Shown here piece after piece: positions 1 to 64,000 of a stretch of 64,000 nucleotides of DNA. Below the pieces are notes generated by a model. It did not search any database. It was not told the origin of the DNA and saw only the letters and a program-made list of their open reading frames with translations. Position 1 is the stretch's first letter. Each line of letters opens with the position of its first letter. The position numbers were made by a program, and so were the translations under genes. The DNA lies in assembly GCA_039208735.1 (NCBI GenBank), contig JBCCQY010000008.1:34703-98702 (forward strand), in the 5' to 3' direction. Origin of the DNA: Myxococcota bacterium (GTDB taxonomy: Bacteria; Myxococcota_A; UBA796; GCA-2862545).

Positions 1-1
1 C

Positions 2-1048
2 CTACACAACACCTTCGCCTCACTCCAGGACGTCGCCGTCGACGCACTCGCGGTCGAACTGCTCGAGGAGGCCGAGCGGGGACGAGCCAACGCACTGATG
101 TGGGCCAGCAAGTCGCTCGGCGTGGCACTCGGGGGTGGCGGAGGCACGGTGCTGGCCAAGTCGCTAGGCTGGTCGAACCTCTTCATCGTGATGGCCCTGT
201 GCATCTGGGCCATCGTGCTGTTGCCCTTGTTGCTACGGGAGCGCCCGCCGTCCGCGGACGACACGCCCGTCGATGCACGACTCCTCCGACTCGGTTGGTT
301 CCTCGTCCCCTTCGCAGCCGTGGGGGCGGTCATGTGGGGCCTCTCCACGCTCGACAGACCGTGGGTGCCCATCGTCCAGCCCTTCGCGGCGCTGGCGGGA
401 GCACTCGCGGCATGGCCGCTGGTGGACCGGACCGGATTCGGTCAGCTGCAGCGGTCGTTTTCGTTTGCGACCCCGTGGTGGGGAATCGCCGCCGCAGTCT
501 TCACGCCTGCGGGCTATGCGCTGGTATCGATCCCCATGACCCGGATGATCCGCGCCGATCTGCAGCTGTCGGAAGAACGCATCGCGTTCCTCACCGGAGT
601 CGTCGATCCCGCCGCGGGGGTGGTCGGCGCGCTCGTCGGCGGTCTGCTCGCTGACCGCCTGGGGGCGAGACCCACGGTGGGAGCCCTGATGGGCGGCATC
701 GCCGCGTGCCTCGCCGTGTTCGGACTGACCGAGGCATGGTGGCCTTCGTACGGGTTCCTCATCGGCTGGACGATCGCCCAGATGATGCTCGTCAACGGCT
801 ACAACGCAGGGATGCTTTCGCTGTACCAAGGACTTTCGAACCCGCGCATCGGCGCCACACACTTCGCCGTGTACATGGCAGCCACCAACCTGACCTACGC
901 CTGGGCGTCCCCGCTGGGAGGTTTGCTGGCCGACACGTGGGGGTTCCCGGTACTCTTCGGGATTGCCGCCACTGTGCAGCTGGCCACCATCGCGCTTGTG
1001 TCGCGACTGGATGTCGTGAATGCTCGCACCACCTACTCGGTGACGTGA
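2..1048 (+). CDS. AmpG-family MFS transporter, 5'-truncated by window edge
   Basis: Frame open from base 2: LHNTFASLQDVAVDALAVELL..ERGRANALM (AmpG-type QDxAxDA motif); many TM helices; GGLLADRLG MFS motif; ATHFAVYMA.TNL. Confidence 0.8.
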   Translation, partial: LHNTFASLQDVAVDALAVELLEEAERGRANALMWASKSLGVALGGGGGTVLAKSLGWSNLFIVMALCIWAIVLLPLLLRERPPSADDTPVDARLLRLGWFLVPFAAVGAVMWGLSTLDRPWVPIVQPFAALAGALAAWPLVDRTGFGQLQRSFSFATPWWGIAAAVFTPAGYALVSIPMTRMIRADLQLSEERIAFLTGVVDPAAGVVGALVGGLLADRLGARPTVGALMGGIAACLAVFGLTEAWWPSYGFLIGWTIAQMMLVNGYNAGMLSLYQGLSNPRIGATHFAVYMAATNLTYAWASPLGGLLADTWGFPVLFGIAATVQLATIALVSRLDVVNARTTYSVT

Positions 1049-1098
1049 CATGGAACGAGCGTCTGGAAGACGAACACTTGTCGCTGAACGGTGAGGCG

Positions 1099-2091
1099 TC
1101 ACCGTTGCGAATGGACCTGGATCCCTAGTTTCGACGCGCCCTCCACGAGGCTTGAAACATCGAGATGGGGGTGGGGCACACCGAGCTTCAACACCTCCAA
1201 ATTCTCGAACGCAGCAAGGTGCCCAAGCAGGACATCGACATCGGCCAAATCACTCTGCGGCAATACGAGCTTTCGCAAGGACTGGACATTGGCCGTCATG
1301 GACAGCGCTCCAACCAGCCCATGGGCCCCATAAGCGTTTTCAAGCGTCAGCGAGGTGAGCGTGACCCGTTCGAACGGCAACCATGCATCGGACCAGGAAT
1401 GCATCGCCTCCGAGGCCACCCCGAGGTCCACGACGAGTTCCCGAAGCCGCGGACACCCCTCCTCTGGAAAGTAGGGCCACCCCTCGAACGGCCCCTGCAG
1501 CACGAGGCGCTCCAGATACGGCGCACGGACCTCGCCAAGGCGCATGCGATGACCCCGCACGGTCAGCACAACGAGGCGCGACACATGGTCCCAAAGGGGT
1601 TCGAGATCCACGGATGTCGAAGTCACAGCTCGCTCGTTGTAAGGACCGACAAACAGTTCTCGGAGCCCCGCCATCGGCACCTCAGTCAACGCTTCGAGAC
1701 CGGCGGACATTTCGGGAGCGGGGCGAAGCGACAGGCGCTCCAGCAACGAGCCAGAAGGGTGGGCGAGGAGCTTGCGAAGGCTCGTTTCGATGACCCCGGC
1801 ATGCATTGCATCGAGCTGCACAGTGTGGAGGTAGCCAAGTCGCCACAACGCCAACGTGTGATGGGCGTCGCTCATGATCGGCCCCAAGACCCTTGGGCCG
1901 GGTAGCGACAGACCGCGCAGCTGGAGCGCAGCCAGGGAGTGTGGCACCAGCGGGGCCAGCGCGGCATTCATCATGTCCCGAGCGAAGTGCACCCTCGGGT
2001 CATCATGCTCGGCCAACCAATCGAACAAGACCGCCCAACGATCGAGGTCCGCGGGTTGTTCTGTAATTCGCGTATAGAGTTTTACATCCAT
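1099..2091 (-). CDS. TIGR02996-like N-terminal domain plus LRR-like protein
   Basis: N-terminal PADLDRWAVLFDWLAEHDDPR; LxxLxL repeats (LERLSL, LRELFV, LRELVV, LRKLVL, LEVLKL). Confidence 0.7.
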   Translation of the reverse strand: MDVKLYTRITEQPADLDRWAVLFDWLAEHDDPRVHFARDMMNAALAPLVPHSLAALQLRGLSLPGPRVLGPIMSDAHHTLALWRLGYLHTVQLDAMHAGVIETSLRKLLAHPSGSLLERLSLRPAPEMSAGLEALTEVPMAGLRELFVGPYNERAVTSTSVDLEPLWDHVSRLVVLTVRGHRMRLGEVRAPYLERLVLQGPFEGWPYFPEEGCPRLRELVVDLGVASEAMHSWSDAWLPFERVTLTSLTLENAYGAHGLVGALSMTANVQSLRKLVLPQSDLADVDVLLGHLAAFENLEVLKLGVPHPHLDVSSLVEGASKLGIQVHSQR

Positions 2092-2368
2092 GAAGGGTCT
2101 CGGCTGTCCATGCGAGCGCCCAGACGATGGGGGTCACGGGGTAGCGCGCCAACTCGCCCTTCCATATCTCCCAACCCTGTTTGAAGATAATTCGAAGCCC
2201 GACGAACGGAGTGGTCCATCGCTGACGGAGAAAGTCAACGCCGGTTGGATGCCACCCTGTAGAAGAACCCAGGTCCTCTTCCCATCGAGCACAGTATCCC
2301 GTTCACAGCGCGTGATTGCAGAAGACCCGCCGTCGTGTTCCCTGCTATTCACACTTTGCGGATGTGAC

Positions 2369-4495
2369 ATGGCGCTCGTTCCATCGGACAAAGCTGGACA
2401 TTGGCACGATCCAGTTGTCGACCTAAACGGCCCTATCACCGTGGCGTTGGTGGTGGGGGTGAGCCACTATCCTCACCTCGGAGGCGGTAACGACCCGGTG
2501 AACGAGACGTTCGGGTTCCAACAACTCAACGTCTCGGCGCTCACGGCGTGGCAGATCTTCAACTGGCTGCGCCACGAGTTCCGAAGCTCCGCCCCCCTCG
2601 CCGAGGTGTGGCTTCTGCTGGCGCCCAGCGACAAAGAGCGTTCGCTGCACCCTGAGATGATGCAACACGCACAGGAACCTGACTTCCTCAACCTTCAGAC
2701 CGCGACCCGCAATTGGGCCCTGCGGGTGCGTTCCATTCCGGAAACGCAACGCGCATCCAGCCGAACGGTCTTCTTCTGGTCGGGGCACGGCGTCGAGGTG
2801 CACACCCGGCGCCAATTGCTGCTCCCGACGGACTGGCCCAAGCTCGACCACCACCTTTGCTTATCGGTCGACAACTTGCGTCGCGGGCTCGATGACATCG
2901 AAGCCCAACAGATCCTTGTCATCGACGCCTGTCGCACGGGTTCGGCCGAACTCAAAGAACAGGTCGAAGACGGCTCGAGCATCCTCGACGTGGTTCGTCC
3001 CGAAGACACGGTGGATGAGCTGCAGCGAGTCGTGCTGCACAGCACCAAGCCAGGCGCCGAGGCGATGGCTCCACTCGATCCAGCGGCCGGTCCGACCCTG
3101 TTTGGCCGTGCCCTTCTCGATGGCCTCCGCGGCTTTCACGACATCTCCCTTACGCCGAACGGAGGAGGTTCGACCGTACATGTCGACCAGCTCATCGGCT
3201 ATCTGAAGCGTCGGGTCAAGGAACTCCTAAAGAAGACCAAGGCACCAACGGGACAACTCGTTCGGCCCCTTCGTGAGAGCAGCAACAACCTGGAGTTAAC
3301 GTTGGTCTTGGCGCCACCAGACCAGCTGCCTCCGGATCCTCCGGAGAGTGTGGCGGTCCAACCCATCGGACTCTCGACGAGGGTCGAGGGCAATCAGATC
3401 GTGGTCGTAGCGGAAAGCCGCCCCGAGGCCGGTGGATTCCGGGGCGGTGCCATCGAGACCAAGACCTCCATCCCACTCGAAGCCTTAGCCAACGGGGCTC
3501 CCATTTGGGTCACAGAGCGAAATGGTTCGGTCGACCAGGTGTTCGCACGACCTCCCACGCCGGAGGAGGCGCCCGTGGCCTACCGGGTGGGGGACGTACG
3601 CCGGAATGGAAACTCCGCGACATTCCGCCCCGCGGTGCCCGACCCGCGATTGTGGCGCACCATCGATGATCCGCTCGATCCGGAAACCACCTTGCAGACC
3701 TCGGTCTGGTCGGCAGCCCGGCTAAGTCCGCTGGAGCAGCCCGAAGAGGACGTGGCCTTCGAACTGGAAGAGCCTCGTTCCAGTCGCGAGGGGCAAATGC
3801 TTCACGGACGGCTCTCCGCAAACGGACAGGGCGGCCCCTTTTTGCTTCAGCTGCCCGGAATGTCGGTCGTGCTCGCCGGCGATGAAGGTGCCGAGTGGCG
3901 CGTTGAAGCCGGATGGACCCCCAACGCAGAACCGCGTGTCGTGAGCGACCTCCGTGCCGCGCTTCGGTCCGATCGGGATGACCCGCAAGGCCGTTCCGCT
4001 CGGCTGTGGGATCTCTACATGGCGGCAAGCGCAGGAGAAGCGGCGGAACTCGTAGAAAGCTCTTGGATTACGCTCGAGTCACTGCTTGCGGGCAAGCGCC
4101 GAGCCCCGTTTGCTGCCGTGGTCGCCGGTCTCGTGTTGGTGCAAGGCCGCCGTTTTGATCTCACCCACGATTGGCTCGGCAACCTAGCGCGGTGGTTTCC
4201 AACCATTCCAGATACGCACGTGCTCCACGCATACGAGCGCATGGCCTATGGTGCGAGGCGAGATCAAGCCGCCATCGTGGAGGCACTGGCTCCTCTCGTA
4301 GACCACGGACTGCCCTGGACCAGCGATGGATACGCACTCGCCACAGACGTCGTGGAGCGTATCGGCATCGACGATCCTCGGATCGCGAGAATCAGCCACG
4401 CCCTGAAACGCATGGCCCCTTTCCTCGGTGCCGGCACCCTCTTCGCCACCTTCGTCGACCACCCCCGACGCCCATCCCTGACGGAGATTCTATGA
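2369..4495 (+). CDS. Caspase-like (peptidase C14) protein with long uncharacterised C-terminal region, ~708 aa
   Basis: ALVVGVSHY, FFWSGHG (catalytic His), ILVIDACR (catalytic Cys), TLFGRALLDGL; ATG 2369 preferred over the ORF-track start at 2090. Confidence 0.85.
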   Translation: MALVPSDKAGHWHDPVVDLNGPITVALVVGVSHYPHLGGGNDPVNETFGFQQLNVSALTAWQIFNWLRHEFRSSAPLAEVWLLLAPSDKERSLHPEMMQHAQEPDFLNLQTATRNWALRVRSIPETQRASSRTVFFWSGHGVEVHTRRQLLLPTDWPKLDHHLCLSVDNLRRGLDDIEAQQILVIDACRTGSAELKEQVEDGSSILDVVRPEDTVDELQRVVLHSTKPGAEAMAPLDPAAGPTLFGRALLDGLRGFHDISLTPNGGGSTVHVDQLIGYLKRRVKELLKKTKAPTGQLVRPLRESSNNLELTLVLAPPDQLPPDPPESVAVQPIGLSTRVEGNQIVVVAESRPEAGGFRGGAIETKTSIPLEALANGAPIWVTERNGSVDQVFARPPTPEEAPVAYRVGDVRRNGNSATFRPAVPDPRLWRTIDDPLDPETTLQTSVWSAARLSPLEQPEEDVAFELEEPRSSREGQMLHGRLSANGQGGPFLLQLPGMSVVLAGDEGAEWRVEAGWTPNAEPRVVSDLRAALRSDRDDPQGRSARLWDLYMAASAGEAAELVESSWITLESLLAGKRRAPFAAVVAGLVLVQGRRFDLTHDWLGNLARWFPTIPDTHVLHAYERMAYGARRDQAAIVEALAPLVDHGLPWTSDGYALATDVVERIGIDDPRIARISHALKRMAPFLGAGTLFATFVDHPRRPSLTEIL

Positions 4496-7400
4496 GTGTT
4501 ATCGACCCGCGATTTGTGATCGACCTGGTCGAAGGTCGTTTTGGCCGAACTTCTCGTACGGAACTCGATGCATTGTTCGCGGAGGCGGCGGACCACGATC
4601 ACATTTGTCTGCACGTGCACGGGGGCTTGGTCAAGCACCATGAGGCGCTGAACTCGATCCCCATCCTTCAACAAACCATCGAACCCCATGCTCGCCCCAT
4701 CTTTGTGACATGGAATAGCGGTGCGGTCGAAACGCTGGTCCGCAACCTCGATGAAATTGCCAAAGACGCGCTGGCCCAACGCTTGTTCGCCTGGGCCCAA
4801 GACGAGGCAGAGCGCACCGAAGACCATCCATCGGGCTTCACCAGCGAAGAAGCCCAGGCAAAAGCACTCGCCGCCGCGCTCGCGCGCGACGAGGATCTGG
4901 AACGAGGACTGCGGGCCGCACGCGACCGCGAGGCGGCGGGGTTCTCCCTCATTCCCCAGGTCGTCTCAAGTTCGGTCCTCAAGGAGCTGTTCGAAACCGC
5001 AGCGGGCATCAACTGGATGTCGCTCGCCCTCCGGCTGGTACGCATCGTCGCCGCCGCCGCCAAGCGACAAATGACCGAGCCCGGAAGGCCCTTCCTCGCA
5101 ACGTTATTCGAGGAGACGATTCGTTCGCTGTTTGGTGACGTCCTTGGGGAAGCGTACTGGACGGCGATGAAGGGCGATACACGCGAAGCCTTCGCCAACC
5201 ACGACGATCGCGGTGGCCGGCACCTTCTGCAACGACTCGCCTAGTGGTGGCAGCCGGGGCGACGTATCAGCTTTATCGGTCACTCCGCAGGCGGCGTCTT
5301 TTTCTGCCATCTGCTGCAGCATGCCAACCTTCTGCCCGAGGACTGCCGCCTCGACGCCATTCTCATCGCCCCCGCGTGCTCGTTTGAACTCCTCCACGCT
5401 TCGCTGCAGTCAGCAGGAGGCTCTCGCTTGGGCCGGATGCGGGTCTTCGGACTCTCCGACGTGCGCGAACGCGGATACTGGGAGTGGTTTTACCCTGCGT
5501 CACTGTTGTACCTGGTCTCGGGACTGCTCGAAGACAAAAGCGACAAGCCGCTTCTGGGGATGGAACGGTACTGGGACGAAACGCGCTACCCTTCAGCCGG
5601 CGATGAAGCGCTGAACGGGGTGCGCACCTGGTTCACGACCCACGAATCCGCGGCATTTTGGTCTCCTCATGACGGCGAGCCCGGTACCGAAACGCAGGGC
5701 GATACTCACGGCTCGATCAGCGAAGAGTTGGTGACCCTCGAGAGCGTCGGGTGGCTCCTCGAAAACAAGTCTTGGGATGCGTCGGGTAGTTTTTCTCGCC
5801 CGAAGGCGTGCCGAGTGGTGGAACGATGGCAGCGAGCGGCTCGCTCCTTTCCGATCCATCGACGTCAGCCGGCCCCCACCACCGGCGGTCAAGGCTTTCG
5901 AGCCGCGGTTGGCCAGGTCGACCTGACCCGAGAATTGTACCAGTCCACCTTTGGCTATGGTCCGGGGAAGGCCAAGGGCGGTGAGGGGTGGTTCGGGCGC
6001 CTCCGAGCCGTCATGATGCTGTTCGAAGACGATCGAGGCGAACGCGCACTCGTGCTGGGCGCGGATTTGCACTCAGGGGCCCGGTACCTCACCGAAGCAT
6101 TGGCTTGGCACCTCGCGGACATCGGCCTGTCGGTCGATCGAATTGTCTTCACCTCGTCTCACACCCATTCAGGCCACGGACGGTTCTACGGCGTGCCCAC
6201 CTACGATCGACTGGCGGGACGGATCCGTTCACTGTTCGATGGGTTCGACGTACGCGGAACCGCGCGAATGGTGGAGCGCATGGTACGGGAAGCCCGCCGA
6301 TTGGAGGGGCAACTGCGACCCGCTCGCATCGGCACGGGACACTCGGATGCGTGGGGAACCCTTTGGAACCGGAGTCTCCCGCCATACCTCGGCAATTTCT
6401 TTGAGCCCACCACCACGTCCGAGGACACCCAGCGCAACACTGTGTTGAATGAGGCCCGACGCTGGCATCCCGGCGGAGAGGTTCCGACCGACCTTTCGCT
6501 TGACCACCTCGCCGTAGACGCACGGATTCGCGTGCTTGTCGTGGGGCCCGATGAAGACGGAGCTCCACCGTGGGGGGCCCTGGCCTTCATGGGAGCCAGC
6601 CCGACGCTGTCAGCGAGCCACCTGCGGTGGTACTCCTCGGACGCGTTTGGAAGTGCGGCGAAGGCGGTCGAACGGACCCTTCAGAAAACCATGGGGCGCC
6701 ATGTGCCGATCGGGGTCGTCGGCTCGGCCAATGGGGATGTGAATGTCGTGGTGCGGGGCATGCCCTTCGATACGCTTCAGCGGGCGCGAAACCGGGACAT
6801 CATCGAGGGCGCCAATGCAGGGGAGCCCAGGCACGTGCTAGATCGGCGAGCCGCGGGAGTCCACGTCGTACGCCGTGCGGCCGAGGCCATCGCCTCCCAT
6901 GTCGTGGATGCCATCTCAACCGGATGGGCGGCGGCGAAGGCACCGTCACAGATCAACATTCGGTTCGAGGAATCTGTGATTCCAGAGGCCACGGGTCCGA
7001 TCGAAGCACCGGATGCCCCTCCCCACCTCGGGGCGCCTTCGATCCACCAGTACAAATTGCCCTGCACCTGGATGATTGGAGAATCGACGTTTGCGACGAG
7101 CGAACTCAACCGAGCCTGGGAGCCCGTGCCTCCCGAGCAGGGTGTCGAGCGGTCCAAGAGATTGAAGCCGGACGAACGTGCGCTCCAGATCATCGAATGG
7201 CGTGACCCCCACAGCCCCAAGAAGCCCCCCGTCAACATTGCGGGGTCACCCCTCCAAGAGTGGCTGTCCTTCATTGGGCCGGTGGGTTCCCTCGGACTCG
7301 ATCCCTACTTGCCCCTTCACCTGTTGTCGTTCGACGATGACGTGCACATCGCAGGATTGCCCGCCGAGCTTTCGGTTCACTTCAGCCGGGAATTGCGCCA

Positions 7401-8100
7401 GGCGCTGGATGGCACCCTTGGCGGAGAGGTCCTGCTGGGAGCGCTCGCGGGCGGCTACACGGGATACGCTTCCACGATTGGCGAATATGCCGTCCAGGAC
7501 TACGAGGGTTCCTCCGTCTATTGGGGACGCCACTTCGGGTCGTTGATCCGTCAGCGACTGGCGACGCTGGCCGCGGCATCACCGCAACCGGTCGGTGAAG
7601 GAACGCCAGGGACCGCCTATTTTGTTCGCAACCAGGCGCCCCTCGAAGAGATTGCGATTACGCGCGAGGACGAAGACGACGCAGGGTTTCGGCCCGGACC
7701 CGATCTTGGCGTGCTCCGACGCAAACTCGAAGGCATCGACAATGATCCGAGCCTCGTGCGGCTCGTGGGGTCCTGGTCACCGCGAAAGAAGCCCCAACGT
7801 CAAGGCCGATCGCGCATCGGCTCTCCGCAGCCCGCCGGAACGTGGTTTGTACGGTTGATGGAGGGTGACACGCCGTTGATGGTAAATGGAAGCCAGGTCG
7901 ATGATCTCACGCACGACATGGGCGTGTGGTTCGATCGCAAGGAACGCCGGTGGGTCTTCGTGTTGGAGATGCCAAAGGCGGTGCTCGCGGGGCGGAAGAT
8001 CACCTACGATCTGCTCGATGACGATCGGGTTCGTCCAGCCGGTGCGTTTCACCCTCCCGAACCCAAGTCCGTCGATGAGATGCCGGATGTAAACCGGTGA
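4492..8100 (+). pseudogene. Alpha/beta-hydrolase + neutral/alkaline ceramidase-like fusion (~1202 codons) interrupted by one in-frame TAG at 5242-5244 (pseudogene, sequence error or readthrough)
   Basis: ATG 4492 overlaps caspase TGA; ORFs ending 5244 and starting 5428 share a frame and the gap reads *WWQPGRRISFIGHSAGGVF..ILIAPAC; hydrolase motifs HGGL, GHSAG, YPASLLYLVS, PLLGM; ceramidase motifs GQVDLT, SHTHSG, NRS, GDVN, PAE, YTGY..EYAVQDYEG. Confidence 0.8.
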
Positions 8101-9338
8101 TCGAAACACTCAACCATGCGGCCGATCGAGCCTTGGCATCCCTTGCATTTGAGTTCGATGAACTCGAGCGTCAGGCTGCGGCCAACATCGACAACCGCTT
8201 CGTGGCGAACCGTCGCCACATTCACCGATTGCTCTCGATGCTGCGGGCAATGCTGGCCGATCTCAAAGGCGCAGGCCGTAGCACTGTGCAGGATGCGCTG
8301 AAGGTCCTGGATGCCGTTCAGGGCGCCCATGTGGTCTGGGGAGCCTACCGCGACCGGTTCGAGCAACGCGAGCGCGAGGAATGGCGATTCATCCTTCTTT
8401 TAGCTGACGATTTGGCCCGGGAGTGCACCCCTGCCGTCGTGCAACGCGAGCCTCCGTTGGTGATGTTCTCGGCCGAGGGCTCACCAGCCGTCCAGCCTCG
8501 AGGCAGCCCAGAGATCCCCCCGCAGCTGGACACGCCAGAACTCCAGCAACGCTTCCAAGACCTCGTCTTTCGCATTCCTGTGCCCATCCTTCATCTGCCG
8601 TGGCGTTCTTGGACCGATCTCCCTTCATTGGCGGTAGTCGCCCATGAGGTCGGCCACATGGTGGAGCGAGACCTGGGCTTGCCTGTAGCGGACGTCGCCG
8701 CAGATGCCGTGGAACCAGAAGACAGAGACCGAGCTCGTCAGTGGGCCCGCGAACTGTTCGCGGACGCGTGGGGGGTAGCGTGCTGTGGTGATGCGTTTTT
8801 GGAGGCGTTGGCCCTTGCTGAAGCGGCGTCGCCGCAAGCCCTCGCCGACCAGGCACCGCGTGACAAATATCCCCGGGCCCTCTCTCGCCTAAGGGCCGCT
8901 TTTGCCGCCTTTCAGGCACTGGGACTGCCCGACGCTCTTGCCATCGAGAGCCGATGGACGTCGACGTTCGAAATGGCGGGAGCCCCTGCGCTGGCCGATC
9001 AGCGCGTTGCAATCCAGGTCATGCAGGCGTTCGTGGAACGAACGTGGACGGACGACGTGCGGCTTGACCGTCAGATCCCTGAAGGCAACGTCCAGGATGT
9101 GGTGACCCGCCTCAACGACCCCACGAGTGGGCTCGTCGGAGGCACAGACGCACGCGTCGTCGTACGGGCCTTGGCGCAGCTGGACCGTGCCCGCTTCACC
9201 CCGGATGGCGCATCGGCGCTGGCCAAGCAGTGGCGTTCAGCGAGGCACTTCGAAGATGGATTGCTGGTTCCATCCGTCGATGATGAACAACTCGGAAAGA
9301 CCTTTGCCCGTCGACTCTTGAGTTCGGAGACCCCATGA
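8097..9338 (+). CDS. HExxH zincin-like putative metallopeptidase
   Basis: AHEVGH followed by WARELFAD and YP..LSR; GTGA overlap with upstream stop. Confidence 0.7.
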   Translation: MIETLNHAADRALASLAFEFDELERQAAANIDNRFVANRRHIHRLLSMLRAMLADLKGAGRSTVQDALKVLDAVQGAHVVWGAYRDRFEQREREEWRFILLLADDLARECTPAVVQREPPLVMFSAEGSPAVQPRGSPEIPPQLDTPELQQRFQDLVFRIPVPILHLPWRSWTDLPSLAVVAHEVGHMVERDLGLPVADVAADAVEPEDRDRARQWARELFADAWGVACCGDAFLEALALAEAASPQALADQAPRDKYPRALSRLRAAFAAFQALGLPDALAIESRWTSTFEMAGAPALADQRVAIQVMQAFVERTWTDDVRLDRQIPEGNVQDVVTRLNDPTSGLVGGTDARVVVRALAQLDRARFTPDGASALAKQWRSARHFEDGLLVPSVDDEQLGKTFARRLLSSETP

Positions 9339-10084
9339 CGTTCGAGGAGTTTCGTGCTGCCCAACCCACGGTGACCGTGGGTGGGAAAACCTGGTTCGTC
9401 GTCGAGGACGACATGCGAATGAACGAGGTGCGACTGCTTCAGTATTGGCAGTCTCGAGTGAGCCAAGCCACGCCCGGGCGCCTGCTCGAAAAGCTGGTCG
9501 GTGGCATGGGTCCCGAGGGACGATTGGTTCGGTGGTCACCCGGGAGCGTCCTGACCTACGCGGTGCTTGACGAGCATTTTCCGTCCCCAGAACGCGCCGC
9601 CACGATCCGCCAGGCCATGCTGGAAGCCGCGAGCGATTGGCAGAGTGTGTGCGGGGTGCGTTTTCAGCGTTTGGACGTTCCCGAACACGAAGCAACGGAC
9701 CGAGAGCGTTGCCTGTTTACCGTCAGGCAACACGACCTGAGTGGTGGGCTCATCGCATTGGCCTTCTTCCCTGACGACCCCGCGGACGAACGCGACATCT
9801 TTGTCGACCCGACCTTCCCCGCAACGTTCTCCGCGCGGGGCATTCTTCGCCATGAACTTGGGCACATCCTTGGGTTCTACCACGAGTTCACGAGGCATGA
9901 ACTCGACAACATCGACATTGGCGAGGCCGATCTCCGCTCCGTGATGAACTACCCCCAACACGGTGGAGACCCGAGTTTAATGATCACCGACGAAGATGCT
10001 CGCGCAGCTCGCGAGGTCTATGGTTGGCCCGTTGGGGATTCGAAGATGGTCGAGCCACCACCGCCCGATTCCTCCACAGTTTAG
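9335..10084 (+). CDS. Metzincin (matrixin/M57-like) metalloprotease without signal peptide
   Basis: HELGHILGFYHE (HExxHxxGxxH), Met-turn SVMNYP, ALAFFP, N-terminal FEEF..VVEDD pro-region; ATGA overlap. Confidence 0.85.
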   Translation: MTFEEFRAAQPTVTVGGKTWFVVEDDMRMNEVRLLQYWQSRVSQATPGRLLEKLVGGMGPEGRLVRWSPGSVLTYAVLDEHFPSPERAATIRQAMLEAASDWQSVCGVRFQRLDVPEHEATDRERCLFTVRQHDLSGGLIALAFFPDDPADERDIFVDPTFPATFSARGILRHELGHILGFYHEFTRHELDNIDIGEADLRSVMNYPQHGGDPSLMITDEDARAAREVYGWPVGDSKMVEPPPPDSSTV

Positions 10085-10146
10085 GCGACGCACGAATCGC
10101 ATGGTCCCACCTCGAACGCACTCTTTCGCTGAAGCCGTCGAACGGC

Positions 10147-10198
10147 TTGACAGCTCAAACTAAGATCATTAGTTTTCAATCTAATGCTCTTAGTTTGA
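10147..10198 (+). promoter_or_regulatory. -35 box plus double TetR-type operator
   Basis: TTGACA at 10147; TCAAACTAAGATCATTAG (10155-10172) and CTAATGCTCTTAGTTTGA (10181-10198) form an 18-bp inverted repeat with one mismatch; each half contains CTAA-N5-TTAG. Confidence 0.75.
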
Positions 10199-10225
10199 TA
10201 GTGCATACGACACGAGGGAACGGAC

Positions 10226-11023
10226 ATGCCCATGCTGGAGACGACCGGTGGACAGGTTGCATACGAGACAATCGGCTCCGGAAGTACCCCGATTGTGGCC
10301 GTGCCGGGAATCGGAGACACGCGAGCGAGCTACCGTGCCCTGGCTCCAATTCTCGCCGACCAAGACTGCACGGTTCACCTGATGGACCTTCGGGGACACG
10401 GGGACTCGGATGTGGGCTTCGGCTCGTACACCTCAGAGGACATTGGAGATGACGTGCACGAGCTGATGGAGTCCTTCGACCTTCGAGGGGCGCTCCTGCT
10501 CGGCAACTCCATCGGTGCGGCCGCCGTTGTTCACGCGTCGCTTCGGTCAGACCGCGTAAACGGGCTGGTTCTGCTGAGCGGCTTTGTCAGCGACCCGCCG
10601 AACTTCGGTGCAATCCGGTTGTTGCTCGGCATGATGTTCGCTTGGCCATGGGGCGTCTCGGTCTGGGGAATGTACCGCAAGACCCTGTTCGCATCTCCAC
10701 CTTCCGACTTTGCCGACAACCATGATGCAGTGTTGTCGAACCTACGTGAGGGGGGCCGATTGCAAGCTGTACGCACCATGATGTGCGCATCAAAGGCCGC
10801 CATCAGCGACCGCTTGTCGAACGTGACCGTTCCCGCGCTGATCGCGATGGGTGCGCAAGATCCCGACTTTTCGAGCCCGGAAGAGGAAGCGCACCGGCAA
10901 GCTCGCGAACTCGGTGGTGACAACCAGGTGGTGATGATCGATCAAGCGGGCCATTATCCTCAAGTTGAACGGCCAGAACAGACCGCACAGGCGATCCTCC
11001 GCTTCAGGGAGAACCACGTATAG
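10226..11023 (+). CDS. Alpha/beta fold hydrolase
   Basis: DLRGHGDS, GNSIG nucleophile elbow, GAQDPDF, AGHYPQVE. Confidence 0.9.
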   Translation: MPMLETTGGQVAYETIGSGSTPIVAVPGIGDTRASYRALAPILADQDCTVHLMDLRGHGDSDVGFGSYTSEDIGDDVHELMESFDLRGALLLGNSIGAAAVVHASLRSDRVNGLVLLSGFVSDPPNFGAIRLLLGMMFAWPWGVSVWGMYRKTLFASPPSDFADNHDAVLSNLREGGRLQAVRTMMCASKAAISDRLSNVTVPALIAMGAQDPDFSSPEEEAHRQARELGGDNQVVMIDQAGHYPQVERPEQTAQAILRFRENHV

Positions 11024-11596
11024 ATGGGCAGAAAGCGCGGACCCTCATTGACGCGAGAACAGGTCGTTCAAGCCGCGGTGGAGCTGGTGCGTGCCGAAGG
11101 GGCAGAGGCGCTTGGCGTGTCCCGGGTCGCGAGCGCGCTCAACATCAAGCCTCCGTCGATCTACAATCATGTAGGAACGGGCGATGCGCTTGCTCGAGCC
11201 GTTGTGCTCCAAGCCAATCGGGAGCTGGTGGACGTCCTGAAGAATACGGTGCGCGGCGTGCATGAACCCAGCGGCCAGTTGAGAGGCTTGGCCGACGCGA
11301 CCCGTAGCTGGGCGCTTGATAACCGAGGCCTGTACGCGCTGATGGCCAGGGTTAAGCCTGATAATGACGACCCAGCATTCATTCCGGTCTATCGCGACCT
11401 GTTGGACCTCTTTGGACGCCCCTTGGGGCAGCTCGGCGTACCCGATGACGAAATCATTCATGCCATCCGTGGTGTGAGAGCTGGTATCCACGGGTTCGTG
11501 CTGCTCGACTCAAGCGGGCAGTTTCAGTTCGAGGTCTCCACGGAGGAGAGCTATCACTGGCTCGTCGACACCTTGATCGCCGGGGTCTTGCGTTAG
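11024..11596 (+). CDS. TetR family regulator (WHG-type C-terminal domain)
   Basis: N-terminal HTH with VASALNIKPPSIYNH; IHGFVLL. Confidence 0.9.
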   Translation: MGRKRGPSLTREQVVQAAVELVRAEGAEALGVSRVASALNIKPPSIYNHVGTGDALARAVVLQANRELVDVLKNTVRGVHEPSGQLRGLADATRSWALDNRGLYALMARVKPDNDDPAFIPVYRDLLDLFGRPLGQLGVPDDEIIHAIRGVRAGIHGFVLLDSSGQFQFEVSTEESYHWLVDTLIAGVLR

Positions 11597-11728
11597 CGAG
11601 GACCACGAACCACACTCCGTCACGACCGCGGAATTTATAGGCCAAACTAACCAAACCACATCATTACAGTGATCACTGCAACAGTTTTTGATGGACCAGT
11701 TATGGGTGGATCATTCACCCGAGGTACC

Positions 11729-12874
11729 ATGACCACTCGCCCCACGTCCGCGCGTCCCCCGTCCCATGCCGAGTCCCCGACGCAGTCCGAGGCAGCACGG
11801 CTCCAGAGCTTCGGTCGAGCCCTCAGAGCCCTCCACGACCGTGAGATGGCCGATATGGGCGAGGCCGACGTGCGCTACATCGTGCAGCTCGATCGGTTCT
11901 CGCACGCCATGGAGGTCGTTGGCCGCACCCTGCTGCACACCAGCCTCGAGCCGGTGGGCTTTCTCACTGGCGTCACCTGTTTGTGGGTTCACAAACAGCT
12001 CCAGGCCACAGAGATCGGGCACACCGTGCTGCACGGGGTCTACGATCGTCTCGACGACCGCTATCGTTCGGACACCTTCGTCTGGCAGGCTCCCATCGAC
12101 GAGGACTCATGGCGCAACGGGCATAATCTGCGGCACCATCAGTTCACGAACGTCGCGCACCGAGATCCGGACATCAACTTCGGCGGCATTCGCCTAACCG
12201 AGGAAACCCCGCATCGAGCCGAACACTACCACCAGCTGGGGTCCGTATTCTTCGTCAGTGCTCCATTCTTCACCTCGGCGATGAACGCCCACTTCACCGG
12301 GTTGATGGACGTGTACGGGCTCGGTGGATGGGAAGACGAGGTTGACGTCATCGACCCGAGCGACCCCGAGGCAGTCCGCGAAGCCCATCGCCGGGCGTTT
12401 GGCAAGCTGCTCCCCCACCTCGCCAAGGAGTACCTGCTCTTCCCGGCCCTCGCCGGTCCGATGTTCTGGAAGGTTGCGCTCGGCAACTGGCTCAGCGAGC
12501 GCGCCCGGGACCTGTACACGGCGGCAACGATCTACTGCGGGCACGTCGGAGAGGATGTCGCGTCCTACCCGCCAGGCACCCGAGCGGGCTCGCGAGGCCG
12601 CTGGTACGAGATGCAAGTCGAGTCGAGCAACAACTTCACGGTTGCCTGGCCGTTCAACGTCCTGTGCGGGGGCCTCGAACACCAGATCGAGCACCACCTG
12701 TTTCCGAAGCTGCCGCCGCAGCGCCTGCGCGCCATCGCACCGGAGGTGGAGGCGATCTGTCAGGACCATGGGGTAGCCTACCGCTCGGAGCCTTGGGGGC
12801 GTACACTGCTCACCTCTCTCCGTCGCATCGCAGAGCTGAGCTTCCCCAAGCGAGCGGTGCCCTCCACAGGCTGA
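11729..12874 (+). CDS. Fatty acid (acyl-CoA) desaturase
   Basis: His boxes GHTVLHG, HNLRHH, QIEHHLFP. Confidence 0.9.
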   Translation: MTTRPTSARPPSHAESPTQSEAARLQSFGRALRALHDREMADMGEADVRYIVQLDRFSHAMEVVGRTLLHTSLEPVGFLTGVTCLWVHKQLQATEIGHTVLHGVYDRLDDRYRSDTFVWQAPIDEDSWRNGHNLRHHQFTNVAHRDPDINFGGIRLTEETPHRAEHYHQLGSVFFVSAPFFTSAMNAHFTGLMDVYGLGGWEDEVDVIDPSDPEAVREAHRRAFGKLLPHLAKEYLLFPALAGPMFWKVALGNWLSERARDLYTAATIYCGHVGEDVASYPPGTRAGSRGRWYEMQVESSNNFTVAWPFNVLCGGLEHQIEHHLFPKLPPQRLRAIAPEVEAICQDHGVAYRSEPWGRTLLTSLRRIAELSFPKRAVPSTG

Positions 12875-12877
12875 ATT

Positions 12878-13582
12878 ATGGGCCGCGAATTCACGATCGA
12901 CGAACTCGCCGCCGAGACGGGTGTCTCGAGCCGGACGATCCGCTTTTATCAGTCGAAGAAGGCACTTCCTGCGCCGGCGAGGCGTGGTCGGCTAGCGATC
13001 TACGATGACCGCCACGTCGAGCGCCTCCGCCTCATTGGCAGGCTGCAAGACCAGGGGCTCACCATCAAGGCCATCCGTTCGCTGCTGTCGCGAGCCGACC
13101 GGGGCGAGATGGAGCTGTCCACCTGGCTCGGACTGAACTCCAAGCTTCAGGTGCCGTGGACCGACGACCCATCCGTCTCGGTGTCGATGGACGAGCTGGT
13201 GGAGAAGATGGGCTCCGATCGCGAGGGTATGGTCGCCGAGCTGGTGCGAGCCGGCGTGGTGAAGCGAACGGGCAAGACCTTCTCGGTGCCGAGCCCTGCG
13301 CTGCTCACCATCACGCTCGAGCTGTCTCAAGCCGGCGTACCCCCCAGCATCAGCGCGGAGGCCGCCGAAATGTTGCGGCGACACCTTTCCCGTGCCGCCG
13401 AGGAGGTTTCCGAACTCTTCCTGGGCCGCTTCGGGGAGAGTGAAGCGCACGCCGAGAAGCTTACCGAGATCCTGGACACCCTCCGGCCGGCGACCCTGGA
13501 GGCCGTCCGGCTGATCTTCGCGCAGGAAATGGACGCAGCACTGCAAAAGGCAGTCGCATCGGGCTCGGTGCGTCTGCGCTAG
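12878..13582 (+). CDS. MerR family regulator
   Basis: FTIDELAAETGVSSRTIRFYQ..LP.P..GR..Y. Confidence 0.9.
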   Translation: MGREFTIDELAAETGVSSRTIRFYQSKKALPAPARRGRLAIYDDRHVERLRLIGRLQDQGLTIKAIRSLLSRADRGEMELSTWLGLNSKLQVPWTDDPSVSVSMDELVEKMGSDREGMVAELVRAGVVKRTGKTFSVPSPALLTITLELSQAGVPPSISAEAAEMLRRHLSRAAEEVSELFLGRFGESEAHAEKLTEILDTLRPATLEAVRLIFAQEMDAALQKAVASGSVRLR

Positions 13583-16563
13583 CGAGCGGGGACCAGGGGC
13601 TGTGGAGCGATTTCGTAGAGCCGCAATGCTTCGGCGAGGCTCGGTGACGTCGCGGACGCCTCCCGGATCTCCTCGAGGACCGATGCCGTGAGCGGAGGCT
13701 GAGCAAGTCGGGTCAAGGCGCGCACCGCGATCGCCGCGTGGGGTGCCAGCGCCCAGCCCCGTTGTTGCAGATCATCCAACATGGAGAGGGCTTCTTGGTG
13801 CTCGTGTCGACGTAGGGCATCGCACGCGAGGTGGAGGCGTGGAGCCCAGCTACCGGGTTGTTCGCTGCATAAAGCTCGATGAGCGGAGGCCGCTTCGTCG
13901 AAGCGTCCCTGCTGGAGCGCGATTTGGCCTTGCAGCGCAAGCACGTTCTGGCGCTCGATCGCGGGGAGCTGGCCACGAAGCAAGAGGATGGCTTGCTCCT
14001 CGGCCTCGTCAGAATTGCCCATGTCGAGCTGCGAGTAGGCGTAGCGAAGGGACGCGCGCACCCATCGACTCCAGTGCCCATTGCTCGCGGCCAGCTCGAT
14101 GACCCGCTGGATGCACCGCAAGGATTCCTCGTGGCGACCCAAGGCGGTGAGCGCCTCCGCCCGGTCGATCTCGATGTCGTAGTCGAGATGACCGTCGGGC
14201 TCGGCAACGCGCCGCGCTCGGTCGGCCACGGCAATCACCTGTCGTGGATCCTCAAGCTCGTTGAGGAGCCGTCCCATCCAGAACAGCACACGGAGGTGAA
14301 TGCTTGGGTGGCGCGGCACCTCGCGTTCGAGCTGGCGGAGTTCCTCGAGCAGCACCGGTCCGGGTTGGGTGTGACAACGGATACGTCCCATCAGCTCCAT
14401 GAGCCGAAATCGAGGCTCGAGGCCTTCGAGTCCTACACGCTTCGCCTCCTCCAACGCCTCCGCAGACGCGTCCATGGCCCCCACGAAGTCGCCCTGGCGC
14501 TCGCGAAGCCAGCCCCGCGCGCTCAAAATCCACGCCCGCTGTCCGGAGTCACGGCACTGGCGCAGAGTGGCCTCGATTCGCGCAGCATGCTCGTCGGGAC
14601 TCGCCTTCACCCACCGCGAAGCAAGCACGGCGTAGCCTAGACGTGCCCAATGCTCATGGGTCGGCCGGGTAAGGGGCCAGGTAGCCTTGCACTCGCGGTA
14701 GAGACGCCCCGACTCGCCACGTCCCGTTCGCTCGGCCGCCCGACGCAAGGCGACGGCAAGGGTGCTGGCCTCGTGAGGCCGATCCGTTTGTCGCGCCCAC
14801 TGCAGCGCCTGGCAGACGTCGGGTTCGAGCGCGGAGAACTTGGCGATATCGGCGGACGGGGCGTCCGCACCGATGACGGGCTCGGCGAAGGCCAGAACCC
14901 AGGCCAGGTGTCGATCGTGGGTCGCACGCAGTTGAGCCGGGTCGGACTCGAGCAGCTCACGGGCCAGCTCGCGCACGCTGTCGAGAAGTCCGAACCGGGG
15001 CGCGTGAGAGGTCTCGCGGGTCACATCGACAAGCGAACACTCCACCAGCTCCCGAAGGCGTTCCAACCACCCGCTCCCGAGAGCACGCGGGATGACGGCT
15101 TGTGCGGATGCCAAGGTGAAGGGAGTACGAAACACTCCGAGCTGCGCGAGCAAAGAGCGTTCCCGTTCGTCGAGTTGTTCGACCGACCACATCAGCGCGG
15201 ATCGAAGACTGCTCCACGGGCTGGCCGTCGACTCGCCCTGCAGCAGCGAGAACCGATCGCCGATGCGCCTGGACAGCTCATGTACGCTCATCAAAGCGAG
15301 GTGACGACCTGCGAGTTCAAGCGCCAGGGGCAGGCCGTCGAGCCTGTCGACGGCCAATCGTTCGGCGTCGCGGCGCTCGGCTTCATTGGGCCGCCAGTGA
15401 ACGCCCGGTCGCTTCGCGGCATACAGCATCAACTTCACCGCCTCAGGCCCTCCGAGGCCCTCGAGGACGAGCACCTGCTCGTGAGGCACGTTCAGCCTTC
15501 GCCGAGACGTCACGACGATGTGCGTGTTCGGCCGGTTCAGGAACGCGCGCTCGAGAAGGGTCCGAAGTCCGTCGGTGACGAGATCGGCTGCATCGAAGAC
15601 CACAATGTGCTCACCTCGATGCTGAAGGGCCAGCGCAATCGACGCGTCTTGGGAACGCGAGGCATCGTCGACGAGTCCGTAGCTTCCCAGCGTTGCCGCG
15701 AGCAGTCCGTCCTCAGTCCGCACCCGACCGAGTTCAACCCAGACCTGCAGGGTGCCGGAGCGTGCGATCTGCAGCGCCTCGCGCACGAGTCGCGTCTTCC
15801 CCATCCCGCCAGGTCCAACCACGGTGAGCAACCCCGGTGGACCGTCGAGGAACCGTCGCAAGGTCGCCATTTCATTGGCACGCCCTACAAAGTCTCCCTG
15901 CACGGGTTGCGTCACCTGCGGGGTCGCCACCGTCGCGGGGACCAACTCGTAGCCTTGCCCCGATCGATTCACGAGATGTTGCGGTGCCGTAGGATCGACC
16001 TCAATCTTCTCCCGCAGGCGCTGAATTGAAACGTAGGGTGCGCGGGACCGCGAGCGGGGGTGGTACCCCCAAACGTCCGACAACAGCACACCAAGCGGTG
16101 CGGGCCGATCTCGCAGAGCCAAAAACGACAGCAATCGATGCTCGAGTGCGGTCAGGGAGGTCGCGGGTCGGTCGAGGCGAACCACACGGTGGTGGGTCAA
16201 GTCGATGGTGCCGTCGTGCAGGGGTATCGACGTCGCCGCCGCGCCCTCGTCTGTCGATGCGAAGATGTAGCCTTGATTCTTAATGAACCGCAGGTGGATC
16301 GCCTCGCGGGGGTCGGGCTAGATCTTGCGCCGGAGTCGCCAGACAGCCTGGTGCACCACCCGAGAGGTCTTGCCCCGACGTGCCTTCCAGACGGTTTGCC
16401 ACAGCTCGGACACGGCTACGGGACCTGTGGCCTTCCACAAAACCGCCAGGAGCTGGCACTCGAGGTCACTTAAGCGCACCGGCAAGCCGTGACGGCGCAT
16501 CACCCATTGCTTCTCGAGATCGATCTTTCCATCGGTCAGCAGAATGACTCTGGGCCACGACAT
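13579..16563 (-). pseudogene. Tandem winged-helix (OmpR-type) + STAND NTPase + TPR regulator, interrupted by in-frame TAG at 16318-16320; downstream part 13579-16200 is an intact ORF
   Basis: ORFs 16318-16578 and 13579-16200 are in frame; gap reads RLRRKI*PDPREAIHLRFIKNQGY; second wHTH RLREKIEVDP..GQGY; Walker A GPGGMGKT; LDGLPLALELA; TPR-like C-terminus. Confidence 0.8.
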
Positions 16564-16889
16564 GGCGGAAGGTAGCACCGCATGGGGTGGTTGGGAAGTG
16601 ACACCTCACGAGCGTGGGAGAGATACAGTCACTTGCTGACTAAATTCTTCAAACCTGCATCCTGGCCGCTGTCCTTTCGGTTGTCGTGCAGAGAATCGTG
16701 CACCGATGTGATGGCGTGCCGCGAAGAGCCGTCGCCCGAGGCAGCCGCCGAGTTTCGAAGTCTAAAACCATTAAAATTCCAGACGAGCCGATTGGCTCAG
16801 TCTGCGCGGAACGATGGCCCCCGCATTGACATGATGGCCAAGAACGCCAAAGCTCTGCAGCGGCTCGCATCGGGGCCGAGGAGGGTGCA

Positions 16890-19055
16890 ATGGTTCGAAG
16901 GATGGCGAGCATCGCCTTGTTGAGCGTTCTTGTGGCGAGCTCGGTCGCGGATGCGCAGGTCGTCGACATCGGGATCTCGACCGGGGATTGGGTTGGCAAT
17001 CCAACCACGCTGACCGGTGGGTTTTCGGAGGTGACCAACGCTGCGAATGTCTCCATCGAGGTCAACGGAGTTTTGGCGAGCGTCGTGCCCGATCCCTTCG
17101 ACAATACGCGGGGCACGTGGAGCTTGGCGTTCTCCAACCTAAGCTTCTCGTCGCAAACGCCGCAGCACAAGCTCAAGGCCTTCCTTTACGAAGGGCTGGA
17201 CCCCGACCCGCATGCCATTGATCGCGTCACCTACTACGACACTGCGGACAGCTACTCGTTCACGCGTACGCCGGGCACCCTCCTGCACACGAACGGTGTG
17301 CACGTGCGACTCAATGAAATGGGCACGTTCGATGTCTTCGAGGCCCTAGTGGCAGCAGGGGCCAAGTCCTGGGGCGATGACCTCGAAGAGCATCTCGATC
17401 CCGACAATCCCGTCGATTTCGACCCTCCGGTGTCCCCCTGCGCTACATTGGCAGCATTAGGACTTAGTTTCAACGATCTGGGGCTGGATTCGACCAGCTT
17501 CGGAATCTCGACGTGGCCTGCGAATGCCCCCAGTCCTGTCGGGGTCAGCGTATGTGTCGATCGATTCCGCTTCGACCCGACCGCAATCGACACCGAGAGC
17601 ATTGCGGACCCGCCGGACTTGGACGGGGATGGGGCAGCGGATGCCTTCCTCGAACTCGACAGCCGGGTGGGGGCGCTCCATGTCGACACGACGGCCGGCC
17701 CCGTGTCGATGAGTGGCGACCTCACGTTCTGGCTCGACGTCAACATCGACGTGTCGCTGGCCTTTGTCGTTCCACTTCCCGTCGGCGTCAGCCTGACGGC
17801 GGTCGACAACGTCAAAACCAGCTGTTCGGCGACGGCGACAATGGATCACTTTAAAGCCGTTGCCGACCTCAATCTCGAGCCGGACCCGGCCGAGCCAGGG
17901 CGAATCAAGGCCGAGCCCATCCCAGGAACCACGAACATCATCATGGGGCCGGTCGGTGTCACGGCCACGGGCCTGTGTGGTGCCTTGGCATCCTTTGCGA
18001 ACGTCCCGGAGCCGACCGCACAAGCGTTGTCACCCGTGATCACCATGGCGGCGGATGGCGATCCGTCTGACCCCGATGACAACGGCTTCGTAGCGAACCA
18101 GTTCGCGCAGTTCATCGACGATTGGGAGCCGGTAGAACCCATCGAACTCGAGTTTCTCGAGAACTCTGCGACAATCAATCCTCAGGGGGCCTTCTCCTTC
18201 ATTGATGAGGATGCCGATGGCATCACCACCACCATCAAGACGAAGTTCGCCGTCGACACATATTCGGGTACCCGGGACGCGGTGCGGCAAGAGCCCGATG
18301 TCTACCTGCAGGACAACCACGCCGAGAACTTCGATCCCGTCTCGCCACAGGGCCATCCCTACATGTTCGCACCTGCCATTTCCGCAGGTACGATGACGCA
18401 ATTCCTGCATGCGGCATACCACTCCGGTCTGCTCCACACGTCGCTGACGGAACTCGATTTCGAGAGCTTGGGGATTTGTCTGGATGATGGTGCGGGCGGC
18501 TGCTTGACCGGCCCCCAGTCCATCACGGCCGGCACCCTCACCGAGGTATTCCCGGGCCTGGATAGCGTCTTGAGCTTTTCCAGTCTCAAGTTGGAGATTC
18601 GTTCGGGATTCGGGCTTCCGCCGGTCGTCGTCGTGGACGACGTCCCGGGCACGGCCCGACTCAAAATCTCGGCGATGCACTACACCGTTGCCATCTACTT
18701 CCGAGACTCCGCGCCAGGAGCCGAACCCCTCCTCTCGTATGTCGGTGACCTCTTTGGGTACATCGACCTCTCCACGGACTCACAAGGCGAGTTGGTCGTG
18801 CGGCCGAACGTGGCGGTCACGCTGGGGGCGGGGCGAAGCATCGGGACTGTGCTGAGCGTCCAGCCGCCGATTGCGGCTTACCAAGACGAGGTCAACGAGG
18901 CGCTCGAGTCACTGATACCCGATGTCGTCGCGCTGTCGCCGCTTCCGAGCCTCAGCGTCGATGACGGCACAACGACGGCGAACTTCTTGCCGCTCGATGT
19001 CGAGACCCAGACCAACGACGAAACGCTCTACCTCGATCTCATGCTCGCACCGTAG
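16890..19055 (+). CDS. Secreted beta-rich protein, possibly BPI/LBP (TULIP)-like
   Basis: RBS GAGGAG; signal peptide ending ADA; GVHVRLNEMG and AISAGTMTQFLHAAYHSGLL resemble BPI N- and C-domain signatures. Confidence 0.55.
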   Translation: MVRRMASIALLSVLVASSVADAQVVDIGISTGDWVGNPTTLTGGFSEVTNAANVSIEVNGVLASVVPDPFDNTRGTWSLAFSNLSFSSQTPQHKLKAFLYEGLDPDPHAIDRVTYYDTADSYSFTRTPGTLLHTNGVHVRLNEMGTFDVFEALVAAGAKSWGDDLEEHLDPDNPVDFDPPVSPCATLAALGLSFNDLGLDSTSFGISTWPANAPSPVGVSVCVDRFRFDPTAIDTESIADPPDLDGDGAADAFLELDSRVGALHVDTTAGPVSMSGDLTFWLDVNIDVSLAFVVPLPVGVSLTAVDNVKTSCSATATMDHFKAVADLNLEPDPAEPGRIKAEPIPGTTNIIMGPVGVTATGLCGALASFANVPEPTAQALSPVITMAADGDPSDPDDNGFVANQFAQFIDDWEPVEPIELEFLENSATINPQGAFSFIDEDADGITTTIKTKFAVDTYSGTRDAVRQEPDVYLQDNHAENFDPVSPQGHPYMFAPAISAGTMTQFLHAAYHSGLLHTSLTELDFESLGICLDDGAGGCLTGPQSITAGTLTEVFPGLDSVLSFSSLKLEIRSGFGLPPVVVVDDVPGTARLKISAMHYTVAIYFRDSAPGAEPLLSYVGDLFGYIDLSTDSQGELVVRPNVAVTLGAGRSIGTVLSVQPPIAAYQDEVNEALESLIPDVVALSPLPSLSVDDGTTTANFLPLDVETQTNDETLYLDLMLAP

Positions 19056-19135
19056 TTCGATGGCCGACCCAACCCGCGCAGTGTGGGGAGCCCTCCGGCG
19101 GGGCTCAAGACGACGGATCGCCAAAGGGGGGCAGG

Positions 19136-20479
19136 TTGACCCAGCTCTTTACACTCGTGGATGGCAGTATCGACTTGCACGGTGGACGAATTCGAAGGGA
19201 GGGATCAAACGAGACCCGGATGACGGAAATGGAACACCGTCTGGTGTCCTACCTCGCCCAGCGTGCTTCGCCGGCTCCTGTCGACGAGCTGCTTCGTGAG
19301 GTCTGGGGCTACCACGAGCGCGTCCGTAGCCGCTCCCCCTACGTGATCATCCAACGCCTCCGGAAGAAGATCGAGCTCGAGCCGTCATCTCCTCGCCATC
19401 TGTTGTGCATTCAGGGACAGGGCTATGTGCTGAGACCGAAGGGCGGTCCGACGGTCGAGCTTCCGCCCCCCTCGCCACTGGCTGAGGACCTGGTCGGGCG
19501 TGCCGAATCGCTGCGTTCGCTCCACCAAGCGGTCGAAGCGGGATGCCGCTGGCTGACCATCCATGCTGGCGCAGGCGTGGGCAAGACGCGGCTCGCGTTG
19601 GAGTTCCTGGCCACCCGACCCTCGATGTCGGTAGACCGCGACGTTCTGCTTCGCCTCGGCCCACACGACAGTCACGCGACGACCCTGGCCTCCCTTCACG
19701 CGGTCTACGCCGCAACAGGTTCGGATGCGTCGGGGGCGAATGTTCTGCTAAAGACGATCGCCGAACGAGGCCGTCACGTGCTCGTCATCGATGGGGCGGA
19801 GGGCCTTCACGCGACGCTCGCTCCGCGGCTCGATCGCATTGTGGAGTCTACCCGCGACGTCACGCTGCTCGTCACGTCGCGCGTGGTCCTCCGCGGCATC
19901 CACGAGACGCGATTCACGCTCCCACCACTCGATCGTGCCTCTGCGGGACGCCTGCTCCGCAGCCGAGGACGTCGGTGCGGCTGGGAAACCCGCGACGAAC
20001 CCGCAACCACCGCGCGGCTGGAACGTCTTGCCCACGGCAATCTCGAGGGCAATCCCTTGGCCATCGAACTCGCCGCGTCGAGGCTACCCGTTTTGGGGCT
20101 CTCGGGTCTGGCCGAGGCGCTGAAGGACCGGTTTCGAGTCCTTCGGACGCAGGCACCGAGCTACCGGTTCAACAGTCTCCAGGCCTCGCTCGAGTGGTCC
20201 TGGAAGCTCCTGGACGAAGGCGAGCGGACCTTTCTGAAACAGATCGCCTTGCTCAACAGCCCCTTCACGGTCGCCGAAGTCGAGGCGCTCCCCTTCGACC
20301 ACGAAACGTGGACCATCGACATGCTCCAGGCAATGGTGAACCACAGCTTCGTGCAGCCCGACCAAAGTGCCGACCCGCCTAAGTTCCGGATGCTGGATTC
20401 CGCCCGTGAGTTCGTTTCGCAGCGCGAGGAGGCTGCTGCACGCCGCGGTCTCGACCCTGAACCATCAGGGAACGATTAG
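19136..20479 (+). CDS. Winged-helix + STAND NTPase regulator lacking a C-terminal TPR sensor
   Basis: VWGY..RSRSPYVIIQRLRKKIE..GQGY; AGAGVGKT; LEGNPLAIELAA; SLEWSW; FRMLDSAREF; paralogue of 13579-16200. Confidence 0.85.
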   Translation: MTQLFTLVDGSIDLHGGRIRREGSNETRMTEMEHRLVSYLAQRASPAPVDELLREVWGYHERVRSRSPYVIIQRLRKKIELEPSSPRHLLCIQGQGYVLRPKGGPTVELPPPSPLAEDLVGRAESLRSLHQAVEAGCRWLTIHAGAGVGKTRLALEFLATRPSMSVDRDVLLRLGPHDSHATTLASLHAVYAATGSDASGANVLLKTIAERGRHVLVIDGAEGLHATLAPRLDRIVESTRDVTLLVTSRVVLRGIHETRFTLPPLDRASAGRLLRSRGRRCGWETRDEPATTARLERLAHGNLEGNPLAIELAASRLPVLGLSGLAEALKDRFRVLRTQAPSYRFNSLQASLEWSWKLLDEGERTFLKQIALLNSPFTVAEVEALPFDHETWTIDMLQAMVNHSFVQPDQSADPPKFRMLDSAREFVSQREEAAARRGLDPEPSGND

Positions 20480-21253
20480 CCCGCCACCCTCGCCGTCACC
20501 GTTGCCGTCCCGATCCTCAGTACAGATCGGGTCATCGGGCAGATTAACGGTGATGCGGCAGGTTCCTTCACATTCGATTCGACACTTGTCCAAGGCCGCA
20601 ATGTAGTCTCCAACGCAACTCCCAAACCAGGTACCCTGCAGGAAGAAGCAATCGGCATTGGCCTGCCTTGCGGCATCGGCAGCCTGGATCGGACAGTTCA
20701 CACTCGGATCCCCCTCGGGCGACGACAGCGTCTCGGAGGTGGCCTCGACACCGGTAATCCAGACCTGTTCATTGTTTCCATCGAGCTCCACCGATGCATC
20801 CATGGAGACCGCGGCAGCCGGGGCGACCGCCCGGACGGTGAGAACCGCGTAGTCCCCGTCGGTCATCGGCTCGGTCTCGTTGGCGGTGGCAAGGACGCTG
20901 CCGGACGCATCGAGGAACCTGACCGTCGCGGACACATCAGGGGTGCCCGTCATGGCGAGCGCAGTCACCGCTAGCGTGACATCCCGTTCCCCGAACGGAA
21001 GGGAGACCTGCCGGAACAGTCGCTGCGTCGTCGAGTCACCGGTGACCAGAACCCCGTCGTCGGTAGCATTGCCGCAGCTCTCAAACGACAAGGGAGTCGC
21101 CGCATCGCTCCATCCGAATTCACAGTCTCCCACCCAGGCACTGCTGCACGTCGCAGTCAGGTCGTCTCCAAAGTCTTCGTCGATCAGCGTGGTCGCCGAA
21201 GCGGTGACCGGCAACAGCAGCCCCAGCACAATCGAACACATGCGAACGGACAT
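20465..21253 (-). CDS. Secreted hypothetical protein (beta-sandwich-like region plus Cys-rich C-terminus)
   Basis: RBS GGAGG, signal peptide ending TASA, several Cys at the C-terminus. Confidence 0.6.
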   Translation of the reverse strand: MSVRMCSIVLGLLLPVTASATTLIDEDFGDDLTATCSSAWVGDCEFGWSDAATPLSFESCGNATDDGVLVTGDSTTQRLFRQVSLPFGERDVTLAVTALAMTGTPDVSATVRFLDASGSVLATANETEPMTDGDYAVLTVRAVAPAAAVSMDASVELDGNNEQVWITGVEATSETLSSPEGDPSVNCPIQAADAARQANADCFFLQGTWFGSCVGDYIAALDKCRIECEGTCRITVNLPDDPICTEDRDGNGDGEGGGLIVP

Positions 21254-21780
21254 CGATCCTCCAAGGTTTGGTGCAGCAGACGGACGACGTTCGCCCCGCG
21301 GCCGCAGACGGAGAAGACCAAATCCTGTGTGAAACACGAAGTTTCACGCATTCAATCTGCGCGCCCGACCGCGTATGGCGCGCACCTCGGAGCGGTCGGG
21401 TCGGCGTCGTTGAACGGATGCAACAGAGGTTCGAATGCAACGATCGGGGCGAGCCTCTCGGCTACCATGATGGAACGTCTGTCGCAGGGATGATGCGGAC
21501 CCGCCCACCGTAGGAATGGCCTGCACCGTCCACGTTGCCCGTGGTGAGTTGCGTTCTCGAGGTCCCGATCCGCGGTGAAGGGTCCATGAGACCGTACAGC
21601 GAGGAGGGGTCGTTGCTCCGAATGATACCATGCGGCAAATGTTCGCCTATCCTCGCCGTAGCGACGTTCGGGGATCGGGCGTCGGCACTACACGCACAAG
21701 TCGATGGTGATAACCAGCGAACTCTACACTGCACCACCAACATTGAAGGGATGATTCAAGCGGGACCGTCAAGCATGGAC

Positions 21781-22236
21781 TTAGTTGAACAAACAGTTTG
21801 GCAACGTCAACCACTGCCAGTCCGTGTTGTTGGATTCGTTCGACTCCGACACCTCGTCTTCGGTATCCACAATGGCATCGGCATACGCCGATTGGCCATC
21901 CAAACCGGGCAAGAAGAACCGCGCAGTCGCCGTTCCTCCGGCCGGCACGCGAACGAGTCGGTACTGTTCACCAATGTCACCAAGGGATGGAATGGTGGGC
22001 GAACCCCACCAGAAATCGACGTAGGTTTCCGCATCAATGATGCCGTCATTGGCGACGGTCACGTATACGATTGGGTCACCCCCCAGCCCCGTGCAGCCAA
22101 CGGAGAAGGACTGAATCGTGAAGTCGGCCTGCACGTTGAAGTTGCAGAGGGCTGGATTCAGCAGGCAGGGTGAAGGCGTAGGAAACGACTGCGCGGCGGC
22201 TCCGCCAGTCCCAAAGAGAATCGAGAGGGTCAGCAT
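21781..22236 (-). CDS. CARDB-domain secreted protein
   Basis: VTVANDG..A and VDTEDEVSESNESNN CARDB signature; RBS AAGGAG. Confidence 0.8.
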   Translation of the reverse strand: MLTLSILFGTGGAAAQSFPTPSPCLLNPALCNFNVQADFTIQSFSVGCTGLGGDPIVYVTVANDGIIDAETYVDFWWGSPTIPSLGDIGEQYRLVRVPAGGTATARFFLPGLDGQSAYADAIVDTEDEVSESNESNNTDWQWLTLPNCLFN

Positions 22237-22500
22237 GGGTACTCCTTCCTTAAGCGGGCTCAATCCCGAGAAAGAAGTACCGAGTGAACCGAGTCAGCGT
22301 TGTGATCCTCTTGTGATCGAAGTGTGATGGACCTTAAACGCTAGCTCGGTGGTTTGCAGGACTGAGACGCACCCGTTCGCGGTTGCGATCGAAGCACCGC
22401 ATCCCGTCCGCCGGTGGGGAACGACTGCAGTTTCTGCACAACTTTGGTTTCCAGTGCGCTGCATAGGCCAGAGCGCGAATGCTCGAAATCGGGAGTGTGC

Positions 22501-23520
22501 ATGACACGGGTTTTCAACTTGGGCATGGGTTCCGCCATCTTCTTGGCGGCACTGGGGTGCATTGGTGCGCCCGCCGAGCGTGGGCCGGAGGTGTGCAACG
22601 GGCTCGACGATGACGGTGACGACGTGGTCGACAACGACCCTATCGACGGGGACATGTGGTTCGAAGACGCAGATGGCGATGGGTTTGGTGATCCGGAGAC
22701 GGAACGCCGCTTCTGCGGGGAGCCAGACGACGACGCCAATCGCGTGCAGAATGGACGCGACTGTGATGACATCCGTGTCGACATCTTTCCAGGGGCACCA
22801 GAGCGCTGCAACGATGTAGACGAGGCCTGTGACGGGGTAGGGGCCGATGCCGATGCCGACGGCGACATGTGGCGCATCTGCGAGGGAGACTGCAACGACG
22901 ACGATCCCAATGTCTTTCCGGGCGCCCTTGAACGATGCAACAACCTAGACGACGACTGTGATGGGGTAGCCGAAACCCCCGAGGCGTATCTCGATGACGA
23001 CAATGACGGGTTCCGCATCTGCGACAACGACTGCGACGATGAGGACCCTACCGTTCGACCCTCCATTGCGGTCGACGTCTGTGACGGTCGCGATGAAGAC
23101 TGCGACGGAATTGCCGACCCCGACCAAGACGAATGGGAGCCCAACAACGACCTTCGGGAGGCTCCTCGAATCTCGGGCGACAATGAGCGTGTGACCATCA
23201 CAGCAGCGTTCTCGAGTCCCCTCGATGAAGCGGATGTGTTTTTCGTAGAAACGGTGAATGATACCGAATTCCTAACGAATTCGTTCTACATGTACGCGTT
23301 CATCGAAGACCTCCCCGAGGGTCTGGAAGTCGAGCTGGCACTCTGGCACAACGACGAACTGTGGGCGGTCGACAGCGATGACAGCAACGGCATTGGGCTC
23401 TACTACGAGGCGTTCCCCATCGGGTCCGGCGGTGGCGGAAACTTCCACGTCGAAGTTCGTCTGTTAGGCGGGGAACGGTGTAATGCTCCCTATCGGCTCG
23501 TAGTCGACAACGGGGGTTGA
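22501..23520 (+). CDS. Lipoprotein with MopE-type putative metal-binding repeats
   Basis: LAALGC lipobox; repeated DCxDxxxxxxPGAxExCNxxDDDCDG. Confidence 0.85.
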   Translation: MTRVFNLGMGSAIFLAALGCIGAPAERGPEVCNGLDDDGDDVVDNDPIDGDMWFEDADGDGFGDPETERRFCGEPDDDANRVQNGRDCDDIRVDIFPGAPERCNDVDEACDGVGADADADGDMWRICEGDCNDDDPNVFPGALERCNNLDDDCDGVAETPEAYLDDDNDGFRICDNDCDDEDPTVRPSIAVDVCDGRDEDCDGIADPDQDEWEPNNDLREAPRISGDNERVTITAAFSSPLDEADVFFVETVNDTEFLTNSFYMYAFIEDLPEGLEVELALWHNDELWAVDSDDSNGIGLYYEAFPIGSGGGGNFHVEVRLLGGERCNAPYRLVVDNGG

Positions 23521-23582
23521 CCCTCATTGGTCATCCGGACCTTCCCTACTTGTGTGCCAATGTCACAGGTCGATGCACATCC

Positions 23583-24290
23583 CTACTTGATCACGTAGTC
23601 ATTGCGATGAATTGCGACAGGGCGTCCAGCGGACGCGAAGTGCACGATTTCGGTGCAGAATTCGCCTACGGAATCCGAGCCAAACTCGGGGCGAGGCCCG
23701 GTCACCCGAAACCGCCGTGCGGTGCGTTCGCCATTGAGCCACATGTACGGCGGGCCGGGATAGGTGATTTCACCAAGGTCTTCGAGATCTGCGACCACTT
23801 CGGCGTGCGAACCCACGTCGTCTGCGTACCCGACGATGGGAAACGGCTCGTCAAACGCCGCCGTCCGAAGCTGGTACTGAAGCGCATAGTCTTGGCCGTA
23901 GCGCATACCTAGCGGCCACGACGCATCGAATCGACTGCGGGCAGCTCGTTGAAAGACGTCGAAGGCGTGCGCGTAGTGGTTCATCAGCGCGCACAGGACG
24001 TAGCCCAAGCGCGGCTTAGGCGACGAGCGCTCGAGGAGGACCACCAAAACGGACGTGGCTCGCTCATTCCATCTCGGGCCCTGCCCCAAGAATGCATCGC
24101 CCAGGGCTGAGCCGTCCTCGGGCCGATCGAGGGCCGCGGCCAGGGCTTGGGCGTGCTCGCGAACCAGGGCCACGTGGCCCTCGAGCTGAGCATCACGAAT
24201 CACGGCGAGCCGGTCAAAGGGGTCGAGTTTGGGCATCAGGTCACCAGACGCCTCTTCCACGACCTGCTCCAGGCCGTCAAGCACCGCCAA
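23583..24290 (-). CDS. Hypothetical protein
   Basis: 235-aa ORF with protein-like composition; no motif recognised. Confidence 0.5.
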   Translation of the reverse strand: MAVLDGLEQVVEEASGDLMPKLDPFDRLAVIRDAQLEGHVALVREHAQALAAALDRPEDGSALGDAFLGQGPRWNERATSVLVVLLERSSPKPRLGYVLCALMNHYAHAFDVFQRAARSRFDASWPLGMRYGQDYALQYQLRTAAFDEPFPIVGYADDVGSHAEVVADLEDLGEITYPGPPYMWLNGERTARRFRVTGPRPEFGSDSVGEFCTEIVHFASAGRPVAIHRNDYVIK

Positions 24291-24338
24291 CGACCCTCCG
24301 ATGGCCGGAAGGACGTCATGGATGTCACCAGGTGGTTG

Positions 24339-24746
24339 TCAGAAGATCCACTCGTCAAGGTAGCAAGCTACCTTAAAGCGGTCGCAGAGGACACAGATAG
24401 CGCACAACTGCTCTTCGATTGGCGCCATGGGATCTTCACGATTGTCATTGATCTGCCATGCTTGCCAATTGCCTGACGGCCAGACTACGACTTCGCCTCG
24501 GTAGAGCATCTCTCCGTTCGACGTCTGGAGTGGCGTGGTCCAAGCGATGTAGGGTTGCTGTCTCTGATGGTTCGTGTCTGAGCACTCAGCGTCAATGATG
24601 CCATCGGGGTCGGACATGGAGGGGCCCCCGCAGTCGACGATGGTCTCCCCGTCACGAGTTTCAAATACCTCTTTGAGTTCCTCGATGGGGTCGAGTGTCT
24701 CGACTTCCGTACACGCAAAGGTGGTAAGGGCCACAACAAGCGACAT
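24339..24746 (-). CDS. Hypothetical lipoprotein
   Basis: RBS GGAGGA; MSLVVALTTFAC lipobox; Cys-rich. Confidence 0.6.
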   Translation of the reverse strand: MSLVVALTTFACTEVETLDPIEELKEVFETRDGETIVDCGGPSMSDPDGIIDAECSDTNHQRQQPYIAWTTPLQTSNGEMLYRGEVVVWPSGNWQAWQINDNREDPMAPIEEQLCAICVLCDRFKVACYLDEWIF

Positions 24747-24875
24747 TCTTCCTCCAAACCTTGCCAAGCAGCGGTGGGTGCAGTCCTATGGGGCTTCGCT
24801 GGGGCTCGGTGCAAACCTGCTGCGGCGTTCTTGACAGAAATGGCATCCGTTCCATCGACCCGAAAGCGCGGGCCG

Positions 24876-25286
24876 TCAGAAGAGGGTCTCGCCAAGCTCC
24901 AACAATTCGCGAATCCGAGGCAGCAGCATGTCGCGCACATCTGTGAGATACCCAATGATATCCTCTTCCGACGGTTGCCTTGACCCCCAATCAACCATGG
25001 CCCAAGCCCGCTTCCTGAACACCTCTTTCAGGTGCTTTCGGACGGTTCTGCCATTGGCCACATAATAACCGTCGGGTAGCTCGCCGCCCTCGAGCCGCAC
25101 CAGCAACACGAAGGCCTGGAACTCACGCCAGTCGAACTCAATCTCGACCCCCAGTTCGGTGGAGAGGTAGTCGAGGTGTGTCGACCTTCCCACGGTCGCG
25201 ACAGTAGGCGGCCGAAATCCGTGCCGCTCAACGAGAGGCTCGAAGAGTCGAATCGTTTGCTCGAGGAGTTCTTCTCGTTGCCCCAT
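24876..25286 (-). CDS. Hypothetical protein
   Basis: Protein-like ORF (FEPLVERHGF..VEIEFDWRE); start uncertain. Confidence 0.55.
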   Translation of the reverse strand: MGQREELLEQTIRLFEPLVERHGFRPPTVATVGRSTHLDYLSTELGVEIEFDWREFQAFVLLVRLEGGELPDGYYVANGRTVRKHLKEVFRKRAWAMVDWGSRQPSEEDIIGYLTDVRDMLLPRIRELLELGETLF

Positions 25287-26000
25287 GACGGCCCTCAACG
25301 TCGCATGTTCATTAACTCTAACTCTCGTCCGGTGACGCCCCAAGAGCACCGAGGGTCGCCTTCGCAGCGGCCTGGGGCCTCTTGCCTCCATGGAACTCGT
25401 GAAAGTCCGTCACTGTCGTCCGTTCGGGCGTCTGCCATGCGACGACATCGCATTGGCCTCTGCCTTCGAGTCGGGCAAGCGTGGCGCGTTCGACTGTGAA
25501 ATGATCGACACTTTGCATTTGGCCGCCGGGTTGGTCAATGGCGAGGACCTCATTGAATGCGCGCAATCTCCCAGCAGTGTGACCGATTTCGCCGATGATC
25601 TAAGTGAACCAAGCGGGACGTTGCCAAGCTTCGATCCACGGGACTGCCCTGACCTTGGATGACCGTGGCGTTCTTTTGGTCTACCGGACCTCGCGGTTTT
25701 GGCAATCGGAGTGCCAAGGCGGCAGCAACCTGTCGGTGCAGAAGTGGCTCGATTCCTTGCATCGAGCGTAAGATACATGTTCAGTGAACGCATGTCCAAT
25801 CCGATCGCGGAAATCTGGACCAGGAAGTGTCCACACACCCCAGGGTTTCGTCTCGGACCTACTGCCGTTCGTGGTCGCGACGCGGGACTCGCCCCGTTGG
25901 TAGGGGAGTCGTAAGGGATGGGGTTTGGAATGTCGTCGCATCACCTTCGTCGCAGTTTCGCGTCCTACGTCCGACAGGGTCACGTGGAACGAGGAGGACG

Positions 26001-27692
26001 TTGGCGTTGCTGGACGAAGTGGCGGCACGGATCGCGAGTGACCTCGACGATCACGAAGCCTGGATGGTGTTGGCAGACGGCCTACTCGACCGTAGCGACG
26101 AACGGGGGCGCTGGATCCGCCTTCACTACGACCAAGACAGACAGCGCATAGATGAACGGCTCATTCTCGAAGCCCGATGGCACCGTGGTGGACCGAAGGG
26201 CTTTGAGTGGCCCGGGGCCCGGTTGTCGTGGCGGTTTGGATTTGTGGTGCGGGTCGACGTCCATTGGGACGATCGAACGCTCGCCCAGCTCCAGGCGCTC
26301 GATGCGCACCCCGATGGGCTGGTGTGGCGCAGTCTGGCGCTGTCTGAGATGCCTGCCAAAGCCGTCGCAGATTTGCGGTCGGCTGCGTTTGCGAATCGGC
26401 TTCGCACACTCACCCTCGCATCGACCCACTTGGGCGACAATGGACTGTTGAGCTTGGCAAGGGGAAAGTTTCCCTCGTTGACGAAGTTGGACGTCCAGAA
26501 CAACGAATGCACAGCGACGGGGCTCGCCGCCCTCGTCGAGGCCCCGTTCATCGGGCAGCTCCGTACCCTGCGCCTTCGCAACAATCCCTTGGGACCTGCA
26601 GGGGGGATGGTGCTCGGCACATTGAAATCGCCGGCTCTCCAAGTGCTCGACCTCACCCGTACCGAACTCACGGATGCAGGGCTCGAGGCATTGGGTCGGG
26701 GGCCTCTCGGTGCGTCGGTCTCAAACCTAGCCCTAGCGGCAAACCAGCTCACAGGCGCGCATCTGACGAAGCTCACGGCGGCAAGAACCGTGGATTTGTC
26801 CCATAACGAGGCGCTATCCGTCGATGCCGTCGCTGCTGCGGCGTGCGGCTGGACGTCACTCGTCCTCGATGGGTGCGCCCTCGTGGACTCCGACGTTCCT
26901 GCACTCCGCGCCGCCTCCGCCCTGAAGGCCCTCTCGCTTTCACGGAACCCGGAATTGTCACTCGCCCGGATGGGGGAGGCGGATCTCCCGAATTCTCTGC
27001 AGTCACTCGTCCTTTCCGGTTGTGCAGTCGCAACCCGAGGATGGCTTGCCCTTGCGGCAGCCTCATTGCCCCACCTCCAGCAGCTTCGGCTCAACGGATG
27101 CCAGCTGACAGGACTCGGTGACGTGCCTCCCCAAGCGTTTCCTTCCCTTGAGGCGCTCGACATCGGGGCAAATCGGTTGCAGGACGGCGGCTCGGCACTC
27201 GCCCACGCCTTGCCAGCCTTGCGGACGCTGAAGGCACGGCGCTGTGGCATCGGTGAAGGGCTCGAGGATTGGCGTCATGCGCCCTGGTTCGAGAAGCTCG
27301 AAGAACTGGACCTCAGTGGCCAAACCCTGCCATGGTCCAAACTTCTTGCCGCACGCCGACTGGTGCGACTCAGCCTTGGCCGCTGCAGACTCTCAGGGAC
27401 CCTGCGAGGACTCCACGACTTACCCCAACTCGAGAGCCTGAATCTTTGTCACAATCACCTGTCGAACGCAGCGCCGATCGTTGAAGCCGGACATCCCAAC
27501 CTTCGTCAGTTGAACCTTTCGAGCAACGGCATCGACGACGCCGGTGCCGCACGCCTTACCAACCAGCTCGAATACTTCCCTCGACTCCAGCGTCTAAACC
27601 TGCGATCGAATCCGCTTTCGTCCTCGATGCAAGCGGCGTTCGAGCAGGCCTCAACTCCCACGATGTTGGAGGTCACCGGCGCTGGCGGTTGA
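26001..27692 (+). CDS. TIGR02996-like domain plus leucine-rich repeat protein
   Basis: RBS AGGAGG before TTG 26001; DDHEAWMVLADGLLDRSDERG; many LxxLxLxxN repeats. Confidence 0.85.
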   Translation: MALLDEVAARIASDLDDHEAWMVLADGLLDRSDERGRWIRLHYDQDRQRIDERLILEARWHRGGPKGFEWPGARLSWRFGFVVRVDVHWDDRTLAQLQALDAHPDGLVWRSLALSEMPAKAVADLRSAAFANRLRTLTLASTHLGDNGLLSLARGKFPSLTKLDVQNNECTATGLAALVEAPFIGQLRTLRLRNNPLGPAGGMVLGTLKSPALQVLDLTRTELTDAGLEALGRGPLGASVSNLALAANQLTGAHLTKLTAARTVDLSHNEALSVDAVAAAACGWTSLVLDGCALVDSDVPALRAASALKALSLSRNPELSLARMGEADLPNSLQSLVLSGCAVATRGWLALAAASLPHLQQLRLNGCQLTGLGDVPPQAFPSLEALDIGANRLQDGGSALAHALPALRTLKARRCGIGEGLEDWRHAPWFEKLEELDLSGQTLPWSKLLAARRLVRLSLGRCRLSGTLRGLHDLPQLESLNLCHNHLSNAAPIVEAGHPNLRQLNLSSNGIDDAGAARLTNQLEYFPRLQRLNLRSNPLSSSMQAAFEQASTPTMLEVTGAGG

Positions 27693-27694
27693 CC

Positions 27695-28357
27695 TCAATC
27701 ACACTCGTCGTTCGCCTTCGCTCCGTCGCCCTCGCGAAACCCGACCACTTCGCAGGGGGTGTTGTAGGTCACGTCATCGAAGGCGACGTAGGCAAAGTCT
27801 ACGCCTTTAGGTCCGACGGAAACAAAGGAGGTGAGTTCCGTCGGCTCTCCGCGGTCATCTTCGTCTGCCAATCCGAGTTCGGTTCGCAGAATCGCCCCTT
27901 CGTCCGCACCAAGCCGGTGCCCTCCCCCCACGGAATCGTCGCCTGCAAACCGGTTGATGGTAAGGGTCGATTGCCAAGTCTGGAAGGCAAGATCGATGCG
28001 TTCCGTGTCGCGCGTGACCACCGACCAGAACAGCTCCACGTCCAGCCCTTCGTACGTGCAGGCATCCTTGACTGCATCAGACTTAGGCTTGCCTTCAACC
28101 CTCCGAAGTCGGTTGCGTTTCAAGTCCACATCGACGGGCTCGGTCCGACCATCTCGCCACACCATCGAGAACGCGTGGGATCCCAAGAGCGCCTGAAGGT
28201 TGTCGAGCGACGCCAGTTCGTTGTTCGACAGCTCCTCGACTCCCACCTCCGTCACGGTTTCAATGCAAGGATTGACAGGTTCACCCGTGAACGAGCGGAT
28301 GGGACTACACGCAACAACGCACATCATCACAACGAGGTTTGCGAGCTTAGTATTCAA
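27695..28357 (-). CDS. Hypothetical lipoprotein
   Basis: MNTKLANLVVMMCVVAC lipobox; RBS GGAGG. Confidence 0.6.
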   Translation of the reverse strand: MNTKLANLVVMMCVVACSPIRSFTGEPVNPCIETVTEVGVEELSNNELASLDNLQALLGSHAFSMVWRDGRTEPVDVDLKRNRLRRVEGKPKSDAVKDACTYEGLDVELFWSVVTRDTERIDLAFQTWQSTLTINRFAGDDSVGGGHRLGADEGAILRTELGLADEDDRGEPTELTSFVSVGPKGVDFAYVAFDDVTYNTPCEVVGFREGDGAKANDECD

Positions 28358-28661
28358 GGCTGCCCTCCGGGTGCGAACCTATCGTGGCGATGGAATGACG
28401 AAGCGAATTGTGCACATCACGTTGAACCAGGCGCAAGGAGCCCCTGAAGCAGCGACGCCTCGAAACGGGCGCCCGTTTCCGAAGGAAGAACATGCCGATG
28501 ACAGAGTCCCTGACGTGTGTTCGCGCCGATGCGCACGTCGTGTCGCGCTCAAAATACCAATCAGCCAGGTCGATAATGTGCCCACATGCAACACGGAGGC
28601 CTTCGCGATGGCATCCACCGGCAAGAGGTGAACCTCCGGCTGGCTCAGCGATTGCGCAGCA

Positions 28662-28889
28662 TCACCGCGGCGGGTCGTCCGGGAACTGAAAGACGGCTTC
28701 CAGCGGCAGACCGAACGTTCGTGCGATGCGAAAGGCAACCTCGAGCGATGGAGAGTACTTCCCCTGTTCAATGGCATTGACCGTCTGTCGCGTCACCCCG
28801 ATCGCTTCGGCGAGCTGGCCCTGAGTCATCTGGTCTGCCTCGGCCCGCAAGGCACGGATTCGATTGGTGACTTGTGTAGGTTTCGGCAC
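28662..28889 (-). CDS. XRE-family HTH regulator
   Basis: [36 protein letters not shown]. Confidence 0.9.
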
Positions 28890-29312
28890 CTACACCCCGT
28901 ATCGATACGACACGATCTGGCTCGTGCGAGACACCACCTCTGCGAGCACGAGGCCAGCCAGCAGGCCATTCGCAATCCAGAAGTGGTCGACCTCCAAGCA
29001 CGCAAGCCCGATGGCGAAAAGGGTGGCCACCCCAAGCACCGCACCTCCGATGCTCTCGCCCTTTCGCTCCACCAATCGGTCGCGTTCATCCCCCCCGTGC
29101 TCGGCCGTTGGCGTCGTCAAGGCCACCACGATGTGCATCACCACGCTCGCCGCGACGAGCACCACCACCGTGAGGACCATGAGGGGTCGGTACGCGACAG
29201 TGGCAAGGATCGGTGCATCGCCAAAGAGGCCGAGGATCGATGCGAAGTAAGCGCCGTAGACACCAACGATCAGCACGAGCATGACCCAGGTGCTCTTTTC
29301 GCGAAACGACAC
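28890..29312 (-). CDS. Small four-TM membrane protein co-transcribed with the XRE regulator (DUF2178-like)
   Basis: MSFREK start, DERD motif, hydrophobic helices. Confidence 0.75.
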   Translation of the reverse strand: MSFREKSTWVMLVLIVGVYGAYFASILGLFGDAPILATVAYRPLMVLTVVVLVAASVVMHIVVALTTPTAEHGGDERDRLVERKGESIGGAVLGVATLFAIGLACLEVDHFWIANGLLAGLVLAEVVSRTSQIVSYRYGV

Positions 29313-29324
29313 ATGTGCCCCCAA

Positions 29325-29382
29325 TGTCAAAGATGTTTGACACCACATAGCCGGCGGACACGGGGTGTCAAACATCTTTGAC
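29325..29382. promoter_or_regulatory. Double palindromic operator upstream of the membrane protein/XRE operon
   Basis: GTCAAAGATGTTTGACACC (29326-29344) and GGTGTCAAACATCTTTGAC (29364-29382) are a perfect 19-bp inverted repeat; each is itself TGTCAAA-N4-TTTGAC. Confidence 0.8.
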
Positions 29383-29417
29383 TCCTCCGAGGCGCCCCAC
29401 TACGGCCCGCAACGGGC

Positions 29418-30014
29418 CTACGCATCGTCCTTTCGAAGGACGGCGAGCGAGGCTCGAACCACTGCATCATCCAGGCCTGGCGGAATCGGCCGGCCCGCCC
29501 TTAGGTACGGCGTCGCGGCTCCTTGGGGAATGGAGATGGCAGCAAGCCGCAAGAGCGGTTCCGCCAGCTCGCCATGGGGCCAGTGGGTGTCGAGGAACGA
29601 CGCCATGGCCTCTTCGATTTGGTTGGCCAGCGTTTGGGCCTGCGATGCGACCTCATCTGGCCACGCACCATCGAGCAAGTCGTGTCGCCGGTAGAGCAAG
29701 AGCAGACGGCCATGTGCGGGATGAGTGCGACACCAGGACAACACGAACCGAACCGCGGCCGCAATCCCCACCTGCGGATCCTCTGACGAGCGCAACGCCT
29801 GCAAATAGTCGGCTTGGAACCAAGCGACAGTGCGGAGCCACAGCCGTGCCAGCAGCAGGTCCCGCGCTGCAAAGCGGTGGTAGATCGAACCACTTGGGGC
29901 ACCAAGCTGCCGCGCGATGGCTGCGACGGTCACCGCGCGGACGCCGCCCTCAGCCAGCAATGCCAGCGCAGCGTCCAGGATCTGCTGTTCATCGAACTTT
30001 GGGCGTCGAGCCAT
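29418..30014 (-). CDS. TetR family regulator
   Basis: MARRPKF..ILDAAL..VTVAAIARQLGAPSGSIYHRF. Confidence 0.9.
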   Translation of the reverse strand: MARRPKFDEQQILDAALALLAEGGVRAVTVAAIARQLGAPSGSIYHRFAARDLLLARLWLRTVAWFQADYLQALRSSEDPQVGIAAAVRFVLSWCRTHPAHGRLLLLYRRHDLLDGAWPDEVASQAQTLANQIEEAMASFLDTHWPHGELAEPLLRLAAISIPQGAATPYLRAGRPIPPGLDDAVVRASLAVLRKDDA

Positions 30015-30036
30015 AATTAGAGATACCTCTCTAATT
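30015..30036. promoter_or_regulatory. TetR operator between divergent genes
   Basis: AATTAGAGA-TACC-TCTCTAATT perfect 9-bp inverted repeat abutting the tetR start codon. Confidence 0.8.
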
Positions 30037-30047
30037 GGAGGTAGGTG

Positions 30048-30521
30048 ATGCGAATCTGGAGTATCCACGAGCGTACGATCCCGGCGGACCCTTCCGATGC
30101 TGCAGCGTTGCTCGACACGTTGTCGAGTGCTCAAGACCGGCTGTGGCCCACGGACCGTTGGCCGGCGCAGCGGTTCGATGGCCCGCTTGGTGTCGGAGTC
30201 GTCGGCGGCCATGGGCCCATCCGCTATGCGGTCGAGGCGTATGAACCTGGTCGACATGTGGCCTACCGCATGACGAGCCCCTTTCGAGGACGTCACTGGA
30301 TCGATGTGGTCCCCACTGAGCAGGGCATTCAGCTGCGGCATGTGATCTCAGCATCGGCCGGTTGGGTGAACGCGGTCTGGTGGGTTGTGGCGATTCGGTG
30401 GCTGCATGACGCGTTGATCGAGGACGCCTTCGACAATGCGGAGCGCGAACTGACGGGTGAGGTTCGCGATCCCGCCCGATGGTCATGGTGGGTTCGCGCG
30501 TTGCGCTTGTCGTTGCGGTAG
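30048..30521 (+). CDS. SRPBCC/DUF2867-like protein
   Basis: HERTI..LLDTLSS.QDRLWP..GGHGPIRY..LHDALIEDAFD; RBS GGAGG. Confidence 0.65.
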   Translation: MRIWSIHERTIPADPSDAAALLDTLSSAQDRLWPTDRWPAQRFDGPLGVGVVGGHGPIRYAVEAYEPGRHVAYRMTSPFRGRHWIDVVPTEQGIQLRHVISASAGWVNAVWWVVAIRWLHDALIEDAFDNAERELTGEVRDPARWSWWVRALRLSLR

Positions 30522-30547
30522 GCGCATTCGCGCCCGAGGGCACACCG

Positions 30548-31591
30548 TCAGGGACAGGGGCCGACCGTGATGCCGGACAGCTCGGTGCCCTCGGCCTTCA
30601 GCCGCCCCTCATAGAACGTGGTGCGCGTGAGCACAGACCAGCCTGACCGGCCCTCGGACGAAAGGAGTGCAAAGACGATGTCATCGCTCGGCGTAAGGAA
30701 GCCGAAGTGAACCTCGATCGACATGTCGCACTGGTAAAGGCGCTCCCCAAGCTCGTCACCCGCGGTGAACGAACCGCTATCGTCCAGATCGCGGTACGTG
30801 GTCAAAAATCCGGTCATCGCGTCTGCAGGCCAGAAGTCCTCGGTGATGGGGTACTCCTCGGGCGGCTTACCCGTGATGGACAGCTTCCAGTCTGCGCTCA
30901 GCGCTTCGTCGAGGAAGGGTTCGTTTGCAAAGGTTGGTGACTCGATCTCGGACTCGGGGAGCGCGACCACCCGAGTCGGCTCGGCAACCGTGCCCGATAA
31001 CGTAAGCGCCTCACCCGGAGCGTTCACCATCAGCGGGACGTCGGTAAAGTCACGGCTTAGGTCAATGGACCAGCCGAAGCCGATGCCCAAGGCTTCAAGC
31101 CCGCTCGGATCGGTTCCATCGTCAAAGATGTAGTATATCACGACGTCCTGGCCAATGATGGGCTCCCCAGTTTCCAACACCCCATCGCCATCATCCAGGT
31201 GCAATGCCACAGGAAAGATGCTGGCCGAGTATTGAGGACCACCGCCGAAAGACACCAATGACGCTCCCGTGGTCGTGGGCACCGTGACCGTGACCTCGGC
31301 CCTTCCATCCTCCACCGGCGCCGAAGCCAGCATGGGACCGTCGAGATTGTGGATGACAAGCACAACCGGTTCATCGCCTGGCTCATCGAGCACGAACGAC
31401 ACCGTCACCGTGGTGTCAATCGGCTCACCAGTGTCTTCCGGCTCACCTGAGTCAACCAACGGAGGGGGTGGGGTTTCGTGAGGAAGGGTCTCCTGTGCGC
31501 ACGCACCAACTGAAGCGAGAAGCGCCAACAGCAGAAGTTCCGAATAAGGATGTTTATCGCTAACTTTCAACTTCAATCTATTGGATTCCAT
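30548..31591 (-). CDS. Hypothetical acidic lipoprotein
   Basis: LLALLASVGAC lipobox, Pro/Asp/Thr linker, two DxDxDG-like loops. Confidence 0.65.
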   Translation of the reverse strand: MESNRLKLKVSDKHPYSELLLLALLASVGACAQETLPHETPPPPLVDSGEPEDTGEPIDTTVTVSFVLDEPGDEPVVLVIHNLDGPMLASAPVEDGRAEVTVTVPTTTGASLVSFGGGPQYSASIFPVALHLDDGDGVLETGEPIIGQDVVIYYIFDDGTDPSGLEALGIGFGWSIDLSRDFTDVPLMVNAPGEALTLSGTVAEPTRVVALPESEIESPTFANEPFLDEALSADWKLSITGKPPEEYPITEDFWPADAMTGFLTTYRDLDDSGSFTAGDELGERLYQCDMSIEVHFGFLTPSDDIVFALLSSEGRSGWSVLTRTTFYEGRLKAEGTELSGITVGPCP

Positions 31592-31746
31592 CGAACGCTC
31601 CCTTACCGCAAAGGCAACTTATGCCAGGCCCGACCGATGGCCAGTCGGCGGTCGAGAAAGGTAGCGAACGGGCTTATGCACACTTCACAGCACTGATGAT
31701 GCGATGACCTCGACGCACTATGCGTACGGCACAGGGAGGTCCCTTG

Positions 31747-32721
31747 ATGGTCATGCTGCTGGTTACCTCGATGGGCTGCTCGACTGCCCCCTCTGCTTCT
31801 TCACCTGTGACTGCAACCTGGGAACGTACGGATGCCCTGTCGATCTCGGACGTGAAACTGGGAGAGGACGTAGGGCCCGATCAGACCACCCAATCGTCCT
31901 TCATGGTGACCGTCGAGCAGACCACCATTCCGCTTTCGTTGGACGTTCGCCACGGCCGGACCATGACCACGTCGACCAAGGACTTTCCTTCGCTCGTCCA
32001 GGTTCCCCGACGTCTCCAACTGACGGTAGAGCCCAGCGATGGATGGACGGTGAAGGCAAGCTTCGAAGACGCGATCGCGGTCGGCCTCCCCAAGTCAGGC
32101 CTTTCCTATGGCGAAGAGCCAGATCTCTGGCAGTCCGTCGCATTGCGCTTTCAAAAGCGGTCACGCGAGCATCTGCTTCTGCTCGAGGTTCGGAGCAACG
32201 GACAGGCCACGTTGATGAGCAACACGGTGACGACCCAACCCTTGGGAGACCCCGCAACTACCGTGCAGGATACCCTGACCATCTTGCCGCTCTCGCTGTA
32301 TGCGGGCGATCAGCTCATGATTCGAGTCAACGCAAGAGGGGCGGTCGAATCCAGCGTTTTGGGTGGAGAGCCCGAGGCGGTCGGCTGGGTCTACGAGGAG
32401 GGCATCCTCCTGACACGAACGGAACCCGGACGGGTGATGTCGCTCGATCCGGATGGCACCCTACGCCTGGCCAATGCCACGGAGAGTCGGCCATTGGGGA
32501 TGACCGTGTCGACAACCGGGGTCGTAACTCGCCAAAAGGCGACGTATGCGTTTGACGAAAAGGGAATTTGGACCGGCCCCGACACACCTAAACCTCCGAT
32601 CCGCGCCGAGGGATTGGCGCCTCAAACCCGTAGGCTGGGTGCATTCTTGGTCGCATCGATGATGTCGGGCTTGAAGTCCTCACAACCAGAAACGACTGAC
32701 GAGAATGCCACCGGTGGGTGA
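31747..32721 (+). CDS. Hypothetical lipoprotein
   Basis: RBS GGAGG; MVMLLVTSMGC lipobox. Confidence 0.55.
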   Translation: MVMLLVTSMGCSTAPSASSPVTATWERTDALSISDVKLGEDVGPDQTTQSSFMVTVEQTTIPLSLDVRHGRTMTTSTKDFPSLVQVPRRLQLTVEPSDGWTVKASFEDAIAVGLPKSGLSYGEEPDLWQSVALRFQKRSREHLLLLEVRSNGQATLMSNTVTTQPLGDPATTVQDTLTILPLSLYAGDQLMIRVNARGAVESSVLGGEPEAVGWVYEEGILLTRTEPGRVMSLDPDGTLRLANATESRPLGMTVSTTGVVTRQKATYAFDEKGIWTGPDTPKPPIRAEGLAPQTRRLGAFLVASMMSGLKSSQPETTDENATGG

Positions 32722-33528
32722 ATCTTGCTCCCCCACGGTCAGGATTCGCTCGGCGGCCTCATCGTAGATCAGGATCCGTGGAAGTTCGACGGGAACCCGT
32801 CCCCCTTCGCCAAACGTCGGATCCGCGCTTCCATCGGGGTTGAACCGCGCGACGTAAGCATCACCCGAGAAGGACCCGTCGAACACCCAGGAGACGGTGA
32901 CGAACCGACCCGTCGACGTGCGCACGAGTCCCAGTGCAAATCCGACTTCGGACTCGCGGAGGATGGGAGCCAGTCCGCCGGCACCAAATCCAGCATCGAC
33001 CTGGCCGTCTGGCCCAAAGCGTAGAATGCGGGGTAACTCTTCGAAAATAGTGGACCCTACGTTCGTCTCTACGAGGATGGCGCCTCCTCCGTTCTCGTCG
33101 AACACAGTGTCCGAGCCGATCGCGTCGTTGCCCCCAAACGGAGGAACGGGCACGGCCAATGTTCCTGCGGTCCCAAAGGTGGTATCGACGGCACCGTCCG
33201 GAAGGAGTCGTTGGGCGGTAAACGTCAAGCCATCCGAAAAGCCTGTGAGCAGCAAACGGCCTTGTGGATCGAGCGTGACTTCCGCCAGGGCCTCAAACGC
33301 GCTCACGGTCGCTGAAAAGGCCCCGTCGATACCGCCGTCGGGCAGCACCCCGCGAAGGGTGTCGAACTGCCACATGGCATAGCCTCCCGTGCGAGGCCCA
33401 ATCTCCGTCGGACAATCTGAAACGACTTGCACCCCCGCCGAACCAAAGGTGGGCGTCGGAGTTCCTTTGTCGGTGTAGGCCACCAGCGCACACCCCGAAG
33501 GCTTGAACGTGTCGGCAAAGGCCAACAC
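32680..33528 (-). CDS. Delta-60 repeat (beta-propeller) protein, probably N-terminally incomplete
   Basis: Repeats RLLPDGAVDTTFG, RFGPDGQVDAGFG, RFNPDGSADPTFG. Confidence 0.75.
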   Translation of the reverse strand: MLAFADTFKPSGCALVAYTDKGTPTPTFGSAGVQVVSDCPTEIGPRTGGYAMWQFDTLRGVLPDGGIDGAFSATVSAFEALAEVTLDPQGRLLLTGFSDGLTFTAQRLLPDGAVDTTFGTAGTLAVPVPPFGGNDAIGSDTVFDENGGGAILVETNVGSTIFEELPRILRFGPDGQVDAGFGAGGLAPILRESEVGFALGLVRTSTGRFVTVSWVFDGSFSGDAYVARFNPDGSADPTFGEGGRVPVELPRILIYDEAAERILTVGEQDSPTGGILVSRFWL

Positions 33529-33679
33529 GATGACGCCATCGTCGTCTCTGACGTGCCGTCGGGTTGGCTACCGTGACGGCCACGGTTGGAGTGGGGTCTT
33601 CGGTTCCCGAATCAAGGGCTGAATGTTCGAGGCGAGGAACCGGTCGTGATGCAGCATGCGATTTCTACGTTTGATGGAG

Positions 33680-34291
33680 CTACGCCTCGTCGGCGGCAAG
33701 GAACACATCAGACAATTCCGTTGGGCGAGTTTGTGGGGTACACATGTTGTTGTCGGCGGGACGGGCTCCAAAGCGCAACCCATCGCTGTCGAGCCGCACC
33801 ACGTCGTAGTCCGTGTCGCATTCCTGGATCGGATATTGGCCGAGCCCCGGGCAACCCGGTGCGAGGTTGCTCTCCTGTGTCACCCCAAAGTCATCCCGAT
33901 TGCACCCTTCCGCCGAAGCCAGGAAGTCGACGGCTGCCTCTGTGTAGGGTGTGACCCCCTTCGTCGAGAAACGAAACGTGCCCTCCCGAGCCCCCTCTAC
34001 AATGGAGGACGCCGGACCAAGCTCATAGGGGCCCGCGATATGCACGGTTAGAAATGGGGCACCGCAGGTCGAATCTACGTGCACAGCGTAGTCCAATTGC
34101 CAGTCTTTTGCGTCTAGGTCAAAGTCCAACGTGATGCCTTGACCATTGCCAGGGTCGACGCAGCCACTCCGCCAGACTCCCACTAGATCTTCCGCCTCGA
34201 AGCTCGTCGGACGTGATTCGACGGCAGGGAGAGGGGTGGTCTTGGCACAACCCACGAGGAACAACGGCAGGACCACATTTCGTAGAAACAT
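33680..34291 (-). CDS. Lipoprotein with APCDD1-like beta-barrel domain
   Basis: LFLVGC lipobox; LVGVWRSGC..DSTCGAP..GPYELGPAS..EG..VTP..GC.GLG..LRFGARPAD..RPT matches the APCDD1 repeat pattern as I recall it. Confidence 0.7.
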   Translation of the reverse strand: MFLRNVVLPLFLVGCAKTTPLPAVESRPTSFEAEDLVGVWRSGCVDPGNGQGITLDFDLDAKDWQLDYAVHVDSTCGAPFLTVHIAGPYELGPASSIVEGAREGTFRFSTKGVTPYTEAAVDFLASAEGCNRDDFGVTQESNLAPGCPGLGQYPIQECDTDYDVVRLDSDGLRFGARPADNNMCTPQTRPTELSDVFLAADEA

Positions 34292-34340
34292 CAGGTTCTT
34301 CCTTTCTGTGTAGATGCCCTGAAGGTAATGACCGGCCTCG

Positions 34341-34399
34341 TGCATTTAAATGCGATTTTGCGCTGCATATTACTGCGAATTCGCAGCTATAATGACTCG
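34341..34399. promoter_or_regulatory. LysR divergent control region
   Basis: Palindromes GCATTTAAATGC and CTGCGAATTCGCAG (34373-34386); TATAAT at 34388-34393, 6 nt before the ATG, suggesting a leaderless mRNA. Confidence 0.6.
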
Positions 34400-35284
34400 A
34401 TGCTGGATTGGAATGACCTCCGCACTCTAGGAGAAGTGAGTCGCCACGGGACTTTGGTGGGGGCGGCGGGTAGTTTGGGCCTGCACCCGACCACGGTGGG
34501 GCGACGGCTCACCGCGCTCGAACAGGCCGTAGGTCAGCGACTCGTGGTGCGTGAGGGGCGGCGTGGGGTTTCGCTGACGTCGGCAGGGCGGGAGCTGGTC
34601 ACGTCGGTGTTGCCGTTGCTCGACACGTTGGATGGCATCGCTCATCGGGCTTTGGGGGCGGGCGGGGCTCCGGTTCGGGTGGCCGCGACACCTCACAGCG
34701 GTCGCCTACTGGCGTCTCGCATGGATCTGGCGGGCCTCCATACCGAACGCATCCCAGTGGAGTTGGTGACCAGCAACCGCCCGGTCGACCTGACTCGTGG
34801 GGAGGCCGAGCTGGCCGTGCGGTTGACCGACGTGGACCAGCCCACCTTGGTGCGTCGTCGTTTGGGCGTCGTGCGATACGGTCTTTTCGCGGCAGATGCC
34901 TATCTCGTGCAGCACCCCCTAGCAGACTCCGGGCTGCGGGAATCCGGGCTGGCAGGTCACCGCGTGTTGCTTCCAAGTCTGCGACTGGCCACGGGACCAG
35001 AGGCGCGATGGCTTGCGCTGAACGCATTTGCCGCGAACGTTTCTTTGCGGGCCTCCGACCATTTGGTCCTCGCCGAAGCAGCCGCGAGAGGGGAAGGGCT
35101 AGCTGTGCTGTCCACCAGTTTGGCAGATTTCTTCCCTCTACGGTGCCTAAAGACGTTGGACGAAATGCCTCGCCGTGTGGTGTGGCTGGTCTACCACCAA
35201 GATCTTCGCCGAGATGCACGAGTGCAGCGCGTGGCGCTTGAGGTGGCCCGGGTGATGCAGACCACGTTGACCATCGAAGCGTGA
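34400..35284 (+). CDS. LysR family regulator
   Basis: MLDWNDLR..GTL.GAA..LGL..TTVGRRL..LE; DLTRGEAELAVR. Confidence 0.9.
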   Translation: MLDWNDLRTLGEVSRHGTLVGAAGSLGLHPTTVGRRLTALEQAVGQRLVVREGRRGVSLTSAGRELVTSVLPLLDTLDGIAHRALGAGGAPVRVAATPHSGRLLASRMDLAGLHTERIPVELVTSNRPVDLTRGEAELAVRLTDVDQPTLVRRRLGVVRYGLFAADAYLVQHPLADSGLRESGLAGHRVLLPSLRLATGPEARWLALNAFAANVSLRASDHLVLAEAAARGEGLAVLSTSLADFFPLRCLKTLDEMPRRVVWLVYHQDLRRDARVQRVALEVARVMQTTLTIEA

Positions 35285-35286
35285 TG

Positions 35287-35949
35287 TCAGGGACACGTCG
35301 CAGCGTGGTCGATGGGCACCACGATGAGGTGCTCGTCTTCGGTCAAGACCCACCCCTGCTCGGGACCGACGTCACCCCGAAGAAGCAGAACCCTCTGGTT
35401 ATCAGCGGCAATACCGCCGGGTTCCGCCGGCATCCATGTGCCTTCGAAACGAGCCACCGTCTGCTGCAGTTCGGCGGAAAACGGAGTCCGCGAAACGAGG
35501 AGAAGCAGGTACTCCGTGCCCGCCGGCCCGGCGACGTACAACGCGGCCTCTCGAGCCGGGACCCGCAACGGTCGCTTGGCCGAGAGCTTCCCTACCACCT
35601 GACCCGGCGGCGGATACTGCCTGCGCCAACGCCCCGACGTGCCATGGCTCATGATGGTCACGAGGCCATCGAAGGACGATTCCACTTCAAAGGCCAGCCG
35701 ATCACCATTGCAAACCGAGGTGGAAAGAGGCACGCTCGTGAATGCGGCATCTGCCCCGGCCCGCAGCAGCCGGATGCGAACGCCAATCGCCTGGCCCTGC
35801 GGACGCGACCCCGTGGGGCGATGGTCTTGGCAGGACATCCCACTCGGTGCCGACGCGACGAACTTCGCGCAGGGGTCGGGACCAAGGGCTTGAGGCTCGG
35901 AGGCCGGCTGGGCCCAACCCAGGGTCGTGACGAACAAACTTCCCAACAT
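35287..35949 (-). CDS. DUF4384-domain exported protein
   Basis: GDRLAFEVESSFDGLVTI..G.W...YP..RVP..GTEYLLLLVSRTP; N-terminal signal-like segment. Confidence 0.7.
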   Translation of the reverse strand: MLGSLFVTTLGWAQPASEPQALGPDPCAKFVASAPSGMSCQDHRPTGSRPQGQAIGVRIRLLRAGADAAFTSVPLSTSVCNGDRLAFEVESSFDGLVTIMSHGTSGRWRRQYPPPGQVVGKLSAKRPLRVPAREAALYVAGPAGTEYLLLLVSRTPFSAELQQTVARFEGTWMPAEPGGIAADNQRVLLLRGDVGPEQGWVLTEDEHLIVVPIDHAATCP

Positions 35950-35988
35950 CGCTAGATCCCCCTGAAGCGTTGCCACAACCTACGGCAT

Positions 35989-38790
35989 CTAGATGGTCCC
36001 ACCACGAACCGGGAACTGAATCTCGATTCGCGTTCCCGTCCCAAGCACGGTCTGGATCGTAAGCGTCGCACCGATTCGTGCTGCGCGCGCCGCCATGCTG
36101 GGTAGACCAAGCCCATCCGTGTCCTGCGTGTGGGTCTGGTCAAATCCCACCCCATCGTCGGTGACGGACAGGGCGACACGTCGATTGTTCACTTGCACAC
36201 TCAGCACGACGGTCGTCGCTTGAGCGTGGCGTGCCGCATTGTAGATGGCCTCAATCGCGATCCGTTGAACCTCACGCCGTGCGAGCGCAGTCAATCGGTA
36301 GTGCGGCAACGGACGCACAAACCGAGTCCGAAATCGCGTCCTGGACCCTGCGAAAACGGCCTCACCACGCTCCACCAAAACGCGCACCAACGCAGGGAGG
36401 TTCTGTGCACCGGGCCGGAGCACAGCGATGACATCCGATACGGCAAAGCCAAGTTCCTTAGCCAGGTCTGCAATGGTCTCTGAGCCGTCCTCCTTCATAC
36501 CCGAGGCGATCAGTCCGATGCTCCCAAGTCCCGAACCCAGTTCATCATGAAGATCGCGGGCAATGGCCTGGCGTTGTTCCAAGAGCCGTGAGAGATGACG
36601 GGATCGGATCCAGCCCGTCAACAGGGCCACCGAGAACCCGAGGACCATCCAAATGCCGATCATGAAAGGACGCCGATACCACGGGGCCAAAACCACAAAC
36701 CGAACGGGTTCGTTCAAAGCACCCCATTCGATCCCGTCCACGGATGCGCCCACGGTAACCGCGTAGCGACCAGGGCGAAGGTCACGAAGCCGCACGATGG
36801 GACCCGTCGCAACCTGCCAGGGTGCCTCAGGGCGCAGCTTAAGGCGGTAGCGGAGCTGGTCACGCCCTCGGTAGGTTGGGGTAGCAACCGCAATTTCGAC
36901 GTTGGCTTGCGAGTAGGACAGCCACTCTCCATTGGCCGCAGCTCGTCCCTCTGCGGTGACCACCCGCTCGAGGTAGACCCGAGGTCGGATCGCGGGTTGA
37001 TCGCGAACGTGGACCGGAATCCGCGTGACGCCAAGCAAGCTGACCAGCCACAAGTCCCCATTTCGGGTTTCATGGATACTGCGCGCGCCGCCCCTGAACC
37101 CTCCTTGCCGCGTTCCGATTTGCTCTGCGACAACGAGATGCCCGGTGTCATCAGGGGCGAAACGCACTGCACAACCAGCCATACCAGCCCAAACACCCCC
37201 GCGGGGGGAGGCTTGCATCGACTGTGCAGTGTGGCATCCAGGCAGTTCATCCAGGCTTGATCGCCACTCTCCACCGGAAGTGCGCCACCACACGCCCTCG
37301 CCAACCGTGGCGGCGACCAGGGTGCCGCCGGGCAAGACGGCGAGGTCGACGGGATCTGCGACGAAGGGAGGAGCTTCACAATGCCACGATGCGGGCCCTT
37401 GGGGCTTCGTGCAGAGCACTCCCGTGGATGCGGCCCACTGGGTTCCGTCGGGGCCTTCCGCAATGACGGGAGCCAATCCCACCGCCTTGGGCAACGGTCG
37501 CGGCGCCGCTGAACCGGACTGGGACGACCGAAAGAGCTGGCCATCTGCACTCCACAGCATGGAGCCATCCGGAGCTTTCGAACACGCCCCGTACGCGTTG
37601 CGAACCGGAACGATCGGTTGTTTACCGGATTCGGTAAGGGTCACCACGGCGTGACGCGCCCCCTGGACGTACGCCCAAGCCGTGCCCGTGCCATCCGCAC
37701 AGGGCGCATGCACGCTGGGGATGTGGAGGTCGGTGACCTCGTAGCCTTTGTCTAGAGGCACAATTCGACTCAATCCGTACCAAGTCGAAACCACGATTCC
37801 GTAGCGGTCGCCGATCACGAAGCGGGGATGCAAGGGCAGCCCATCGACCACCCCGACGTGCTGGACGGATGGGTGCGGAAGGTAGTGCAGGCCGTCGAAC
37901 GCCGTCTGCCAAATGCCCCCATCATCATCGACCAGCGTGTCGGTGCAGAGGTTCTCTCCTCCCTCTCCCATTCGTCCAAGCACTTGGAGCTTGCCATCTG
38001 GGCTTACCAGCAGGGTCTCCGTTCCACAGACGACGATACGACCGTCGGAGGCGATATCTAGGCCACGCACGAGGTCTTGAACCCGTTCGATGCGTCGTGG
38101 AGGCTCCTCATCGCTCACCCGGAAGAGTGAGGGGAACAGGGTCCACTCGCCAACGTCGATTTGCCCAATCGTGCTGGCCCAGACTGCGCCATCGGTGGTC
38201 CGACGGGTGTAGTACGACGGAGACTCGAGGGTGGCGACCCGTCGCGTCGAGCCCTCAAGGGCGACATTCCAGACCTTCGATCCCGCGCTGACCAACGCCT
38301 GAGACGCCTCATCCGCAGAAACCAAGCGCGGTACATCCCCCTCAAAGTCGGTGTGGTCCCACCGTCGTTCGGCATTGTGCGAACGTGCAACGAGTGCGCC
38401 TTCTGCGATCCACCACACCGTCCCCTCCGGCCCCACCGCCGCAGAGCGAACGTCTGTGACGGGTTCGCCGTCTGTGTCGAGGACCGCGCGGGGACGCCGG
38501 TCGGGCAGCGGCAACTCGTAGAGCGTGCCGCGCCGATGATGGATCGCAAGGACTTGCCCCCGTCCTCCGCACACCGGCGTTGCACCACCGCCCAACTGGG
38601 TCGGCGACCACTCGATGAAAGTGGCCCCGTCGAACCGTTCCAGTCCGACAAAGGACCCCACCCAAAGGAATCCAAGTTCATCTTGGCAAATCGACTCGGT
38701 GTGGGACTGTCGAAGTCCGTGGGCTTCAGTGAAGTGTACGGAAGGCCAACTGGCCTCCGCCATCGTCCATCCGAGCATGACGAGATTCAA
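35989..38790 (-). CDS. Sensor histidine kinase with periplasmic beta-propeller/Y_Y_Y region (HisKA_3 type)
   Basis: QDELGFLWVG repeats, YRLKL..L.PGRY, PWY + TM, IARDLHDELG, EAIYNAARHA, DDGVGF, GLGL; TTGA overlap with the RR stop. Confidence 0.9.
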   Translation of the reverse strand: MNLVMLGWTMAEASWPSVHFTEAHGLRQSHTESICQDELGFLWVGSFVGLERFDGATFIEWSPTQLGGGATPVCGGRGQVLAIHHRRGTLYELPLPDRRPRAVLDTDGEPVTDVRSAAVGPEGTVWWIAEGALVARSHNAERRWDHTDFEGDVPRLVSADEASQALVSAGSKVWNVALEGSTRRVATLESPSYYTRRTTDGAVWASTIGQIDVGEWTLFPSLFRVSDEEPPRRIERVQDLVRGLDIASDGRIVVCGTETLLVSPDGKLQVLGRMGEGGENLCTDTLVDDDGGIWQTAFDGLHYLPHPSVQHVGVVDGLPLHPRFVIGDRYGIVVSTWYGLSRIVPLDKGYEVTDLHIPSVHAPCADGTGTAWAYVQGARHAVVTLTESGKQPIVPVRNAYGACSKAPDGSMLWSADGQLFRSSQSGSAAPRPLPKAVGLAPVIAEGPDGTQWAASTGVLCTKPQGPASWHCEAPPFVADPVDLAVLPGGTLVAATVGEGVWWRTSGGEWRSSLDELPGCHTAQSMQASPRGGVWAGMAGCAVRFAPDDTGHLVVAEQIGTRQGGFRGGARSIHETRNGDLWLVSLLGVTRIPVHVRDQPAIRPRVYLERVVTAEGRAAANGEWLSYSQANVEIAVATPTYRGRDQLRYRLKLRPEAPWQVATGPIVRLRDLRPGRYAVTVGASVDGIEWGALNEPVRFVVLAPWYRRPFMIGIWMVLGFSVALLTGWIRSRHLSRLLEQRQAIARDLHDELGSGLGSIGLIASGMKEDGSETIADLAKELGFAVSDVIAVLRPGAQNLPALVRVLVERGEAVFAGSRTRFRTRFVRPLPHYRLTALARREVQRIAIEAIYNAARHAQATTVVLSVQVNNRRVALSVTDDGVGFDQTHTQDTDGLGLPSMAARAARIGATLTIQTVLGTGTRIEIQFPVRGGTI

Positions 38791-39452
38791 GTCAGTCCCT
38801 CCCGAATGGCGCGGGCCACCGCTTCTGTCGCTGAGTTCACTTGAAGCTTCCGATACACCTTTCGCAAATGCGTCCGTACGGTATGGATGGAAATACCAAG
38901 TTGCTCGCCAATTTCGAGATACGTTCGCCCTTCGACGAGGCACCTAAGGATGTCGCGTTCGCGTTCGGTGAGGCGAACCTCGGGGTCCAAGGGGCGCCCC
39001 ACTGCACTTTGCCGCTTCACGATGTCCAAGACGAGCTTTGCGACCTCGCCCGTGAGGACCGCCCCCCCACGTGAAAGGGTTCGCAGCTGACGAAGTAGAT
39101 CGGGGGCAGAAGAGCGCTTCAACGCATAGCCATGTGCGCCCGCACAAATCGCCTCGACAATCCGGCCTGGATCTTCGAAGACCGTGAGCATGACCACGTC
39201 GATAGGCCAGCGGGCGGTCAATTGCCTCGTCACCTCGATACCATTCAATCCTGGCAAATCGATGTCCATGAGCACCAGCTCGAAAGGGGGGGACGCCAAT
39301 GGACGGTCGATCGACCGCAGGAGCGCTTCTCCTGACCCAAAGTCGGCCACAACCCGAAAGCCCGGTTCACGACTGAGCGTCTGTCGCAGTGCGGTGCGGT
39401 ACCGCCGGTCATCTTCGACCAATGCGACCCGCCGCTCCTGCGGTTTCGTCAT
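38787..39452 (-). CDS. NarL/LuxR family response regulator
   Basis: LVEDD, LMDIDLPG, GYALK, LTERERDIL..TVRTHLRKVYRKLQV. Confidence 0.95.
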   Translation of the reverse strand: MTKPQERRVALVEDDRRYRTALRQTLSREPGFRVVADFGSGEALLRSIDRPLASPPFELVLMDIDLPGLNGIEVTRQLTARWPIDVVMLTVFEDPGRIVEAICAGAHGYALKRSSAPDLLRQLRTLSRGGAVLTGEVAKLVLDIVKRQSAVGRPLDPEVRLTERERDILRCLVEGRTYLEIGEQLGISIHTVRTHLRKVYRKLQVNSATEAVARAIREGLT

Positions 39453-39608
39453 CGAGCCTCCGCCCACAGTCTATCCCTTCCATGACCAAGACCCTCCCGC
39501 AACTCCTCGTCCACCGCCATCGCCTCATCATGCGATGGGTATGCTGTGCGTCCACCGCTACCTTCGATGCGTTGTCCGGAGCCGGACACGCCGCAAAGGA
39601 GGTGGACA

Positions 39609-42017
39609 GTGGGTGCACGTTGGCGCCAAGTGCTGTGGGGAGCGCTCGTCGCGTTGCCGTTGGCGACGTGGGGATGCAAGCGGGGCGAACCCGTCCCCAT
39701 TCCCGGCGAGCCCACGGCCGACACGGGCTCTTCTGAGCCGGAAGGCACGGTGACGCCGTGTGAGGGAGCGTTTTCCCCACAGCCACTGCTCCCCTACGAG
39801 GTGGTCACGAGCCCGGACTGGGGCTTTGGCAGCGGACCCGATGCCACGTCTGAGGTCATCTTCTACAGCCGGGCCACGGGCAGCGGTCACCTCGTTGACG
39901 GCGATGGACAAGGCGGCTTTGGACCCATCTTCGAGCACGAGAATTGGTTTCGTGAGTGGGATGGCTTCGTTTCCGGTCAATTCGGCGGAGACCGCTACGC
40001 AGATCTGGTCTTTTTCGACTTTTCGAGAGGGGTAGGCGATGTGATGACCAGCGATGGCGCTGGACAGCTGACGCTATTGCGTAGCCACACCAATTGGTTT
40101 GATGGCTGGGATCTGCTCCTTCCGGGGACGTTCAACGACGACGAGTGGACCGATCTGTTCTTCGTCGACACGGATGGCGGGTCGGCGGGCATCTACCTTA
40201 CCGACGGATCAGGCAACCTGACCGAGCATCGTTTCTACGACAATTGGACGCCATGGCCGTTCGTGGTTGCGGGCGACTTCGGAGGAAATGACGACATCAC
40301 AGACTTCTTTGTGATGGATACCGCATCCGGGGTGGCCCAGTTCCTCCTCACCGACGATGCAGGCGAATTCACGTTGGCGGGGCCTACCATCACGGGCTTC
40401 TGGAGCGAATGGGACACCGTGGTGACGGGAGACTTTGATGGGACGGGTCAGGACGACCTGCTCTTCGTCGACTTCGACAGCGGTACTGCGGCGATCTCCA
40501 CGACCGATGGTGCAGGCGGGTTTACTGAAATCCAGCGGTACACCAACTGGAGCACGGCATGGACCCAGGTCGTGGTCGGTGACTTCGCAGGTTCCTCACT
40601 CGATGATCTGCTGCTTTACGCCAGAGACATGGGCACCGGATCCGTTCAGGAGTCGATTGGCGGTGGGCAGATTGTCCAGCGCTCCCTGTTTGAAGACTGG
40701 CGTACCGACTGGGATTGGATGGTCACGTCGCCCCGACGAGAGGAGGTCTCGCCTGTATCGTTGTTGCAGCCCGATGAAATCGCAGGTCGCATGGGGCATG
40801 GGGCGGACAACCCTGGCACGCCAAGCCTGCTCGTTCTGCTGTTCGAGCCAGGGGGCCTCGAGTTCCAAGAAGGCCACGACTTGGCGTTCTACCGTCGACA
40901 GCTCGAAGGACCTGGGCGCAACCTGACCGACTTCTTCGGCGAAACCTCAGGTGAGGCCTTCGAGTTCTCGAGTGTCGAGGTCCAAGGCCCCTATGCGATG
41001 CCATCCATCGCGTCGTTTAGCACCGTCGAAGAGGCGAGGGCCGCCATGATCGAGATCGCCCAGTCCAACGGCATCGATTTCGCCGCCTTCGACGACGTGA
41101 CCCAAGGCGGCAATGGCGATGGCCAAGTCACGAACCGTGACGTGGTCGTGTACGGCATCCTCTCCACCCCTCGGACCCCGGCGGATGCCCCTCCCGACGT
41201 GTTCGCCATCGTCCGCAACACAGATCCGACCTGCCTTACGTCGGGACCGCTTCCGGTGTGCTTGCGCATGCCAACCGCGGGAGAGAGTCAGTCCCTGGCC
41301 ACGTTCGCCCACGAAACGGTGCACGCCTTGGGCCTCCAAGCGGCCGATCTCTACGCCGACGGCATCCCCACGGACCAGTTGACGCTAATGGGGAGCACAA
41401 TATCCTTCGAGCCTGACGTTTTGGATACCACGACTCACCTCGACCCTTGGAATCGGATGCGATTCGGGTGGACCAACCCCCGCGTCTTCCGAATCGACGG
41501 TCCTGGGTCATGCGAAACGTTGGCGAACTGGGCGGACTGTGGGACCCGCGGCATGGGGGAACGGCGACCGGTCGTCCTTTACGACGCGGCTCGAGGACTG
41601 GATGAATTCTTCATGCTCGAGTATCGGGACGTCGATCCTCCGGAAGGTGCGCACTACGACCTGCTGCGCGCGCCGTGGGCCCCTGGAGGCCTCGTGGTTT
41701 GGCACATTCGGACGCAAGGCGATGGTGGCTACCTCTCGGAGGAGGTCCTGCCCATTCCAGGCGGCACGACCACCGCACGTGTCAATCAGGTGGTGGACCC
41801 GGACGGCGGATTTGGGGCTGACGAGCTGTTTTCGGATCCCTCCCGGGCGTATCGGCTCGCTTGGCTGGACGGAACCGACACCGGGATTACGCTCCGCGTG
41901 GGGTCGGGCGACGGCAGCTTGCTTGATGTGAGCTGGGTCCGAGATGGCACATCCCTCGTGTCCGACATGCTCGAGCCGAGCGCGCAACGAAGCTGCCTGG
42001 AACAGTTCACCCCTTAG
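39609..42017 (+). CDS. Lipoprotein with FG-GAP/VCBS-like repeats and M6 (immune inhibitor A)-like metallopeptidase domain
   Basis: RBS AAGGAGG, LATWGC lipobox; ~49-aa W..GDF.G...DL.F repeats; AHETVHALG, DLY, LMG, HLDPWNR..GW, EFFMLEYR, GLVVWHI. Confidence 0.8.
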   Translation: MGARWRQVLWGALVALPLATWGCKRGEPVPIPGEPTADTGSSEPEGTVTPCEGAFSPQPLLPYEVVTSPDWGFGSGPDATSEVIFYSRATGSGHLVDGDGQGGFGPIFEHENWFREWDGFVSGQFGGDRYADLVFFDFSRGVGDVMTSDGAGQLTLLRSHTNWFDGWDLLLPGTFNDDEWTDLFFVDTDGGSAGIYLTDGSGNLTEHRFYDNWTPWPFVVAGDFGGNDDITDFFVMDTASGVAQFLLTDDAGEFTLAGPTITGFWSEWDTVVTGDFDGTGQDDLLFVDFDSGTAAISTTDGAGGFTEIQRYTNWSTAWTQVVVGDFAGSSLDDLLLYARDMGTGSVQESIGGGQIVQRSLFEDWRTDWDWMVTSPRREEVSPVSLLQPDEIAGRMGHGADNPGTPSLLVLLFEPGGLEFQEGHDLAFYRRQLEGPGRNLTDFFGETSGEAFEFSSVEVQGPYAMPSIASFSTVEEARAAMIEIAQSNGIDFAAFDDVTQGGNGDGQVTNRDVVVYGILSTPRTPADAPPDVFAIVRNTDPTCLTSGPLPVCLRMPTAGESQSLATFAHETVHALGLQAADLYADGIPTDQLTLMGSTISFEPDVLDTTTHLDPWNRMRFGWTNPRVFRIDGPGSCETLANWADCGTRGMGERRPVVLYDAARGLDEFFMLEYRDVDPPEGAHYDLLRAPWAPGGLVVWHIRTQGDGGYLSEEVLPIPGGTTTARVNQVVDPDGGFGADELFSDPSRAYRLAWLDGTDTGITLRVGSGDGSLLDVSWVRDGTSLVSDMLEPSAQRSCLEQFTP

Positions 42018-42028
42018 GCCGGGCGATA

Positions 42029-43198
42029 TCAAAGGGGGAACCGCAGCTCGGCCTCCTTCAGCGAAACCTGCCACGGTTGCGCTGGGTAAACGGCCTCGAG
42101 TCGGCGGAGCAACTGTCGGGTCTTTAGGCCGTCGAACCACTCATGCACCCTCAACGCAAGTTGGTGAGGGGGCGCATTGCGAACGGCTCGCGCCAATCCC
42201 TCGGGGACGCCCATCGCATGCAGCGCCTCTTGAACCGCAGGACGGCCCGGAGGGGTGGACGTGGGATTGCGCTGCAAATGAACGGCCCAGCCCGGAAGTC
42301 CTTCCAACACCTCTCGCAGACACTCAAAAAGTTCAGGATGCGGCAGGCAGTACCTTGCCCGATCCATCGCAGCGGTCGCAGGACCCGTGCCAAAGGGAAC
42401 TCTCGCCGATCGACGGGCACGAATTCGGATCGGCGGCGTATCCGGCGTCGCGAAGGGCCCGAGCTTGCGTGCCTTGTTCAACAGGTGAAAGTCCTCACCC
42501 GCGGCCCGCTTCGGAAACCCTCGTACGTTCGCATACGCATTTGCGTCGACCGCGAGCGTACTGCCAATGCTGAAATGAGCGTAGGGCGACCCTGCCCATC
42601 GCAATCCAGCGACGTAGTAGCGCAGGTACATTTCATACAGCCGATGCGCTTCGTCCACGGCCGAATCCCCGCCTGGGACATGCGTGAACCGGTGGGTGAG
42701 CGCAACGACGTCTGGGGCAACGCCTACGTTGAGGAGTTCCGCAGGAAGCGTCGCATCCGCATCAGTGCTAACCAAAAAGCGTCGAGCCACTCTTCCTCGA
42801 CGATAAAGCGCAAGCGCAACATCGAAGCCAATCTTCCTTGCCAGTCCCACCCCCTGTTTGCGCGGGAGACGACGACCAGGACTGGATCGATCCAATAAGA
42901 GCAGGGCCCGATCGGACTGCTCTCCAAACCAAGCGCCCTCGGCCAGAGGGTTGGTCTGAAAGCACGCCCGCAATGCAGCCACCGTTTCGGCGTTCTGATG
43001 GTGGACCGATGCCGCTTGGTCGTCATGGCCATTGACCACCAGGATGTAGAGCGTCGCCTTTGGTAACCAGCCATCTACGAGCGAGGGCGCTTCATCGGTG
43101 GCGGGAACCACCACAACATGGCGATAGTGACCGTCCAGCCGGTCGGCCAGATGCGCTTCCGCCTCTGCATAACGGCCGAGGTACTGGTCGATAGACAT
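42029..43198 (-). CDS. Putative family-2-like glycosyltransferase
   Basis: VVVVPATDE, GVGLARKIGFD, STDADA (DxD), VRGFPKRAAGEDF. Confidence 0.7.
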   Translation of the reverse strand: MSIDQYLGRYAEAEAHLADRLDGHYRHVVVVPATDEAPSLVDGWLPKATLYILVVNGHDDQAASVHHQNAETVAALRACFQTNPLAEGAWFGEQSDRALLLLDRSSPGRRLPRKQGVGLARKIGFDVALALYRRGRVARRFLVSTDADATLPAELLNVGVAPDVVALTHRFTHVPGGDSAVDEAHRLYEMYLRYYVAGLRWAGSPYAHFSIGSTLAVDANAYANVRGFPKRAAGEDFHLLNKARKLGPFATPDTPPIRIRARRSARVPFGTGPATAAMDRARYCLPHPELFECLREVLEGLPGWAVHLQRNPTSTPPGRPAVQEALHAMGVPEGLARAVRNAPPHQLALRVHEWFDGLKTRQLLRRLEAVYPAQPWQVSLKEAELRFPL

Positions 43199-43200
43199 GG

Positions 43201-43776
43201 TTAGTGCAGGGCCGCACGCGACGGAAGAGTAGAAACCACGCTTGCTTCCAGCGTCAACCAGTAGTCAAGACGCTCCGTGACCCTGTCGCGATGAAAGAAA
43301 TGCTGGGCGAGCCGTACAAAGAGGCCCTGATGACGGCCTTCGGAGCGCGTAATCTCAAGGTAGAAGGCTGCCAACGGATCGTCTCGCTCCGCGAGCGCCT
43401 CGGCGACCAGGCGAAACCGCTCACAGCCTCGGGCTTCGACCACCGCCGCGATCAGCAAATGATCGAGCAGGCGAGCCTCACCCTTGCCGGCGGCCTCTCG
43501 TCGTAAAGCGCCGACATACTGGTCTTTCGTATCGGCCGCAAGCTGAAGCCCGCGCTCTCGAATAATGCGATAGACCTGGTGAAAGTGCTCCAACTCTTCC
43601 CGAGCAAACCCGATCATCTCGTCTACGAGGACTGGACGATCCGGATAGCGCACGACGAACCCCATCCCCGTGGCGCTTGCCTTGCGCTCGCACGCCGCGT
43701 GATCGATCAGGAACGCGTCGAAGTCGGCCAATACCGGCTCGACCCACGTCGAGGCTGTGGCGGTCCGAAGTTTCAT
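43201..43776 (-). CDS. miaE: tRNA-(ms2io6A37) hydroxylase
   Basis: DHAACERKAS, AREELEHF, VEARGCERF, SEGRH di-iron motifs. Confidence 0.92.
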   Translation of the reverse strand: MKLRTATASTWVEPVLADFDAFLIDHAACERKASATGMGFVVRYPDRPVLVDEMIGFAREELEHFHQVYRIIRERGLQLAADTKDQYVGALRREAAGKGEARLLDHLLIAAVVEARGCERFRLVAEALAERDDPLAAFYLEITRSEGRHQGLFVRLAQHFFHRDRVTERLDYWLTLEASVVSTLPSRAALH

Positions 43777-43782
43777 TCCACC

Positions 43783-45216
43783 TCATAGCTCGGCCCGCGA
43801 AGCGTCTCCGAACCCTACTTCGACCCGAACCCCGCCGGACTCCGAACGGGTCAGTCGAAGGGTTCCCCCGTGCCCGGCCACAATCTCCCGACATAGTGCG
43901 AGGCCCACCCCGCTGCCGTCCGGTCGCGTGGTGAACCCAGGAATCAACGCCTGGGTCTGCGCCTCCTCCGACAAGCCCTCTCCATCGTCCGTCACGACGA
44001 TGACGAGACCCGGACGGGCAAGCGCCGAAACCCGAATGGTCATGGCATTGGCGTCCCGTGCATTCTGAATCAGGTTGATAAGCACTTGCTCGACCTGCCC
44101 GATGTCAAACGAGGCCTCTTCGATGTCGACCGTGTCGATGCGGAAGCCAAGACTGGGCGCGAGCCGCTGCAACCAGGGTCGAAGCACGACGGGGCGCCGC
44201 TTTGGAGCCGGCAAACGAGCCAACCGCGCGTGTTCTCGCAAGAACCTGGCGAGATGGTCGATCCTCGAGCGCAAGGTCTTCAGCACCTCCGTCGCGGGAG
44301 AGGTGGGCTCGATCAGGTGATGCAGCGAGTGCACCATCGAGGACATCGGTGCCAATGAGTTGTTCAACTCATGGGTGAGGGCCCGGAGCAGGTCCCGCCA
44401 GGCATCCAGCGTCGTCCGATCGACGGCCTGTGTGACCTCGCGAATGCTGAAGAGGCCGTGCGGTCGGTCCCGAAGAACCAACGTCCGGTGATGAATTTGA
44501 TAGGTTCGTGGCCCGATGGGCACTAGTTCGGTTCGCTCCGGCACCGCGAGGGGGCGAGGGTCGGGAAACCGCCCCAACGCCGTCGTCGCGAACCGCTCGG
44601 TCCCCTCCTTGGTCTGAAGCACCATGCCGTCTTCCGTCGCAGCAAGCACAGCCCCGAGCATCGCTTCTTGCTCACGGAGCAACGTCACGTCCACTTGGGT
44701 CCGATGGACTGCCGCGCCTCCAAGCACCGCGACCAGGCCCGATGCGATGAACGCGGGAAGGGCCGCCACCACGTCGAGCGGCCGTGGGTCGCCGATCAGA
44801 ATCCCTGCCGCTCCGATCCCCACCAGCGCCGAAACCACGGCAAGAATCACCACGGGCGCCGTTCTGCAAGCGGGACCCGGCGAAATCAAAGGGTAGATCG
44901 CTACCATCACGACGGCCCAGTTCAACGCGGCCGCCGGTTGGCCCGTCTCGTAGGCCGTCAAAGCAGCAAATCCCGCCAACGTACAGCTCGAAAGTACATA
45001 GATGGCGCGGGCGAGTCCGGCCAGGATGCGATCGGGCATCCCGAACGTGGCGAGGGCAAGCATCGCCCAAAGCGCCATCGAGATGAGATCGACCTGCTGT
45101 CCGTAGCGCAAGGCCGCCTCACGACCGAGGCCCAAGAACCAAATGAGATTGGAGATCGAAAGGCCAAGGAGCAAGGCCGTAAGCACCGGGGCAAGCACCT
45201 GTAAGCGGGCCTTCAT
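43783..45216 (-). CDS. Membrane sensor histidine kinase
   Basis: Multiple TM helices; THELNNSLAP, EQVLINLIQNA, DDGEG, FTTRPDGSGVGL. Confidence 0.9.
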   Translation of the reverse strand: MKARLQVLAPVLTALLLGLSISNLIWFLGLGREAALRYGQQVDLISMALWAMLALATFGMPDRILAGLARAIYVLSSCTLAGFAALTAYETGQPAAALNWAVVMVAIYPLISPGPACRTAPVVILAVVSALVGIGAAGILIGDPRPLDVVAALPAFIASGLVAVLGGAAVHRTQVDVTLLREQEAMLGAVLAATEDGMVLQTKEGTERFATTALGRFPDPRPLAVPERTELVPIGPRTYQIHHRTLVLRDRPHGLFSIREVTQAVDRTTLDAWRDLLRALTHELNNSLAPMSSMVHSLHHLIEPTSPATEVLKTLRSRIDHLARFLREHARLARLPAPKRRPVVLRPWLQRLAPSLGFRIDTVDIEEASFDIGQVEQVLINLIQNARDANAMTIRVSALARPGLVIVVTDDGEGLSEEAQTQALIPGFTTRPDGSGVGLALCREIVAGHGGTLRLTRSESGGVRVEVGFGDASRAEL

Positions 45217-46508
45217 CTCCGCACGCGGCGCTGTACCTGCACCCCCAGCCGTTCCATTCGACGGTACAGCGCCTGCCGAGACAAGCCCAAGGCCCGCGCC
45301 GCGTGTGCAACCACGCCATCCGCCTCCCTCAAGGCCTGTTCGATCTGCTCCCGCTCGTCATCCCCAACGGGGCCCCGTGCATCGACAAGGCCCAGGTCAC
45401 TCGCCCCCACGCGCTCTCCTTGACGGGTCAGCGCTCCCCGCTGGATCGCATGCTTCAGCTCGCGAACGTTCCCTGGCCAGTCGTGGGCGTGCAACGCCGC
45501 CCGCGCAGTCCCTTCGAGGACCTCGGGGTCGAGGCCTTGTTCGGCCAAGAACGCATCGGCCAGCGCATCGATGTCGTCGGGTCGAGTCGCCAACGGCGGA
45601 ATCGCAATTTCGACCGCTGCCAACCGAAAATAGAGGTCGTCTCGAAAGTGATCGGACGCTCGAAGATCGATGTTCGTCGCGGCCGCCACCCGTACGTCGA
45701 CCCGTTCGACCGGACCTCCACCCAATGCACGAATCTCTTGGGTCTCGAGAGCCCGCAGCAGGGCCGCCTGCCCGTGGCTCGAAAGTGTAGCGATTTCGTC
45801 GAGGAACAACGTGCCTTGGCGAGCCTCCTGGAAACGCCCACGCCGGTCCCGCTCCGCACCCGTAAAGGCCCCTCGCCGCACCCCAAACAGCTCGGCTTCG
45901 ATCAGGCTGTCGGGCAACGCTCCGCAATTCACGGGTACGAAGCGACCGGGTCGTCCCGAATGATCAGCAATGAGCTTGGCAATGCGCTCCTTTCCGACCC
46001 CCGACGGACCGGTCACAAGCACGGGTACGGTGGCCGGAGCCACCCGGAGGGCCAAGGCCACCACACGGGCCATCGCCGACGAACGATAGATGAGCCCTTC
46101 AACCTGTGGTTGATGGGCAACTTCTCGAGCGGTTCGACGTTGTTCCAAGAACCGCTTCAGCTGACGCACCAGGCGCACATCGTCCCATGGCTTTTCGACG
46201 TAGTCATCCGCGCCTTCCCGAACGAGTTCGACCGCGGTCGGAAGATCCGAATAGGCGGTGAGCAGAATGATGCGAAGGTCAGGATCGATCGCACGAAGCG
46301 TGCGAAACAAGGCGCGGCCCTCTTCGCCCTTCGTGGCGCCCAGCGTGAAGTTCATGTCTTGGACGACCACGCTAATGTCACCCTGGCGCACCCAGTGACA
46401 CGCGGCCTCGGGCGTACTTGCGACCTCGACGGGCAAGTCGTGGACTACGCACAACAGCTGTAGGGCTTGACGTACCGCCTCATTGTCATCGACCACCAGA
46501 ACGCGCAT
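45213..46508 (-). CDS. Sigma54-dependent NtrC-family response regulator
   Basis: Receiver domain, GPSGVGKE, ELFG..GAFTGA, LFLDEI, WPGNVREL, Fis HTH. Confidence 0.95.
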   Translation of the reverse strand: MRVLVVDDNEAVRQALQLLCVVHDLPVEVASTPEAACHWVRQGDISVVVQDMNFTLGATKGEEGRALFRTLRAIDPDLRIILLTAYSDLPTAVELVREGADDYVEKPWDDVRLVRQLKRFLEQRRTAREVAHQPQVEGLIYRSSAMARVVALALRVAPATVPVLVTGPSGVGKERIAKLIADHSGRPGRFVPVNCGALPDSLIEAELFGVRRGAFTGAERDRRGRFQEARQGTLFLDEIATLSSHGQAALLRALETQEIRALGGGPVERVDVRVAAATNIDLRASDHFRDDLYFRLAAVEIAIPPLATRPDDIDALADAFLAEQGLDPEVLEGTARAALHAHDWPGNVRELKHAIQRGALTRQGERVGASDLGLVDARGPVGDDEREQIEQALREADGVVAHAARALGLSRQALYRRMERLGVQVQRRVRR

Positions 46509-46534
46509 GTCTAGAGCGTAGCAGGGCTCTCCAA

Positions 46535-46625
46535 CGGACAGGTGTCCGGCCGAATTCCGACACCTGTCCGACTGCTCCACCATTTCTCTGCTTCAACCAT
46601 CACAGAAGTCGGCACGCGACCTGCT
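46535..46625 (+). promoter_or_regulatory. Enhancer (UAS) inverted repeat and sigma54 promoter
   Basis: CGGACAGGTGTC (46535-46546) / GACACCTGTCCG (46559-46570) perfect inverted repeat; CGGCACGCGACCTGCT with GG at 46611-12 and GC at 46623-24 (GG-N10-GC). Confidence 0.8.
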
Positions 46626-46656
46626 GTACAGGGACCCGTCTTCCAATGGAGGAGTC

Positions 46657-48252
46657 ATGTTCCGAATCTGTCTTGCCGCCCTCTTCATGGCCTGTGCTGA
46701 CCCCAATCGCGCTCCCCAAACCACAGGAGATCTCTCCTGGGAGCCGTGTCCACTCCGCGCCGACGAACGCGGACAGCCCACCCAGTGCACGACCACCGCC
46801 ATGCCCTTGTGGTGGGATGACCCCGAAGGCGACACGGTCGAGTTGTTTGCCCAGCGCCACTTGTCCGCCGGCGGTGAGCGAGTGCTCTGGCTCTTGCCGG
46901 GAGGCCCCGGGCAGACGGGTGCCGTGTACGAGGATATCATCAAGCGCTTGGCGAGCCGGTTGCCCGAAACCGATCTGTATGTGTTCGAACATCGAGGGGT
47001 CGGTCGTTCAAGCCGCTTGGGCTGTCCGCTTCAAGAAGCGCCCGATAGTGAAGACGGCATCGACGTCAGCCCCAACGAATGGCCGAATTGTCTGGAGTCT
47101 GTTGTCACCGAAGTGGGTGATGACCTGGCTGCCTACTCGAGTCAAGCGGCAGCGGACGACCTGGCCGAGTGGATTCGCCTGACCGCCGAGGGGCGTGAGG
47201 TCTATGTGTACGGAGCATCGTACGGCACGACCCTTGCCCATCGATTCTTGCAGCGGCATCCTGACCTGGCCGATGGCGTGATCCTTGATTCGCTGGCCCT
47301 CGACGTCGACCATCGGGTGTACGACTCCGAATTCGATGAGGTCGCGCGGCGCGTGTTCGACGCGTGCAGCGATGACGATCGATGCACCGAAGCCATGGGT
47401 CCCGACGCAACGGCTGAGGCTGAAGCCATTCGAGATCGAGTCGACCAGGGGAGCTGCTCCGCCATCGATGGAACGACGCTACGGCGGGGCGCCGCAGCAT
47501 TTGCCGCCGACCCATCCATGCGAGGCTTTATGCCTGCTTTGTACCATCGCTCCGGCCGGTGCACCGAAGACGACGCCGACGATCTCACACGTCTCCGCAA
47601 TCTCTTCGAGGGCGCGGAGCCCCATTACACCGAAACCCTCTATAGTCCTGTGCTGTTCGCAAACATCGAGCTGTCGGAACAGTGGCCGGAGCCGTGGCCA
47701 TCGCTCGCGGACCTGGAAGCCGCGGAAGCGGAGACCCTGGCGAGCTTTGGTCTAGGGGCTCGACAGCGTCCGTTGCTCGACATCTGGCCGAGGTACCCCT
47801 TTGATTATTCGGCAGACAACGCCCTTGCCGACACCACTACCCCCATGTTGCTCCTGCACGGTGACCTCGACCCCCTGACACCACCCTGGCGCGCCGAATC
47901 GGCTCGGGACCATTTTACCGCTCCCGGCCAGCACTTTGTTCGGTTCCCCCGCGGGTCGCATGTGCTGTTGGGCACCACCCCCGCGCCAGGCGGAGACTGT
48001 GCGACGGAACTCCTGGCGGACTTCCTCGACGAGCCGATGACCCGGCCCGATGCCTCATGCGCAGAGGAGACGACGGAATTGGACTTTGATGGTGCACCGC
48101 TGCGGAGCTGGCTCTTGTTCAGCGATTGCAGTCGGTACGGAAACGGCTGCGGTGGCGGCCAGGCGTCGATGAGCCTTGTTCCATTGGCGTTGGCCCTGTT
48201 CCGGCGGCGGCGTGGCTCCGCGAGGAGCGCAAGCCGTCGCATGCCGAGTTGA
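46657..48252 (+). CDS. Exported alpha/beta hydrolase (TAP-like peptidase family) with lipobox and MYXO-CTERM-like tail
   Basis: FMAC lipobox; PGGPG, HRGVGRS, GASYG, DPLTP, GSH; C-terminal GCGGG..LVPLALALFRRRR. Confidence 0.85.
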   Translation: MFRICLAALFMACADPNRAPQTTGDLSWEPCPLRADERGQPTQCTTTAMPLWWDDPEGDTVELFAQRHLSAGGERVLWLLPGGPGQTGAVYEDIIKRLASRLPETDLYVFEHRGVGRSSRLGCPLQEAPDSEDGIDVSPNEWPNCLESVVTEVGDDLAAYSSQAAADDLAEWIRLTAEGREVYVYGASYGTTLAHRFLQRHPDLADGVILDSLALDVDHRVYDSEFDEVARRVFDACSDDDRCTEAMGPDATAEAEAIRDRVDQGSCSAIDGTTLRRGAAAFAADPSMRGFMPALYHRSGRCTEDDADDLTRLRNLFEGAEPHYTETLYSPVLFANIELSEQWPEPWPSLADLEAAEAETLASFGLGARQRPLLDIWPRYPFDYSADNALADTTTPMLLLHGDLDPLTPPWRAESARDHFTAPGQHFVRFPRGSHVLLGTTPAPGGDCATELLADFLDEPMTRPDASCAEETTELDFDGAPLRSWLLFSDCSRYGNGCGGGQASMSLVPLALALFRRRRGSARSASRRMPS

Positions 48253-48628
48253 ACTGCCACTAAGACGTCCCTCAAACAGGTTGCGATAACGTTGAAGGTG
48301 AGCGACGACCTCGAAATGTCGGCCACAAATCCAAGGCCTCATGCGTCTTATCGACGAGAGACGTAGGGGCGCCAAGACCACAAGCGCACAACCGGCCCGC
48401 GAGAATTGAGGAAGCGCAGCATTTGCCAAACCAAGCACCGCATCGAGCCAGGGCCAGCGCCGGAAATCAGCACTATCAACTTTGAATCACTCATATGCCT
48501 GCGGGCCAACAAGCCACACCAGCCAGCAACTTGCCTTGCAGGTGAAGACAAGCTCATGTATGGTGCTCCACAAACATGGGCTCGGCCTACCGATCCGCAC
48601 TTGGCTATGCCACCACGAGGAGATTGTC

Positions 48629-49813
48629 ATGCAGCGACGCCAGTTTCTCACTTCCGTCGCGGCGCTGGGGGCTGCCACCCCGCTAAACGCAGCCTGGGCG
48701 GAGGCTCGAACCACCGATCCCCGGCTCGTTGTTTTCGTCCTCATGGGCGCACTCGATGGCCTCACTGCGATACCCGCACACGGCGACCCTCACTACAGAC
48801 AGGTTCGCAGAGACCTTGCCCTTCCCCCACCAGGGGCCAAGGGTGGGCCCGTCAACCTTGACGGAACGTTCGGGCTCCATCCATCAATGGCTCCACTGTA
48901 TCCGCTTTACCAGCAACGGCAGTTGCTCGTGGCACACGCGATCGGGATGCCATATCGCGAATCGTCACACGCGCGCGGCCAGCGCATTCTCGAGGGAGGA
49001 ACGAATCGGCTTTCATCGTTACGTACCGGCTGGCTGACGCGTGCATTAGGTTCGAACGCGAAAACCGTGGTCGTGGGACGAAAGGTCCCTCTTTTGATTC
49101 AGGGGCGCACCCAAACAAGCCTCCTAAATCCGCATGCCACACAAGCTATGGAGTGCAACACTGATGATACGCCTCGCTCGCGAGTTTCGCCGTTCAGCAA
49201 ATGGGAGCGTTCGCTCCTCGCCTCGGCCCGAATTGTCGGTCACCAGCTCAGCGAGCCCCACGGCGTACGTAGCGCCGTCTTCCTCCTTGGCGGATGGGAC
49301 ACCCACACTCATCAAGCCGACGGTTACGAACATAAGCTCGCTCTTCTGTCCCACGCCATTCTCGCCATGAAGCGGCAGATGTCAGAAGAGGTCTGGCGCC
49401 AAAGTACCCTGTTGGGTGTTACAGAATTCGGCCGAAGCGTGGTACCTAACAATTATGGCGGAACCGACCATGGGATGGGCTCCCTTGCGCTTCTCGCCGG
49501 TGGTGCTGTTGCCGGGGGAAGAGTCCTGACTGACTGGCCAGGGTTATCGCCAAAGCGGCTCATTGGTGGCGAGCACCTTCGTCCGACCCACGACCTGAGA
49601 GGGCTCCTCAAAGGAGTGCTCCATGATCACATGAACGTCAGCATGAAACGTCTGGAGCACTTTGTCTTTCCGGGAAGTCGAGGTGTTGCGATTTTGCCTG
49701 ACCTCATCAGGCCTCGGCCAGCATTAAATCCCGTAGACTCAACCCCCAGAGATGACCGCCGCGATGCACGAAAGCACCGTCGATGGCATCGGAAGAACCT
49801 TCGAAAGCACTAA
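48629..49813 (+). CDS. DUF1501-domain protein with Tat signal
   Basis: MQRRQFL; GALDGL, FGLHP, GGWDTH, TEFGR, GTDHG, GGAVAGG..DWPGL. Confidence 0.85.
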   Translation: MQRRQFLTSVAALGAATPLNAAWAEARTTDPRLVVFVLMGALDGLTAIPAHGDPHYRQVRRDLALPPPGAKGGPVNLDGTFGLHPSMAPLYPLYQQRQLLVAHAIGMPYRESSHARGQRILEGGTNRLSSLRTGWLTRALGSNAKTVVVGRKVPLLIQGRTQTSLLNPHATQAMECNTDDTPRSRVSPFSKWERSLLASARIVGHQLSEPHGVRSAVFLLGGWDTHTHQADGYEHKLALLSHAILAMKRQMSEEVWRQSTLLGVTEFGRSVVPNNYGGTDHGMGSLALLAGGAVAGGRVLTDWPGLSPKRLIGGEHLRPTHDLRGLLKGVLHDHMNVSMKRLEHFVFPGSRGVAILPDLIRPRPALNPVDSTPRDDRRDARKHRRWHRKNLRKH

Positions 49814-49823
49814 GCCGCCGCCT

Positions 49824-51107
49824 TCATTCGCCTGGCGATCCGGCCGCCTGGCGGAGCGTCCGAGCCTTTGGCTTCAGTTCTCGAGAGTCCAGAATTCTCA
49901 GGTTTTGCTGGATTCGTTTCGCGTAGGTGGGATAGCGTCGGTGGTCGGGAAACCGTACCATCAAACCTAAGGACAGCTCGTCAGCGCTTCGAAGATCCGA
50001 AGTTGCTATCCGTGCTTCGATCCCCTTGTCTGGGTCGGTTCGATCCGCGTACACCACAGTGAATGGGGTCTGCCAGTCTTCACTGGTACCCTTCCCGGCC
50101 AATTGAGTCAGCGGCACGCGAACCCGCACCGTGCCGTCGCCGCCCGACTCTACGTCGGGCAGTGTGACCGTGTCGTCAGCCACGTCTTGCAGCCATTGCC
50201 GGTGTGCTGGACCCGATTCAGGGATGCCAATCCCTAGTTTCCGGCGTGTCTTGTCACAGGCCTGAGTTTTCGGACACCAGATCACCTCCAGATGCTCCAA
50301 TTGCTCCAGTTCATGACGAAGCGGTCTCATTGCAGTTCGCACTGGCTGGTCATCCTTAACGGATACGTAGATATCGATGTGTTGGGCATCCACCTGCGAT
50401 GCGGCCACGGTAAGTTCGACGCCCTCCGAGTCCTTCTTTGATTCGCCATCACCAAGCAGACGGCTCACCTTTGAGTTGGGAGGAGCTAATCCCGGGGGCC
50501 CAATGACAGCAACAGCAGTCTCGGAGGTCTGAATCACCTCACCCTCATTCCCATAATCGCTCCATTGCCTGATGCGACGAAGGTTAATCCAATCAATCGA
50601 ACCACTATCTGCAGTCCACCCTCCGGAAGCCCATGACTCATGAACAACCTCCAGCTGCCCGCCCACCGGAGCAACCATCGCGCTGAAGGTCGCAGAACCT
50701 TGATAGACGGTCACTCGCGCGACGGCGGGAAGTACCAGATCAAAATCAGGGACAATCGCTATTGGTGAACATGCCCGTTCGAACTCCATCACCCATCTTC
50801 GGCCATCCTCTTCAACCACGTACCAAGAAGCCGGCCCGGGCTTCGGTCCGCATAAGAAGGCGAATTTCTCGTCGTTCTTCCCGTCGCCATCCAAGTCAGT
50901 GAGTCCCCAATTGGTAATTCGGAGCCCATCTGATTCAGCAAGGGCAGGAAGCCACTTTTCGAAGGACGGGCCCCGAGCTTGCGCAGAGATGGAGAACAGC
51001 GATGCAGTGGCAAGGATGAGCAGCATGCAAAGACGATAGCACATCAGGTGCAGACCTTGGTGACGGTGAACTGGCATGAGCGGACAAGGACTCAGAATTC
51101 GCTGCAT
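49824..51107 (-). CDS. Exported hypothetical protein with DOMON/CBM9-like C-terminal region
   Basis: Signal-like MLLILATASLFSISAQA (start may be 51026); DLDGDGKND loop; IYVSVKDD..LEVIW..VRVPL..FTVVYAD. Confidence 0.6.
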   Translation of the reverse strand: MQRILSPCPLMPVHRHQGLHLMCYRLCMLLILATASLFSISAQARGPSFEKWLPALAESDGLRITNWGLTDLDGDGKNDEKFAFLCGPKPGPASWYVVEEDGRRWVMEFERACSPIAIVPDFDLVLPAVARVTVYQGSATFSAMVAPVGGQLEVVHESWASGGWTADSGSIDWINLRRIRQWSDYGNEGEVIQTSETAVAVIGPPGLAPPNSKVSRLLGDGESKKDSEGVELTVAASQVDAQHIDIYVSVKDDQPVRTAMRPLRHELEQLEHLEVIWCPKTQACDKTRRKLGIGIPESGPAHRQWLQDVADDTVTLPDVESGGDGTVRVRVPLTQLAGKGTSEDWQTPFTVVYADRTDPDKGIEARIATSDLRSADELSLGLMVRFPDHRRYPTYAKRIQQNLRILDSRELKPKARTLRQAAGSPGE

Positions 51108-51115
51108 TCCCTTTC

Positions 51116-54100
51116 CTAGGGCTCGTATGGTGGGGTCGGGAACGGAGGCGTCGGGAGATCGCTCAAATCCAAGGTAAAAGTATCTTTTCCGGCCCGAAGG
51201 AACTTCTGCTTCTGGAACTCTATGTCAGACAATGGACTACCAGCGGGTTTCGGTCCAATTAGGGTGTCGATACTGAGCACATACCCGCGCGGGCCCCGAT
51301 AGAATCCGTACTGTTCCGCGGGCGTGTTTGGAGGAAAGTTCTCAACGAAATTAATCGACTGCTTCAGATCGTTAAATGTATTCGAGAGCGCATCTACCTT
51401 ATTGGTGATCCCGCTAATCAACCGCATCTGGTTATCGTCGTTCCAGCTACCGAATCTGTCGTCCCAAACCAAACTACCATCGGCATCCTTCGCGTGTTCA
51501 TAGGCCGTCCTTGCCAATTGGCCAGCCGTGGCAGTGTTGTTGTTGTAGTCAATAATCAGAGATGGTTGATTGACATGGATCCGAAACAGCAGAGCAACCG
51601 CACGCTCCGAGGTAAAGACATCACCGATGGTGATATCGCGTTCAGCGCCGGTAGTTCGATTCAGCTTTCCCGAGTTGGTTGGTGGATTCCCCGGTATGAG
51701 ATTGTCACCGGTACTCTCGATTTGCTCATCTCCCACACTCGGTACCCCCCAGGGGGTCGAGAGCAAATCACGAAGCCGTATCCGCGCCATATCCCACATT
51801 TGCTGGTTGAACAAGGGCATCGTGCGGGCGGCCATTTGGAACCGGTAGACCCAGTGGTACGTTCGAAAATAGAAGTGAGCCCCCTCACGATTCTCAGCCG
51901 TCACCACATTGTTGTAGGTGCGGGTTGAGTTCGCTGCGGTACCGTAATTACCACCGTAGATCGGTCGATTACTCCAGTCTTCCTGACTGAGCGTCACCCA
52001 ATTGACGTATTTTCGATGCTCTGGAGAGAAGAGATCTCTCCCCGTCACCAATCCATCATCTCGATTAATCCATGAAAATTCAACGTCGAGCCCAAAAAAC
52101 TGGCATGCATCAGCGAACGTATCAGGCGCAAACTGTTTGAGATACGCTAGGAATCCACCCAGCTCTCCCGCACGCTCGTAGTTCACATTCTGGGTATGAG
52201 GCCGTCCGAGGGTCCAGTGACAGAGCCCTAGGGATAGATATGCCGTGTCCCAGGTGTTGACAGAATCAAAGAAACCGAGATTCTCCACTTCCGAAAGCAC
52301 CCGAACAACTTTGAATGTGCTGTGCCGAGCTTCCTTTCCGGGGGCAGGATCGCCGGAGTTTCCCGGGTTACCCATCAATGCCGCTTCATTTTCCCCGAAT
52401 AGGCCCATAGGCAGAACTTCAGTCGCACCTGCATCTGTCCCTCGCCAAGCCTCTTTGTATGCCGATGTCGGCCCCCCAAAGTCCACATTCGGGGAAGTGC
52501 CCTCAAACCAGTACGCACAGTGAATGAGCTTCATTTGGTTTGGATCCCCGGCCTCTTCCGTCAGTCGAACAGCCGGGATGTCGTAGTATCCGGAAAGATC
52601 CAACACTCTACCGAAACGTTCGAAGATGGAGATATCGATCGCAGGCGTAGGGCTATCGACCGCCCAAGCCGCAGGATAGAGGTGGGGATTCCAAAGATTG
52701 TCCGGAGTATGCGTAGGCGCATTCAGAGGCGTGAACGATGGATAGCTGTTCAGATTCACTGAAACACCGGTGGACGGCTCAATGACGACGGGGCACCGCC
52801 AATCATTGGCCAACCAGTGATGAAGAATGACGCGCGTGGCCGTGTTGAGCTTGCCAGAGACAGGGCCGAGATAGATCATCAGATTCTCTTGAGAGGATAG
52901 ACGAGTCACATAGCGGCCCGCCCCAGCGGCCTCGTGGGCCACAAACGGCATCTTGGCATAGATTTGAAACTCGCGAACCGCCCACTCTGCCAGATGATCG
53001 AAAGACTCTGGGTTGTTTCCAGTCGCATCCGGCTCGATGATGCCGAAACCCAGCGTGGAAAGATGCTGCCTCAAGGTGGCGATGTGGTTGGATCCACCCG
53101 GGTGGGGTGCCCCCCCATACTGCGCCTGCCCCGTGCCCGGGAAGTTATCCGTGTCCCCCCATTGCAATAGGTGCCCCCCGTAGTCCGCTGCCCCTGGCAG
53201 CTCCTCCGGAAAGCAAGCCTGTAAAACTGGAAGACCCATCTTCTTCGAGACGGTGGATGCGCCAAAGGTGTTTGTCTTGACATCGGCAGTTGCAGCGGCC
53301 TCCGGAGTGTCTCGGTACTCCGAAGCCAGTGCAATCATGAGCTCGTCATCCTGAAGGATCAACGCTTGACTGGGAGCGGACAACCGCACCGGTCGACGAA
53401 CAAGTCGATCGAGGTAGCGCGCCGCCATGCGAGCCGCAGTCTTGGGAAATCTCAGGAGGTTGAAGAGGTCGATGCGAACGTCAGCCGCATTGGCAAGGTT
53501 ATCCAAGTTCGTCCGTCGCGTCTCACGCGCCGTACTGGCCCGGGTTCGATGCCACTCATTACCAGTCTGAATCTCAACCCAGCTCGTGTATGTAGAGTTT
53601 GGATCGTTTGGATTCGGACCTGTAATCATCGCGAGGACGGGAATCGAAATCTGTGCAATCCCGAGACGTTGGAGGCGCTCGCTTTGAGGGTCATACCAAG
53701 CCGATTCACCGTTGAGTTCCTGCGCAGCTAACCGGAGCTTGCTTCGGCGACCCCGCCACCCTTCGGCGGAGGCACGACTCAGGTTGTTGAAAATGACGGC
53801 CCCCAGGAGACGCGGCGGTACATCTGTTGCGTCAGAGATCGCCGCTGACTCGACAAAGGGAAGCAAACCTCTGACAAATTCCTTTGCGACCTCCGCGTCT
53901 CCCGCAATCGCGCCAATGGACGATCGACGCGTCGGACGAGATCCATCATAGAAGAGGGACTGCAACGGCAGGGGCGCGGCAACGGCCTCTTGCTGCAGCG
54001 AAAGCGTGGCGAGAACGGTTTGTCCATCGAGGATCTCAACCCGGATAAGGTGAGTCCCCTGTGTTTCAATCAGCAGACCCTCCGCTTTGAAGCCAAAGCT

Positions 54101-54376
54101 GTCTGGCTGCGAGAAGACACCCTCGGTCGTTGTGCTCTGGATCGTCCCGTTTGGGAGCGTCACCCTAAAGTCGTAGGTCAGGTTCGCGGCTGAATAGGCG
54201 GAATCTACCACAAAGACAAAGTAGTCTACGTAATATCCGACGGGCAAGGGGCCCGAAAGGGTGCTGATCAACGCAAATTGCGGTGGCGCACCATTGCCAG
54301 GATGAACATCCGCCTCCCCAAGGTCACCGGGCTCAAAGCCAGCTGGAAGGCGAGATTCTGTTACTCTTACGGACAT
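51116..54376 (-). CDS. Large protein with peptidoglycan-binding domain and lysozyme-like domain(s)
   Basis: LQWGD..LRQHLSTLGF..FD...EWAVREFQ and GPVSGKLN (PG-binding-1-like); SEVENLGFFDSVNTWD.AYLSLGLCHWT (lysozyme-like); LGIAQI..P...ARMAARYL (SLT-like). Confidence 0.65.
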   Translation of the reverse strand: MSVRVTESRLPAGFEPGDLGEADVHPGNGAPPQFALISTLSGPLPVGYYVDYFVFVVDSAYSAANLTYDFRVTLPNGTIQSTTTEGVFSQPDSFGFKAEGLLIETQGTHLIRVEILDGQTVLATLSLQQEAVAAPLPLQSLFYDGSRPTRRSSIGAIAGDAEVAKEFVRGLLPFVESAAISDATDVPPRLLGAVIFNNLSRASAEGWRGRRSKLRLAAQELNGESAWYDPQSERLQRLGIAQISIPVLAMITGPNPNDPNSTYTSWVEIQTGNEWHRTRASTARETRRTNLDNLANAADVRIDLFNLLRFPKTAARMAARYLDRLVRRPVRLSAPSQALILQDDELMIALASEYRDTPEAAATADVKTNTFGASTVSKKMGLPVLQACFPEELPGAADYGGHLLQWGDTDNFPGTGQAQYGGAPHPGGSNHIATLRQHLSTLGFGIIEPDATGNNPESFDHLAEWAVREFQIYAKMPFVAHEAAGAGRYVTRLSSQENLMIYLGPVSGKLNTATRVILHHWLANDWRCPVVIEPSTGVSVNLNSYPSFTPLNAPTHTPDNLWNPHLYPAAWAVDSPTPAIDISIFERFGRVLDLSGYYDIPAVRLTEEAGDPNQMKLIHCAYWFEGTSPNVDFGGPTSAYKEAWRGTDAGATEVLPMGLFGENEAALMGNPGNSGDPAPGKEARHSTFKVVRVLSEVENLGFFDSVNTWDTAYLSLGLCHWTLGRPHTQNVNYERAGELGGFLAYLKQFAPDTFADACQFFGLDVEFSWINRDDGLVTGRDLFSPEHRKYVNWVTLSQEDWSNRPIYGGNYGTAANSTRTYNNVVTAENREGAHFYFRTYHWVYRFQMAARTMPLFNQQMWDMARIRLRDLLSTPWGVPSVGDEQIESTGDNLIPGNPPTNSGKLNRTTGAERDITIGDVFTSERAVALLFRIHVNQPSLIIDYNNNTATAGQLARTAYEHAKDADGSLVWDDRFGSWNDDNQMRLISGITNKVDALSNTFNDLKQSINFVENFPPNTPAEQYGFYRGPRGYVLSIDTLIGPKPAGSPLSDIEFQKQKFLRAGKDTFTLDLSDLPTPPFPTPPYEP

Positions 54377-54513
54377 CTTGGCCCTCAGGCGGAAGGGTTG
54401 AACTTGCGTTGCAGGTCAAGCGTGCCTTAAGTATGCTGCCAAACGCAAGCTCGCATTTCCGAAGAAATCCTGGTTGGCGAGGGCACCATGAAAGCTGAAA
54501 CAGATCACCGAGG

Positions 54514-57500
54514 TTGCCTATAATGCAAGCTGCCAAGCCATCACTAGGAGGCATTCTGGTCCTTGAGGTTGGCGACCTCATTAGACCGTTGACATCCCTG
54601 TCCTCGGTGCAAGATGCCGAAGCGCTGCTCCGGGAACTTGGGTGGCGCTTGCCCACAGCCGCTGCCGCAATCGCGAACCAATTCAGCACGCTGAGTGACG
54701 ACGTCGACGACGTTGTGGCCGCCGCGGATAGCCTATTCCAAGCCCTATCGAGTGGGGTTGGTGAGGTGTCGGCGACCTTCGCGTTGCTCGACGAAGTCAC
54801 GACACTGGTGACGACCCTGAAGGCTATCGCGACTACGGCCAGCAACGGCATTCCCACCGAGGCGGGATTGGGTGCTCACCTGATCCCCAGGTTCTTGAAT
54901 CTCCTCGTCGTGGAATATCTGAGGGAGGAGCGCCCTCCAATCTTTGCGCTGTTCACAGCGTTGGGCCTCATCGACGAAACGGAGACGATCGACTCTGAGG
55001 ATCCGGCAGACACATGGGCGGTGCCGTATACCCGTCGGGACGTCCACTGGGAACGCTTCGGGGACGTTCTCTTCGACATTGAAGCTGTCGTAAAAACAGC
55101 CTACGACCTAAATAGTAACGCTATCGAGGCGAAGCTCATCGCGGCACTCCGGCGAGCCATGCGCGCCGTAGGAATCCCAGGCGGGATGTACGAGCAGCAT
55201 CCCGACATTGCCACAGCGCTTGGACAACCCGCCGGGACCCAAGAGCTTCGAATTCCCATTCACAAAGGTGGGCAATGGCCAACACAGTACTTTGAGGGTG
55301 GCTTAGGGATCTCCTTGCCCAAAGCCAACGGCGTGGTCGACGGGATTGCATTCGTCCCCTACTTCTCCGGACTCTGGGCACTAGGTTCCGGGCCAGCTGC
55401 CAATATAGGTGGTTGGTCCTTTAGTCTCACGGCCGAGCCGGGTCGCATCGGGACCATTACCACGGGTACGATCGACGTCGGCGCAAGCGCAGCGATTGTG
55501 ATCCGCGCGAATCCCCCCAACGGCGAACCTCCGGTCCAGTTCCACTCGGACCTGATCGACACGACTACTCCACTCTCCCTGCGGGTCGCCGCGGAGTTGA
55601 CACGCGCTGAGCCTGACAACGAGCCAGTACGCCTACTCGGGGACCCCAACGGCACCCGCCTGACCATGGATAGCTTTACGATCCGTGGCAACCTCGACGC
55701 CGACACTACGGGTCTCGAACTCAGGGCGGAAGCCGAGCTGAAAGACCTTACCTTTTTTCTCGAGGTGGGCGGCGGGTTCATTGGCTCTATGGTGCCAGTG
55801 GGAGGTCTGGAAGCCTCCCTCAGCATCACTGGGGCTTGGTCTTCCAGCACAGGCTTCTCGGTCCAAGGGTCCGCGGACCTGGCGTTCGGATTGGACATCC
55901 CGATCAACCGCTCGATCGCTGGAATTGTCACGCTCGACGCTGTGCATCTTCGAATTGGCCTCGACCCCCTCTCCAAGACCTTGGAAGCGTCACTAACCCT
56001 GTCCGCCTTCGGATCACTGGGTCCATTCAGCGCGTTTGTCGATCGGATTGGGGTCAGTTCGGAACTTGGGTTTTCCGATAGTGCGGGCGGCTCGCTTGGC
56101 CCGCTCGAACTCGTCGGCCCGAGCTACCATCCCCCCTCCGGGGTCGGGCTGTCGATGGCCGAGACGGACTTCATCCGTGGCTCCGGATTCCTGACACGAA
56201 CAGGCGGCCGATACACCGGGGCACTCGCACTCGAAATCGCCGAAGTCGGGATTCAAGGGATCACGATCATCGACACAGAGCTGCCCAACCAACCCGATGG
56301 TTGGGCATTCTTCGCTTCGCTCTCCCTGATGTTCCCAAGCATCCCATTGGGCTTTGGATTCACGCTCAACGGTGTTGGCGGCCTCATTGCCATCAACCGC
56401 GGATTCAATCCCTTCAAGCTCGCCGAAGGCCTGCGAACCGGCGCCGTCGACGCCCTTCTGTTCCCAGACGATCCCCTAGGCGACGCCAACCAACTCATCT
56501 CCCAAATCGATGAATACTTCCCGATCAAGCAAGGGAACGTCGTCATCGGGCCCATTGTGGAGCTCGGCTGGGGGACTCCAACAATCCTAGTTGCCCAACT
56601 CGGCTTCATCGTCAGCCTCCCTGAGGGGATCGTTGCGGTGATGGGGTCGGTTTCGGCATCACTGCCAAACCCCAGTGCCTCCCTCCTGACCCTCAACATG
56701 GATGCGCTAGGCGTCGTCGACATCCCTGGCGGCACCTTTTCACTCCTAGCCTCGCTCTACGATTCACGACTGCTCGCCAAGATCGACCTCAGCGGCGACA
56801 TGGCGATGTACTTGCGATGGTCGAGGCAGCCGTACTTCCTGCTCTCCGTCGGCGGCTACCACCCCGCCTTCCAGCCCGAAAACGTTCCGTCGGTCATGCA
56901 GAGCCTCCGACGCATGAGGGCATCCATCGAAGTCGGCTCCCTCGTCGACGTCTCGATCGAGGCCTACTTCGCCATCACTCCGAACACGGTACAGTTCGGG
57001 GCGGCCTTGCATCTTCAAGCCGTGCTCGACATCGGGATCACCACGTTTAGCGCGGTAGGTTGGTTCTCGTTCGACATCCTGATCACCTTCTCACCGTTCC
57101 GCATTGCAGCCACCGTATCCGCAGGAGTCGGCATCTTTGCTGGCAACAAGGAGTTGCTGGGTGTTGAGCTGTACCTTCATCTTGAAGGACCCAAGCCCTG
57201 GTACGCCGAAGGGTTGGCACGATTCAAGTTCTTTGGCTTCCCAGTAGAGTTCGAGTTCGAAGTCGGCGAGAAGGCACTGGATGAAACCGCGCCCGTGGCA
57301 CAACTCCGGTCCGAGACCATGGCGAGCATTACCAATCCGAACTCTTGGCGAGAGTCCAAACCAACATCAGGCGTGCAGTCAAATCTGACCTTTGAAGACC
57401 CTGGTGACGACGGCGACATTCTGTGGCTAAGGCCTGACCGATCGCTGTCGGTGGTCCAGAGCATTGCACCTCTAAACAAAGACATCGAGATCTTTGGACA

Positions 57501-58065
57501 GGCCATTCCGCTCCCAAGCGATCGGCGCCTCAACATTACCGGAGTCGGCATCAACAATGAGCCGTTCCCCTACGACACGGTCACGGAGTGGTTCGCTCCC
57601 GCACAGTACGAAAAGCTGAAGCGAAAAGAGAAGCTCGCCAGGGCTTCGTTTGAAGAAATGGTGGGTGGTGTGAGCTTTGGCGATGCAAGCATCGACGCTT
57701 CGAACGAAGAAGGGCATTGGGTCTCGGTCAGCACCTCCTACGAAGAGATCGTGGATCAAGAGGGCAATCCCCACCCGGTCATTGTCGAGGGTGTAGAGGG
57801 TTCGCTGGCCAACAGCGTGGGCATCGGTGCGGCGGCGAAAACCAAGCCACTTGCCGCACATGGTGAAGGCACCTTCGATGTCATGCCCACGACCTACACC
57901 ATTATCTCGACCGTCGACGGGATGGTGGCGGAATGGGTCTTTGAGCAAACCGGGGTCAACCCCGCGGCGTTGACCCAAGGCGAGGCCCTGCAGACCCTGG
58001 CCCAGATTGCTGTCAGTTCTGCCAGAAACTTGGCTGTTGTCCCAGCCGCTACGGTCATGGAGTAG
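54514..58065 (+). CDS. DUF6603-domain protein
   Basis: IPLGFGFTLNGVGGL..INR, SVGGYHPAF, AYFAITPNTVQFGA, GPKPW, FAPAQY; long amphipathic beta-strand character. Confidence 0.8.
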   Translation: MPIMQAAKPSLGGILVLEVGDLIRPLTSLSSVQDAEALLRELGWRLPTAAAAIANQFSTLSDDVDDVVAAADSLFQALSSGVGEVSATFALLDEVTTLVTTLKAIATTASNGIPTEAGLGAHLIPRFLNLLVVEYLREERPPIFALFTALGLIDETETIDSEDPADTWAVPYTRRDVHWERFGDVLFDIEAVVKTAYDLNSNAIEAKLIAALRRAMRAVGIPGGMYEQHPDIATALGQPAGTQELRIPIHKGGQWPTQYFEGGLGISLPKANGVVDGIAFVPYFSGLWALGSGPAANIGGWSFSLTAEPGRIGTITTGTIDVGASAAIVIRANPPNGEPPVQFHSDLIDTTTPLSLRVAAELTRAEPDNEPVRLLGDPNGTRLTMDSFTIRGNLDADTTGLELRAEAELKDLTFFLEVGGGFIGSMVPVGGLEASLSITGAWSSSTGFSVQGSADLAFGLDIPINRSIAGIVTLDAVHLRIGLDPLSKTLEASLTLSAFGSLGPFSAFVDRIGVSSELGFSDSAGGSLGPLELVGPSYHPPSGVGLSMAETDFIRGSGFLTRTGGRYTGALALEIAEVGIQGITIIDTELPNQPDGWAFFASLSLMFPSIPLGFGFTLNGVGGLIAINRGFNPFKLAEGLRTGAVDALLFPDDPLGDANQLISQIDEYFPIKQGNVVIGPIVELGWGTPTILVAQLGFIVSLPEGIVAVMGSVSASLPNPSASLLTLNMDALGVVDIPGGTFSLLASLYDSRLLAKIDLSGDMAMYLRWSRQPYFLLSVGGYHPAFQPENVPSVMQSLRRMRASIEVGSLVDVSIEAYFAITPNTVQFGAALHLQAVLDIGITTFSAVGWFSFDILITFSPFRIAATVSAGVGIFAGNKELLGVELYLHLEGPKPWYAEGLARFKFFGFPVEFEFEVGEKALDETAPVAQLRSETMASITNPNSWRESKPTSGVQSNLTFEDPGDDGDILWLRPDRSLSVVQSIAPLNKDIEIFGQAIPLPSDRRLNITGVGINNEPFPYDTVTEWFAPAQYEKLKRKEKLARASFEEMVGGVSFGDASIDASNEEGHWVSVSTSYEEIVDQEGNPHPVIVEGVEGSLANSVGIGAAAKTKPLAAHGEGTFDVMPTTYTIISTVDGMVAEWVFEQTGVNPAALTQGEALQTLAQIAVSSARNLAVVPAATVME

Positions 58066-58067
58066 GC

Positions 58068-60647
58068 ATGAGCACAGATTTGACGTTCTTCCCCTGGATT
58101 CGAAGGGGATTTGCCCGGTTCATTGATACCATGGACGACGGCACGTACGAAATCTCACGTGATCAATCGCTAACCGCCTACATCGAGATTGACGGCAACA
58201 AGGCAAACACCACCTTCTCGGTGCGGCCACCCGATCAGGTTCGTTCGATCGATACCTCACAGGTCCTCCGTCGCTACCCGTCACCGAATACGCCTGATGC
58301 CGAATCCGGGTACTTTCCGCACATCGAGTTCGTTGCCCCCGACCTCCCTTGGGCCGTCACCCCACTCGCTCCCTCAGATGCCGGACGACTACGGCCATGG
58401 CTCGCACTGGTTTGTGTGGAAGAGGCGAATCTGACCTTCGCGCCAGGAGCCGGAGAACAACCCGCTCAACTTACAACGACCAACGCCGAACTTCCTCCAT
58501 CCAACGAGACGTACGGATGGGCACATGTCCAGAGCAGCATCGACAACTCTACCAGCTTCTCGATCCAGAGAACTGCCACCATCGATGCGGTCGACAACAC
58601 GCCAGGAACGGTGCGATCACGACTAATCTGCCCCCGTCGGCTCAAACCCAACACGGCTTATCGTGCCGCCGTGGTCCACACCCTAAGCGCCGACGGAGAC
58701 ACGCTGAAGCCGGCATGGGGTCCCGGTTCTGATTTTGAGGGCGAGACGACCTCAGTGACGCTCCGCGTCCTCGACTCTTGGACCTTCCGAACGGGTGAGG
58801 CGGGCTCATTTGAAGAATTGGTCGGTCGGTTGGGCCCGGCTGATGAGAGTGTCACCATCGGGGTGCGACCCGTCGATATGAGTGAGCCAGGCTCCATCCC
58901 TGTCAGCTGGAATCCGCCCGTCTTTGTGGACTATGCCGGTGCCATGATGGACAACGGAACGGTACCAACGGATTTGCAGGGTAACGCTGGCCAATTCGAA
59001 GGTCCAGTGCGCGACCTTCTCAACCAGGGTTCATCAATCCTCATCGATGAACCCGACTCCGATGACCCAGTAGTCACCATTCCCTTCTATGGCGCCTATG
59101 CTGCCGACAACCACCAGGTTCCGGCAAGTGGATGGCAGCGCGAACTCAACCTGTCGCCCGCAAACCGGATGGCTGCGGGTCTGGGAGCCGATGTCGTTCG
59201 CACACATCAGGAGCGCTTCATGGCGGAAGCATGGACCCAGGCAGGGGCCATCCGAGAGGCGAACCGGGAGCTTTCGTTGTCTCGCCTCCGCGCAGAGGTC
59301 TCCCGCACCACAAAGCAACGCGGTAGGCTCATGACATCCTACGATTTGGGTACCGTGTTTCGGTCGCAGCTCGCCTACACCCGTGTGGGCCCCGGACAAT
59401 CCCCAACGCAGTACGTTCAATCGTCAACGGCTCCCACCGCCATGATGAGTCCCGCATTCATGCGTACCGTCCGACCTGGCGGGGTCATGGAGACCACCGC
59501 AAGAAAGCGGTTTCCCAATGCAGGATTCAGTGCACTCCGCGAGGGGTTTCAGCTTTTTGAAACCGAACAATGGCTCGAGCCCCCGGACTTCCCCCCGGCA
59601 CCTGCAGCGCCCATCGGAACCGTTCGGTCCGCAGGGCGACTGGCCGGCGCGAATTACCCAGATGCACCGGACATCACGCCCGCACCGACCGCCCCCGAAC
59701 CGTTCTCACCCGAACTCGTTCGTACGGCATTCGAGAGCCAGGTGTGGCCAATGCGGACCGCGCGCGTACGAATCACTACGCGCATCCCCGCGCTGGCTAC
59801 CTTCATTCCACCCGCACTTGCGGTTCCCAACCAGGATGCCGAACTCCCTACCAGAATTCGACTTGGGCCACGAATCGATGAAGCCCTGATGTGGCTGCTC
59901 TCGGAACGGTCCTACGACCTCTTGATTCCAGGGGTGACGGAATTTCCGACCAATGCGGTGCGCGCCCTTCGCGCAAATCCTACTTTTGTCGCATCATTCC
60001 TGGCCGGCGCCAACCACGAGATGACACGGGAACTGCTGTGGCGTGAGTTCCCAGCAACCCCCGGTTCAACCACGTTTCGTCGGTTCTGGGATCGACCCGA
60101 CACCTCGTCCCACGACATCACCGACCTCTCCACATGGGCTAGCGCCGAGCAACTCGAAGACCTGGGCGCAGGTGGAGGCGAAGCACTGGTCATCCTCATT
60201 CGCGGCGATGTGGTTCGACAGTACCCTTCTGTTCGCTTCATGGTTGGAAAGACTGGCGAAGCCGAATTCAAGCTTCCCGTGTTTGGTGGAAATCTCGGGG
60301 AGGACCTTCGGTTCCTCGCCTTTGATGAGGTAGATCCGACGGTAGCTTTGGATCCGGGAAGTGGTTGGCAATTGATGATTGAGGAACCACCAACCGAACC
60401 CCGATTTGGATTGGATCTACAAGATCCGGATGACCTTCTGGCCTGGAGTGACCTGACCTGGGGACATCTCGATGACCAAGGGGATTTCATAATGATCGGA
60501 GAGTCGTTCCCCTCAAGCTTCAACGCCCCCGAAGGCGATGGCGTTGCACCGTGGGGGGGTAACGGAGCCAACATGGCACAAATCACGTTCCAAAATCCAG
60601 TCCGCCGTCTCATGAATCTCAGTCAACTTGCAGGGACGAGCAATTGA
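58068..60647 (+). CDS. Conserved hypothetical protein of DUF6603 loci (859 aa)
   Basis: FFPWIRRG, PHIEF..PDLPW..TP, LRPWLALV, SRLICPRRL, ELNLSP..R.AAGLG, NHEM.RELLWREFP, EPRFGLD; 2 nt after the DUF6603 stop. Confidence 0.8.
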   Translation: MSTDLTFFPWIRRGFARFIDTMDDGTYEISRDQSLTAYIEIDGNKANTTFSVRPPDQVRSIDTSQVLRRYPSPNTPDAESGYFPHIEFVAPDLPWAVTPLAPSDAGRLRPWLALVCVEEANLTFAPGAGEQPAQLTTTNAELPPSNETYGWAHVQSSIDNSTSFSIQRTATIDAVDNTPGTVRSRLICPRRLKPNTAYRAAVVHTLSADGDTLKPAWGPGSDFEGETTSVTLRVLDSWTFRTGEAGSFEELVGRLGPADESVTIGVRPVDMSEPGSIPVSWNPPVFVDYAGAMMDNGTVPTDLQGNAGQFEGPVRDLLNQGSSILIDEPDSDDPVVTIPFYGAYAADNHQVPASGWQRELNLSPANRMAAGLGADVVRTHQERFMAEAWTQAGAIREANRELSLSRLRAEVSRTTKQRGRLMTSYDLGTVFRSQLAYTRVGPGQSPTQYVQSSTAPTAMMSPAFMRTVRPGGVMETTARKRFPNAGFSALREGFQLFETEQWLEPPDFPPAPAAPIGTVRSAGRLAGANYPDAPDITPAPTAPEPFSPELVRTAFESQVWPMRTARVRITTRIPALATFIPPALAVPNQDAELPTRIRLGPRIDEALMWLLSERSYDLLIPGVTEFPTNAVRALRANPTFVASFLAGANHEMTRELLWREFPATPGSTTFRRFWDRPDTSSHDITDLSTWASAEQLEDLGAGGGEALVILIRGDVVRQYPSVRFMVGKTGEAEFKLPVFGGNLGEDLRFLAFDEVDPTVALDPGSGWQLMIEEPPTEPRFGLDLQDPDDLLAWSDLTWGHLDDQGDFIMIGESFPSSFNAPEGDGVAPWGGNGANMAQITFQNPVRRLMNLSQLAGTSN

Positions 60648-63600
60648 GCACCGAACCAAACTTCTCGTCGCTTGAGCCCTCGTGGCCGTTGGCTCTGCTT
60701 CCGGTTCGGCTTGAAGCCAGGTACCTGGGTGACAATCTTCTTGTTCGTATCTACCCCGACAGAATTCACGCCGATGCGCACAACCCGGTCCTGACACCCA
60801 GCGAAGTCCAGATGGGTGAGGCGTACTGGCAGACTGTTTGGGGATACGTCGACGCATCGGTCGTTACCGAGGCGCGAGAGTGGCTTGCAACTCAGGTTGG
60901 CGCCCATCGCGCTCCCTTCGTCATTTCACAAACGACCCCCACCAACCTTACGCACACCCCACGCCCCGCAAATCCAGTATTCGGAAACGTATCCACGGGT
61001 CGGGCACCTCCCGTGTTCGCGAGGCTGCTACCGGACTACTGGATGGTCCGGGTCTACGACGCCGACAAGAACTTGCGATGGACCGGATTCACGAATCCGG
61101 TTGATCAAAACCTCGTAATGGCACCTAATCTCCAGGAGTTCTCCGAGGTGGATTCGAGTGGCCAACCTCGGGAAGCAGTAGATGCCTGGCTTGAGGACCA
61201 AAATGCATCGTGGAACATCAACTTTGCGGAAGCCGAGACCAAAGGGATGGCTATCACGATTCCGCGGGCCAGCATTCCCGACTTCATTGGACTTCTCCTC
61301 GTTGTCGGTGTGCGAGCGAATCGCGATCCCATCAACGAAGCCGAGGCGCTCGACCATCAGTTTCACGCCCATCGATATACGCGCGGACTCGACTTTCTGC
61401 CCCAAGGGACGCCCACCAACAACACAGACACCGCCCGTTCTGGTATCTCACTTGATAGTCCCGATGTCGATAGGTTGGTCCTCCTCGACGGTCAGACCCC
61501 TACCTTTACCGCGGCAGATCGCCGGGCCGAGTACGAACTCGACAACTCTAAACTCTACCGCATCTCTGCGGCCGATGCACTTTCAATCGCGCTTGGAAGG
61601 CCCGACCCTGGCGCACTCGATCAGCTAGAGCACTCGGCCTGGAACGACGGAGAGGAAGCGTGGGCATTTCACCGGAGCGTCTGGCCAGCTGCGTTTCCCC
61701 ACTACCTCGACGTCTACATGGCGAAGCGCACAGAGATCCCGTTCATAAATGAGCGTGACGAGTTGACACGGTGGGCGGAGCAGTGGGTGCGAGGAGGCGC
61801 GGCCCTACCGGTTCTACGAGTGGGTGAAATGCCTTACGGTGTGCTCCCTGTCACCCATCGTCCTCGCACCTTGCCAGGAGCAACACACTTCCACCACAAG
61901 GTGGAGGACTTCCTCCGCCCGGCCTTCGACTTCTGGCGGAACAGCAAAGCCCCTGCACTCGACCCTGACGCAACGGATAGTGTACCGTCGGGAGGCGGCG
62001 CGACATCGGTTGTGATCGCATCAGAGGTCATGGCTTCCGTCCCTCATCCCTTCAACTTGCAACTTCGTCGCGCCGTTCGAAATGATGACAGGGGACGTTG
62101 GACAACGCTCCTGGAATACTTTCACGACAATTTGATCGGATTCAATATCGCCAATACTTGGGTCTATACAAGACGACCATCCGTAGAGATCTTCCCCCCT
62201 GGCTCTGACGCCATCAGCATCAACACACAATATGATTTGATGGACAACCAGTGGCGCTCGGAGATTCTGGCGTACGCACCTGCGGGTACGGATCCCGGCG
62301 AAGCCACCGACCTTCTAAATGTACTGGACGATGATGTACTACCCCTGCTCTACACAAGATGGAGGGTATACGAGTTTGCTCCTGAGTTTCTTCGCAATCT
62401 CTGGATTGAGCATGCCGGTTTTGGCAGTCTTGATAGCCTCCTCGCAGCCGACTATACCTACGACACACACGCAGAACCTGTCCATGACGTGGTCGCAGTA
62501 AATGGCAATCTCGTAGATGTCCAGAATCGGATTGAAACGTACATCAATAATCTGAATGGGTACATCGCAGGTACAATGACGGTCGACCGAGAGCGGGCGC
62601 TCGTCGCACAGAGCCACTCGCTCCTGATTCATATCCTCGACCACGCGTACCAATACGAAAACGACCTCCAAAAGCTCGTGGATACACTCACTGTGGTGAA
62701 GGCGACTACGGAGCGGCAAGACCTCCCTGATGTCATTGCGCACGTCGACCGCTTGCTACGTGAAGCGATTAGTGTCAACACCCTCCGCATCGACGCCTGG
62801 TTGACAAGCATAGCCAACCGGAAACTTGCCGCGATGAGACAAGAACAGTCGCATGGAATTCATCTTGGTGGCTACGGCTGGCTCGTCGACCTTGAGCCGA
62901 GTGATACCGACAAACCGACCCAAGGCTTTCTGCATACGCCAAGCCTGAGTCATGCGACGACCGCAGCGGTCTTGCGTGCCGGTTGGAGTGCGTTTGGGAC
63001 AGGAGATCAGGCCTCCCCCCTTGCGGTAAACCTTTCCGGAGACCGCGTCTTGGGCGGACAGTGGATCCTTGACGCGGTCCGCAACGGACAAGACATCGGC
63101 GAGCTTCTCGGCGCTCGATTCGAGCGTTGGCTCCATGATGAGCACGCCGATGTCCATATTGAAACTGTACGTTCGGAGGCTCTCGCTGCCGTGGGGCGCA
63201 ATGGTGAGCCCCCCACTCAGATTGTTGACGGGCTGTTGTTGGCTCGCGCAACCCTGGATCACGATCTGACGCCGCACGAATTCGCCATGAAGAGTGCACT
63301 TGGCGGAATGGCTGCGGTCGTTCAAGAGAAGGCTGCCCTGCTAGCAAACGACCTCGACGCCGTTGCAGACTTGCTGATGACGCAATCCATTCACTCCCTA
63401 GCGCAAGGGAACAACGAAACGGCTGCAGCAGCGATGGCCGCGATGGGCGGAGGTGACGGGGGGGTCCCTAAAGTGGAAGCCACCCAAACCCGGCAGGCGG
63501 CTCAACTCATGCGCGTTCGTGTGATTGCAACCTGGAACCCACCTTCCCCTTCCCCTCCCGCAACCGAGGTGCTTCGCTCTGCGAACCCCGGCCTATGGAA

Positions 63601-64000
63601 CTGGCTCTTACAGCAACTTCCTCCTGCCAGCGGGGTGTTCTTCGAACAGTCCATCTTGGATGACGATGGCTCGGTCATCAGCACCCAGATCCTGTCACTC
63701 AGTCAAACGCCTCTTCCCATCGGTCAAGCAGCCTTCATGACGAGCGCGGAGGCAACACAGCAGGGATCCCGTCTGGGAAAAGCGATTCGAGCGCTGGCCG
63801 CACAAACGGCGGGAGTTCCGGTCGCGCAGGTCGTGCTAAACACGGGTGTAGCGGGCAACTTCAATATCGACGAATTCGGCATCATGGCCGCATGCCTCGT
63901 CGATGCACTGGGACGAGCACGTGGGCTACAGGACGAGGACCTCAAAGCACCCGGAGATCAGTCCGTTCAAACAAATCCTGATCTCCAGGACCTCGCCAAT
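60644..64000 (+). CDS. Very large conserved hypothetical protein of DUF6603 loci, 3'-truncated by window edge (not in ORF track)
   Basis: TTG overlapping the upstream TGA; PLALLPVRLEARY..VRIYPDRIH, QGTPTNNT, LRVGEMPYGVLP, RIDAWLTS, GGYGWL, GFLHTPSL.HATTAAVLR, LLGARFER; no ORF-track entry terminates in this frame. Confidence 0.85.
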   Translation, partial: MSTEPNFSSLEPSWPLALLPVRLEARYLGDNLLVRIYPDRIHADAHNPVLTPSEVQMGEAYWQTVWGYVDASVVTEAREWLATQVGAHRAPFVISQTTPTNLTHTPRPANPVFGNVSTGRAPPVFARLLPDYWMVRVYDADKNLRWTGFTNPVDQNLVMAPNLQEFSEVDSSGQPREAVDAWLEDQNASWNINFAEAETKGMAITIPRASIPDFIGLLLVVGVRANRDPINEAEALDHQFHAHRYTRGLDFLPQGTPTNNTDTARSGISLDSPDVDRLVLLDGQTPTFTAADRRAEYELDNSKLYRISAADALSIALGRPDPGALDQLEHSAWNDGEEAWAFHRSVWPAAFPHYLDVYMAKRTEIPFINERDELTRWAEQWVRGGAALPVLRVGEMPYGVLPVTHRPRTLPGATHFHHKVEDFLRPAFDFWRNSKAPALDPDATDSVPSGGGATSVVIASEVMASVPHPFNLQLRRAVRNDDRGRWTTLLEYFHDNLIGFNIANTWVYTRRPSVEIFPPGSDAISINTQYDLMDNQWRSEILAYAPAGTDPGEATDLLNVLDDDVLPLLYTRWRVYEFAPEFLRNLWIEHAGFGSLDSLLAADYTYDTHAEPVHDVVAVNGNLVDVQNRIETYINNLNGYIAGTMTVDRERALVAQSHSLLIHILDHAYQYENDLQKLVDTLTVVKATTERQDLPDVIAHVDRLLREAISVNTLRIDAWLTSIANRKLAAMRQEQSHGIHLGGYGWLVDLEPSDTDKPTQGFLHTPSLSHATTAAVLRAGWSAFGTGDQASPLAVNLSGDRVLGGQWILDAVRNGQDIGELLGARFERWLHDEHADVHIETVRSEALAAVGRNGEPPTQIVDGLLLARATLDHDLTPHEFAMKSALGGMAAVVQEKAALLANDLDAVADLLMTQSIHSLAQGNNETAAAAMAAMGGGDGGVPKVEATQTRQAAQLMRVRVIATWNPPSPSPPATEVLRSANPGLWNWLLQQLPPASGVFFEQSILDDDGSVISTQILSLSQTPLPIGQAAFMTSAEATQQGSRLGKAIRALAAQTAGVPVAQVVLNTGVAGNFNIDEFGIMAACLVDALGRARGLQDEDLKAPGDQSVQTNPDLQDLAN

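Follow-up and report, generated by a model that had tools for sequence, protein, structure and literature searches.

A four-gene operon of a Myxococcota bacterium encoding a caspase-like peptidase, a hydrolase-ceramidase-like fusion and two zinc peptidases: a possible cytoplasmic protease cascade

Organisation of the locus

The window analysed here, a stretch of 64,000 nucleotides from a Myxococcota genome assembled to 9.4 Mb in 288 contigs, carries four co-directional genes, g1 to g4 (Table 1). All three junctions are 4-nt stop/start overlaps (ATGA at 4492, GTGA at 8097 and ATGA at 9335), and GC3 is uniform across the four genes (0.68-0.71). The first-pass annotation had described this arrangement together with an absence of signal peptides. 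The coordinates and overlap positions hold, and a simple hydropathy scan of g1-g4 reveals neither a signal peptide nor a membrane helix (highest 19-residue mean 1.43). The catalytic motifs that it had assigned are likewise recovered: H140/C188 in g1, GHSAG with Ser265 in g2, HEVGH in g3 and HELGHILGFYHE in g4. Near-identical pieces of all four genes are present in sequencing runs of three studies; no RNA dataset was listed as containing them.

An ATG at 2090, upstream of and in frame with g1, is a possible start; the plasmid homologues of g1 begin at the 2369 start. Neither a sigma-70 promoter nor an excess of terminators was found. No sensor domain is evident at the g1-g4 locus, where the STAND protein of related loci is absent, and inspection of the window by eye, with a library scan of the four genes and their flanks, recognised no defence genes. 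Searches of four congeners (80-95% completeness) recovered neither g3 nor g4, and in two of these genomes different genes precede the shared hydrolase-TetR pair.

Table 1. Coordinates in the window and diagnostic features of the four genes and their domains
Feature	Position	Strand	Characteristics
g1, C14 caspase-like peptidase with C-terminal Y4kD_C-like region	2369..4495	+	PF00656; H140/C188; 708 aa
g2, entire gene	4492..8100	+	
g2, N-terminal alpha/beta-hydrolase domain	4492..5781	+	HVHGG; putative triad S265/D323/H406; TAG at 5242-5244
g2, neutral-ceramidase-like domain	5890..8100	+	PF04734; PDB 2zws, 4wgk matches
g3, unnamed gluzincin-type metallopeptidase	8097..9338	+	413 aa; three-helix bundle and HExxH(183-187)...E219xxxD223 domain
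g4, MMP/astacin-like metzincin	9335..10084	+	249 aa; H173, E174, H177, H183; Met-turn M204, Y206
g4, predicted pro-domain	9335..9469	+	45-residue folded N-domain; Asp26 (VVEDD; family xEGD)

In the window, g2 is interrupted by an in-frame TAG at codon 251 of 1202. A near-identical 16.4-kb contig from run X1, possibly the source of the window DNA itself, has a G at 5242 and reads GAG; this G is the one difference from the window in about 7,600 bases. Run X2, from another study, gives a C at the same position and reads CAG (contig depth 4.6). Moreover, an intact protein of 1202 aa in the same cluster (P0201) is identical to g2 at 1201 of 1202 residues, and the letters at 2389 and 2415 are also peculiar to the window when compared with both runs. 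An error of assembly is therefore the most probable origin of the TAG, with a nonsense allele at the strain level as a less probable one. Genome-wide recoding of TAG was rejected: the ARAGORN list contains no tRNA with a CTA anticodon, and the other runs carry sense codons at this position.

Domain architecture of the four proteins

The g1 protein matches PF00656 (E 2e-6, 28 bits, cut-off 21.4), and its SGHG/DACR dyad is that of the peptidase C14 caspase clan. It scores below the cut-off of NF047832, the EACC1-associated caspase system (44.5 vs 140 bits). Its C-terminal part resembles Y4kD_C clusters by Atlas features (0.90-0.92), a likeness that serves as a lead only.

The N-terminal part of g2, whose putative nucleophile is the serine of GHSAG, matches DUF900 weakly, under the cut-off, and was not matched in 10 genomes of the phylum. 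An intact and independent hydrolase-ceramidase fusion, P0191, is 44% identical to g2, and the putative triad motifs are common to both proteins.

The C-terminal part, the only PF04734 match in the source genome, lies well over the family cut-off (E 3e-16, 59.4 bits, cut-off 32.1) and aligns with the ceramidase structures 2zws (E 2.5e-23) and 4wgk (E 7.7e-23). The domain retains six of the seven positions considered key in ceramidases (H557, H559, R627, E959, Y992 and Y1004, aligned with H97, H99, R160, E411, Y448 and Y460 of 2zws). The ceramidase-like domain proposed by the first-pass annotation thus stands by its Pfam score, but with one key residue exchanged: Ser703 is aligned with His204 of 2zws, leaving the metal site of a full ceramidase incomplete. 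We take His204 to be a zinc ligand, and the roles of the other aligned key residues are likewise assumed. Its equivalent is Ser or Thr in g2, in P0191-P0193 and in three further relatives (L092, G023 and G019). In addition to this replacement, g2 differs from neutral ceramidases in lacking a signal peptide, in its fusion to a serine hydrolase and in a score far under the NF041649 cut-off (37 vs 1200 bits).

Matches to the ceramidase-like domain are found in five of 400 other genomes of the phylum (E <= 1e-40) and in 17 metagenome loci, and none of these 22 loci has homologues of g1, g3, g4 or CHAT proteins in its flanks. The closest relatives of the domain are stand-alone genes. Two other arrangements were observed: P0194 is a fusion of a g4-type metzincin, a ceramidase that retains the histidine and a metallophosphoesterase, and in G010 a ceramidase-like gene adjoins a secreted caspase-like gene (seen by eye). 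A PKS-fused domain encoded in the source genome has serine palmitoyltransferase as its best PDB match (E 2e-65), which hints weakly at a possible sphingoid substrate.

In g3, HEVGH is followed by E219 and D223, the HExxH motif with a downstream Glu that is characteristic of gluzincins. A word-indexed search for homologues returned g3 itself only, whereas an exhaustive search gave a family of 765 clusters at 50% identity. The gluzincin pattern is present in 140 of 150 hits, and E184, H187, E219 and D223 are invariant in 125 aligned sequences. The predicted structure (pLDDT 90) consists of an N-terminal three-helix bundle and a catalytic domain. Its likeness to M13 and M48 peptidases is weak (Z 5.4-6.5, rmsd 5-9 A over 160-190 aligned residues); the model has no PDB match at E <= 0.001 with Foldseek and none at Z >= 8 with VIA-align. 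Similarly, no Pfam or NCBIfam family exceeds its cut-off, PF01435 being matched weakly (E 0.067), and the Atlas likeness to peptidase U49 (Lit) and M48 (0.77-0.78) provides leads only. One relative of g3 matches the PADLOC profile peptidase_U41 (E 2e-10).

The g4 protein is over the cut-offs of both PF00413 and PF01400. The Met-turn reads SVMNY, and the Foldseek matches of the model to MMP-2, karilysin and serralysin (E ~2e-7, probability 1.0) place it in the metzincin clan. The astacin family Glu after the third His corresponds to E184 of g4 and is found in 84 of 86 aligned rows. The EXXRXDRD motif of astacins is missing: g4 has EFTRHELD at this position and the family consensus is EHIRSGAP. 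The model comprises a folded 45-residue N-domain followed by a low-confidence linker (residues 46-52). Asp26 of this N-domain occurs in 85 of 86 family rows, which were collected with search patterns that did not include it. In animal astacin zymogens, according to PMC9848320, the Asp of an FXGDI motif blocks the zinc, a mechanism known as aspartate-switch latency. The folded N-domain, the near-invariant Asp and the low-confidence linker match such latency, and from sequence and model the N-domain is likely to be a zymogen switch. Like the astacin (M12A) and matrixin (M10) zymogens covered there, g4 has HExxHxxGxxH followed by Glu, an SxMxY Met-turn and an FXGD-like Asp. However, it lacks a signal peptide and RxDRD, its best fold matches are MMPs, and the pro-part of its family, for which a folded structure is predicted, can also be a gene of its own.

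Separate recurrence of two modules

Homologues of g1 are present in 18 plasmid records. They are full-length on Deinococcus and Agrobacterium plasmids and split in two genes in NGR234, Streptomyces, G287 and L038. Six neighbourhoods were opened (four of the plasmid records, G287 and L038), and in four of them, Deinococcus p96k, Agrobacterium p4, pNGR234a and G287, an alpha/beta-hydrolase-like gene (VHG...xHSxG) lies directly upstream of the g1 homologue. Genes near plasmid-borne relatives of the operon's genes include qatA and DUF262, WYL and PD-(D/E)XK genes. A C14 caspase with a Y4kD_C-like tail and an adjoining alpha/beta-hydrolase is a module (module I) that recurs in other bacteria. The g2 hydrolase resembles the hydrolases of module I over just 36 columns at the nucleophile elbow (probability 80.5); it therefore fills the same slot without being their clear orthologue.

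Since the g3 alignment is too divergent for a locus scan, g4 was chosen as the handle, and the resulting tallies, which refer to the best 80 of 546 confirmed g4-family stretches, are biased towards loci holding g4. A gluzincin is present in 27 of the 80 metzincin loci (in one weakly). Going by record titles, these 27 span at least six phyla; Sorangium accounts for eight of them, which are thus not independent. A CHAT gene accompanies 21 of these 27 loci vs none of the other 53, as judged with a CHAT profile built from the same loci (Pfam PF12770 matched six of the eight members submitted). L012, where the match lies inside another protein, is not counted, and L081 is a fragment. Three of the six gluzincin loci without CHAT end at a contig edge. 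The 53 loci with neither gluzincin nor CHAT suggest that g4 often works without a caspase-clan partner; among loci with long flanks, 37 of 57 have no gluzincin. A g1-type caspase is found in a single one of the 80 (L038).

Two layouts are seen among the gluzincin-bearing loci. The first, CHAT-STAND, a giant NTPase-like protein, gluzincin and metzincin, occurs in Anaerolineae, Caldilineaceae, Arthrobacter, Microbacterium and Polyangiaceae. The second, gluzincin, two successive CHAT genes, a small N-domain protein and metzincin, occurs in Pyrinomonadaceae and Sorangium, and Blastocatellia and Minicystis show a permuted form of it. Among the 150 hits, one protein (P0011) is a natural fusion of gluzincin and metzincin. 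The source genome itself contains a second gluzincin-metzincin pair, followed by an S8 subtilase. In G013 a gluzincin faces a CHAT-like/NTPase/DUF7379 cluster that includes no g4-family match, and a Sinorhizobium terangae plasmid encodes CHAT, ATPase and gluzincin with no annotated metzincin. Strong near-full-length gluzincin matches are found in two of 301 genomes of the phylum, the source genome included. Related loci also hold STAND NTPases, trypsin-NucA (4 of the 80), TIR-WD40 and metallophosphoesterase genes, and many relatives adjoin metabolic genes (GMC oxidoreductase, LodA, tyrosinase, M28 peptidase).

A helical gluzincin and an MMP-like metzincin form a module (module II) that recurs across many bacterial groups and whose accompanying protease is exchanged among C14, CHAT and S8 types. 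The recurrent core is gluzincin plus metzincin, with or without a caspase-clan protease; the lipid enzyme is not part of it. A second copy of the N-domain is present in 40 of the best 80 metzincin loci, in 37 of them encoded by a small frame nearby, on either strand, and in three at the end of a HAD-M28 protein. The 20 small proteins that were aligned all retain its Gly-Asp. Neither the source genome nor the nine loci with the STAND-type layout yielded a free copy. The recurrence on which the earlier reading had been made to depend is therefore observed for the two modules separately, but for the four-gene combination in no locus examined: none of the best 80 of 546 metzincin loci includes a ceramidase or a g2-type hydrolase.

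Known systems and possible function

Caspase-clan proteases that gate co-encoded enzymes in patchily distributed operons are already known from VMAP, gasdermin and CRISPR-CHAT systems. The g1-g4 locus resembles these systems in logic though it belongs to none of them. In VMAP (MoxR-vWA) ternary systems, as presented by Kaur et al. 2020 (PMC7159879), the caspase-clan peptidase always has a neighbouring alpha/beta-hydrolase and a joint role in conflict is predicted; g1-g2 shows the same pairing. In contrast, MoxR, vWA and VMAP genes were not seen at the g1-g4 locus (profile matching of the four genes and flanks, inspection of the window by eye), the g2 hydrolase is fused to a ceramidase-like domain and the operon adds two zinc peptidases. 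Bacterial gasdermin operons encode a C14, CHAT or subtilase protease beside the substrate that is activated (bioRxiv 10.1101/2021.06.07.447441), and the same three protease types occupy the slot beside module II. However, g1-g4 has no gasdermin match in Pfam, PADLOC or NCBIfam, and enzymes, instead of a pore-former, are the substrates proposed for it. In type III-B CRISPR, SAVED-CHAT reportedly activates PCaspase, so that one cytoplasmic protease switches on a second. The g1-g4 operon differs in having no CRISPR, SAVED or nucleotide sensor and in a downstream protease that is a metzincin.

The first-pass annotation did not recognise the gene combination as a named system, and no named system in PADLOC or NCBIfam fits the operon, the only PADLOC match being a weak one for the caspase (E 1e-4). 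The gluzincin-metzincin-free-pro-domain module is also without a match in these two collections. The four-gene combination and the gluzincin-metzincin-CHAT module were not found in the literature covered, which was mainly open-access; neighbourhoods of this kind may be listed in the supplements of Kaur 2020/2021. Neither PMC8195603 nor bioRxiv 10.64898/2026.10.19.760177 describes the combination in the passages covered.

We favour, at somewhat less than even confidence, a reading in which the operon joins modules I and II and acts as a cytoplasmic zymogen cascade in biological conflict. Gene anatomy, intact catalytic motifs in all four proteins and the recurrence of each module are observed, and the steps of the cascade are proposed. 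The company of gluzincin, metzincin and CHAT genes, the P0011 fusion, the second pair beside a subtilase, the folded N-domain of g4 with its Asp and linker, the hydrolases beside g1 homologues, the partner genes of related loci, P0194 and the patchy occurrence speak for it. The g4 protein would be made latent by Asp26 of its N-domain, capping the zinc as an aspartate switch. A cue such as stress or infection would activate the g1 caspase, whose slot may be taken in relatives by CHAT-STAND, a CHAT pair or a subtilase. Alone or via g3, g1 would then cut g4 at its floppy linker and g2 in the linker between its domains, and the freed metzincin, hydrolase and ceramidase-like domains could attack proteins of the host as well as lipids with acyl or amide linkages, leading to arrest or death. 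The ceramidase-like domain would represent locally captured, exchangeable cargo outside the core. A defence function is inferred. What remains of the conflict or cell-death system first proposed is a cytoplasmic unit of several peptidases, the parts of which are found elsewhere in the company of caspase-clan proteases, STAND NTPases and other genes of conflict type, and whose metzincin is zymogen-like, but not the four-gene set as such. Counting against the cascade are the single occurrence of the set among the loci examined, the 53 metzincin loci with neither gluzincin nor CHAT, the rarity of a g1-type caspase in the 80, the lack of an evident sensor domain and the short stretch over which the g2 hydrolase resembles those of module I. 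An xGF cleavage motif occurs five times at the locus vs 1.6 expected in shuffles (p ~0.03), a post hoc pattern that is not counted.

The membrane-lipid-degrading effector of the first-pass annotation is a narrower sub-case of this cascade, in which the hydrolase-ceramidase would be a dedicated killing effector, released by the caspase and degrading membrane sphingolipid. The independent fusion P0191, the link to a g4-type metzincin in P0194, the six retained key positions, the caspase-like neighbour in G010 and, as a hint only, the serine palmitoyltransferase-like domain are consistent with it. The idea is weakened, and we consider it unlikely, because the His204 equivalent is lost in g2 and six relatives and the nearest relatives of the domain stand alone; the low NF041649 score, the 22 ceramidase loci free of g1, g3 and g4 homologues and a recurrent core without a lipid enzyme also count against it. 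Alternatively, the operon could be a unit of regulatory or developmental proteolysis, similar to HetF, that acts on specific proteins or lipid signals of the host, does not kill and is unrelated to phage. The lack of a PADLOC system match and the metabolic genes beside many relatives would fit such a role, and a free pro-domain copy would be as much in keeping with a tightly tuned protease as with an antidote. We nevertheless regard it as rather unlikely in view of the patchy and rearranged spread across phyla, the swapping of C14, CHAT and S8 proteases and the STAND, NucA and TIR partners, all typical of conflict loci, and of the qatA, DUF262, WYL and PD-(D/E)XK genes near plasmid relatives.

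It is very unlikely that two unrelated cassettes merely lie side by side, with g2 decaying and no four-part system. Although no other locus examined has this exact combination, modules I and II are mostly apart and the window has a stop in g2, the three overlaps and uniform GC3 speak against such a chance arrangement, runs X1 and X2 have g2 open, near-identical pieces of the four genes are shared by runs of three studies, and module II elsewhere favours a caspase-clan neighbour. A broader extension of the cascade, which we consider doubtful, is an undescribed cross-phylum family of cytoplasmic conflict systems, built on the gluzincin and an MMP-like zymogen, in which a caspase-clan protease or subtilase would remove the Asp-switch pro-domain of an intracellular MMP-like executioner, a free pro-domain copy would act as antidote and cargo would be swapped. 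At the g1-g4 locus this cargo would be an altered-site ceramidase-like amidase.

Metzincins of the MMP and astacin kind are familiar as secreted enzymes. If the cascade is real, a widespread cytoplasmic metzincin family under caspase-clan control, with a free pro-domain gene, would represent a new type of bacterial protease cascade, and the unnamed gluzincin family, with its 765 or more clusters, would gain a function. The ceramidase-like subfamily with its altered metal site may have a new substrate. The recurrent gluzincin-metzincin module is the more valuable lead of the two, and its smallest versions, consisting of a gluzincin, a metzincin and one protease, are compact.

Free-standing N-domains and NucA neighbours

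Unnamed proteins of 60-130 aa, homologous to the N-domain of the g4-family metzincins, occur at four loci listed in the table and at others, and retain the Gly-Asp of that domain. These small proteins are candidate trans-acting pro-domain inhibitors. Metzincins of this family also adjoin NucA endonuclease genes in L023, L032, L059 and L040, and a trypsin-NucA fusion is confirmed in L032. These four loci are reminiscent of system 3 in Kaur et al. 2020 (PMC7159879).

Gluzincin-metzincin modules and large neighbouring proteins

Proteins of 1500-1840 aa lie between CHAT-STAND and gluzincin genes; those searched gave no Pfam, NCBIfam or PADLOC match, and the counterpart on a plasmid matches AAA_16 weakly. 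The genome of the window carries a second gluzincin + metzincin pair, followed by genes for a subtilase of family S8, an HTH-DUF4423 protein and a regulator of the sigma-54 type. Several divergent gluzincins with a fused C-terminal domain are surrounded by TIR-like genes in L010/L011; similar long forms adjoin a metzincin in L081 and L090/L091.

Features by locus
Feature	Locus	Position	Strand
1500-1840 aa protein	L015	2914-8433	
1500-1840 aa protein	L016	2510-7738	
1500-1840 aa protein	L049	3906-8450	
N-domain homologue	L014	9580-9885	
N-domain homologue	L029	9564-9863	
N-domain homologue	L043	9573-9833	
N-domain homologue	L041	9568-9867	minus
Second protease pair	L001	12021-16053 (G000:C2 about 170,000-174,050)	minus
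Fused gluzincins	L010 + L011	G038:C75 about 40,600-57,200	
Ceramidase-like/caspase-like genes	L123 (G010)	7854-11673	
Serine-palmitoyltransferase-like domain	L131	G000:C22 2291-3367	minus
Three large genes	window	54514-64000	

Ceramidase-like proteins and their loops

In g2, the hydrolase-ceramidase fusion, xGF is repeated in residues 110-155 and 463-473, whereas the matching loops of P0191, an independent fusion, repeat xL(A/G)L. These repeats are possibly locus-specific cleavage motifs, without statistical support. P0194 unites N-domain, metzincin, ceramidase and calcineurin-like phosphoesterase in 1370 aa.

In a same-family genome, a ceramidase-like gene without signal is abutted by a secreted caspase-like gene. 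A 2179-aa PKS-like frame ends in a serine-palmitoyltransferase-like domain. At the lower-GC end of the window lie three large genes, all read in one direction, with products of 1183, 859 and >1118 aa.
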